Positions 1-55,768 of a stretch of 55,768 bases of DNA are shown here, piece after piece (the first letter of the stretch is position 1; each line of letters opens with the position of its first letter). The notes beneath the pieces were generated by a model, which did no database searches, was not told where the DNA came from, and saw only the letters and a list, made by a program, of their open reading frames with translations. This DNA comes from Folioceros fuciformis (lineage: Eukaryota): NCBI GenBank assembly GCA_049999805.1, contig JBNGIO010006380.1, positions 614,735-670,502 on the forward strand, in the 5' to 3' direction. A program made the position numbers and the translations under genes.

Positions 1-1383
1 TCTAAGCTGCAGAACACTTCAAGCCTTGCTTCCTCCAACATGGCATGTAAAGCACAGATGCGAATTGTAGGGTCGGCCAGAAACGGGTCACTCTGCAAGC
101 AATGGAAAATCAGTCTTCTACATTTCTAGGACCAGAGCGATCGCATGTATAGTTGCAGGGGAGTAAAACTAATAGCCATGGAAGGAGCTGCCGAGTTCAG
201 CACGCACTAGACTTTCTTACATTGAGATCATATACACAACATTGTAAAAGGAGTTATGCATTGTCCGGATCCACCACTAACTCTCTATCACACGACATCG
301 TGTGTGACACACAATAAGTCAAATCTCGCAAAGCACACTGTGGAGTGGAGTCTGGTGGTGTCTCGTACATGTACCTGCACGCTGGGCTACGCAGCTTCGG
401 CTCGTCTCCGCTGGAAGTCTAATATCAAAATTTCTTGCCCTTTCTGCCTCCCGCTTACGGATCACATCGGTCCGATGCAGCAGAGGAATTCATAAAGCTA
501 GCGTCTGCCCTCATCGTGGCTCTGAAATGAAACATCAAGTACATCACTTCGTCCTGCGAATGCAATACATTGCATCCAGGCAAGAAGGAGATACATACAC
601 CCACCCAACACCATGTACTGGAGATCCATACACCCCTCGGACACCACATACTTCAAGTCGTTGCACGTCTGTCTTCCTTTGTCTTGAAGCTGTTGACATG
701 TTGGAGAATCGAGCTCCAACGACTTTAACGTAGGGTATAGATCTCGGTATAGGATACTCCACAACGAAACAGATTAAACATCCCCGAGATTATGACCAGC
801 CTTTGTGGCTATATTTGTGGTGCACCGGTACACAACTTTCAGCGTAGATGTGATTGTGATGCGTGTGAGTTTCCCATCATATGGTCAGGTCATAGAAGGT
901 TCAGCAAGCAAGGGGAAGTGCAGGGGCTGGGTTATATGCTCCAAAGACAGGGCGGAAGGCTCACAAGTGATCAGTGAAATACCTATTCTTGTAAGAGAAT
1001 TCTTTTGAATAGAGCTTGACTTGCACATAGCTTTTGAGGTGGAGCAAAAGATGGATGGGATGGAGGATATGGAGGACGTAGGTATGGATGTGGAGGGCAT
1101 AAGGAAGATGTGGGTTCTAGTGACGGAGAGGAGTCGAACAATGAGGTATACGATGATGATGATATCTTGGTCTACGATGATGATGATATCTTGGTCGACG
1201 AGTTCTCCATATTTAGAGATGAACTGAATGTGGAGTTCTCCATCTCCAATGACACAATTCCTACACTTCATATTACAGAGCCACAACTCAAGCCTGGTGT
1301 ATATGATCTTCATGTTATGATTTATTTGTTGAGTGAGGAATATGGATGTGAAGAAGGTTGCTCTAGATCTACACATGCGATTG

Positions 1384-1529
1384 CTACATCAAATGTAGAG
1401 GACTCTTCTAAATTGTCAAAAGATATCGTGGAAGAAATTTTGCTGCGATTTGTCTACTACATCAAATGTAGAGGACTCTCCTAAATTGCCAAAAGATATT
1501 GTGGAAGAAATTTTGCTGCTATTGTCTAC
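1384..1529 (+). repeat. Tandem duplication (~73-bp period) of the start of the F-box motif
   Basis: ctacatcaaatgtagaggactc...gtggaagaaattttgctgc...tgtctac starts at both 1384 and 1457, so the two copies fall in different frames. Confidence 0.9.
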
Positions 1530-2325
1530 TAGATTGTAGGCTCAATGCCAATCTACTTGCAAGGAGTGGCATACGACACTCACAAATGCAGAATTTCTTC
1601 GTCGAAGTTTTCTTCAGGAACTAAAGTCACACACCATAACACCCCTGTTGTGCACCCTTGCATTTTGCTACAAAAATAGTTATTATCATTCGAGAGATGA
1701 TCATTCTAGTGCTTCAATGATGAGGCTGCCAATCCTACACAAGGCCTTGAAAGTAGATCTCTCCTTCTTACCAAAGCTGTTGCAACATAACATGACGATG
1801 TTCATTGCTGCCGATGTATGTCCAACATCTGGTTTCATATGTTTATCACGTCAGGCAGCCGAGGGAATGTATGTGTGTGTGGTGAATCCGATGAACCAGA
1901 GCTTCAAACTTTTTCCTGTACTTCAAAACCTTCAAGGTTATAATATCGTCTTATTGGTGGAACCAAGAATTGAAGCAGGAAAAGTTCCTAGCTTCAAGGT
2001 TTTTGTGAAACATGTTAGCCCAGTTCAGTCGCATGGTCCCTTTACCAATGCTTGTGCCATCTACAATAGCATTAGTGGTGAGTGGAAGGCGTTCTTACAT
2101 AATGTTGGATTAAGCAGCTGTGGTGCTATTTTGTCATGCAATGGAGGGTTGTACGCAGTAGTTAATCCCGGTCCCCCCTGTGTGGTGCAACTTAATACAA
2201 AAAGCGGCCGACGGTACTTATGGGGTTGGAATGTCCCCGCCACACTAGGAGAACGCTTACCCTTGAGGACGAAACTTTAAACTTTCATATGGTAGATTAC
2301 CATGGAAGGCTCTTATGGTGCTGCA

Positions 2326-2616
2326 TGTAGGGTTATTAAAGCCCAATGTGTTTAGACTAACGTTTTTAGTCTAAGATTAGTGTCTAGTTAAGTATCATTA
2401 GTTTAGATTAGCTCAAGCTAATTTGTAGGAAGCTTCTTGCGCAGCTTCCTATGCGCTTCTTGTGAAGCTTCCTAGGGAGCTCTTCTAGAGAGTATAAATA
2501 CCCCCTTGAGCTCCCTTGCATATTGAGACCTTTTGTGAGAGTGTGACCTCTCTTTCTTCTCTCCTCCTTGCCTCCTCCTCTCCTCTCCTTCACCATGCTC
2601 CTCTAGCCTTCCTTCA
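2326..2616 (+). repeat. 5' LTR (291 bp)
   Basis: tgtagggttattaaagccc...ctagccttccttca, with TATAAATA at 2493-2500. Matches 5759-6050. Confidence 0.96.
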
Positions 2617-2618
2617 AG

Positions 2619-2630
2619 TGGTATCAGAGC
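2619..2630 (+). promoter_or_regulatory. Primer binding site (tRNA-iMet type)
   Basis: TGGTATCAGAGC begins 2 nt after the 5' LTR end. This is the canonical plant tRNA-Met PBS. Confidence 0.93.
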
Positions 2631-2685
2631 TAGGTTCGATCCTAGGACCTGAAGGTTATGGGCGCACCATGCTTCCGCTACGCAT

Positions 2686-5600
2686 CTGGACTCTGGAGCA
2701 TCTTTCCATGTTACTCTACATAGGGAGTGGTTTAGCACGTATGATGCTACTAGGAAAGGATGTGTACGGCTTGGAAATAACTAGGTATGCGAGATTGCAG
2801 GCGTTGGTGATGTGCAGCTGAAGCTCGACAATGGATCTTCATTCATACTGAAGGATGTTAGGCATGTTCCGAAGTTGGCTAAAAGCATGATTAGTGCAAG
2901 GTAGTTGGATGACGCTGGCTACCACTGTTGGTTTGGAGATCGTTCTTGGAAGATCTCCAAAGGTTCTCTTGTGTTAGATTGTGGATCGAAGTGTGGCACT
3001 TTGTACTCACTTCAGGTAACCACTGTCAAGGATCATGTGATTTGTGTAACGGAACAGCCAAGTGTTTCCTTGTGGCATAGTTGGTTAGAACATATGTCTC
3101 AAAAAGGAATGAAGATACTATCTCGTTTTGGTTACGTCCCTGCTTTTGACCTCTCCGATTTCTCCATGTGTGAGCACTGTCTGTATGGGAAACAGACGAA
3201 GTTCCCACATGGAGCAAGAGGTAAACACAAAAGTAAACCTCTTGAGTTGGTTCACAGTGACATTTGTGGACCTATGCTCACTGTATCGTTAGGCGGTGCA
3301 TCCTATTTTGTTACTTTCATAAATGATTTCTCACGCAAGGTGTGGGTTTATCCTTTGAGGAAAAAGGATGAAGTTCTGACAGTGTTTCAGAAGTTCGTCA
3401 CCCTTGTGGAGAATCAGTCTGGCCTGCGACTGAAATGTCTAAGGACAGACAATGGGGGAGAGTATGTTTCGAAGGCTTTCCAGTCATTCTGTGATTCCAA
3501 GGGAATCAGGAGAGAATTGACTGCCTCGTACACTCCTCTCCAGAATGGTGTGGCCGAACGGGTGAACAGGACCATCGAGGAGAGGATGCGTAGTTTGTTG
3601 TCAAACTTTGGATTGCCTAACGGATTTTGGGCAGAAGCAGTGGCTTATGCGGTGCATCTTATTAACAAATCTCCTAATAGGGTTGTGGATGAACAAGTTC
3701 CAAAGGAGATGTGGTCTGGAAAGAACCCGTCATACAAGCATCTACGAGTGTTTGGCTGCGAGGCATACTACCATGTTCCGAAGGAGTTTCGGGACAAGTT
3801 GGCACCCAAGTCCAAGAAATGTATTTTTCTTGGCTATGGTGAATCTGGTGAGATGAGGTACCGTCTATGGGATCCAGAAGCCAAGAGGATNNNNNNNNNN
3901 NNNNNNNNNNNNNNNNNNNNNNNNNNNNNNNNNNNNNNNNNNNNNNNNNNNNNNNNNNNNNNNNNNNNNNNNNNNNNNNNNNNNNNNNNNCCGCGCAGGT
4001 TGAACGTCATGCTGTGCAGGAACAAGTTCCTCCACTTGTAGAAGAGGAGAGAGTGCAACCAGCTCCGGTCGAGGCGCCAGTGCTTCGTAGGTCAGGAAGG
4101 ATCTCACCTCCTCCTGACAGGTATGTTGCAACTCTTGATTATGTCATGCTGACGGATTGTGAGGAGCCCTCTTACTACCAAGAGGCCATGTCAGTGACTA
4201 ACAAGGACAAGTGGAAGAAGGCGATGCAGTCGCAAATGGATTCGCTCCACAAGAACCAAACTTGGGAGTTGGTTCGGTTGCCTAAGGGCAAGAAGGCGTT
4301 GCCATGCAAATGGGTGTATAAGATGAAAGACATACCTCATTATGGCAAACCCAAGTACAAGGCACGATTGGTTGCTAAGGGTTTTAAGCAACAGCAAGGT
4401 ATTGACTTTGATGAGATTTTCTCACCAGTTGTCAAAATAATCACCTTGCGATGTGTCCTTGGTCTGGTTGCGAGGCACGACATAGATCTTATCCGGATGG
4501 ATGTGGAGTCGGCATTTTTGCATGGTGATCTCCAGGAAGAGGTATTCATGCAGCAACCAAAGGGTTTCATTGAGAAGGGCAAAGAGAATCTGGTGTGCAG
4601 GTTAAAGAAGAGCCTTTATGGTTTGAAGCAGGCACCCAGGGAGTGGTATTTCAAGTTCCACTCATTTATGCTTTCTCAAGGCTACAAGCGTAGCGATGAG
4701 GATCATTGCCTTTATACGAAGCAAGCTAAGGATGGAAGCTTGCTCATTCTGGTCCTCTATGTGGATGATATGCTGATTGCTGGGACTAACAGTGATGAGA
4801 TTTCAGCGTTGAAGTCAAAGTTGAATGGTCACTTTGACATGACAGACTTGGGAGAGGCAGGCCATATTCTTGGCATGCGTATTCGTCGAGACATACAGAA
4901 GCATTTGCTTTACTTGTCTCAGACTGAATACATTAACAAGGTGCTTCAACGTTTCAATATGGAGAAGGGGAAGGTATTGAGTACTTTGTTGCCTCCATAT
5001 GTGAAACTTTCGAGCAAAGATTGCCCAAGCTCTGCGGAGGACAAAGCTGAAATAGAGAAGGTTCCATACTCATCAGCTGTGGGGAGTTTGATGTATGCAA
5101 TGATTGCTACGCGTCCTGACATTGCGTTTGCAGTGCGAGTGGTTAGTAGGTTTATGTCAAACCCTGGCAGGAAGCATTGGGAGGCAGTGAAAGGAGTTAT
5201 GAGGTACTTGAATGATACAAAAGCTTTGTGCATATGTTTTGGTAGTGAAGATGCATCTGTCGTGGGATATATAGATGCTGATTATGCAGGGGATATGGAC
5301 AAAAGGAGGTCCACATCTGGTTATGTCTTCATGTGCACTGGAGGGGCAATGTCATGGCGATCGCGTTTGCAATCGTGCATAACGCTATCTACCACAGAGG
5401 CCGAGTATGTTGCAGCGACTGAGGCATGCAAGGAAGGTATGTGGCTTGCTCATTTAGTGGGAAATTTGGGGATCAAGGTTGAGCTGCCAGTGTTGCATTG
5501 TGATAGCCAGAGTGCTATCCAATTGGCAAAGAATCCAGTGTTTCATGCGAAGACCAGACATGTGGAAGTGAAGTATCACTTCATTCGAGAGGTGTTGGAA

Positions 5601-5717
5601 GACCAGAGGGTACAACTTGTCAAACTTCACACCAGTCAGAACCCTGCAGATGTTCTTACCAAGGGGCTCTCTTCGGAGCAATTCGCACAAGCTCGGACAC
5701 TCATGGGCATGAGGTAG
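2686..5717 (+). pseudogene. pol: copia pol (protease, GAG-pre-integrase, integrase, RT, RNase H), with in-frame stops and an N gap
   Basis: Protease LDSGASFHVT at 2686, with TAG stops at 2782 and 2902. Integrase motifs LELVHSDICGP, LRTDNGGEY and QNGVAER. RT motifs YKARLVAKG, LYGLKQAPREW and LYVDDMLI. RNaseH motifs DADYAGD and STTEAEY. The frame change falls within the 100-N gap at 3891-3990. Confidence 0.95.
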
Positions 5718-5748
5718 GCCACTCTCCTATGAAGGTAAATTGGCCTTT

Positions 5749-5756
5749 AAGGGGAG
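5749..5756 (+). promoter_or_regulatory. Polypurine tract
   Basis: AAGGGGAG just upstream of the 3' LTR. Confidence 0.8.
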
Positions 5757-5758
5757 CT

Positions 5759-6050
5759 TGTAGGGTTATTAAAGCCCAATGTGTTTAGACTAACATGTTT
5801 AGTCTAAGATTAGTGTCTAATTAAGTATCATTAGTTTAGATTAGCTTAAGCTAATATGCAGGAAGCTTTTTGCGCAGCTTCCTATGCGCTTCTTGTGAAG
5901 CTTCCTAGGGAGCTCTTCTAGAGGGTATAAATACGCCCTTGAGCTCCCTTGCATATTGAGACCTTTTGTGAGAGTGTGACCTCTCTTTTCTTCTCTCCTC
6001 CTTGCCTTCTCCTTTCCTCTCCTTCACCATGCTCCTCTAGCCTTCCTTCA
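5759..6050 (+). repeat. 3' LTR (292 bp)
   Basis: Near-identical to 2326-2616 (manual count ~11 substitutions and 1 indel). Followed by the TSD CTGCA. Confidence 0.96.
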
Positions 6051-7538
6051 CTGCAATGGTATTTGAATGCTGAACGATGCTAAAATAGGGTGGATAAAGA
6101 TTGCCAAGAAGTGGCCATCTCACTTACTTCCATATCGTGGGATAAAGATTCAAATGTTGCGGAGTGTGCATGTTTGTGGCGACTTGGTGATTTTCTTTTT
6201 GATAGTCGACAGTGTTCATATTCACCAGGATTGGGTTGTTGCTTACAACATGCTTCAACATTCTTGGCAAAAGCTTCCTAATGATCTTGCGAAAATGAAT
6301 GGGGAGATTTCCCACCCTAACCGTAATCTGTTTCTTTGATGTTGAGCTATTACAAGCATGCTACGCAATTTGCCACTCTTTTTAATGTGGACATTGGAGA
6401 GGAGAAGACTAACTTACTAAATGGAATGGAACCTTGTCTTATAAAAGTTGAAAAACTGTTTACGCTTTCCAACATCAAAGCCAAATAATCAACTATTAAT
6501 TTTGGACACCAAGCCCAATGCATATGTGGTGATTGAGCAATGAATAAGTACTAGAGGAATTTCTTCCAAGATTTGTCAACCCTAGAAATAATTGCCTTAA
6601 CTTTCAATAATAATCCAAAATTTTCTACCCCTAATGCAATGACCAAGACTTGGGAAAGTTCCGTCTTTATTAAAGTGAATGGTTGTGTAGCGTACCATGT
6701 GTTTTACCTCAATATAGGTTAACAACACATACATTATTAGCCTATCCAATATGACTCCATAACTCTCATTTTCTCTCTTCTCTTGCGATAGTGGGCTGCA
6801 GGAAGCAAGCTCTATTTATCTCCCAACAATCTTGTTCGGGCTAAGTCACTGATGCAACTGTCGGAGGGTGAGAGGAAAACCAGCATGCTATTTGAAAAGC
6901 ATATCATAATGCAATAGTATCTTCTGCAGATGATGCCTTGTTGGACCATGCTGTCCACAAGGAAGCATGAGACGTATAACAAACATTCTGACCCACGCAC
7001 AGACCCTGCGAGGTTGCGAGGAAGGATAGAAAACCCTTCACCTTCGAAAAGCCGTGAGCCAGAGTCTGAGTTCCCATGCCAGAGCCTCACAACAAACACA
7101 GAGCCTACCCCTCGCGACAAGCACTTCTGAGGTGATAGCCACAATGACATGCTGCTTCCAACAGAGATGCATTGAAAAATGACAGGCCCAGTTTAAGCAA
7201 AAGCAGCTTTTACAAGCATTCTGGCCATCATCGTGTAAGCCATGGCATTGAGAGCCAAACATTAGAATGGGTATTAGTTCGACAGTAATGTACAAATTAG
7301 AACTTGTAGCCACTTGAACAGAGAGGATCACCGGATCCTACTCGGTAACCAGCCCCACCAGCTCTGTAGAGTAATCTTCAAAGTGGTTGAAACTCACTGT
7401 TTCACTTCTTCAGCAGCAGAGTTCTCCAATGGTTGAATCCTTGAGAATCCGGTACATGCGACATTCCCCCTTTGCCCCTACATTATCAAGATTTTAACAG
7501 GACAAGGGTGAAAATGTTCCACTCACCCACCTTCACTC

Positions 7539-10292
7539 CTAGTGCAAAAAGGATGCTTGATAAGCAGGAGGAGGGGGAGGCAGACCACTTCCGAATTGGT
7601 AGCTGCTATAGGTAGCCGTAGGATTGGAGTAAGCAGCAGACCCATATACTGGAGACCCTAGACCATCTGTTGAATAGAGGTAAGAGCTGGATAGAGACAC
7701 TGGGCTTCTACTCCCTCCTGCATAGCCTGAATTATAGGCTGCTTGGCTACGTCTGTCGTAGTTGCTTTGAGCAGCTATACTGTAGGATGAGACACCTAGC
7801 CCACCATAAGGACTTCTCTCAGAAGATCTATAATAGCTCCTCTCTGTCACATTGGAGCCCCCGTAACCCCCTCCAGTCCCACTACTTGCCCGAGGTCGCT
7901 TTGTCTGAGCCTTGACGGCAACAGCAGCCCTTTTCCTGTCAGACTTGGCCTTTTCCAATTGAACTACACGCTTTTGAAGAGGTGAGGATGGATAAGATGA
8001 CTCCAGCTGATACTCTTCGATGCATTTTAGCACCGATTTCAAGGCAGCCAGCTCTTTCATTGTCGCATCATTCTGCAGCCATTTAGGAAGCACTTCAGCA
8101 GAACAATCTCATATGTCCGCCTGCTGTTCACTGAAAAAATGATTCAACAAACCTGAGCAGCTGCTGAGCTGTTGCCACTTTTGAGTATCGATTGAGCAGT
8201 CTTCCTTGCTTCCTTCAGATAGGTCTTGAGCAGTGGTACAGGCTGGACTCTATCCATGATGCCAAACGAGTGTGCAAACGAGAGTGCCTCAATCTGCTTA
8301 CCTTCCTTGGCCAACCTGTCCACCACATCTGAGCCCACGAGGACAAGACAGGTAACGCACGCAGTAAACCAAGCTTTAGCCGCTTGAAGCAACTGCTTCA
8401 GTGAAAGTAAGAGGCCAAAACAGGAAAAAAAAGAGTAACAACAGCCCTGGCGAACAATTCTCCTTACCTGCCTCCCGCCAACAGAAGGTCAGAACCATGA
8501 CAGCCGTTAAGTTTTTCAAGCATTTCAACAACGTGGGCCCAAAGCAAGCTGCATCTACTGTCCAATACAGGGACTTGACACAACCAGCAAGCAGTGCACA
8601 GAAAGCAGCAGGCATGAATTTGGTTAGAGAGGGTTTCAGGAAGCCTATCTGGGTGGTATCCGGATAAGGCCATGAGTTTTGAGAACTGGTCTCAGGAGCA
8701 GACAACAGGGTTGTGGGAAAAGGTGATAGCACCCCTGGATGATGTGACAGCTACAAGATTGGACCAAAGGGAAGGAGAGAAAGGAGCGGACATGATAGGG
8801 GCTCTAGTTGCCTTGTGATAGCAAAGCCTATAAAGATGTTACCACTACTAGTGAGGACAGGCAAGGAGGAACCATCCAAGAGGCCCTGCTTGTGCCATAG
8901 CCGGACTTTGGAAAAAGGACACCAACCTGGAATCTTGGCCGATAGTCCAAGGGAGCGGCAGAGCGCAGGTGATTGCCTGCGCCGGGCAACAGCCGTGACC
9001 AGTTTACACAGCTCATCGTCATTATACTCCGGAGCAATACCAAACGTTGCCAGAAGCTGCAGAAAGGCCTGTGCGTCCAAAGAATTGCCAGACGCGGCAT
9101 CTCCATGGACAGTCATCTTGGATCTCCATTGGTCAGCGACCTCCTTGGCTGAATCCTTAATGTTAGAGGGTACCACAGGGTGATCCGCTCCTAGCACAGG
9201 ATCAGCCAAAACCACAGCAAGGCACTCCAGAAGAAGAATGCAAGCACGGCGATTAGCCGATGCCCCGGACTCCTTCTTGTCAGCCCCTTGGTTGGAATTG
9301 GCGCCGGGCTCTGGGAGGTGATATCCCTCCAAGGCACACAGAACTAGACGAGCAGGGTCAATGGCACACTGAAGTGCGGAGGGCAACTCAGCCCGCAGCA
9401 CTCCTACATCCTTCCGGTGGTCGACAATGTACTTTCTGAGCCCATCGCCATCCATGCTCTCACACAGAGACTTGAGCTGCGGCCGCACTCTCACATCAGG
9501 AACTAGTGTTTTACCAGCGCCCGCAGCATCCTTGCTTGCAGGCCCATTGGAGGCGATGGCGTCCAGTTTAGAGTGCAGGTCACTGTCAGCGGCGATGGCC
9601 GCGGGCTTCGGTGTAGCGAAATCCACCTCCATGGCCTGGGAGGCAGGGGTAGGAGCAGCAATCGGCACGGCAGCAACGGCAGGAGAACGGGCAGGAGAGC
9701 TGGCCACGGCCAGAGTAGTAGTAGTAGTAGTAGCAGCAGCAGCAGCAGCAGGAGGCGGGGAGGATTCGGGCTTGGTGGCCTCTGCCACCACAGCATGGCT
9801 CACAATCGGTGGTGATTCACGGGCAAGAGCAGGAGGGAGTTGCGCAGCCTTGGCAGAGGCAGCAGCAGCAGCGGCAGCAGCAGCAGCCTTGGCAGCGGCG
9901 GCGGCAGCAGCGGCTTCAGCATCCATCCGCTGTCGCTCCTCGGTCCATTTGCGTTTCTCCTCAAAGATGGCCGCAATCGCAGAATCTTTCTGTTCTTGCA
10001 CCCGCGACAGCGAAGCCTGCTCTCTGGCGGCCACAGCCTCGTCTCTCTTGTCAAGCACATCTTGCAATTCCTGGCTCTTGGCTTCAAATGCCTTCTCCTT
10101 GCTGGCCAACTCTTCAAACCGCTTGTTCAGCGTTCTTTCAACCTCAGAAAAGTGTTCTTCCAGCTCTTTCCATGCTATTGTGCAGGCTGCTATGGCTACT
10201 CTGTGGCTCTCAAGATCAGCAAACGCTTTTTGCACTCGTTCCTTCTTTGCATTCGCAGATTCTAAGCACGGGCTCGCCAGCGCGCCTGCCAT
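7539..10292 (-). CDS. FRL: FRIGIDA-like protein, 3 exons (~10292-8927, 8328-8153, 8072-7539)
   Basis: Frigida-domain motifs LCESMDGDGLRKYI, ALQCAIDPARLVL, RRACILLLE, DAQAFLQLLATFGI, QIEALSFAHSFG, PVPLLKTYL and ELAALKSVLKCIEEYQL. N-terminal coiled coil (WKELEEHF). GT-AG boundaries keep the frame. Confidence 0.92.
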
Positions 10293-11274
10293 GATTTTCT
10301 GCTCTAGCACCACCTCAACAACAACGACAACGCTGCAGCAGTAGCCCCTGAGGAAGTTGGCGTGCGGATAAATGCCACGGCCGTAACAGACGATACCTGC
10401 CTCTGCACCGTGCGATCGGCCATCGGGCGGTGGAGCCAGCCCGGCCCGCGCGCGCCTCCCTTCCCTTCCCCCGCTCTGGCAACCGTTCTCGCTCCCAGTT
10501 ACCTACCACCCCCCACTTCCGCCCCTCTTCACGCTTTATATACCCTACCTACTTTTTTTACCATCTTTCACCTCTCCGTAGTTCTCGCCGTGTTTTTTAC
10601 TGCCCGCCGTCCTCCCCCAAACTTTCACGAAACAACTCTCTAGCATGCACGCTGCAAACCATGTTTCCCTGCCGCCTGACTCTCAGGATCTCAGAGCAGG
10701 GCAGTTCGTAGACGCTGTCTCCCACCTTTCTGTCAATTTCTCATCTGTTGTATCAGACGACATCTGCTCTGTCGTGTCTACTGTAGATCACAAGGAGAGA
10801 TGGATGCAGGCTGCGTTTCCGATTGCAGAGGGGAGCCGCAAATTCGCACATGATAGATCGGAGTTACTACACCCGGGGCAGCTGGAGTCCTGCATCGAGG
10901 CAGCCCGTTGGAGGTCGGATCCAACTTTCAGGTAGGCGTACCAACCTTTTTCACAAACTTTCACGCTGGGTAACCCTCGTCCTTTTTGCCCCCTTTTTAC
11001 CCATAGTGCCACGGCTGCTTCACGTCCCCCCACCATCGCGTGTTCCGTGTTGTTTGCCTGTGCAGAGCATTAGTGCTGACAAGGTTTTAGAAGAAAATGA
11101 AATGCACGCTTTTAGAGGTCTGATATCCTTTGCAAATGAAGGTTATGAGATGCTGCTGTCGTCAGGGGAGAGGAACGTACTGTGGGGGTTGTCGTAGGGA
11201 GTGGTTGAGCTGGGTGCGTCAAGGATGGTTTGGTGGGAGGGAGGAAGCGTTTGTGTTGATGTGCCGGAGCTGGC

Positions 11275-13152
11275 ATGGCTGCAGGTAGCAGGGACTACTT
11301 CGGGCAGGGGGGTGGAGGAAGCCCGGAGCAGGAGGATGCCAGTGCAAGGTACGAGGAGCTCATGCTACAGTGCTGCGGGTTTGGTGAGGAGGATGGGGAG
11401 AAGGGGGAGGAGGAAGAGGAGGTGGACGACGTGAAGGTGCAGCGGTTGAAAGCGGCGGATCTGCATGCCAGGGCTGTTGTGAAGTTTCACAAGGCCACCT
11501 TCTTCAAGGAGCTGGTGTATCACATCTTCTTCCCGCTGTCAGCGCCGCTCATTTGGTACATGGAAGGCGGGTGGCTGGGGTTGGTGAACCGTGGTTTCGC
11601 ATCCAGGGAGCAAATGGTGGTGGGTGTGGCGCAGTGGTTTATGGCGGTGAACATTTATGCGGTGAATGTGGTGACCGCCATGTATGTGGTGCCCGCTAGG
11701 AGCTGGAGCTTCTTTTATCAGATTGCATTGGTGGATGTGCTATGGGTGTTGCGGAACTCGGTGGTAGCAACCAAGTATGCGTTCACGTCTCCGAAGGAGA
11801 TGCAGGAGATGCGGACCACGAGGGTGTCGGTGGACGTGCATGACAGCCGGACGTTGCTGGTGTCCTGGCGGGACCCTATTCCCAAGCATGTGCTCAAGGG
11901 CGAGCTGTACCTGTCGGCGACCAGGTGCAAGATGCTGTCTCCTTGGTTCTTCAAGCTGGAGAATGTAAGGGAGTCGATGGAGTCGATTAGGGATATGGTG
12001 GATGATGTGAGCGGGGGCCTGGAAGGTACCTCGCTTGGTTTCTGGAAGGATGCGGACCAGTGGGTGAGGCTACCTGAGTCGGGGGACCTGCCTAGCCTTG
12101 ACCGCCTGCCTGTGCATGTGTACGCCGCACACATTCTATGGCAGTCATCCAGTCTCAGCAGATTGAGGAGAGTGGGTCACACGCTACTGAGCCAGCACCT
12201 GATGAAGTGCTCGATAGGGTTGGGCCTGCTGCATGGAGTTTTGCCTGAGACTGGGCGTGCTCTCTTTGGGGGCCACAAATTCCCAGGTCCCGTCTGGGCG
12301 AAGTACCTTGTTGGTTTCGCAAACTTTTCTCTCATCGCCTTCACTATGTGGTCCAATGTGGCGTTCATGATGGTGGGTGTGTTGGATTTTCGAAGGAGAC
12401 ATTATGTGTCACAGAAGCTGGATGAGCTTCTTAGGTACGGTGTGTACTTGGGGGACAGATATGGCAGGGGGGAGATATCTACCAGGAGGAGCCAAAGCGG
12501 CGTAAGTAGCTCCAGTCTTGGCACCCGTAGCACCCGTAGCACCCGTAGCAGCCGCAGCAGCCGCAGCAGCACAGCCCTCTCCGGGCCTGGGATTGTGGTG
12601 GATTTCACGGATCCTGAGACGCTCTTAGCTTGGTGGGTTTGTCGGCAGATGGCTCAGAACTTTGGTCTTGGATTTCACAGGAGGATCAAGTTCTACACCA
12701 CCTACTTTGCCTGCTACTGTGGCATCTTGCTTTTTTATGTGGGGCTGAGGCTTTTTGCCGGTATCAAAAGGGAAGATCTGTACGTTCTAATCACCGTAAC
12801 CTTCAGCATCTACGTCTTCCTCTTTCTTCTGGCTCTTATGGTGTGGCCAGGTGGAGATGTGAACCTTACTCGCATCCATCATGGAGCCACGTTAGCTCAT
12901 TGGAAGCTCAGCCTACAGAGAAAAATCAGGTTGAACCATAAATGGATGTCTGCGGAAGAGCTCACCAGGGCCAAGACAGCTGTGGATATGATCACCTTCA
13001 TTGCTGAAAGTGTCAAGTGGGATAATGGAAAGATGCAGATGTCTATTTGTGGATTTGAGGCTGGGGAGCAGCTCATCAGCGTCATCGTTGCCACTGTCAC
13101 GGCTTCCCTTTCGATTGGTGTGGGTCAGATTGCTCAAAATGGCCTTGCTTAA
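11275..13152 (+). CDS. Intronless multi-pass membrane protein (625 aa), possible PHTF-like / 7TM ion-channel superfamily member
   Basis: Long uninterrupted ORF with an acidic N-terminus, 7 or more hydrophobic segments, and a C-terminal SICGFEAGEQLISVIVATV segment. The family call is an inference. Confidence 0.8.
   Translation: MAAGSRDYFGQGGGGSPEQEDASARYEELMLQCCGFGEEDGEKGEEEEEVDDVKVQRLKAADLHARAVVKFHKATFFKELVYHIFFPLSAPLIWYMEGGWLGLVNRGFASREQMVVGVAQWFMAVNIYAVNVVTAMYVVPARSWSFFYQIALVDVLWVLRNSVVATKYAFTSPKEMQEMRTTRVSVDVHDSRTLLVSWRDPIPKHVLKGELYLSATRCKMLSPWFFKLENVRESMESIRDMVDDVSGGLEGTSLGFWKDADQWVRLPESGDLPSLDRLPVHVYAAHILWQSSSLSRLRRVGHTLLSQHLMKCSIGLGLLHGVLPETGRALFGGHKFPGPVWAKYLVGFANFSLIAFTMWSNVAFMMVGVLDFRRRHYVSQKLDELLRYGVYLGDRYGRGEISTRRSQSGVSSSSLGTRSTRSTRSSRSSRSSTALSGPGIVVDFTDPETLLAWWVCRQMAQNFGLGFHRRIKFYTTYFACYCGILLFYVGLRLFAGIKREDLYVLITVTFSIYVFLFLLALMVWPGGDVNLTRIHHGATLAHWKLSLQRKIRLNHKWMSAEELTRAKTAVDMITFIAESVKWDNGKMQMSICGFEAGEQLISVIVATVTASLSIGVGQIAQNGLA
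12521..12571 (+). repeat. 9-bp coding tandem repeat (STR/SSR tripeptides)
   Basis: gcacccgta x3 followed by gcagccgca units, encoding TRSTRSTRSSRSSRSS. Confidence 0.85.
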
Positions 13153-14256
13153 TGATGCTAGCTTTTATACCGTCACTGGCAGGTGGGATATTGGGAACGC
13201 TAAGACGTCAACGTGTGCATTTGAGTGTGGGAAAGCGGCGTATCAGGATTCTTGTTGCCTCTGTCCTCGTTCCCTTCCGATTGTTGTCGTCAGATAGCCC
13301 GAGTGGCCTCAGTTATTGATCCTGCTGCTGTGCTTGTCCCGTCACTGGCAGCAACTGCGAGACTGTTTCCAATCTTGTTGACGACGAGTGAGCATATCAT
13401 TTGTGTGTGAGATTGTCTACTGAATGTCGTCCACGTTTCACTTGCCGGGTTGCTAAGAGGTGTGCCTGTCTTTGCCTCTTTCAGACATGCATCATTCGAG
13501 ATGTGTAGGTGTGGGCACTCTCACTCCAAACCTGCAGGAGTTGAGTTTGTTATGTTTGTGAAACCTGTTAACCACTCAAGGGCAGATCAAGTAGAGATGG
13601 AGCCCGTAGATGTCGTACCCCTGTGACACGAGCTCTTGGTTTCACGAATTTGCAGATGGACGAGCCTTGAAACCGCATCCAGCGGAGGGGGTGGTGTGCA
13701 GGGCGACATGTGCGTGGGAATTGACTGCCGAGGCCACGGTGGGTTGTGTTGGAACAGGAGGAGGAGGCCTGACTCGTTGTTATGACTTCTTCAAGCGTTC
13801 TTCCGCGTAGGGCTCTCCCTCAGCGAGGAGGAAGTTTAAAGAAGGTCGCATTTCTCTTATCAGTCGAATGATACCAGCAGTTAGCTTGAACGTTTCTCAT
13901 ATTATTGGATGCAAGACCCATGATCTCTGTCCTGAGTATCTTTCATGGGGTTCGTCCTCATTTGTGGCATTGTACATCGAGATGTAAGCCTGAAGCTGTA
14001 TGTAAATAAATGTGTCTGGTTCAGGGCTGAAGTTCCGTGTGTTTGTATAGATATGGTTGATGCAATGGTGGAGGCCAGGGTAGGAGTGGCGTCTATGCAA
14101 CGTGAGGAAGAACGGGGGTGCGAGGGTTGAGTGCAGCCACAGGTCTTAACCTCGGAATCCGTTTGCCCATGATGTTCAAGTATCTCTGCGGTTTGAAACA
14201 CGAGGAGGTCGATCAGTGGACAACACAGTCGTCAAGACATGAGCGAGGAAATGTGG

Positions 14257-16639
14257 TCACAAACGGAACGTTGCACCTACCATCAAGCCATTGGAGGCTC
14301 TCTGGCATCCAACTCTTTTGTAATGGCTGTGACAGATGTGATTGCCCTCACGCCCGCTCTGTCCCTCATCACCCCGCGTGGCCGCCAGCGCCAGGACTTG
14401 TTCCATGTGCAGGGTTTCCTCTAGCAGCCTGGGCGGCCCACCGGCTGGGCCTGCAGCTTTCAGTCTCACACTCACAGGTTTCTTCCCTATGTCTGCCTGC
14501 AGCTCTGCTGCCTTCTTGGACAGCTTCCTCTTCCGCTTCAATCGCCCGTCCTGCCCGACCTCGGCGTCCGCTTCGACTTCCGCATCCACATCTGTCTCTG
14601 CGCAGTCACGTAGGATGGATGCAAGGTGTGAGAATTGAAGCCAATGTGTGACTGGGTCCAAACTTTTTTGTGGGCGATGGGTGAGCTGGAACCCAATATC
14701 GCAAGGATGAGCTGGTAGACTGTCACCTTCTGTTGATTGGGACATGTGAGGGGACCCGGGGATGGACTCGTCATCAGGATCGAAGAGCGGAGAGTCCTTG
14801 GAGTCTGGAGTGTCGCATCTGGCTTTGTTGGTGGGCAACTGGTCGGCAGGGCCGTCTGGCAAGGGGCCCGTTGGGAGGAAGTACAAGCCGTCATCGGAGT
14901 CATCGGTCTCGCTGTAGGCAGCCACCTTGTCTGCCGTCACGATGTCGATGTCTGCATCATCATCTGCCTGAGCCTGAGCCTGGGAGATCTTTACCTGCAT
15001 CCCAAACGAGTCCAGAAAAGTGGGTGGGAGCCTCTTCGGAGGATTGAACCGAACCCCCGAACACACTCTTACCTTCTCAGCCTCGGGTGGCAGGATGTCG
15101 AATTCGTCCTCTCGTTCTACGTATTCCTCGTTCTCTTCCAGTTCCTTGAAGTCCGGGGCAAACGCACTCCAGTTCTCGGAGTAGTCCTTGGCCCAGAGAT
15201 ATACCACACCGTTCATGGTCACAGATGCAACAATTGGTCGGGTGGGATGCCAAGCAAGGTCAGCCAGCCCTTCCTTTGGGCATTCCAGTATCCTTGCAAG
15301 CTGTCCGAACTTTCTGTTCCATATATGAATCTTGTGCTCCGCCTTGTTGGCCGATGCCCCCACAACACACTCGCTGTCACAGTTGAAGCAGGCTGATTTC
15401 CAGTGTATCCGATTCACCGTCTCCTGGAACTCCTTGGACAGTCGCAGACACTGCAGGCCCCTGGTCCTTGGGTCATCCGTCTCCCCCTCCTTCACCAAGC
15501 TCCGAAACCATTCCTGCAAGTCGCATCCAGCGGGGATGAGGTTCTCGAACACCCGGATGATCCTGTCACTGGAGTTGGTCAGCATGTGGAGCCCGTTTCG
15601 GCTAAACACCACTTGCCTGATGGAAGCACCTCCAGGCACCTGCACATGGCACTGGATCTGCCGGGTTTTCACATCCACGATGAGGATGTCTCCCTTAGCA
15701 TTCCCTACGAAGATGAGGTCTCCCTTCTTGTTGAAGCTTGCTGCAGACGGCGAGTACAGCCCACTCTCCGTGATCTTGCAACTGGGACGGGGCTGCTGAG
15801 ATATCGATGCCACCGAGGCAGAAGCAGAGGCAGACGCAGAGGCAGGCTGAGGTTGTAATACTTGTGCCTGAACCTGAGCCAGGCCCTGTGCCTGTGCCTG
15901 TGCCTGTGCTTGTGCTTGTGCTTGTGAGGCCTGAGCCTCAGACACTTCGACCACCGCAGCGGGCACATCCACAGGAAGCACATGCATGCTCCCTGCCTCC
16001 AGGTCCACAAGAACTGGAGCACTGGAAATGGGACATGCCAGACACAGGCAGGGCTTGGACATTCCCGGGTGCAGCCGAGCGTGCAAAGCCGTCTGCTCCA
16101 AGGCGAAGCTGGCGATCCTGGCGCCCTGTGCAACATCCCAGAGATAGAGCATTCTGTGGGCTGCAGCAGCCAGCAAGCGGCGGCCACATTTGGACCAACT
16201 CACACTCGTGATGGCCGCGGTGCATTCTGGATCAATCAACTCCTTGGCCACACCTCTGGTGTCGAAGTCCCATATCACGCACACTCCGTCCAGGCAGCCC
16301 GCTGCAATGGCGCCCACAACCCGAATGCTCGCTTAATTGCCAGCAAGCATTATGTGAGAAATCAAGAAGGGAGGAGAGGGTGATGAATTCAAGAACCGGC
16401 AAGAAGAGTTCCCCTCCGATTGAAAGCGATGCAGCGCGTCACCCTGTGCTCCAGACCTTCCTCAATCACATCCGGAAAATCACTCTGGAATGGATCTGCG
16501 TACAAAGAACCAGTGCCCATTCTTGAATTCAGGAAAACAGACCAATCGGCACCGACATTCTCCGGGAAGCACGATCATCGCAACAGCAATACAGAATGAG
16601 CGATACAATTGCCGCCCTACCAAGAAGGCACAGATTCAT
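14257..16639 (-). CDS. RBL: RBBP5/Swd1 WD40 subunit of COMPASS (RBL); exons ~16639-16621, 16495-16397, 16301-15073, 14994-14727, 14597-14257 (3' end uncertain)
   Basis: Spliced N-terminus MNLCLLDPFQSDFPDVIEEGLEHRVTRCIAFNRRGTLLAAGCLDG and the hallmark ENWSAFAPDFKELEENEEYVEREDEFD. Confidence 0.93.
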
Positions 16640-16890
16640 GGCTTCCTTCGTCCACAGCGGGAGAATGGCGAGAGGAGGGCCGACAAGGCGAGGCGGGAAA
16701 CAACCAGCTTAGACTCGCCTTCATGTTTTGTTGGAAGCAGTTTCCTCTCGGTGACGTACAGGGCTGCTGCACGCCAGAGTCCTGGCCCCCGGACACGTTC
16801 TTATGAAATATTTGTATTGCAATTTGGTAACCATCGTTTTGTTTCAGAGGGAAGGCATTATGTAATGCAAGTTTCATCGTTTTGTATGGC

Positions 16891-17417
16891 ATGGCGCTTT
16901 TGAGGTACGTGGTGTTGTTGCACACGGACGTGCCCAAGGCAGCCCGCTTCTACGCACACGGCTTGGGCTTGGCCGTGACTGTGTGCACGCAAAGGTGGGC
17001 ACAGCTGCAGTCTGGTCCCTACAAGATCAGTCTCCTGCAAGCGCCGAGGTGAGGGTATTGGATGACGCAGGTCAGTGGAGTGTGTAGCTGCAGGGAGGAG
17101 CAGGACTGAGGGAGCTTGTGGGTGCAGTGATGGGATAGTGGTGAAGGGACACTCCCCCTTCCTGTCATTCGATGTGGAGGACATGGACCAGACTGTGAGG
17201 AAGCTCTTGACATTGGGAGCAGAGTTGGATGGGCCCATTAAGTACTTGAGTCATGGGAAGGTAGGGTTGCACGAGCCCTTCCTTTTCTGTGGGTTGCGTT
17301 TGGAGAGGGAGCCGGCTCAGACTGGTCTTCGTTGAGTTGCAGGTTGCGTCGGTGCGGTGTCTTGATGGCCACATGCTCGGCCTGTACGAACCTGCGGCAC
17401 ACTCTGCTGCTTCCTGA
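16891..17417 (+). CDS. Small glyoxalase/VOC-family protein (exons 16891-17048, 17128-17260, 17343-17417)
   Basis: Spliced product MALLRYVVLLHTDVPKAARFYAHGLGL...LSFDVEDMDQTVRKLLTLGAELDGPIKYLSHGKVASVRCLDGHMLGLYEP matches plant glyoxalase I-like VOC proteins. Introns are GT-AG. Confidence 0.9.
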
Positions 17418-17946
17418 CTGGTGAAGTTGAAGAGGCCCTCGTTGTTGCTGAGAGAAGCGGGTGGGTTTGAGGATTGTAGATCGAAGTATCGGCTCCGGCT
17501 TTAGGTTAGGTATGTCGTCTGTAGGTGGAAGGATTTTTCCGTCGTGGTCGGAATGAGAGTAGGTGCTTTCCTTACATTCGTGTTTGCTGGCGGGTGGATA
17601 CAGATCGAGAGCAGGGCTTCTTGCCATTTGTTTGACTCCAAACGGTGGACACGGTTTGGTTGCCGATGTACCCTAGTAAAACCTTGTGCTCCAATTGCAC
17701 GTTCTGAAGAGGAATCAAGGTCAATGCTGTGAAGGAGGAATGAAGATCAATGCTGGTCAGAGGTAGACTCCTATTGCTATCTCAAGTGTACCTCTATGCC
17801 AATCTTGTCTACCTTTATTTTATTGTACCGTAATAACAATAATTGTAGATCAATGCTGGACAAAAGCGTACCCCTACTGCCATCTCAAAGTATCTCCATG
17901 ATAATACTCTTCTCACTTTACTATATTGTACATACGCTTTGTTCCT

Positions 17947-19098
17947 TCAGCCTTTGAGAGGCAGTATGGATTCCATGGAAGAGTCGACGTCAGCGAAAGT
18001 CTGATTCTTGGCAACAGTAAACCAAAACACGAGAGCAGCCCTCGCATACATCACCCTCACCTCCTGCAGCTTCAGACTTCCACTGACTTTCACTGCCCCC
18101 GATCCACCCTGTATCCTAGTTTCAACAACCGACACATCACTCCGGCCTTTGGTGATGGCTGTGGGAAACAGCTCTAGCTCATCGTCAGCTGTGCTCACAA
18201 TTGGACAACACAGGTGCTCCAGTGGGTGCTCTTCGCACTTTAGGAAACAGCTCTCCACTGTAAGCCGGCCCTTCCTGTGAAGCAGGCAGCTTCCCAGTTC
18301 CGCTTGAATTGTAAGGTTTACAACTCTGCAGCTCGCCGAGAATTCCAGAGCACTGCAACAGATACAACTGAGTCATTGAACCACACTACCAGTACGTACT
18401 GTGATTTGGTCTCCTGCCTTGGGCAAGGCAAGCTCACACGCACCTTTCAACTCCCCTTGGGCATTGCAGAATTGTGTCATCCGGAGACTCGCCATCTCCC
18501 ATCTGTACAACAGCAACAACTCTGTGAGAACAACAATCAAAACCTGCAGGTCGAAAACTCAGATTATGCCAAGCAACCAGCAGCCATACCAAGCACAACG
18601 GCTTATCGAGATGCACATTCACGACTTCATGAGCTGCTCCCGACGCTATCAGGATGGTGTCCCCAGGCCTGCCATCCACTACAGCTGGTCAGGTCCAGTA
18701 GACCCTGCAGTTCCATTCCGTTCAGGCAGCAGGAAGTGAGCTACCGGTACCTGGCCTCGTTAACCGCATCCTGCACCTTCAAGAAAACCCCGGGACACCC
18801 TTCGGGTCCAGTGCCCACCCGCAGCCACATTCGAGGATCCGACGCCAGACTCTGCCATCGTCTGCACACCCGTCCTGCATGAAATCTATCTGCAAAACCC
18901 CCAATGATGCATCCTCTGAGAAAAGGAAAGGCAGGCCTGCAGAACCAATTTGCCCAGCAGAACTGTGGGCGGTGGGTTGGAAGAGAGGCAGCGAGCGGCA
19001 CCAGGCATGGGTGTGAGGAAGCTGAAAATCCGCACAAGGCAGGCGTCGTCCAGTAAGTGCACCGGGCTAGCACGGCCGGGAGACCATCGTCCCGACAT
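17947..19098 (-). CDS. SKIP5: F-box protein SKIP5-like, multi-exon (start may extend to an ATG at 19287)
   Basis: LLDDACLVRIFSFLTPMP, VCRRWQSLASDPRMWLRV, RPGDTILIASG, LCCPIVSTA and TRIQGGSGAV...LQEVRVMYARAALVFWF across successive exons. Confidence 0.88.
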
Positions 19099-19753
19099 GG
19101 TCGCCTTCCCCCGCACCCACGCGCTCTCCTCCCTTTAACAGCGCATGCAGCCCTGATGCAGGGCTCCTGCTCAGATGCAGCGCACTCATCACCCTGTCCG
19201 ATTCCTGCAACACACAGGATCGGACTCCTGCTTCCGGCAGCCAATCTCTTACGCAGGCCCACCCTGCGATTCACTTTGCTTGGACATATCGTTGGAATGA
19301 AAGCGAGTAGCTTGAGGAGCTGGTGTGTGGAAACTCGTCGACTAGGAGGTGCAGGTGCCGGTGTCTGCATCCTCAATTAGTGCCTTACGCAAAGTACAGG
19401 TACGACCAGGCCTCCACATTTCCCAGGCCGCGCGTTTGTAGATCAAATCCCTTGGGAAGAAGAAGAAGAATTCTATTGAAGTCCTCTACGGAAGGATGGC
19501 TGGAGACCTTACCGGTCACATGCTCAAGAAAGTTTCAGACATGGTCCCACATCGTTACTGCAGTGTTTCTAAACTGTGTCTGAGAGGGCCATGCACGTTG
19601 ACTGCGACGGTGTGTTTTATTACACACCATCTACTTCGGGAAGGTTACTAAGCCTGGAAGATGGCGGCCTTTAAAAGATTCAGGCTTGTCCATGTCTTGG
19701 GGGGGCGACGCAGTCGGTGAGTTGTGGGAGTGAGGCACCAGGTCTCACACGTT

Positions 19754-22700
19754 ATGGCTTCTAAAGGTTTGGGGAAAGAGAAGAAGAGCAATGGGAAGGA
19801 AGCGGCTGATGGAACTACGGAGAAGACGCTCACGTTGGAAACGTTTGTCAGCAGAACGATGCCCCTGATTGACCTTGAGAAGGTGGTGATGCCGTTCAGT
19901 TGTTGTGGAATTTGTCCGTGCAGCCAGGATGGTCCCTGCATGGGTGGTGTCTGAAATATGGATGTCTGGGGCTTCCAGGAAGCGGAGATTGCAGCTTCAG
20001 TGTACAGAAATTCTGCCCTGACACCTGATGTTGCTCAGAAACGGGGGAATGTTTTGTTCAACTTGAAGTGTGCGGATGTGCAGGTAGGGGTGGTTTTGAT
20101 TTGAGGGTTGTTTCAGTCTGGGTGGGTTGCAAAAGTGCTTGCTCACGAGTGCCCTCGTCCTATCTCTTGGATCTTAGATAGGGCTTTTCGGCAAGATGCT
20201 GGTGGAACTGCATCCAAACAGGGGGGATCTACTTCCGCCTCATAAGGTAACAGGAGACTTAGTTCACAAGAATGCTGCACGACAGGGACTAGTATGGGTC
20301 ACTTACACTCTTCTCGTATCAGCTCACCACGCATGATGTTGTGATGCTCCGGTTTAACAAGGCAGACTCATCCGACCCCCCGTTGGGCCAAGGTATTGTG
20401 TACCGCCTCAAGGTGAGCATTCTCTTCATTGTTGAATTGTACCTTCTTTTAACTGGATGGGGGTGCCGGGCCGGGGGGCCTGATGCCTCACAACTGATCG
20501 CAGGAGGAATCCATTACAATAGCTTTTGAAGACATGCTGGAGGACGGCTTAAATTCTCCTGTTCGGCTGGAAAAAGTTGCTAACGAAGTCTGTCAAACTC
20601 AACCACTGCCTTGAGGAAGGGACTGGATTTTATTTCGAAGCTAACCTTTGTTGTTTTATACCCAGGTGACGTATTACAGGCTGAAGCAAACACTTTGGGA
20701 GCTAAGCCGTGGTGTAGTGGTGGGTCCTGCGGCTGACCTGGTGCAAATTCTGTTTGGTTCTCAGCCTCCTTTGTTCTCAAAGAAGCCTGTTACATTCACG
20801 CCTTTCAATAGCAACCTAGACCACTCTCAGGTAGAGCTTTCGCCAAGACCCTTTGTTCATTCTCATGTATTCTGGTGCTAGCATCCATCGTGTTTGCCAA
20901 TTGACTAAGCTCTGCCTGCGTTTATGGTAACGTCGTTCACCTTTCTCCTGCCTGTGTAAGAGCAGAAGGCAGCTGTGGGAAAGGCACTGGAAGCAAGTAG
21001 CGTGGCTTTGCTCCATGGCCCCCCAGGTACTGGAAAGACCACAGCTTTAGTGGAGGTCATTCTTCAAGAAGTGAAACGTGGTTGCAAAGTGCTTGCCTGT
21101 GCAGCTTCGAATATTGCAGTCGATAATATTGTTGAACGACTTCTCTGCAATAAGTAAGGATGATTGCTGGGTACGTCTGCGAACATGCTAATTTCCTGAA
21201 TTGATATAACTGTGAAGGTGAAGATGTTGCAGAGTGAAATTGGTACGAGTTGGGCATCCAGCACGACTTCTGCCACAAGTTTTAGACAGTGCACTTGATG
21301 CTCAGGTATGCCTCTCTTGCACATGTGTGTGTGCTATCCGTGGGAATGATTGGTCTGATCTTGCCCAATTTGTGCGGTATGCAGGTATTAAAAGCAGGAA
21401 ACAGCGCTTTGGCAAATGACGTGAGAAAGGAGATGAAGGTAGTGTGCTTTTCAGTCGCTGTACAGTCTTGGAGTTGGACCACAGAGATGTGTTGTTCTTG
21501 TATGGCCCACCTCGCCTGTTTGATCCATCCAGGCACTTAATGCTAAACTCCTAAAAGCCAAAGACCAGAGGAGTCGGGGAGACATTCGCAAGGAGCTACG
21601 TGTTTTAGCCGTGGAAGAGAACAAAAGGAATCAGCAAGCTGTTGCGGATGTCATCAAGAACTCAAGTGTGATCCTTACAACTCTAACGGGAGCCCTTTCC
21701 TCCCAGCTCAAGGACACCACGTTCGATGTCGTCGTGATTGATGAGGCTGCCCAGGCTCTTGAAGTTGCTTGCTGGATTGCTCTTCTCAAGGTAATGCTGT
21801 CGTGGGTAAGGCAGGATGCTGTTGGAACTTGACTGTCCACCAGTCTGACACCGGGAGGTTAATTCTTGTAACTTGGCAGGGTCGGAAGTGTATCCTCGCT
21901 GGTGACCATCTGCAATTATCCCCTACTATCATAAGTGCAGAAGCTGAAAAGAAGGGACTTGGCAAGACACTATTTGCTCGCCTGGTAGATCTATACAAAG
22001 ATCAAGCAACCGTGATGCTAACAGTGCAATACCGGATGCATGAGGTTATCATGAACTGGTCATCGCATGAGTTCTACAAGAACAAGGTTGGTGTGCCGTG
22101 GCTAACGACTTCGAAATCATTTTCCCCCTAGTCTGATTCTGACAGCATGCACGTTAAAGCTCGAAGCCCATCGAAGTGTCCGGCACCATGGCCTTGGGGA
22201 TCTGGAAGGAGTGAAGAAGTCCTCGGCAACCGACCCGACTCTCATTCTTATTGACACAGCAGGGTGAGATGTCCGCCGTGGTCCCACAAATTCTCAAGTC
22301 CCACAACTTCCGTACGAGACAACTTACAATGAAAATCTTCTTCCCTTCCCTTTTCAACTCAGGTGTGGGATGGAGGAGACCAAGGATGAAGCAGACAGCT
22401 ACATGAACGAGGAGGAGGCCAAAGTGGCGGTGGCACATGCCAAGAAACTTCTTGAGTGTGGTGTCAAGGCCTCCAACGTGGGGATTATCACTCCATATTC
22501 TGGCCAGGTTTTGCATCACTTCATCACTCCTGCTGCTGCATTCCTATACCATGCCACCTGCATTGAGAAGTTCCGACTTTCCAGGTGGGCATTCTGAGAA
22601 CGATGAGAAACGAAGACAAGAACCTTGCAGACATCGAGATCAGCACTGTGGACGGATTCCAGGGCCGTGAGAAGGAAGCCATCATCATCTCCATGGTCAG

Positions 22701-22978
22701 ATCCAACGACAAGCACGAGGTAATAATAAACCTTCCCAAGCATCGTCCTCCAGCCATGTGGAAGACCCAATTGTCATGTCTCCTACATCGTCTCCCTGCA
22801 GGTGGGTTTCCTCAATGACAGCCGCCGCATGAACGTTGCTGTCACCCGTGCCCGCCGTCAATGCTGTGTGGTGTGCGACAGCGAGACTGTGTCGGGGGAT
22901 CCCTTCCTGAAGCGCCTGGTGGCATATTTCGAGGAGCACGGCGAGTACGAGAGTGCTGAGGGATTCGCACAAACCTGA
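19754..22978 (+). CDS. IGHMBP2/SMUBP-2-like UPF1-family SF1 helicase, many short exons
   Basis: Walker [64 protein letters not shown] and [12 protein letters not shown]. Confidence 0.93.
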
Positions 22979-23372
22979 TCTACCATAATAAAAATTATCA
23001 TTTATAATAAAATCTTCTGTTGCCGGTTCGTTTTTAGCGAAATCCCTATTTTAGAACATTCTTTATTAGCGATTATCCGAAACATGGCCGAGAGCTGGTC
23101 TATATATGCATAGCTACACAAATGCAGCTATGGTCCAAAGCATGTACTGGTTCTCATAATCAAGGTTCTGCTTTTGGCGCCAGTTTCACATGAATTATGA
23201 AATCAGCGTTACTGGATCACATCTTGCTTGCAGCGAGGTCCCAAAATCCGCTGTGGTGATGGTGCCTCGGTTGTTGTTTAGACATTGATCCTTGGTGATC
23301 CAATAGACTGCTTGCTCCTCCTGCGGGAAGAGGAGATTAAGGCCAATTTAGGAGCAGTAATTGTGGAGGAGG

Positions 23373-24491
23373 ATGGAGGCTCCGGGACCTGCCCCGACGG
23401 AAGCAGCGACAGCCTCAGCTCCGACGAGAGGTAGGAAGAAGCAGAATGTGGCAACAGCAGGGCAGCGGAAAGCTGGGAGGGGAAGGGATACGGGCGAGGT
23501 GCGGCCCGATGGAGGAGGCCAGGCTGCTCCCGACCGGGAAGCGCAGCCAGCTGCTCGCGAGAAGCGGGCCACGGCGAAGGATGTCGGGACGAAGAAACGG
23601 AAGAGCATGGACACGCAAGAGGCCTTGGAAGTGGAAGGTGCGGACCCGCAGCGAATGAAGATGACCGACCTGATACGGCGTGCGGAGGCGCAGGAGAGGC
23701 TCAAGGCGAAGGACAATCCTACCACGAAGGCGGCGCCGAAGAAGCGTGCGGCGCGAGTGAGGAATGCGCAGCCGCAGCCGCAGCCGGTGGAGAATGTGCC
23801 CCTGGCGGTTCCGCAAGTTCAGGTTGTCGATGGAAGAATTGTCCTGAACGAGGAGAGCCTGGTGATATCGTCGCACGGCACCGACGGTCAGAACTGGGAA
23901 GGCTACACCAGGGTGGAGGAAATCGGGTCCACGCTGAACTACCACAGCTACAGCAAGCGCAAACCGGTCAGCAGGTGGAAGCCTGAAGAGACTGCCAGAT
24001 TCTACAGGGCGTTGGAGCAATTCGGGACTGATTTTGGCATAATCGAGCGCCTGTTCCCCAGCCGAACACGGCGGCAGGTGAAGGCCAAGTACAAGACGGA
24101 GGAGAGGCTGAATCCTCGCCGCTTGGACGACGCCGTCAGCCGCGCGTCCCGGGGACCTGTGTATCACCGTGACCTGGTTGAGATGTTGACTGCCCCGGCC
24201 GCGGATGAGGTGGAGGCTGTTGTTGATGGAAATGAGGGAACGATGTCGCAGGATGCAGCGGGCGAGGTTGCTGCAGCCCCGCACAGGGAGCCTGAAATGG
24301 GACGGTGTGGAGAGCCTGAGATATTACACCCAGAGGGTCCTGATGGAGAAGGGCAAGTGGAGAATCACCAGGACGAGCTCGAGGCAGCAGCGCCTGAAAA
24401 CAGATTCCCATCCGTCTCGGCCTCCCCGGAGCCTGAGGATGGCGTATTAGATCCTCCTGATTCCCCTGAGATCCCCATGTTCAGTTATTGA
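23373..24491 (+). CDS. BDP1: TFIIIB B''/BDP1-like SANT-domain protein, single exon
   Basis: PQVQVVDGRIVLNEESLVI followed by the SANT domain RWKPEETARFYRALEQFGTDFGIIERLFPSRTRRQVKAKYKTEERLNP. Confidence 0.88.
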   Translation: MEAPGPAPTEAATASAPTRGRKKQNVATAGQRKAGRGRDTGEVRPDGGGQAAPDREAQPAAREKRATAKDVGTKKRKSMDTQEALEVEGADPQRMKMTDLIRRAEAQERLKAKDNPTTKAAPKKRAARVRNAQPQPQPVENVPLAVPQVQVVDGRIVLNEESLVISSHGTDGQNWEGYTRVEEIGSTLNYHSYSKRKPVSRWKPEETARFYRALEQFGTDFGIIERLFPSRTRRQVKAKYKTEERLNPRRLDDAVSRASRGPVYHRDLVEMLTAPAADEVEAVVDGNEGTMSQDAAGEVAAAPHREPEMGRCGEPEILHPEGPDGEGQVENHQDELEAAAPENRFPSVSASPEPEDGVLDPPDSPEIPMFSY

Positions 24492-24847
24492 GAGCTATGG
24501 CACACAGATTCTGCTCTGGCAGACAGATTCTTCACCTCCTTTCGTGGAGTTAACACTTCGTTCGGAAGTTTGGCCATTTGTACATGTTTGTAAGTACTGT
24601 ATCTGCAATATGACTACCTGTATCACTGAGAATTCCACAACCGTGTCTTGATTTAGGCAGCAGCGCAACATTCAGCCTAAATCTTGGACGGAGATATCAA
24701 GTGGCATACCTTAGAAGCTCCAGGCAAGCTAGAGGATATGGGTTCGATTCCCATAGTGGCACACAGGCCCATGCCCATTAACCATATCTACTTTTTCATA
24801 ATAATAAACTGAAATACAACAAAGACATCTACAAAAAATACGTATAT

Positions 24848-27800
24848 CTACATTTGTGGTCTCGTTTGCACAATGTACAGCTCTCCGTTCTTGATAACAC
24901 CTTCGATGTCTTGAGCAGTGCCCAACAACTTCTCGACAGCTGACCCAACTTCAGCGATCTTGGTGAGGATTTGCTTTTGGAACTCGGTGTCCAACAGCAG
25001 CTTGTCAGTGGAGTAATCCACAGCCTTTTCCTCCTCGTGATCCATGGGCACACTGTCATACAAACCAGCGCCGGCGTATCCTTCGAGGTCTTCTCCGTTT
25101 GAATCAGACCGGAAGATGATAGACTGCTTGATGAACAAGCCTATTCGTTTGCTGGGGTAGCCAAGAACCGTAGGAGCCTTCAAGTTTGTCTTCTTTGTCA
25201 CGAAGCTCAGCGCACGCCCAGAGTAGGCACCCACAAGAGTCTCCCCGAGACCCTTCACCACCTCAGCGTAAATCTCGGATGCATCACCATTTGCCGGGTT
25301 AGTTGTGTGGATGACGAAGGCGTAATCTGCTTGAATCACTTCCTGAACTAGGACCGCCATGCAGAGGTCAGAATGATCGATTCCTGCCTTCCTGGTGCTG
25401 AAGTAGGCTCTTTCATTCCACTTGGACCCCCACACCTTCTTGATGGCCGTCCATGCCAGCTGCCATCTCTTGTCACCCTCGTCCCCGGGCCACGGCATGT
25501 TGGAGCCCTTCATCGCGGTTTTGAGCTCCTCGATCAGCTGGGGTGGGGGTTGCAGCTTCAAGCAGATCTCTCGGGCCTCCTTCAATCGGTGGAAATCGCC
25601 AGCCTGCAACTTCTTACTCAGAGCAGCAAGCTCATCTGCGACTCCACGGTTGATGCTCTCAGACAGCACCTTCTCGAAAGTTCCGAACGGCAGAGCCACA
25701 GACGTCGGCAATTTTACCCACGACGGCACTTTGCCCCTCAAGTTAGCGATGTTCCGAGACTTGGCGCCCACCAGCTCAGGGTTGAACTGCTCTGCTGTAA
25801 TGGCATACTTCCCGGCGAACTTCTTCTTCTTCAACACTATGTGCGGCGGTGGGGCATCGACAAATCCTGCTGCGCCGCCGTGCTTGGACACCTCTGCGTC
25901 CGTTATTTCAGAGTATGCAAGACTGCCACCTTTCAGCTGGATGCTGATAGCCTTGCCCTTCTTCTTCCGCAGATCAGCCAGCACATCTGGGTCAAAGCAT
26001 GTGGCGAAGCACACCTTGCCATTGCGGGCACGCACGGACACATGCGAAAGCACATCCGGCATGTCGGGAGTGAGAACGGCAACAGCACCGTCGGGAATCT
26101 CCTCTTCCCCCTTCACCCTTCCCGAAACCAAGATGGTGGGTTTACCGTATCTCTTATCCTCCACCTCACCGAGTTCGCCCACAACTTCAACGAACCCCCG
26201 TACTTCCACCGGACTGATAACCTGCCAACTCCCAAGATGCGCAATATTCCGCAGAGTAGGATCAAGCAGATTCGCCAACTGCGACAGAGACGCAGCAGAT
26301 CCCGCTCGAATCATCTCCTCCGTAAAGATCTCAATCGCCCACTTTTCCACCCCCAAACGACCACCCAGATACTCTGCAGAAGGCTGCAGAATTGTCTGGT
26401 AGTATTCAGCTTTGTCGGCTAGTATAAGTCTCGTCCTGTCGAGCACCGCCTTGGCCCTCAACGCCCACTGGTCAGCCCCAGCCTTACACAGCTCCAGGAT
26501 ATGGTACCAGTCCTTCAAACAGTACACAAGCTCCTCATTATCGGACACCGACAGGGCCAAGTTCTCCACCACCAAACTGATCACCAGAATCAAATCAGCA
26601 GGCGACGCTTTCCTAAACGACTCCAACCCGCGCTCCACCGCAGTTCGCACGGTGGAATCCAATGCCAGGTCCAGAAAAATGATGTCCCTCAGCCTGTCAT
26701 GGGCAGTCTGCAACGTGGGGCGCAGCTCCCTCCTCGCCTCCAACAAGCCCTCAATCAGCGGCAGAGTTTGCTGATCCTCCACATGCTCCAACACAAACTG
26801 CAGCAATCCAGGCAGATCCGACGACAACCCACTGATAGGATGAATCTTCACTCCACCCATAAAACCCTTCCCCTCTGCAGTATACCCCATACAAGTCTCT
26901 ATCGCAGACTCCAAGTCCGCCCCGGAATGCACCGCCTTCAACGTCCTCATGTAAGCAGTCAGATCCCTCACAAGCCCGTCCTTCTGATCATGCCTGAACT
27001 TGGGCTCCGACACAATCGGCCTGTCATAACTCGCCAACCTCTGCTTCGAGATCCCATTATCTGTCAGAGTCTTCCAGTACGCATCCATACTAAAATCACT
27101 CTGAATATGATCCAACAACGCCTGGCATATCACCACATCGTCCGGACTCGTGTTGTTGTGCAACTTCTGATGCCACTCCTCCATCATCCCCCCCGAACAA
27201 TCATTGTTCCTCTGAATGACAAGAATCTCATCCCGGATCCGCTGCCCAACATCCCCCTGGCCCCCCCTCCCCACAGTCGCCATAATCAACCTCACCATCT
27301 CCCGATTCTCCGGCTGCTCCCTGTACGTCTCCTGCAACAAATTCGTCAGCCTATCCTGCGCAGCACTGACCTGCCTGGGCTTCACATTGTAATTCCTGTT
27401 CCATGTCAGCTGCCTGGTAGCCATAAACCTAAGCCACACCAACATCCNNNNNNNNNNNNNNNNNNNNNNNNNNNNNNNNNNNNNNNNNNNNNNNNNNNNN
27501 NNNNNNNNNNNNNNNNNNNNNNNNNNNNNNNNNNNNNNNNNNNNNNNGCTGCTCCCTGTACGTCTCCTGCAACAAATTCGTCAGCCTATCCTGCGCAGCA
27601 CTGATCTCCCTGGGCTTCACATTGTAATTCCTGTTCCATGTCAGCTGCCTGGTAGCCATAAACCTAAGCCACACCAACATCCCAGCCAAAGCCAACTCCC
27701 CCTCCCTCTTCGCTCTCTCAGCAAACCCGGCAGCAATGTTGTACCGATGCATCAACGATCTCTCCGCCTCGCTCTCCTGGTCAGCAACATCATCCAAAAA

Positions 27801-29384
27801 CGACTTGGCCGTGCCCTCCCCGCCCCCGGCCTTGGCCGCTGCCTTCGCAGCAGCAGCCTGGAACGAAACATAGAAATCCGACCCACTATCCTTATACCAA
27901 TTCCCCCCAACCCTGAACACAAACGGCATCCCCACATATCCACCATCGCCCACAGGAATCTCCACCGACTGCAGCCCGCCATCTCCCGCAAACCCTACTT
28001 TGAACGGCGTCTCGCACGCGCTGGGCCCTAAATTGGAGTCGGCAGGAACAATGTCCTTGGGCGGAGCTAGCCATTCCCGAGCATGTTCCTTGGACAACGC
28101 CCAATGCAACGCCACAGGGTCCTTGATGTTGGTGGCCAGCCTCACCTTCAGAACCCCTTCCGGATTCGTCACCAAAACCAGTAGCTCCTGCCCGTCCCCG
28201 AACCTGAACATCTTCTTCAGCACCACCTTCCCCTGATCCGCCCCCTCCATCACCTCCGCCCCAAGCTCCAGGGGCGTGGGCTGCCTGGGAGGCGGAGGCG
28301 CTGCCGCCGCCGCCTTCCCGCCGCCTTTCACAACTTTGTTGACCAGCTCCACCGGATCTCGACTCTTCCGCTTAACATGCGCCACGGGCACCTCCTTCTC
28401 CTTCTTGGGACTCCCGTTCTCGCTTCCCTTGTCCTGCGCGGCTCCATTCTCCGCCGCGGCTGCCGCCCCGTTCCCGTTGCTCCCGCTGCCGGCATCCTTT
28501 GCGAGAAGCTTCCGCCTGAGCGCGTCGACAGAGGTCCCCTGTGCGACCTCCTCCTGGAGCTCTCTCCTGGCCTCCTCGTACTCCACCTTCTCCTGCTCCG
28601 GGGAGTAGCTCTGCTTCCCTCTGCGCTCCCACCGGAGGTACGCCTGCACCTGGACGAGCTCCTCCGGGAGCTGGATCTGGCTCACGTCCTGCTGCGGGCG
28701 GGGTATTTCCACCCGGAAGTTGCCGCCGTCCAGCTTGAACCAGGCGTTCTTGGCCTCGTCCTTAATGAGGAACTCGATGGCGTTGAGCGCGGGGTCTGTG
28801 AGCTCTATCTTGAGGGCCAGCCCGGCGTCGTCCTTACCGAAGCGGGTCTGGAGGGCCTTGCCCTTATAGTCCGAGGTTCCAGGGGGGCGGGAACCCGGGA
28901 GCAGCCATCCCGTGGACCCCTCCCTGGTGGCGCCCCAGTGCAGAAGGAGCGCGCCCCCGGAGTAGCCCTCCACGCGCACTTCCACCAGGGCGGGCGCGCC
29001 ATTCCCGGCCCCGACCGCCTGCACCTTCACCCTAGCGCCCCCGTCCAGCGCGAATTCCCTCGTTACCCCGACTCCGCGGTCCGTGGCGATCACCGCCCTG
29101 GCCGCCCCGCCTCGCTTCACCCGAGCTCTCTCCGATCTCCCCTTGGCGGCCCGCAGCGGCAGAGGGAGCGGTGTCCCGGCCAAGAACCCACCTCGCAGAC
29201 TCCGCGGCGAGGACGAGGACGGGGACGGGGAGCAGCAGCCGGGGCAGGAGCTCTGCCTCCTGCACGCCGCCGCGCTCACCACCACCGTCTTCCCCCCAAC
29301 ATCCCCCCCCTGCTGCCCCTGCTGGCGCTGTATCTGCACAAAGCCTAGCTGCGATGCTGACCCCGCCCGCAGCGCCTGCATCAT
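24848..29384 (-). CDS. GWD1: Alpha-glucan water dikinase (GWD1/SEX1-like), apparently intronless, with an assembly gap at 27448-27547
   Basis: Transit-peptide-like N-terminus, two CBM45-like modules (LLLHWG, VALHWA), QAYLRWERRGK, phospho-His motif DVLSHVSVRARN, CFATC, SDSNGEDLEGYAGAGLYDS and the C-terminus VQTRPQM. Confidence 0.95.
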
Positions 29385-30537
29385 TCCCCTCCCCGAGTAT
29401 CAGGCAAGGCGAGTCCTCCAACCAGCGGCTTCAGCGATCCCAAAGCGGGCTGTTCCCAGAGCCGATTCGACTCTACTCGACCCGACTCACTCGACTTGAC
29501 TCGGCCTGAACCAGACTGTTGAGAGAATGTCACGACAAAATAGGATCAGTGCCGACCACGCCCTCTCTGCCGAGGTGGGCGAGCCCAGCCAGGCCGAAGC
29601 TTCTGCGAAGGAACTGGGAAAGGGAAAAGGAAAAGGGAAAGAGGGAATGCAACAGGTGTGGGATGGAACGGAAGGAACAGGACCAGGAGGGACCGGTGCC
29701 GGGACAGCAGCGATGGCGTCTCTCAGTGTCTCACAACTGGAGATGAACGCTTTCGCTATTTGAGCCCGGATTGCACTCGTTTGGATCTTTTGGATTTCCA
29801 CGTGTCGAGATATATCAGGGGCATTGGCCGGCTGAGGTTCACATTGCCCGCCACCCTTTGCCCATCTAGAATCTGGCCACCTGTCACCTGCCTTGCTGGA
29901 GATTCACGACACGCGTCCCGGCCTCAACTGCATGCCAGCCTCTCCCTCTCTGCCTTCACAATTGACTCGACACTTGCGCTGCTTTCATTCACCCTCCCGA
30001 CCCCGTGTCTTCCATGGACAAGGCCGTAATATTCATTCCCAGGCCCACAGGCCGGAGCTTGAATGATGCAGGTGAAATGTTTTTCTACTATATGTGTATT
30101 CCTTCTTCCGTGGTCCTCCAGACTCTCCAAACCGAGCTAACATTGGCTGGCGGCTCTCCCTCAAGCTTCGCGTGTCCTTGCGCGGTCCGAGGAAGGTACC
30201 TGAATACCGAAGAAGAAGATAGAAGCACTGCTTTCTTCGTTTTTTGCCGAGAGCAAGCAAGCCAAATAAGCATTACTTAGCCAAGAGCCTAGTGTGCACT
30301 TATAGAAACAGATTATATAGCCAAAAACTTACAAAACGTGGTTAGTTACTTATGGAGGAACATGGAGGGATAGGATACACAAGTGGGCAAGAATGATTAA
30401 GTAGAAGAAGTTGTCAAAGACAAATCGAGTGGAGAAGGAGGAGGAGGAGTACAGCTTCCAAATTTCATTTTCAATTTGATTCGATCAAGAGCTATGTTGC
30501 AAAGACAATGTTCATGAAGTGATTAAGAGGGAAAAAG

Positions 30538-30900
30538 TTGTTCATCTCAATGGGTGAAGTATCAGGTGTAGTACCCAACATGAAGCATTGTTCATCTCCA
30601 TGGATGAAGTACAATGTGTGATACCCACCAGGAAGAATTGCTCATCTCCATGGATGAAGCATAAGGTGTAGCACCCAACACAAAAGAAGAATTGTTCATC
30701 TCCAAAGATGGAGTATAAAGTGTAGTACGCAACACAAAAGAAGAATTGTTCATCTCCATGGATGGAGTATAAGGTGTAGTACCCAACACAAAGGAAGAAT
30801 TGTTCATCTCCATGGATGCAGCATAAGGTGTAGTACCCAAAACAAAGGAAGAATTGTTCATCTTCATGGATGAAGTATAAGGTGTAGTACCCAACATGAA
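30538..30900. repeat. Minisatellite, ~7 units of 50-54 bp
   Basis: Core ttgttcatctccatggatg...taaggtgtagtacccaac starts at 30538, 30588, 30638, 30692, 30746, 30800 and 30854. Confidence 0.93.
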
Positions 30901-31091
30901 GATCTATGTCATTAGGAGGCAATTTTGTACTTCTATAGCCCCAAGCCTTATCACCTTTGAACACCTATGTTTATAAGTGAATACTACTTAGTGTGTTCAA
31001 ACTCCAATAGCCCTTCAAGCCAACATACAGCATCTTGAAATCATATTCCTAGACAATTAAAGCAACCTAGGTGTGAGAATCATGTAGCTGA

Positions 31092-33173
31092 TCATTTCTG
31101 TGTCCACGAGTTTACATCCGGGAAACACTCTCTCTGGTTCTCCATGGTTATGTATTCCCATCTATTGGTGACATTGGTGTAATCAAATAAAGGATGAAGG
31201 TGGGTCTGTTGAAACTCTTTGTCAAATACTTTCTCATCGTTGATTGCTTCAGCGATTTCAGGCAAGGTAGCTTCATGAGCAGCCCATTGTCCAAGCCATT
31301 GTACAGTTTCTGTGTCCATGCCAGGGGAAGATTTCCCAACTCGAGGATCAAAGGTTTGAGGATAAGCTCTATGGGACTTGCTTGTCAAGAGCAGATTTTC
31401 CATGGGAAAGTTGTTCTTTTCTAGCCAAGTTGCAACTCCACCAATGTTTTCACCTATGAGTTCTAGTTTCTTAGACCAGGACATCCTTTCACTTGGTTTT
31501 TCATGAGAAAAGTATATTCTTTCAATTTTCTCACGAATGCCTTCCATAAGGCTCCGAAGCCATAATACCATCATAGGCTTCTCAACTCGTTGGCTCTTTC
31601 TTTGATAAAGGCTCAAGTCAGCTTTGATTTTTGGATCTCTTTCAAGATACAAAGCATACATGTCATTGTCTGAATTGACTTCATGGATTTCTTGCAACGT
31701 TGTTGCAATATCTTTCTCCACCTCTTTCAAGTTCTCTAAATTCTCTAAGTGTAATTTCTTCTCTAACAATGTCAATCTTTCTAAGTGTTCATCCCAAGTC
31801 TTGTCAGATAAGCTAATTGCATCTCTAATTTCTGCTACATGAAGTGCAAAAGTAGTTAACAATGCAAAGTTCAACTTGTAGTCAATAATCCTCACAGGCA
31901 AACCACAATCTTTTGAAATCCTTTTCGCCTTATCGAGATCACGATTAGGCAGAAACAAACTATTACTCTCTTCACAAACAAGATGCCAATTAACAATATC
32001 GCGTTCTAAAGTGAACACACTTAACCTATCTCGAATTTCTATTAGATATTTTTGCATTAAACTACTTATATCTTTTAGACTATTTTTAAGTTTCACTAAG
32101 TGACCATAAGTTTTAGCCACATTTAAGAGGGACCCATTAAGCTTATGTTCGACTATTAGAGCAGCATTTTCGTAGTTAGTCCATTCTTCAACTGATCTCA
32201 AAGATGTGCTAAACTGAGGTGACAAAAAAGTTTGGTAACAATCAACATGATGTAAGGAGTGCAAGTTAGCTCTTCCCAAGAAGCTATTGACTTGTTTTGA
32301 TATCAAGTTTGAAACAACATACTTCCCAAGTAGTTGATTGCTGTGATCCAAGTTAATACATTCCATACATTCAGCAAAAATTAAAATGCACTTAACATTT
32401 GACAACTTTAATTTCGACAAAGGGCGTTCAATTCTTGCTTGATCAAGGAACGGTATAACATTAGAATGAGAAGCTTTAAAAGGCTGTTTTGGCTCCAAGT
32501 TGGTCTTATCTACTTTGTTGTTACTTCTAAGTTGTTGTGAGATACAGTCTTGTTGGTGTCTAATTGATTGTATTGCGGAAGCAAATTTTGGAAATATTTT
32601 TGTTTCTTGAAAAAAAGTATTACTTGCTTCATTAAATGCGAAGTAAGGCACCATGAATAATGCATCCAACCACTCTTCATTGTATTTTTTATTTTCAAAA
32701 TATTTGGAATCCAACACTCTTTTTTCTAACGTTGGTATGTGCAAGTGCAAGTTTTTTATGCTCTTTGCCTTGATATCTTCAAGGAAACGAGAAAGAATGT
32801 AATTAGCTTTATTTGGTCCTAAAATTTCTATTAATTTACTACAATGTTCTTGTATATATTGTTGAATATAGGGTAGACTAGCCCAGTATTCATAACTAGC
32901 ATTCTTGCTTCGTTTCCATGCTTCATGGAAATTCTGAGGTAATTGATTTTTTTTGAAGATTTTTTTCAATTGAGTTTTGTTATTTCGAATTAAAAGATTG
33001 GTTTCTACTTTGTAGAAGAGACATTCTCTAGCTTTGTTTAGGCTTTTTGTGTGGTAATTGGGCCAATGTGGTGTTTGAACATCACTAGTATAGTTTCGTT
33101 CAATAACTTGTGTATTTGTGTAATATTTTCTCAATGAATATTCAAAGTATTGAGGAAGATCCATTCCTTTCAA
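31092..33173 (-). CDS. AT-rich intronless orphan ORF (693 aa; first ATG ~33164), function unknown
   Basis: A 2-kb stop-free frame in AT-rich DNA is unlikely by chance. There is a predicted coiled coil (LERLTLLEKKLHLENLENLKEVEKDI). No domain recognised. Confidence 0.6.
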   Translation of the reverse strand: MKGMDLPQYFEYSLRKYYTNTQVIERNYTSDVQTPHWPNYHTKSLNKARECLFYKVETNLLIRNNKTQLKKIFKKNQLPQNFHEAWKRSKNASYEYWASLPYIQQYIQEHCSKLIEILGPNKANYILSRFLEDIKAKSIKNLHLHIPTLEKRVLDSKYFENKKYNEEWLDALFMVPYFAFNEASNTFFQETKIFPKFASAIQSIRHQQDCISQQLRSNNKVDKTNLEPKQPFKASHSNVIPFLDQARIERPLSKLKLSNVKCILIFAECMECINLDHSNQLLGKYVVSNLISKQVNSFLGRANLHSLHHVDCYQTFLSPQFSTSLRSVEEWTNYENAALIVEHKLNGSLLNVAKTYGHLVKLKNSLKDISSLMQKYLIEIRDRLSVFTLERDIVNWHLVCEESNSLFLPNRDLDKAKRISKDCGLPVRIIDYKLNFALLTTFALHVAEIRDAISLSDKTWDEHLERLTLLEKKLHLENLENLKEVEKDIATTLQEIHEVNSDNDMYALYLERDPKIKADLSLYQRKSQRVEKPMMVLWLRSLMEGIREKIERIYFSHEKPSERMSWSKKLELIGENIGGVATWLEKNNFPMENLLLTSKSHRAYPQTFDPRVGKSSPGMDTETVQWLGQWAAHEATLPEIAEAINDEKVFDKEFQQTHLHPLFDYTNVTNRWEYITMENQRECFPDVNSWTQK

Positions 33174-33434
33174 TTTATGAAGTAGGTAAGTAGATTTTAC
33201 TTGTTTTTAAAGTCATCTCAAACTGAGGTTTACTATTGCTCTGGTTTGCTCTCAACTTTGTATATGGGTTGGGTGAGAGCCATGGAACCTTGGCCTCTAA
33301 ACTTTCAGTCCTTATCAAGGAGTGTTTGAAAGTCTATCACACTCACAAGGATAGGCTTCTGCAGCATCTTTTGGCAACATCTGCGCTATCTACAAAGAAA
33401 AGCTTCATCCACATGGTGGTAGGTTGACCCTTTG

Positions 33435-33538
33435 TCGTTTCACACACCAAGAAATATGGGAGCCGGTGTTAGGTAGGTAGGCAGGCTATTCATCGTTTCA
33501 CACACCACGACATATTGGAGCCGTAAGTAGGTAGGTAG
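33435..33538 (+). repeat. Imperfect direct repeat pair (~45 bp)
   Basis: tcgtttcacacacca..a.atat.ggagccg....taggtaggtag occurs at ~33435 and ~33494. Confidence 0.8.
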
Positions 33539-33860
33539 AGGAGTCGATTTCCGTGGGACTAATCCCGCTAATGGTGCTCGATCGTAGCCCTCTTCATGAA
33601 GGATTAAAATACATCTGACTACAAATCCGACATCGAGAAACTATGCCACGTGGGGCTTGCAGGCTCAGACAAATTTCGACGTGTGGCTTGTGCATTGCTC
33701 AGCTGCCAGTACATCTCGTGCGAGATCGTGCTTTGCTCTTCCCAGGTTTTCTGAGATTGTCCATCCAACTTGGTGGAGTGGCCCTGTGATTGCTGGGTTC
33801 TCTTGTTCCCGATTCGCTTGTGGGTGGTGCCAGTTTGCACGTACTGTCGAGGTGAGGAGA

Positions 33861-35643
33861 ATGGCGGAATCCAAGGTTCCCCTTCGAGAGCAGTTTGAGT
33901 GCCTGTGGAAGAAGCATATGGAAGGAGGAGGGGTTGGAGTCCCACCTCGTGTACTAGAGCTTCTGAGCTCTGCGTTTGCTGAGATTCCAGTGTCCTCATT
34001 TCCTCTTGTCCCAGCTGGAAAAGGTATCAGAGCTTTTGGTGATAAAGAACTTGTGTGGGTGGTTTGATGTGTAGGCTGCTCTCACTTGCTCATCCTTGTG
34101 GGAATTGAAAACGTTTTTCTGTTGTAGTGATTGAGGTCTCTGCAGACGCATCTGTTGCTGAGGCTGTGAGTACTCTTTCCAAGCATAATATATTTTCAGC
34201 TCCCGTGAGGAGTTCAGCTGGAGAAGGGGCTCCTCGGTACATTGGCATGATAGATTATGGGGCAGTGATCCTGTGGGTGTTGGAGCAAGCAGAGCTTGCA
34301 GCTGCAGCCATTGCTGCAGGCTCGGCCACCATTGCTGGAGTTGGGGCTGGAGCCGTTGGTGCCCTCGGTGCTGTGGTGCTAGGGCTGACAGGACCGGCTG
34401 CAGTTGCTGGGCTGGCTACAGCAGCAGTGGGAGCCGCAGTGGCAGGTGGGCTGGCAGCAGAGAGGGGGACTGGCAGAGATGCTTCTACAGCTGCTGGTGC
34501 CCTGGGAGATGAGTTCTACCATGTCATCCTGAGAGAGGAGCCTTTCAAGTCTACGACAGTATGTTATTCCACAAGTGCTCTGTGTGTTAAGAGTTTTCTA
34601 TGCTTTGTCCTAACTTAAGCTACCTGTGTTTAACTTTGCAAACCTTGGGTGACTGCGTCACCAGGTCTTGCAGCTTGTGGAGTCATACCGATGGGCTCCT
34701 TTCTTTCCAGTTGGGACCGAGGACTCCATGATGACAGTCCTACTCGTCATGTCCAGACAAAGGATGGGGAGTGTTCCAGTTGTTCAACCCGACAAGCCTG
34801 AAATTCTGAATCTCATCACTCCGTCAGCAGTTGTGCGTGCCCTCTGTCAGTGCCAGGGTCGAGACTGGTTCGACACAATTGCTACGAGGCCTCTGCACGA
34901 GCTGGCGTTGCCTCGCATGGCTCCTGATCAGGTGCCTAGTGACATGCATTGTCACGTCGAATGTCTCACCAAGAGCTGTATCCTGCATGATGCTTGAGGG
35001 GCCATTCATCACATGAGTATGCCTGTCACGTTCATTTTCCTATCTTGCAGGTTGTCTTCGTGGAGAGTGACAGACTGGTTTTGGAGGCTTTCAAGCTGAT
35101 GCGAGACAAGGCAGTCGGGGGTCTGCCAGTGGTCGATCCCCAGACCCAGGAAATTGTGGGCAACATCAGTGGCAGGGACATTCGCTTCTTGTTGCTGAAA
35201 CCTGAGCTCTTCGCAAGGAGGCAGTAAGTGTTTTTCCACCCGAATGATTCGTTTTCTTCACAGCTTGCATTTTCCGTGCAGATGTACTTTCCATTCGAAA
35301 CGGACTTTCGTCGGCTGCTCCATCCTTCCCTTCACCTCCTCAATGAATCGCTGGTTGCTCTGGCAGGGACTTGACAGTGCTGGACTTCATCGGAATTGTG
35401 ACCTCTGCTCCACCGAAGTCTGACCTTCCTCTCCTGACTCCGCCTGTTGTCACTGAGGAGGGCGCAACTTTAGGTGAAATCATCCGCACAGTGTCTGAAA
35501 AGAGAATCCATCGGATATATTTGGTAGACTCCACGCGCCGAGTGACGGGGGTGATCTCGCTTCGGGACATCATATCGTGCTTTGTTTCCCAAGAGAGCGA
35601 CCAAGTGTGCACTCCTGCGCATCACCAGCCGGCTGCGGAGTAG
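33861..35643 (+). CDS. CBS-domain protein, SnRK1 regulatory gamma-1-like, 5 exons
   Basis: SAFAEIPVSSFPLVPAGK, YIGMIDYGAVILWVLEQAELAA, a Gly/Ala-rich insert, ILREEPFKSTT, YRWAPFFPV, VGGLPVVD and KRIHRIYLVD...GVISLRDII. Confidence 0.92.
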
Positions 35644-35767
35644 ACCTCGCAAAGTTAGAACGACAGAAGGATTTGAGAGCTTCCGGAACAATTCAATGTC
35701 GCTTCCCGCAACCTTTGAGCGTGTGATGCGTTTGAACGATCCTGACACTAGGTTTCCAGTTTCAGCC

Positions 35768-36786
35768 ATGGGGCAGGGGGACGCTCTCGCTCCCGATGGA
35801 GGCGGAGTGCAAGGGAACGCAGTGCGCTACGAGCTGCAGCACATGCCGCATCGATACGAGGATATAGTGCTCTGCGTGGACGCAGACAGAGAGGTGGACT
35901 CCGAGATGCGGACGCAAGGGGTGAAGGGAGGAGGAATGACTCGATTGGAAGTGGTGAAGCAGGCGCTGCTGCTCTTCGTGCACGCAAAGCTCGCTATCAA
36001 TCCAAAGCACCGGTTTGCGTTTCTTCGGCTATCTCATCAGGCCACGTGGGTGTGTATGCCATTCCCGTCCATGAATCTTCGGAGCGGAAGGGTTGGCTTC
36101 GTTCGTTGTTGCTAACGTAACTTGCTTCGTGGTTGCAGCACCAGCATGAGTTCACCAATGACATTGATGTGATTACCAATTCTGTTAAGACCCTCACCTC
36201 CGATGGATTGTCTCTCAGATGCAATCTCACGTCTCTCTTGCGGACAGTTGCCGCTGAAGCAAAAACCTGCCACTCTCTTGGAAGAATTCTGCGAGTGGTG
36301 AGTGTTTCCGAGCGTTCCTTGGTTCTTGGATGTGGCGGTTTTGTGGTGCATTGCATTGGGGCTACTGGTTGTTGATGGGTTGCAACATTTGGCCAGGTGC
36401 TGGTGTACTGCAGATCGTCTGTTGTCCCCGAGATGACAATGCCCTGGCCAGAGAATCAACGCCTGTTCACATTCGATGTTATGTATCTACATGACAAGCC
36501 GTCGCGTGACAATTGTCCGCAGAAGGTTTATGATGCTCTAGTGGATGCTCTTGAGCGAGTAAGTGAGCATGATGGTTACATCTACGAGAGTGGCAGTGGG
36601 CTAGCCAGGCTTCTGTTCAAGAATATGTGCATGTTGCTAGCTCATCCTCAGCAGCGGTGTGGGCAAGATGATTTTCATGTACCCAGAGATCTGTCGAGAG
36701 TTGTACCTCCATCTGATATTCCTGTTGGTGGTCCGCCGACCAGAAAAGAAGACAGTGAGCAACTCATACTTCCGCCTAGTGCTTAA
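35768..36786 (+). CDS. BABAM1/MERIT40-like vWA protein (BRISC/BRCA1-A complex), 3 exons
   Basis: EDIVLCVD...TRLEVVKQALLLFVHAKLAINPKHRFAF, RVVLVYCRSS, FTFDVMYLHDKPSRDNCPQKVYDAL and LLAHPQQR. Confidence 0.87.
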
Positions 36787-37487
36787 AGCAAGAGTGGACG
36801 ATACTGATAGCCGTAGGGCACTATTAACTTGCACATTCCTCTAGCAGACCGAAATTTTACTGGAGTTACATGCTTCTCGAAACACGCAATACTGTACTAA
36901 GATGGATTTGTTCAGCGCTAAGACACTCCGAGCGCAAATCCAGCTGCTGCCTCTGTAAGTTACGCACCAGTGCTTGAACACTGGTGCAGCCTACCCCTTC
37001 ACGGACCCCTTTCACGCGTGCTTTCCCATGAGCTGCCAGGACGTCCATGTGGAATCGACGACCCAGCCTGCATCGTATGATTCACAAAATTCTGCATATA
37101 TGTCTACCATACAGATAGTTGCACACCAGAAAGTCTGTCATGCTTCCAAAATTTGCGAGTGCAGCTGCCTGCCCTGCTGTCAAGTTACGCACCATTGCTT
37201 GAACACCAGAATTGCAAAACCGCCCCCAGGAAGGCAAGCACAAGTAGTACGGTCAACGCCGTGTCACTCCGCCTGAAGTAGTAAATCAGTGACCGGGAAA
37301 ATATCTCCTCTTTTTTGGATGTGCGGCAGAGTACAGAGACAGGGGGCTATGAATTTGTTCTTCCCATCCTTTATTAAATGGCCAAAATATGACCAAGAAC
37401 CTGCCCGTAGATGCTCAGTGACCAAAAATTCCACGAGCACTCACAATTGTATGCAACACTCAAAACATCGTAACTCCCACTTCCGGA

Positions 37488-40283
37488 TTACAAAACTTGG
37501 TTAAACTCAGGTTCCACGAAGCCGTCAGTTTCATCCAGATTTGCGTTAACAGCAATAGACATTGACTTGACCATGTCTCCAGCATCCAGCCGCATCAGTT
37601 TCACTCCCCTGGTTCTGCGGCCCTGAATAGAAATATCTCGGACCCTCAGACGATTGATGATCCCACTTTGGCTACCGAGGACAACCTGCTCATCGCTTTC
37701 GCCATCGTCTGTCAGCTTTTCTCCCACTACAAACAAACCAACCAAGTAGTCCCCATCCCAATATTTCATTCCAATCGTACCAACTTTCCCTCCCTCGCTG
37801 AAAGAACCCAGAGGCACCCGTTTGCCAAATCCATTCGCAGTCACCAACAGAAGCCAAGGAGGGCCAGTCTTCTCAGTCTCATTCTGACCTTTGCTCAGAT
37901 ATGAGGCGGGCACAATATCCAAGGCTGCCATCCTGTCGCCCTCCTTCAATCTCATAGCTCCTTGTCCTTTTGTGGGCCGTCTCAGTGGCCTCAGCTTACT
38001 GCATCTCCACTCAACCACCTGCCCTCTCTGTGAGCCCATCACGATGATATCATCCTCGGCAGCCTGCCTTACCCACCTTAGCTCATCTCCTCGCTCAAGC
38101 TGCATAGCCACTATGCCTGAAGTCCGGATGGCACCAAACGATGATAGTGAGGTGCGCTTTATAAACCCACCAGTGGTGAGCATCACAAGGTATTGATCTT
38201 CACGGAACTCACTTACAGAGAGTACGGATGTTATCCTTTCTCCTGGTGGCACAGCGAGAATCTGAACAAGAGGGCTACCAATTGCCGTCCGTGAACACTC
38301 GGGAATCTGATACGCACGGAGGGAATATACAACTCCTCTCTCACTAAAAAAAAGTACATAGTCATGAGCTCTGCAAACAAAGAACTTTGATAAGGAGTCA
38401 TCACTTCTCATCTTCTGTCCAGACTTGCCTGAGGTCCCTCGATTTTGGGCAGCGAATGTGTCAGATGCCATCCTTTTGATGTACCCCCTTGCACTTAACG
38501 TGACAAGCATCTCATCATTGGCAATAACATCGATGTCATCTATCTGCCCATCGGTGCCCTGATAAACAACTGTCCGTCGGGGAGTTCCAAAGTCATGTTT
38601 CAATTGCAGGGCTTCCTTTTCTATCAGCTGCAGCACACGCTGCCTACTAGTCAGCACCAGCTTCAAGCTCGATATCTCCGCTGCCAATGCATCATGTTCC
38701 TCTTCAAGTTTCGATTTTTCCAAGCTCGTGAGCCTCCTCAGAGGCATTGCCAACAACCCCTCTGCTTGCACCGCCGACAACCCCAGCTGCTCCTGCAATG
38801 CCCGCGACGCCCCTGCAGCATCCTTAGCAGACCGGATCATCCCCACCGCCTCATCCAACCTCTGCAGCCCAATCAAAAAACCCTGAACCAAATGGTCCCG
38901 GTCGTCCGCTCGCCTAAGCTGAAACCTCGTCCGCCTCTCAATTGTCAAGCACCGAAACTCCAAAAACGCCTCCAGAAACTCCTTCAACCCAAGAGTCCGA
39001 GGCTCCCCATTCCATATCGTAACCATGTTACAACTGAACTGCGTCTGCAGCCCAGTATACTTGTACAAATTATTCAGCACAACCTGCGGCACAACCCCAC
39101 GCTTCACCTCCACCACTATCCTCATCCCAGACCGATCACTCTCATCCCTCACATCACTCACCCCCTCCAACGTCTTATTAGTCACCATATCCGCAATCTG
39201 TTCCACCAATGCTGCCTTATTTGTCTGATACGGCAACTCAGTAATGAAAACCGCAGACCGCCCACTCCTCCCATCCAACTGCTCAATCTGCGCCTTCCCC
39301 CTCAGCGTCAACCGCCCCCTCCCCGTCCTGTAAGCATCGATAATCCCCAAAGTCCCCAAAATCTGCCCTCCTGTGGGAAAATCCGGCGCAGGCACATACT
39401 CCATCAGCTCCTGCACCGTCGCATTCGGATTTCTCATAAACGCACACAACGCATCCGCAATCTCTCCTAGATTGTGAGGCGGGATGTTGGTCGCCATCCC
39501 AACCGCAATTCCCGACGCCCCATTCAACAAAACATTTGGCAACCTCGCCGGCAAAACCACTGGCTCCTGCTGCGACTCATCGAAGTTGTTCGCAAAATCC
39601 ACCGTGTCCATCTCCAAATCCGCCAGTAGCATGGACTCCGACACCGGTTCTAGCCTGCACTCCGTGTACCGCATCGCAGCGGCCGGGTCGGCATCAATGG
39701 AGCCAAAATTCCCATGCCCGTCGATCAAAGGCGACCTCAACGCAAACCTCTGCGCCATCCGCACCAAAGCATCGTACACCGCCGCGTCCCCGTGCGGGTG
39801 GTACTTCCCCAACACCTCCCCCACCACCCTAGCGCTCTTCTTGAAGGCCTTCTTCGAGCTGAGCCCGAGTTCGTGCATTGCGAACAGAATCCTCCTGTGC
39901 ACCGGCTTCAGCCCGTCCCTCACGTCCGGCAGCGCTCGGCCTACGATCACAGACATGGCGTAGGCCACGTACGAATCGGAGGCCTCCTTGTGGACCTCCA
40001 CCTGCACCACCCGCTGGTCCTGCGCCAGCAGAAACCCCGCCTCCGGCCCGGCCCGCCCATCTCCGTCCTCGGAACCTTCCCCGACTGTCCCAGCCGCAGC
40101 AACCGCCTGCTGCTCCCTCCGCATACCCGCACCCCCTCGCGCACCAGCGCTCCACCGCCGGCTACCCTGCCCCCGCAGCAGGAGCCTGCTGGAATTGGAG
40201 ACAGAGGCGCAGGAGGAGAGGAGCCACAGCCTGGAGGTCCTGGCAAGCGGAATTGCGCAGCTCGGGGCCGCGCCCGACACCAT
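37488..40283 (-). CDS. gyrA: Organelle-targeted DNA gyrase subunit A, intronless (start ATG could be 40283, 40307 or further upstream)
   Basis: [34 protein letters not shown], catalytic [22 protein letters not shown], GyrA-box-like QNRGTSGK and beta-pinwheel repeats. The N-terminus is Ser/Arg-rich and transit-like. Confidence 0.96.
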
Positions 40284-40830
40284 GGCCAAGCTCCCCGAGA
40301 GCGTCATTCTGCGGATGCCTTGCCTCGGTACCCAGGAGAAGAAAAGACACGACACGCCTGTTCTGCACAAATGCATTGCGTTTTGCCGCAACCTGTTCGT
40401 CATGTGCACCTTCCCCGCGCCCCAGCACCCTCCAAGGCTGGGCTTTCCCCCTCCCACATTGCGCTCTGCGCTGCCATGGCGTCCCCTGGAGTCATACTCC
40501 ACCAGTCTCCTCCCAGCTTGCTCGATAACACTGTGCCGCCCTTGGGTCTAGGGTTTATCGTCTTTCATTTCAGGCCTGCAAAGTTCAAACAACAAAAACT
40601 GCAATACGGACAGTTCGAGATCAGGACAAAACTGCAATGCGGATAGTTGGAAGATCAGAACACGCAGCCACTTCGCAGTCAGGTGGTGCTCTCAACGAAT
40701 GCAACGCTGGATGCAGCACCAAGCTTGAAGGAATTCCAGTCTATTGTAAGGACGAATGAACGTCAAAGTACGTTTGTACACAGATGGTCATAAATACGAC
40801 AGTTACATTAGGTAGCCTTCAACCTTCTGA

Positions 40831-40893
40831 CCCCTAAACAGACTACCCCTAAGCAAACCACCCCTAAGCAAACCATCCCTAAGCAAACCACCC
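40831..40893. repeat. 15-bp tandem repeat x4
   Basis: cccctaagcaaacca units at 40831 (degenerate), 40846, 40861 and 40876. Confidence 0.85.
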
Positions 40894-40961
40894 TGATCAA
40901 TCATAACTTGACTCGTCCTTGCGTTGTTGCCTATCTGAAACCTCCTCATCAAACCACTTCT

Positions 40962-41624
40962 TCAACGAAAGCTCCAGCAAGCCGCCTCCTCCTCCTCCGT
41001 AGTTGTCTCACATTCCACATAGCAACCAACATGGTTCTCGTCAAGCTCTTCACGACATCTACAACTGTAAACGATTGGCACCTCATCTACACTTCTGGCC
41101 TTGGCTGCTAAAGTCGCCTTTTCCAAATGGTTGAACTCCCGATGAAACTTAATAATTTCTAGCATACTGTCTCTCGCATCAAGAACCAACTTCCTAGCCC
41201 TTTCAGCCCCTTGTTCAAGATTGGTTCGCGAATCAAATAGTGAGGCCAGTGTCTTTGATACTGCATTGATCTCTTTTGGTGTGGATACCTCGATGATCTC
41301 TTCTGATGTGGCATCTATCTCCAACTCCAGGATTTTGATCCAGCGCAGATAAGGCTCTGGCTCTTCATTTGCGATTTCAACCTTGAGAATATTCAACAAG
41401 TCACTACATGGCTTGATGTCCTTAGCATGTAGGAAGGGGTCCACGTTGCCTCCTTGCTGACTCAAGTTCCATGCAGCTAGCTTCCAGCGCAATGCTGTGA
41501 CAACCTTTGACATAGCCACCTCTAGGTGATTACGTCGAAATTCATCACTAAGGGAGAGGGCATGTTCCCTCGCCGCTCTAGCTTTTTTTTTTTTTTTTTT
41601 TTTTTTTGGATTAGGTCTCGCCAT
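40962..41624 (-). CDS. Orphan ORF (~220 aa from ATG 41624) with poly-Lys encoded by a poly-A tract; possibly transposon-derived
   Basis: Open frame MARPNPKKKKKKKKARA...; T25 at 41583-41607 on the + strand. No domain recognised. Confidence 0.4.
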   Translation of the reverse strand: MARPNPKKKKKKKKARAAREHALSLSDEFRRNHLEVAMSKVVTALRWKLAAWNLSQQGGNVDPFLHAKDIKPCSDLLNILKVEIANEEPEPYLRWIKILELEIDATSEEIIEVSTPKEINAVSKTLASLFDSRTNLEQGAERARKLVLDARDSMLEIIKFHREFNHLEKATLAAKARSVDEVPIVYSCRCREELDENHVGCYVECETTTEEEEAACWSFR

Positions 41625-41935
41625 AATCAAGGACACAGGAAATGACAACACTCTTGCCACGCTTAAATACTGTTCCAATCGTTGCATTGGACTCTCGGTA
41701 CTTTTTGGTGGGCCCATATATAGGTGCCGCAAACTCGCTGAGAGTGCCTTCAGAATGCGCATGTATAGGTGTCCCAAACTCGATAGAGTGCCTTCGGAGG
41801 GCCTGTTAATAAGTGCCACATTTGATTTATTTAAAGTATAATGTGAGAAACCAATCAAACAAATATCTCTTCGATGGAAGGAATGATATTAGTTTTAACC
41901 AACGTCTTTCTAGTAGTAATATCAATGTACTATTC

Positions 41936-42018
41936 ATAATGATTTTTTTAAGTCTACTAAGCATAGGATAAATCAACTATTTATAATGATTTTTTTAAGT
42001 CTACTAAGCATAGGATAA
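41936..42018. repeat. 36-bp direct repeat pair (47-bp period)
   Basis: ataatgatttttttaagtctactaagcataggataaa at 41936 and 41983. Confidence 0.85.
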
Positions 42019-42031
42019 AATATGGTCACTT

Positions 42032-43355
42032 CTCGGCGTACTTACAACCTAACTCGATTTCACTCGATTTGGAAAAAACAAAAAATCACTCCAACGCATA
42101 AAGATACGGAGTGATGTGTGGGGGGTTGGGTGAGGGTCCTTCGGGGATTGGTAGCATGTTAACAACAATGGCCGGTGAATGGTTTTGACGTTGTTCTCTT
42201 TGTCAATCGCCAGAAGCCGTCGAAGAACATGGTTTTGACGTTGTTCTCTTTGTCAATCGCCAGAAGCCGTCGAAGAACATGGTTTTGACGTTGTTCTCTT
42301 TGCCAATCGCCAGAAGCCGTCGAAGGACATGGTTTTGACGTTGTTTTCTTTGTCAATCGCCAAAAGCCGTCGAAGGACATGGTTTTGACGTTGTTCTCTT
42401 TGTCAATCGCCAGAAGCCTTCGAAGGACAGCTACGCGACCACCAGGCACAAATCAGGGCCGAGCGAGAAAAGGTCGAGAAACATCGATTGAAATGTCAAG
42501 GCCGCCCCCGTCCCAGCCATGAACCCGAGACCCAACTTCTCCACTAGATCATCTGCTCGGACCCTCCAGTAGTCCATGTTTGGCTAGAGGGCAATCTCGA
42601 CCTGCGCCATGGGCTGAGATGTGATGTTCCTGCAAGAATCACCCGCTGTTAGCTCAACCGACACTTTCGCCATCTATCGCTGTTCCAGAGTTTGCTTGCA
42701 TGCTGTTACCACCGCCTAACCCGCTCCTCACAGCCTCGCATTTCCTCAAGCCTGTCAGGAGATGGCTATTGTCGCCGCGCCCGCTGCCTCCTCCCAGGTC
42801 ACCACGTTCACCTCGTTTAGGTTGTACTCCTGCACTTTTGTTTGCCCACAGTCCGCTCCCCGACACTGCTTAAGTCGTGGTTGCGCTCCACTTCGAAAGT
42901 GCCCTTCAGACACTTGGACTTCCCCTTAGGGTTTCCATCTTCCGAAAGTTGTTCCTATTTCCATGACCACTACCGGCTTCCACTACCGGTTGCTCCTTCT
43001 ACGATTGCTTTCCCCATTCCACAACCGTCGTAAGGCTTTGTCTACCTCCCTTCTCAGACTAAGTCCACACACAAACCTTGACACTCTACTCCCGGTTCGA
43101 CCTCAATCACAAAATGACTCTGTCTATGGGGTCCCCCTCTTATATAGGCTTTGCGAATTGTTCAAAGATCAAAGGCCAAGGAACAATCAGCCCCCTTGGT
43201 CTAAGGACTAGTTATTGGTCAGACCAAACGCAAAACTAAAAGCTCGTAGGCCAAGTAACTTTTAAGTATAAATACCTCGGCGTACTCACAACCTAACTCG
43301 ATTTCACACGAAACTTGGCAAAAAAAAAAAAAAAAACAAAAAATCACTCCAACGC
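42032..43355. mobile_element. Putative non-autonomous element bounded by ~66-80-bp direct repeats
   Basis: ctcggcgtactYacaacctaactcgatttcac...(A)n-caaaaaatcactccaacgc at 42032-42097 and 43276-43355. It encloses a 50-bp array and an LTR-like TATA on the minus strand. No TSD or coding domain identified. Confidence 0.45.
42179..42429. repeat. Minisatellite, 5 x 50 bp
   Basis: atggttttgacgttgttctctttgtcaatcgccagaagccgtcgaagRac; ggttttgacg recurs at 42181, 42231, 42281, 42331 and 42381. Confidence 0.95.
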
Positions 43356-43985
43356 GCACCTCAGCAGGGAGTTCCTAGTCATTAGATCGTTCACACTTAG
43401 GCTGTAGGAATGGATTAGAAAAACATACTCTTATTCTAAGCTTGAGAAAAAGCTATCTCAATCTCGATATGGTTCAAGTATATGTCTTGTTATGTGTCAA
43501 AGAAATAGCAACAAACTTGTCTTTGAATGTAATTTTTATCTTTGTGTTTACCCACATACTTTGATTCTTGATTCATAAAAGAAAGCTCGAGACGTAGTCT
43601 TCAGAATGCGCTATCTGTACTTTCCCTTTGATACCGAAAGGTATTTAAAAACGGGATTTGAAGTGTTTGCCACAAAAGGTTTGAATATAGCTCGCAAACT
43701 ATGGCAACAACGTCCATGCGAGATTGGACCCTGGCATAACCGGGCCTATGTCAGTTGGAAGGTATGGATGAATGACTCTGCATATATGCGGTAACGACTG
43801 TGTGCATGCCACACGCCACAGAGCGCATGCGAGCTGCACCGGCTACCGGTGTGGTGGTGGATCCCACGACTGTCACATGATTGAATTAATAACGTGACAA
43901 GTTCTTAGAGTCGCCAACGCCGCGTCCTCCTTGGTATGATTTTCGGGAAAATGTGGGAGTCTTGGGAAGACTTAATGGACGCGTG

Positions 43986-46223
43986 ATGGCTGCCAGCCCT
44001 GTGCAAATCAAGTTGGCGCTAGCGGTAGCGGTGGCGGACGGGGACGGTGCAGGGGTTGAGCAGGATGTGGTGTGGATGAATGACAAGAGTGATGGTGTGC
44101 CCGCGCAGAGACTGGGAATTGAGGATGGGTTCATGCGTGTGTCAGGAGCCGGGGTTCGGTGTCGAGGACTGTCATCGAAGGAGAGGCAGGAGCTGCTATG
44201 GCAGACCTTCTTCTGGGATCCGGCTCAGTGGTGGGACAACAGGAAGGAAAAGAGAAGTCCCCGCCATCCGGATTTCCGGCACAAGGGATCGAAGAAGGCT
44301 TTGTGGGTAAACAATCGTCACAAGCCTGGCTGGCTGGATTCGCAGCTGGCCATTTGGGATGGGACAGCCTCCGGCTCGGGATCCGGGACGGCAGCTGCCC
44401 GTGAAGGGGGTATGCTGTCTGGAGACGCATGCGGGGGGCTTGCTGAGGTTGTGGATGCCGTGAATGTCTTGGTGCGGCGAGGGTCTCATGTGGACAGTTC
44501 TCTTCTCTATGCTGTGGTTAAGCGGTGCTCAGATGACAAGGATTTGGTCCTTGGTAGGCGTGTTCATGACCTAATTCTGCGGAGTGGGAATGGGGAAGAC
44601 CCGTTTCTGGCGAGCCATATGATTCGCATCTATGCTTCTCATGCCATGTTGGAGGAAGCGAGGCAGGTGTTTGACAGCCTGGGTGTAGCGCTAGCGAATT
44701 CATTTGTGTGGGCTTCCATCATCAAGGCGCATGCGGACCATGGGCAGCCGGCTCGGGCTGTCCGCCTGTACAGACAGATGAGATGTTCGGCTGTGAAGCC
44801 CAACGAATATGTGTTCGTGGCAGTGCTGAAGGCATGTGCTGCTGCAGCTGATCTGGTCTCCGGCAAGGAGGTACATGCTGACATCATGGGGAGTGTGGAT
44901 TGCCCTGACAAGTTTGTAGGGAGCTGCCTGATAGACATGTATGCCAAGTGCGGGAGCCTGGAGGACGCTCGCAGCGTTTTTGACAGCATGGCCACGAAAG
45001 ACGTGGTCGCATGGACTGCCCTGATTTCAGGGTACGTGCAGCATGAGCTTGGTCCAGAAGCCCTCAAACTCTACAGAAACATGCAGCAGGAGGGCCTTGA
45101 GGCAGCTGATCGTGCTACCTTTATTTGCCTCTTGAAGGCCTGTGGGAGTGTCGCAGCTTTGCATCAAGGGAAGCAGCTACATTGTTTGGTCGAGAGAAAT
45201 GGACTGGACGCTGATATACTAGTTGGTAGCTGCTTGGTCGATATGTATGCAAAATGTGGGAGCCTCGAGGATGCTCGTGGAGTGTTTGCCAAATTGGCAA
45301 CTAGAGATGTGGTGGCATGGACTGCTTTGCTCAATGGCTATGCCAAACATGGTGACGGGAAGGCAGCAATACTGTGCTTTGAAGAGATGTTGCACCAAGG
45401 TGTGGAGCCGAACGCTGCGACCTTCGTTTCTCTGCTGGTGGCGTGTTGCCACGAAGGCTTGGTGAAGGAGGGGCAGAGGTATTTCAAGATGATGGTGGAG
45501 GAGCAGGGCATTCCACCCACAGATTCTCACTACAACTGCATGGTTGATCTTCTGGGGCGGTCAGGCCATCTGGACGAGGCAGAAAGTATGCTGCGGACCA
45601 TGCCTTTTGAGAGCGAGTTCGTCGGATGGACATCCTTGCTAGGTTCTTGTAAAAGCTACAGTGACATAGAGCGGGGAAGGCGATGTTTTGATCGTCTGAC
45701 AGCATTGGAACCAGAAAACGCAGCACCCTACGTAGTCTTGGGGAGCCTGTATGCCAAAGCTGGCAGGTGGAAGGATGTAGATACGATTGAGATGCTGAGA
45801 AAGTCAGCAGCTGCTTGGAAGAAGCCTGCCAAGGCGTGCATCGAAGTGAAGGATGAAGTGCACGAGTTCACAGTGGGAGAAGAGAGGCCTGATATCTCAT
45901 CAGAGTTAAGGAGCATGAACTCTCGTGTGAAGGACGAAGGGGGTCATGTTCCGCAAACAGACGTGGTGCTGAGGGCCATGTCCGACAGTGACAAGGAAGA
46001 CGCACTATGTGGACATGCCGAGAAACTGGCCTTAGCTTATGGTTTGATGAACACTCCCGGTGGCACAGCTTTGGTAATAACCAAGAACCTTCGGATGTGC
46101 AACGACTGCCACAGCAGCACGAAGATCCTGTCACGCCTGGAGAACCGAGATATCGTCGTAAGAGATGCGCACCGTGTGCATCAGTTCTCGGACGGGTCTT
46201 GTTCTTGTGGGGATCGTCACTAA
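43986..46223 (+). CDS. PLS-class PPR-E1-E2-DYW:KP (DRH-ending) RNA editing factor with an N-terminal OSB-type PDF motif, intronless
   Basis: About 11 L/S/P repeats (e.g. LIDMYAKCGSLEDARSVFD, VVAWTALISGY), E1/E2, then KKPAKACIEV, HAEKLA, KNLRMCNDCH and SCSCGDRH*. PDF motif WWDNRKEKRSPRHPDFRHKGSKKALW at ~44187-44348. The ORF is open from 43953 and the first in-frame ATG is 43986. Confidence 0.95.
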   Translation: MAASPVQIKLALAVAVADGDGAGVEQDVVWMNDKSDGVPAQRLGIEDGFMRVSGAGVRCRGLSSKERQELLWQTFFWDPAQWWDNRKEKRSPRHPDFRHKGSKKALWVNNRHKPGWLDSQLAIWDGTASGSGSGTAAAREGGMLSGDACGGLAEVVDAVNVLVRRGSHVDSSLLYAVVKRCSDDKDLVLGRRVHDLILRSGNGEDPFLASHMIRIYASHAMLEEARQVFDSLGVALANSFVWASIIKAHADHGQPARAVRLYRQMRCSAVKPNEYVFVAVLKACAAAADLVSGKEVHADIMGSVDCPDKFVGSCLIDMYAKCGSLEDARSVFDSMATKDVVAWTALISGYVQHELGPEALKLYRNMQQEGLEAADRATFICLLKACGSVAALHQGKQLHCLVERNGLDADILVGSCLVDMYAKCGSLEDARGVFAKLATRDVVAWTALLNGYAKHGDGKAAILCFEEMLHQGVEPNAATFVSLLVACCHEGLVKEGQRYFKMMVEEQGIPPTDSHYNCMVDLLGRSGHLDEAESMLRTMPFESEFVGWTSLLGSCKSYSDIERGRRCFDRLTALEPENAAPYVVLGSLYAKAGRWKDVDTIEMLRKSAAAWKKPAKACIEVKDEVHEFTVGEERPDISSELRSMNSRVKDEGGHVPQTDVVLRAMSDSDKEDALCGHAEKLALAYGLMNTPGGTALVITKNLRMCNDCHSSTKILSRLENRDIVVRDAHRVHQFSDGSCSCGDRH

Positions 46224-47484
46224 AGACAGGACGGAGGCTACAAGGCTATCTGAAACGGCATTCCAATCGTGATTAGTGAGTGGGCATGAGACAGGGAAAA
46301 CTCCTGGATCCCTATCTCGTGAGTGGGCATATCCATTTTGCAGTGGACGCACGAATGTCAGTTCCGGTAGCCTTGTAACCTCCGTCCTGACTTTATTCCC
46401 GATCCTAGCACGAACAGAAGCCGTTGGCCATCCACAGTGGGTTCTGGTTTTCTTGTTGCCGCCGTTGTGGGGGATCCAATCCCGATCCCCTCAGAACAGT
46501 ACCCGTCTCAGATAGCCCCTCACAGAGATCGGCAATAGGCACTTCTCCACAACGGCATCCGGTCAGTGAGACGTTCAGTTCAATCAAGGCGCTTGCGGAT
46601 GATTCCAGGTTACAAGATGGCGGCAGATGGTACCCGGGTACGGAATGCCAGCAGGAATGGGAGTCCTTGAGAAATTGCAACAAGCTCGGCTACCGTTGCT
46701 CAGAAGCCTTTCCAAGCCTTCCCCTTACAGCCCGCCATCAAGGTGAGCCCTGTGCCAACGAAAGCCACCACCAAAAGCAGCGGTCCCCTACACTGAAGCC
46801 CCTTTACGGTCTTCACCGTTTTTCTTAGAAGCAAAAAATGAACGGAGACCCACTTGAGAGGCTTAAGACCACCACTGTAAAATGAAGGTCCAAATGGAAG
46901 ATGTAGAAGATAATGTGAGGAAGGTGTAGTATCCTGGTTTCGTGCGCAGACCTTGCTTCAAAGGTTTCACACGGAGGGTAACATCAAAAGTGGCTGAACA
47001 ACAAAATTAAGGCCCAAAGCTTCATCAAGTAATAAAATGATGAAAATGAGATGATTAGTTGATTCCATAGACCTAAGTAAGATTTAGGGTTTAGAGTTCT
47101 CCTAAATCCTATTCATGAATGATAGACAAATGGATGGATAAGGACAATTTTAACACGAAACAAAGAGTCATAGGGTATGATAATACATCTGAAAATAGAA
47201 AAACAATAAAAAAGATCGAAGGCTTTACTATTAAAAAAAAAGTTGATGGAAACCCACGTATGGAGAGTATATGTATCCAGCCAGACCTAGCCTCCTAGGA
47301 GTGGGTATGTAAATAAAAAGGAAAGAAGGGCGAAGCGTGATGTGGGACAAGGACTCGGAGGGAGAGACCGTTGACTGCGTGGTGCGAGTATCGTATCCGA
47401 GAACGGCGACGTGGAGAAGAAACACATGAAGACAAGAAAAGTATTGGCCTTGAGGTGCTGCCTCTTATTGCGTTATCCAGCAGT

Positions 47485-50400
47485 ATGGATGCTGTGTTTG
47501 CCGCGGCTCTTGAGGAAATAGCGCTGGAAGGATTACCAGGTCTGCCATTTGGTTGCTGCTTGTGAAAGTTGAAGCAAAATTTGTGTGGAAGCTCAAGGTG
47601 CCGCCGGGCCGGCTGCAGGCTGCCCGTTGCCCAAGTTATGGGGTCTGTTGCAAGGTGTCGCTGTGAACTCGGAGTTTCCGCTGAACGGGGATGGCAAGCA
47701 AGTGGTGTGGCAGGCCTTGGTCAATGTGCCTGGTCTGGTTCTGCTCCGCCCCGGGCCCAAGCTGGGGGGGAAAGAGTGTCCGCAGCCAGATGCCGTTCCG
47801 GCATCGGATGCGGCTTTCCAGAATGTCGAGGAGGTGGAAAGGCTGGGTTTGCTGGTTCAGGCACCTGCGACCCTGCGTGATGCTTGCTTGGGAGTGTATG
47901 ACCTGAGGCAATCCGACTCCCAAATCTCCGACATCCAGCGCGGGGTTTTGGAACGGCTGGCGAAAGCAAGGTCGGTTCCGTTTGCAGTACGCTCGGGCGA
48001 CTGAGGGGGATGTCATGGGAGGATCAGGTCTGTTCGTCGCGTCTTGTGTTCTGCTGCCGGGACTCATGAGAGGATGTGGCCCTGCAGGTATGATGGTGTC
48101 ACACAGAATGTGATCGCCAAAGAGTTCAATAGAGATAATAATGCCATGTTCTACGTCCTGAAGAGCCTGGAAATGAGAGGCTTGCTGGTTAGGCAATCTA
48201 CAATTGTTCGGAACAAGGACGTCCAGCCAAACAGACATGGTTCTATCGTTGCAACCAACTTGGTCCACCTCACGCGGTTTGCGAAGAACGTCACCCTAGC
48301 TTCTCACCAGCGGTTTGAGATCTTGAAGCCGTCTAGCAGGCACGAGCAAGGAACGGATGGTGGATCTGAAGCCGTAGCTGGAGAGGAGAGCATGATTTCA
48401 CAGACTTGTATTGTGAATGATGATTTTCCGGCTATGAAAAATATCTGTGAGAAGCTTGAGGCAGCGGCTGAGAAGGTAGTAGCCTTTCGCTTTTCCCTGT
48501 ACGTTCGGTCGGCTTCTGTGTCTACTGCATAATTGGGAGGATGTGGAGTGATCGCATGCCGCGCGAAATCTCACCTGACGGACTCTGGTGCTTTTGAAGG
48601 TCCTTGTTGTATCAGACTTGAAGCTTTCGCTGGGCTATCGACTTGCTGCAGGACATCGGACATGGCGGAGGGTATGTTCCGCTGAGTTCTGAGGGGTTGT
48701 CGGAGTTGGCCATGGCAAGTTCTAGATGACGTAGGGGTTTCCGCTTGGAGGGTTGCCCTCTGAAATGAGCTTGTGATGCTTGTCCTCCACAGCTTGTCAA
48801 GAGGCTTCAAGATGCTGGATTGGTCGAGTCCTTCAATGCTCAAATTGACGGGAAGGTGAGGTGCTTCAGTCCCAGTTGGGGTTGGTATGGCTTGTTCGGA
48901 ATAGGGGGATTTGTAACAGAAATGATTTCCCGGTATCTGAGTAAGTGACAGCCACGCGCCTGGATGGTCTGCCCAACTCATGTGAATGTCCTGGTAACTT
49001 ATGCAGGTTGTAGCCTGCCTGAAGTTATTGAAAGCTTTCGACGCAAAATCCTTTTATGCCAGCAACGAAGAAGTTGACACCGATGCTGTGGGGCCTGGCA
49101 AGCGAGGGCAAGTCACAGAGCAGCTAGCAGAGCTTCCAATAGACCATCAGATTTACGACTTGATAAAAAATTCAGGTTCAGAGGGTCTGCATTTGGCGGA
49201 GGTGAGTAGCGTGATGAATTGTTTTGCTACCATGCTACTTCTCACGTTCATCCCTCCACTACTTTGGTGGATGATCAACCTGGGCATTCCTTATTGCTCG
49301 TTTTACAGGCCTGTAAGTTGTATTAAGAGTCCTTTTGATTTGCCAGGCTCTGAAACGTCTTGGTCTCCGTAATAAAAGAAACTACTACCGAGTGACAACT
49401 ATGCTAGCAAAGCAAGTGGTAGTGACTGAAGCCGAGACTGTCAGGAAGACCACTTTGTATAGACTACGAACACCTGAGCATGCTTTTGATTCCACAGATC
49501 CCACGTCTCAAGGCGCAAGCACCTCGTTGCCTCATGGTCGTGCACAGAAGTTTCCTGCACCTTCACAAGAGGGGGCTTCAGGAAAACCTGTGGATTCGGA
49601 AAATCACACTTCGCAGTTAAAGGGTGACACACGTCCTGGACTACCGGCAGAAAGGCAGCGGGCAGTTCGGGCAGCGGTCCTGACCTCGCCTAATGGAGAT
49701 CTGCAGGATGGGCGCCTTCACGAGCAGAAGCCGGCAAAACGTAGAAGACTGGCTGAAGGCATTGATGCGGGTTCTGTAAACAAAAACATTGTTGTTACAA
49801 GCAAGACGAATGCTCAAAGAGAGTTGCGCATACTAAAACGGCTTAAGGTACTTGTGTCTCTTGAAGTTTGTGGGGTTTGTGGACTTGACTTGGTGTGTGC
49901 TAGTAGTATCAGCAGGATTCATTCACAGCTGATGCTCAGTAGCGATAGCTGGCTGGTGTTCTACACTTCAGAACTGAAACATGCAGTGAACTCACATGTG
50001 AACCAATATTAGGCGGAGGGCTACATTCTGCGGGTTGAGTTACACAGGTGGCTTGAGGATATTGAGGACCGCAATGGGACAGTGATGGATAGGAAAACAC
50101 TGGGTCGTCTCCTGCACAGGTTGGAATCCAGGGGTGCTTGCAAAAGCATGAAGTTGAGCATGCCTGGGTTAACAAACTGTGGTCGCAAGCGGGAATCTGA
50201 AGTGATAATTAGTCCAGACATTGAAGTGACATCAGATTTAGTCAAGCAGTTCCATCTATCTGTGAGAAAATTTGATGCTGAATCGAGAGGACAGGGTATA
50301 TGTCGCACAAAAAACTTAACTGGGGTACCTGTCCTCACTGGTGTGGTAACGAGGATGAATCAGCAAAAGAAGCCACCTTTGATGGGGGTTGATCCACTGC

Positions 50401-53400
50401 AGGGGAGGTCTCTTAAGGATAATGGATTCATCCCGGCAAAGATGGTTCGTGTTCGCATGCTGCACTACTTCTTGTGGACTTATGTCAACAGGTGTAGTGA
50501 GACCAAAGACGATCTGCTTTTGGAAAAGGAAGAGGCCAATGGTGATTCCCCAGCCAATTGCAATCTGCCCGACAAGTGCAATACATTTGTTCTATCTGCT
50601 GCAGTTGCAGCAATGCCACTGGAGCTTTACTTGCAAATAATTGGTTCAACTCAGAATGTTGAGAGACTGCCTGAACGCTGCAAACAAGGAATGCGGATGT
50701 CTGACATTTCTAGTGAGGAGCTCAATGCAATTGTGGAGCGCACGTCAGGGGCAAGACTTTCTTGGCTGGTGGATATATTGTGTCGGTTGCAGGTGAAAGC
50801 ATCAACTGGATTACCACTGTTGTCATTTGTCTGCGCTAGATCTGTTTGGGGTCCACAAGACTCACAACAAGTTGCTTTCCTGGCATGATGGATCTCTGTG
50901 ATGTGCAGTTGGTTCAATTGAAGATGGGTAAAGGGCAGATTTCATGTAAGCATGGGCCCTTGGGTACAACATCAACTTCTTTGTCGTATGCACTCGAGCT
51001 AAAACCGTGGATTGAAGAGCCTGCAACACAGGCACTCCCTACATTCAGTAGTGATGTATTTTCCATGGAACGACATGACTTTGTTTTGTCAAAGAAGGAG
51101 GATTTAGATGTGTATTGGCAGACACTTGAATACGTCTGTTCTGGAGCTGATCCTGGAACGGGCAGGAGAGCATTTCCGGGGTCCAAAGTTCCAGAGGTAA
51201 GGGAATCTGGTTGTTCTGTTGTGTTGACGACTGCACTGCATCGTAGAGCTTGTGTACAGTCGAGTTTTGCAGTGTAGTTGCTGGTACTACAGCCGTTCCC
51301 TATGTCCTGGTGGGATGAGCTGTGCTGTCTGCCACCTTGTATTGGAGACCTTTCTGGTTGGCCAAAAGCATCTTAACTCCCTCTGTGTTCCTGCTTTTTG
51401 GAATGTTCTTGAGGTGGGAATATTGGACTTTTGGATGGGCAGCGAATTGCAAGCAACATAGCTTTGTTCTAAGAGGTTTGCAATGGTTCTTGAAGTTATT
51501 TTGCGTACGATCCTGGACTTCAATACGAATAATGAGCATAGAGCAACGGAGAGAACTCTTCGAGCGAATTGGTGCTGGTGGTCCTGAAACGCGAAAGTCA
51601 GCAGATGAATGTGCAAAGATTGCCAGGGATCTGAATTTGACTGTGGAACAGGTATTTGCTTTCTGTAACCGACAACTGCGTGGGATTTTAACTCCTCCCA
51701 CTTCTCACTACCATTCAGCATCTAGTGATTCTTTACTATTCCTTGGTTTTTACTGGTGGTTGTTTCGCTGGAATAGTTCCATCACGATTTGGTACTTTGT
51801 ATTACGCAGGTCCTTAGGGTCTCTTACGAAAAGAACAGAAAGGTCCGGTTACAGGCCTTGGCGCAAGCAGCAGCAGAGAGTGGAACCTTGCCCGAGGCTA
51901 GTTTGAGCGAGGATGGCAAGGTTCTGCCTAGGAAGCGAGCTGGCATAGAATCAGCAGTGTCTGAACCGGCACATGTTCGGGCATTTAAGAGGCAGCGTCG
52001 ACTTCTTCTTGATGCTTCAACTGTTACTTCCCCTGCTGCTGCATCTCAGTCTGACAGCAAGCAGGCAGCTGCACGAAATGTCGAGGAGGGGAACCAACTG
52101 TCTCAGGAGGAAGAGGAGGAAGAAGAGGAGGAGGATGATGTCTGTGGCCAGGGGGAAGCGCCTGGCAGTTGTGTAGCTTTCTTGAGACCTTCACGCTCAA
52201 GAAGATTTCCATGGTCGGACAGGCTGGACAGGTGAGCTGTGCTTCGAGTAGTTTGTGGAACATTGGAAGGACCCCTACTGAGGTGCCAACTGATCTCTGG
52301 TACATTTCTGTTTGCTTCTTGCAGAATTTTGATAGCTTGCTATTGCAAGCAGCGTGCTATACTGGGAGCTCGGCACCATCGTGTTGATTGGAGTAAAGTA
52401 CCCGGCCTTCCTGCGAAACCCACATTATGCCGCAGAAGAATGGCACTTTTGCGAACAGATGCAACTGTACGGTCTGCTATTTCCAACCTTTGTTCATTGC
52501 TCTCTGCAAGATATTTGGAGTCCCTTGAGGTATCTAGAGCTGGAGAGGGTCAGAGAGAGGCTCAACATTTAAGGAGACCCATTACTGGCTCTAAAAGTCT
52601 TGGTTTGGTTTTAAGTTCGGAACCTGCCACTTCACGTTTGGAAGGAGCAGAACTGGAGGAAGATGGCAGTACACAAGTATCTAGTTGTTCAAGTCTTGCT
52701 GGAACTAAGCAGGGGCAGTTCTCAACTTGGGACAACTTGGAAGATCTGCCAGTCTTGCGAGGGCTTGAGGAGGTCATGAGATGCAAGATTGAGGCACGAG
52801 CTAGGAGGCTTAGTGGTGCAATTGGACGGGGGGCATCAAAGAACAAGTTGGGAATGTTACAAAGAGAATCATCTCAGAAGCACAGCTTAGAAAACTCTGA
52901 TGTGGATGCTCCACATATCCAGGCTCCTGCATCATCTTTCAAACCCCGCTGTCCATCAAAGATTGACAACACTGCTTTGAGTGTATGTGCCCGCCCTGGA
53001 ACTGGAACTGGAACGCGTGCTGTTCGCTCACGGGCCCGACCCAGACCAGTGTTGAAGCCTTTACTATCCCTGCCGAGTACTGATGAGATAGTTCGAAGCT
53101 CCCTTAAAGTGGCCAATTGTATTGAACTTCTCAAGCTAATTCTGCTCAATGCTGGTGCAATGGATCGAGACCCTTTGGTTGATGCTCTGAAGAGATATAA
53201 GCATGGAGATGTATTAACAGCTTTCACTTTTTTACGATATCATGAACTTGTGGTAGGTACACCTGCATGTCTCTTGTTTTGCCGTTCAGGTTGCTGAACT
53301 TTTAAAGTTTAAAGGGAATGACATTGTCCCGTGGGTTTTGGTCGAGATCTGGACAAGAGGGGATCTTATACTTTCTGTGCGTGATAACAGGATGTGGCTC

Positions 53401-55551
53401 ATGACAAGAAGCAATTTATTCTCTCTCCAAAATTTCATCATAGCTGTTCGGCTTCACAGTTTCCATCTGGTACAGGCGAGGAGTCTCTCAGTACTGAAGC
53501 CTGGCTGAAGGAGCATGGTAGAGCACTTCAATCGGAGTGGGTCACATTATCCCCTGAACAGACGTGTGGCCAACTTTTACAGCTTTTTGGTCTGGTAGCA
53601 GGAGGACAGTTTGTTTTGGCTCCTTTCTTGCCAGATGAAGGCATTGGTGAGAGTGAAGAGTACACGAACATGGTTGCTGGCACTAAAAGAAAAGCAGATT
53701 CAGATGGTGAACACTGCTCCACAAAATCTAGGATTCAGCAACATGAATCACATTGTCTCAATTTGCGACGAGAGAGAGGCTATCCGGGGATCACAGTTTC
53801 GATCCATCGAGCTTCTTCAGTACATTTACATGAAATGATAGTGAGGGATGTAGGGAATGGAACTAGCGACCCTGTAAAGAACATGGACAGCCAGGACTTG
53901 CAGGGGGACTCCAGGTCAGATAAGAATATCTCACAAGAGTGGTGTGAACGTTCAGTCCCAGTTCTGCCAGAGTCAATACCCAGTGGTGCCCAAAGCATGG
54001 ACAGTAGCCAGAGTCTGCTGGACAAATGTATCGACCGCTGGTGCTCAGGTTTTAATGGAGCCTATCAAACAGGAGCTTCCTCTTTGGACCCGTTTATGAT
54101 AAAAGCCGTCTTTCGTGCAATTGAGCACGCAAGTGATGAAGGTTTGAGCATGGATCAGTTGCTGCTTGTCATTAAGCCGAAAGGTACGACGATCGTTCTC
54201 TGCTTGCACGCACAGACCGTCGGAGTTCCAAAAGACTAAGATTTAATTATTTAGAGTGAATTTTGCAGGTGGCTATCCTGATGACACTGTGACCATGGAG
54301 CACGCTGTGGCGTATGTGGAAGCTTTGTCCAGTTTCGAGTTGGTGCAAAAAGTGAGGAACTATTGCATTCAGAAAATGGTTGCCAGTCATAAGTTCTTTT
54401 GGATAGGCTTTGATTTTTGTTGCTCTAAATTTATCGAGTGTGATGCAGGTGAACGCATTCGATGATGTACGCCTAGTTTCAGCTCAATATGCTCAACAGT
54501 ATATGCTCCATTTTAAGGCTCCACCCGTTGGCGTTCAGGTCGAGGTACCGTGTTATCCAATCGGGGCACTGCTGAACTGGCCGAGGTTTTGGATCTCCTT
54601 GGCACTCATTACTTTGTTTTTATTGAAATTGCAGGTTGATGGATCTAGCTCGATGCCAGAATCTGATACCTCGCAGGAAGGCAATCCCATCTTACCTGCT
54701 TCATCTAGAAACATGCTTGAAGGTCCGGACGGTTGTGCAAATTTGATGCTGATCCGCAACTGTAGGATGAAGACAGAGAATCCGAATTCTGAATTTGGTT
54801 TCTGTGACAGGCGTAAGTACAGTTTCTGTGGGAGAACCAGAGGTAGTAGCAAACTCGTGCACAGGAGTGGAAACAGGAGATCCTTCTACTCGCAAGTCAA
54901 AAGTGATCAAAGACCTGGTCAAGGAGACGACGCAAATTTCCCCCATACGACCATGGCTAACTTCAGATGGCGCATTGAACACAAAGTTTATGAAGGCAAT
55001 GACTCGGAGAGTTATGGGGATTGTTATGCTGAACCCTGGAATAACTGAGGTAGGGTACGGCCCTGGTGGGATGCACCTTGGCTTCCGCTTCAATATGTTT
55101 TGGTTATTTTCTCTCCGGTTGTTGAGTCTATTTGACAACCTTTTCGAACTTTGCAGGATCGACTTGTCGAAAACATGGGGGTGCTCAATCCTCAGGTACA
55201 TGACTAGGAGAACTGGTTGGATGTCAGATACAGTGAGATCGTATGAATGACTTTTCTATTTTGTACTCCTTAATCATGCTTCAGAGTTTGTGCTACCGTT
55301 TCTGCCATTTTAGCCTTCTATACTTATCACCATGGTACTCTTGTGTTCTGCAGAATGCTAAAGACTTTTTGCACAGGCTGGAGGCTGCTGGGCATGTGCA
55401 TCTGAGAACAAGGCTACAGGCTCAGACAGCGTCTCCCCCTCACTTGCTTATGACCTTAATGAGCTCAGTCGTGAAGAAGCCCTTGGAGGCTAATAAGACA
55501 AACCGAGTCAAGCATTATTATCCAAATCCGCTCGATTCGAAGTTGTTATGA
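47485..55551 (+). CDS. TFIIIC B-block-binding subunit (GTF3C1/Tfc3-like), many exons
   Basis: N-terminus MDAVFAAALEEIALEG, VLERLAKAR/YDGVTQ...FYVLKSLEMRGLLVRQ (B-block winged helix), MDRKTLGRLL, NGFIPAKMVRVRMLH, AMPLELYLQIIG, IARDLNLTVEQV, CRRRMALL, PIRPWLTSDG and a C-terminal KHYYPNP. Confidence 0.9.
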
Positions 55552-55768
55552 TTTTTGTACAACAGAAATGAAGATTTCTGTAAGATACGATGGAGGATTC
55601 TTGTACTGTAGACCTCTCTGGCTGAAAAATGCTAGAGTTTTTTCAGACGCTGGAGTCTGCTGTGAGGGGTGAAAGCGACACGGACAGCTGCCCCCTTCTC
55701 GTCCTGCCCCTCCCCCCTCCTCCTTCCACTCTCCCGCCCTTGCTCTTCACTTTGACGTGTCCAGCAGG

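Follow-up and report, generated by a model that had tools for sequence, protein, structure and literature searches.

An OSB-type PDF motif fused to a DYW:KP-type PPR protein, and similar PDF-PPR fusions in non-seed land plants

The PDF motif is known from the OSB proteins, such as OSB1-4 of Arabidopsis and an OSB3-like protein of quinoa. It is defined as a segment of about 50 amino acids with a conserved Pro-Asp-Phe and flanking W, WWDNR, K and LW residues (PMC6963530, PMC4166229). In AtOSB1 the motif alone suffices for ssDNA binding (PMC6963530), and OSB1 and OSB2 favour ssDNA over dsDNA or RNA (PMC4166229). In OSBs, an SSB-like OB fold occupies the centre and the PDF copies lie C-terminal to it. 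The protein studied here, encoded in a window of 55,768 nucleotides (the whole stretch of DNA that was analysed) and hereafter called the window protein, has the PDF motif in common with the OSBs; unlike them, it has no OB fold and contains a single N-terminal PDF (residues 61-125 of 745) followed by PPR, E and DYW parts. In a survey of OSBs, a protein had to possess an OB as well as a PDF domain to be admitted (PMC13393729), so that PPR fusions would drop out of it.

The second group of described relatives is that of the PPR-DYW:KP proteins, found in hornworts, lycophytes and ferns and including the synthetic KP6 and its relatives, all of which have the same PLS array, E motif and 133-aa DYW:KP domain as the window protein (PMC9478123, PMC11845758). 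The class is recognised by KP in place of PG, Ala or Cys after the zinc-binding His, a variable C-terminal triplet, and Lys88 in KP6; for the natural KP proteins, activity is given as still undemonstrated (PMC11845758). The same paper reports that a proteinase step was needed for U-to-C products to become visible. Among the matches listed, KP-type database proteins are 50 to 57% identical to the window protein. Unlike it, 24 of the 26 KP-type relatives among the best 120 of 4301 PPR matches have no PDF.

Fusion of a PPR tract with a second nucleic-acid-related module is a principle that the window protein shares with certain PPR proteins of Physcomitrium. The RRM, SMR, NYN, LAGLIDADG, CBS and SAP partners are mostly found on P-class PPR proteins, whereas the PDF motif of the window protein stands on an editing-type protein of the PLS class. 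These partners are the accessory domains that PMC9459714 lists for Physcomitrium PPR proteins, and PDF is not on that list.

The gene is an intronless open reading frame of 745 aa plus stop, at positions 43986-46223 of the (+) strand, with no internal stop in the letters of the window. Its parts follow one another in the order PDF motif, Gly/Ser-rich linker, PLS PPR array, E motif and DYW:KP domain (Table 1). In the same frame, Pfam matches the PPR tract as 7 stretches (E = 9e-48) and the E motif with E = 2.7e-12. The array, read by eye as 11 motifs, is followed by the E motif as in PLS-class editing factors, the assignment of single motifs to P, L or S being made by eye as well. The single frame and the Gly/Ser linker of the initial annotation are thus both present. 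A merger of two genes through an artefact of the gene model was considered and is excluded by the open frame, by one contig that runs across the junction, and by collinear relatives. We read the gene as that of an intact, nuclear, organelle-type PLS-class PPR editing factor of the DYW:KP class, within an overall explanation that we believe and doubt in about equal measure.

Table 1. Features of the PDF-PPR gene; positions are those of the window
Feature	Residues	Position	Strand	Basis or remark
In-frame ATG	Met50	44133..44135	+	First in-frame start within X1 contig
OSB-type PDF motif	61-125	44166..44360	+	Motif searches; local profile E 3e-28
PDF motif core (stretch quoted in the initial annotation)	68-121	44187-44348	+	
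Gly/Ser/Ala-rich linker (Gly/Ser part, 126-135)	126-160	44361..44465	+	Poorly conserved
PLS-class PPR array	~161-557	44466..45656	+	Pfam PPR, PPR_1, PPR_2, PPR_3; phmmer span 161-615
E motif region	558-619	45657..45842	+	Pfam PF20431
KP-type DYW deaminase domain (133 aa)	613-745	45822..46220	+	Pfam and signatures

With residues 55-135 as query, a HMMER scan of a database of 1.84 billion representatives returned 703 proteins at E <= 1e-3, of which 227 had E <= 1e-10 and 17 had E <= 1e-30. The Chenopodium quinoa reference (NCBI name 'OSB3, chloroplastic/mitochondrial-like', a protein with an SSB domain) has four PDF repeats, and by BLASTP the motif aligned with every one of them, at 40 to 57% identity and with E values from 1e-17 to 5e-15. 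On sequence comparison, this similarity is far past chance level. Moreover, the window motif agrees with the consensus of the non-PPR motifs, most of them OSB-type, at every column that is conserved in at least 80% of them; relative to the PPR-linked motifs, the match is complete at such columns but for one, with Leu for Val. Aromatic and basic residues (W, F, R, K) make up the invariant positions of PDF motifs. Together with Pro-Asp-Phe and the W, WWDNR, K and LW positions, the resemblance to bona fide OSB repeats confirms the segment, at the sequence level, as a genuine OSB-type PDF motif, as the initial annotation had proposed.

An OB or SSB domain was searched for with Pfam and gave no match, either with the whole protein (E <= 1) or with residues 1-166 (E <= 10), whereas PF00436 is present in OSB-type matches; the window protein is therefore not an OSB, and has only a module in common with them. 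No Pfam model matched the motif itself in residues 1-166 at E <= 10. A word-indexed protein search with residues 55-135 also gave no match, at near or shorter lengths, which we attribute to a limit of the index because the HMMER scan had yielded 703 matches. AF2 predicts an autonomous fold for the motif (mean pLDDT 84), in which a small sheet would lie between two helices. Comparison of the motif with PDB sequences gave chance-level rows only (best E 0.45), and the ESM Atlas gave no usable match. With the AF2 model, Foldseek against the PDB returned no row at E <= 1e-3, and the best Z of a wide VIA-align search was 4.1, none reaching 5; this absence of a solved match does not imply a new fold.

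At the other end of the protein, Pfam places the DYW_deaminase model (PF14432) at residues 653-743 (E = 1.4e-34). The domain opens at residue 613 with a KP box, not PG, and ends in DRH, not DYW. The HAE at 677-679 (46014-46022) has Ala instead of Ser after the zinc-binding His, and with CxxCH at 705-709 (46098-46112) the HxE...CxxC zinc/catalytic signature is complete. Counted from the K that begins the KP box, Lys700 (46083-46085) has an offset of 88, which is domain position 88, and its match to the active-site Lys88 of KP6 is one of position only. DYW:KP is the class linked to U-to-C editing, and U-to-C activity of the window protein is predicted on this ground.

The gene is contained in a single run, X1, whose contigs are called transcript-like and whose nature as RNA is a guess. 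Two of these contigs cover 44104..46700 (+) with zero differing letters relative to the window. The contig at 44104-45272 joins the coding parts of PDF and PPR with no gap, and the other extends from 45249 to past 46700. The gene is probably expressed, and one contig of this putative RNA run holds both parts of the fusion. Over 43400-44103, X1 showed no coverage, and this empty interval was not taken as evidence for the transcript start. The ATGs at 43986 (Met1) and 44076 (Met31) lie upstream of all X1 cover and are hence unsupported by it; the first in-frame ATG under X1 cover is that of Met50 (Table 1), and an out-of-frame ATG lies at 44125. All three candidate starts, Met50 included, lie upstream of the PDF motif, and the following Met is residue 143. 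Counted from Met1, the segment before the motif has 9 acidic residues among 66, which is atypical of a presequence.

Fusions of PDF with PPR tracts recur in other plants. Among the best 150 of the 703 motif matches, 15 carry PPRs, and they come from Diphasiastrum, Sphagnum, Ceratopteris, Pteridium and Adiantum. The closest 120 of the 4301 full-length PPR matches held 118 new proteins, 36 of which have one to three N-terminal PDF motifs; the majority of these 36 are E-type or DYW:PG, and 5 of them show the second motif half only, at residue 2-5, as some gene models are cut N-terminally. Within the same best 120, the motif was found in 25 of the 38 Diphasiastrum rows, in rows of Calypogeia, Sphagnum and Ceratodon, and in none of the 12 seed-plant rows. 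The view that PLS factors normally have no such domain therefore agrees with the seed-plant rows and fails for non-seed plants. Over both sets (best 150 of 703 and best 120 of 4301), the counts, which are weighted by Diphasiastrum paralogues, come to at least 64 PDF+PPR proteins, with 3 of KP type, 20 of HSE/DYW type and 41 without a DYW domain.

The carriers in Diphasiastrum complanatum, Sphagnum spp., Ceratodon purpureus, Calypogeia fissa, Ceratopteris richardii, Adiantum capillus-veneris and Pteridium aquilinum have the part order of the window protein, namely presequence, one to three PDF motifs, a short linker and a PLS array. They are E-type or DYW:PG-type, unlike the KP-type window protein. 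The Ceratodon carriers include a DYW protein, P0257. In the databases, their entries are labelled 'hypothetical' or 'pentatricopeptide repeat protein'. KP-type carriers among the matches listed are limited to the window protein, P0219 and P0221. The latter two are collinear with it from the PDF motif to the first PPRs, and P0221 departs from the WWDNR stretch at two of its hallmark positions. Among the matches listed, the five closest KP-type relatives (54 to 57% identity) have no PDF.

Judging from these sequences, mosses, liverworts, lycophytes and ferns commonly carry the fusion, which is apparently undescribed. A search of one literature library gave no account of it. The initial annotation had named, as counting against its proposal, an architecture that is both already described and common to all DYW classes; the sequences show the second half of this, and for the first half no description was found.

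We then consider conservation and origin. When compared with six relatives, the PDF motif is identical at 31 to 37 of 65 residues and the linker at 6 to 9 of 29 to 35 aligned residues, while the presequence is hardly alignable. The motif is about as conserved as the PPR core, and the segments on both sides of it have diverged. A tree was built from 412 motif instances; on it, the PPR/non-PPR label requires 11 changes, compared to 56 to 62 when shuffled (10 shuffles), and the four nearest neighbours of the window motif are all PPR-linked. A single clade of PPR-linked motifs was not rejected by the AU test (p = 0.873). The most likely origin is one ancient fusion, which then spread with the duplication of the PLS family. 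The window protein may belong to an old PDF-PLS-PPR subfamily that is widespread among non-seed land plants, a placement that shares the evenly balanced standing of the overall explanation. By its sequences, this subfamily would span E-type and DYW:PG proteins, with DYW:KP proteins as a rarer component.

How might such a protein work? We propose that the PPR array would choose the site on the RNA, where the DYW:KP domain would convert the base, while the PDF motif, on its flexible Gly/Ser linker, would serve as a sequence-independent anchor to ssDNA. Bound in this way to transcription bubbles, R-loops or replication intermediates, the factor would stay with the nucleoid and meet nascent transcripts at high local concentration. 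The sequences show the architecture, the homology and its distribution, and the selective conservation of the motif; that PDF binds ssDNA when placed next to PPRs, that it tethers the protein to the nucleoid, and that the enzyme acts from U to C, we infer. Taken whole, with PDF as the ssDNA/nucleoid anchor, we would give this explanation an even chance. PPR56 works in E. coli as a construct with just 14 aa upstream of its first PPR (PMC10482289), so that an N-terminal module is dispensable for catalysis as such.

The PDF motif could instead be a sequence-independent clamp on single-stranded RNA, 5' of the PPR footprint, which would raise affinity or residence time with no tether to the nucleoid. 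PPR proteins bind RNA in parallel mode, and given this mode it is upstream RNA that should lie beside the PDF; in the carriers among the matches listed, the motif is always immediately N-terminal to the array, with a short and variable linker. Since MORF-type helper proteins of seed plants are absent from non-seed plants (PMC9459714), a helper in cis is conceivable. However, the reported preference of OSB1 and OSB2 for ssDNA over RNA (PMC4166229) speaks against a clamp of this kind, and carriers reach 1100 to 1280 aa, so that PDF is not limited to short arrays. We regard the clamp as rather unlikely.

More doubtful is a role in protein-protein contacts, by which the motif would recruit the factor to OSBs or other PDF-bearing proteins, or form dimers. 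The reported tetrameric state of OSB2 (PMC6963530) and the tandem PDF copies, 2 to 13 in number, of many proteins would fit such a module, as would the predicted fold of two helices flanking a small sheet, for which no solved counterpart was returned. Yet in the literature consulted, the one function assigned to the motif as such is to bind ssDNA (PMC6963530), and the invariant W, F, R and K are of the kind that typically make up nucleic-acid contact surfaces.

The initial annotation suggests a further reading, in which the fusion is an adaptation of U-to-C (DYW:KP) editors. Three proteins (the window protein, P0219 and P0221) do pair PDF with a KP-type domain, but among the DYW-bearing rows of the best 120 of 4301 the motif occurs in 2 of 26 KP-type proteins, compared to 19 of 42 HSE-type (PG-like) ones. 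The DYW-less majority of the PDF+PPR proteins among the matches listed, and the carriers in Sphagnum, Ceratodon and Calypogeia, argue in the same direction; the special link is contradicted, and we consider it very improbable. Just as improbable is a relic outside the mature protein or devoid of function, for although the start codon is uncertain and editing factors can do without their N-terminal parts when assayed in E. coli (PMC10482289), every candidate start precedes the motif, the motif is kept like the PPR core between diverged flanks, and its columns of at least 80% conservation are retained in full relative to OSB-type motifs and with one exception relative to PPR-linked ones, the carriers ranging from liverwort and moss to lycophyte and fern.

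Returning to the ssDNA anchor, a more far-reaching idea, which we put forward tentatively and think rather unlikely as it stands, is that the PDF-PLS proteins are an ancient, land-plant-wide class of ssDNA-anchored editing factors, lost or rare in seed plants and attached to the ssDNA of the organelles. If so, at the nucleoid of bryophytes, lycophytes, ferns and the plant of the window, editing would be tied to transcription or to replication, and a PDF in cis would take over part of what the separate helpers MORF/RIP and ORRM do in seed plants. The anchoring would concern editors of both directions, C-to-U as well as U-to-C.

The usual picture of a PPR editing factor has two parts, an RNA-reading PPR tract and a deaminase, and in non-seed plants such factors are assumed to need no helpers. 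Should many of them carry a conserved module that binds ssDNA, as the PDF motif on two thirds of the Diphasiastrum rows listed may do, this would be an overlooked third part, one that would tie editing to the nucleoid; and PDF would prove to be a portable module, not a feature of OSBs only. Heterologous assays and designer editors routinely drop everything upstream of the first PPR, so that any contribution of such a module would escape notice. For U-to-C editors, the native N-terminus may merit retention in test constructs.

The window is plant nuclear DNA, and its long open frames are listed in the table together with the Pfam domains of the 745-aa protein. For a land-plant GWD, the GWD1-like gene is strikingly intron-poor. 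The gyrase A gene is an organellar DNA-maintenance gene, and its closeness to the PPR gene is probably a coincidence.

Long frames of the window (nucleotide positions) and Pfam domains of the 745-aa protein (residue positions)
Feature	Position	Strand	Details
Copia-type retroelement	2905-5717	+	gag-pre-integrase, integrase core, RVT_2; internal 100-N run 3891-3990
FRIGIDA-like frame	8751-10502	-	
Long frame	11260-13152	+	630 aa; no Pfam match at E <= 1e-3
WD40-repeat frame	14257-16332	-	
Alpha-glucan water dikinase (GWD1-like)	24848-29399	-	two very long open frames, 910 and 656 aa, with the sole break near a 100-N run (27448-27547)
Long frame	31092-33206	-	704 aa; no Pfam match at E <= 1e-3
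Organelle-type DNA gyrase subunit A	37488-40547	-	intronless single 1019-aa frame, 3.4 kb upstream of the PPR gene
PPR gene	43986-46223	+	uninterrupted ORF, 745 aa
PPR repeats (PF01535; also PPR_1, PPR_2, PPR_3)			7 stretches, E 9e-48
E motif	residues 558-619		E 2.7e-12
DYW_deaminase	residues 653-743		E 1.4e-34
Long frame	52236-53297	+	353 aa; no Pfam match at E <= 1e-3

About 11 PLS motifs (counted by eye) precede E1/E2 in the PPR protein. Its DYW domain, 133 aa long, has intact catalytic signatures and is of KP type by the criteria set out in the accessible text of PMC11845758: a KP pair replaces PG at its start (residue 613), the zinc-binding His is followed by Ala (HAE at 677), CxxCH lies at 705, the C-terminus is not DYW, and a Lys lies at a distance of exactly 88 residues from the K in that KP pair, which fits the Lys88 numbering of that source. 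Residues 1-166 had no Pfam match, even at E <= 10.

Judged by its sequence, the N-terminal segment holds a PDF motif, which the available parts of PMC6963530 and PMC4166229 define as a module of about 50 aa marked by Pro-Asp-Phe. Residues 55-135 alone, searched by phmmer in a set of 1.84 billion representative proteins, had 703 matches at E <= 1e-3, of which 227 reached 1e-10 and 17 reached 1e-30. Among the best 150 of these 703, many contain 2 to 13 matched stretches. One top match, P0005 (E 2.6e-51, 4 stretches), is named 'protein OSB3, chloroplastic/mitochondrial-like' at NCBI and carries a Pfam SSB domain over the curated cut-off; by BLASTP the segment aligned with all four of its PDF repeats (40-57% identity, E 1e-17 to 5e-15). 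When 20 matches were scanned, five further proteins (P0025, P0071, P0118, P0021 and P0061) had SSB similarity at E <= 1e-4, under the curated cut-off in the last two, and P0002 and P0012 had weak similarity. With a local profile made by running jackhmmer over 302 proteins, the motif scored E 3e-28. It has the consensus residue at all columns at least 80% conserved among other, mostly OSB-type, motifs, and at all but one (Leu for Val) of those so conserved among PPR-linked motifs. The OSB-type identity initially proposed is thus borne out. The protein shares this motif with OSB proteins but is not itself an OSB, since no OB/SSB domain was found in it with Pfam and its motif is N-terminal.

AlphaFold2, run on residues 55-135 with an alignment of 34 rows of short single-motif proteins, predicted a confident small domain of helix, small sheet and helix (mean pLDDT 84; 42 residues at 90 or more). 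Foldseek found no match to this model in the PDB at E <= 1e-3, the best Z in a wide VIA-align was 4.1, and no solved relative of the motif was found in the PDB by sequence.

The reading frame runs on without a stop from the PDF motif to the PPR array. A single public sequencing run (X1), available as contigs and tentatively labelled 'RNA?', contains the gene. A 1169-nt X1 contig matches 44104-45272 letter for letter and without a gap, and therefore spans the PDF-PPR junction; a second runs from 45249 to past 46700. The claim that both parts lie in one intronless ORF thus agrees with the open frame and the gapless contig. X1 has no coverage of 43400-44103, which leaves the two ATGs at 43986 and 44076 unsupported. 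The in-frame ATG at 44133 (Met50) is 18 residues upstream of the motif, and the following Met is residue 143. An out-of-frame ATG occurs at 44125-44127 (+), 8 nt upstream of the Met50 codon and inside the stretch that the transcript-like contig covers; with an mRNA start near 44104, a short, overlapping upstream frame would begin there. In relatives, 22 to 100 residues precede the motif, often Arg/Ser-rich, acid-poor and resembling organellar presequences. Counted from Met1, the pre-motif segment of the window protein is more acidic (9 of 66 residues).

In the mechanism we propose, the PPR tract would select a site on organellar RNA, where the DYW:KP domain would carry out U-to-C conversion, an activity known for synthetic KP proteins and, according to PMC11845758, not established for natural ones. 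On its flexible linker, the PDF module would bind single-stranded nucleic acid sequence-independently; as an anchor to nucleoid ssDNA it would place the editing factor beside nascent transcripts. We favour this anchoring role, at somewhat less than even confidence, because the motif is reported to bind ssDNA (in AtOSB1 it is sufficient to do so; PMC6963530, in part) and because OSB1 and OSB2 favour ssDNA over both dsDNA and RNA (PMC4166229, in part). The same preference tells against an RNA clamp 5' of the PPR footprint, which we consider unlikely; a role as a protein-interaction module seems more doubtful still. Editing factors are active in E. coli when all but 14 of the residues preceding the first PPR have been removed, according to the sections of PMC10482289 at hand, which counts against an essential catalytic role of the PDF module.

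The fusion is recurrent. Among the best 150 of the 703 motif matches, 15 are similar to the PPR-DYW part of the window protein as well; named sources are Diphasiastrum complanatum, Sphagnum species, Ceratopteris richardii, Pteridium aquilinum and Adiantum capillus-veneris. A whole-protein search added 118 new proteins among the best 120 of its 4301 PPR matches, and 36 of the 118 have one to three N-terminal PDF motifs by the local profile. Five of the 36 carry the second motif half alone, at residues 2-5, pointing to N-terminally truncated gene models. By our own count over the rows of these best 120, the motif occurs in Diphasiastrum (25 of 38 rows, 24 loci), Calypogeia fissa (3 of 4), Sphagnum (2 of 3) and Ceratodon (1 of 2), and in none of the rows from Adiantum (9), Ceratopteris (2), Cryptomeria (3) or those prefixed 'Gb_' (9), which we take to be Ginkgo. 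Two Diphasiastrum proteins, P0197 and P0264, have a degenerate half PDF at about residues 120-145, upstream of a complete motif, suggesting that one copy decayed in formerly two-copy proteins. The representative match P0064 (1526 aa) combines PDF stretches with a kinesin motor domain in one predicted protein, which could reflect the merging of gene models or a further PDF fusion.

At least 64 proteins, isoforms and cluster members counted, have both PDF and PPRs. A DYW domain is present in 23, while the other 41 stop at the E motif or close to it. Of the 23, three belong to the KP type, namely the window protein and the matched proteins P0219 and P0221, and 20 are HSE-type, ending in DYW or DSW. 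P0219 and P0221 are collinear with the window protein over motif, linker and first PPRs, the main difference being the number of internal PLS triplets. A special link to DYW:KP editors had also been proposed. Among the 118 new proteins, 73 have a DYW domain; PDF was found in 2 of the 26 that are KP-like by HAE or HCE, in 19 of the 42 HSE-type (two of them ambiguous, with a KP-like box) and in none of the 5 with another residue after His. PDF is therefore not enriched but rarer in KP proteins within this sample, which is skewed to Diphasiastrum paralogues and whose KP rows are mostly short contigs with possibly cut ORFs. The proposed link fails here, and a KP-specific adaptation, contradicted by this distribution of carriers, is very improbable.

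Against six relatives, the PDF segment has 31 to 37 identities in 65 residues and the linker 6 to 9 per 29-35 aligned residues, while the part before the motif is barely alignable; the first PPRs have 68 to 75 identities per 126-138 against the three closest relatives. The module is therefore conserved like the functional core and the flanks are not, and this conservation leaves very little chance that it is a functionless relic. A FastTree was built from 412 distinct instances of the motif (62 of them PPR-linked, 350 other); on it, the PPR/other label required 11 changes, compared with 56 to 62 in 10 label shuffles. This clustering counts for little, because related sequences cluster anyway. 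The four nearest neighbours of the window motif are all PPR-linked. For a thinned set (39 PPR-linked, 70 other), a common clade uniting the PPR-linked motifs was not rejected by an AU test (p 0.873), and the constrained tree was 38 log-likelihood units better than a quick free search. The result is compatible with one ancient fusion, without proving it: the alignment has just 65 columns, and some 'other' rows are short fragments and maybe truncated PPR fusions.

Among the searched papers that mention the 'PDF motif', some of them on OSBs, none is on PPRs, and no description of a PDF/OSB fusion to pentatricopeptide/DYW proteins was found (most subscription journals lay outside the search), in keeping with the initial annotation, which knew of no functional description of this architecture. 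PDF does not figure in the list of extra domains of Physcomitrium PPR proteins in the available text of PMC9459714 (RRM, LAGLIDADG, SMR, NYN, CBS, SAP), and a 2026 OSB survey, by the portion of PMC13393729 consulted, was restricted to proteins that combine OB with PDF. The initial annotation had also considered that the architecture might be already described and common to all DYW classes: it is shared by KP and HSE carriers, but no description came to light. PDF-PPR is apparently a new, unnoticed domain architecture made from two known modules, and the window gene is a rarer, KP-type member of it.
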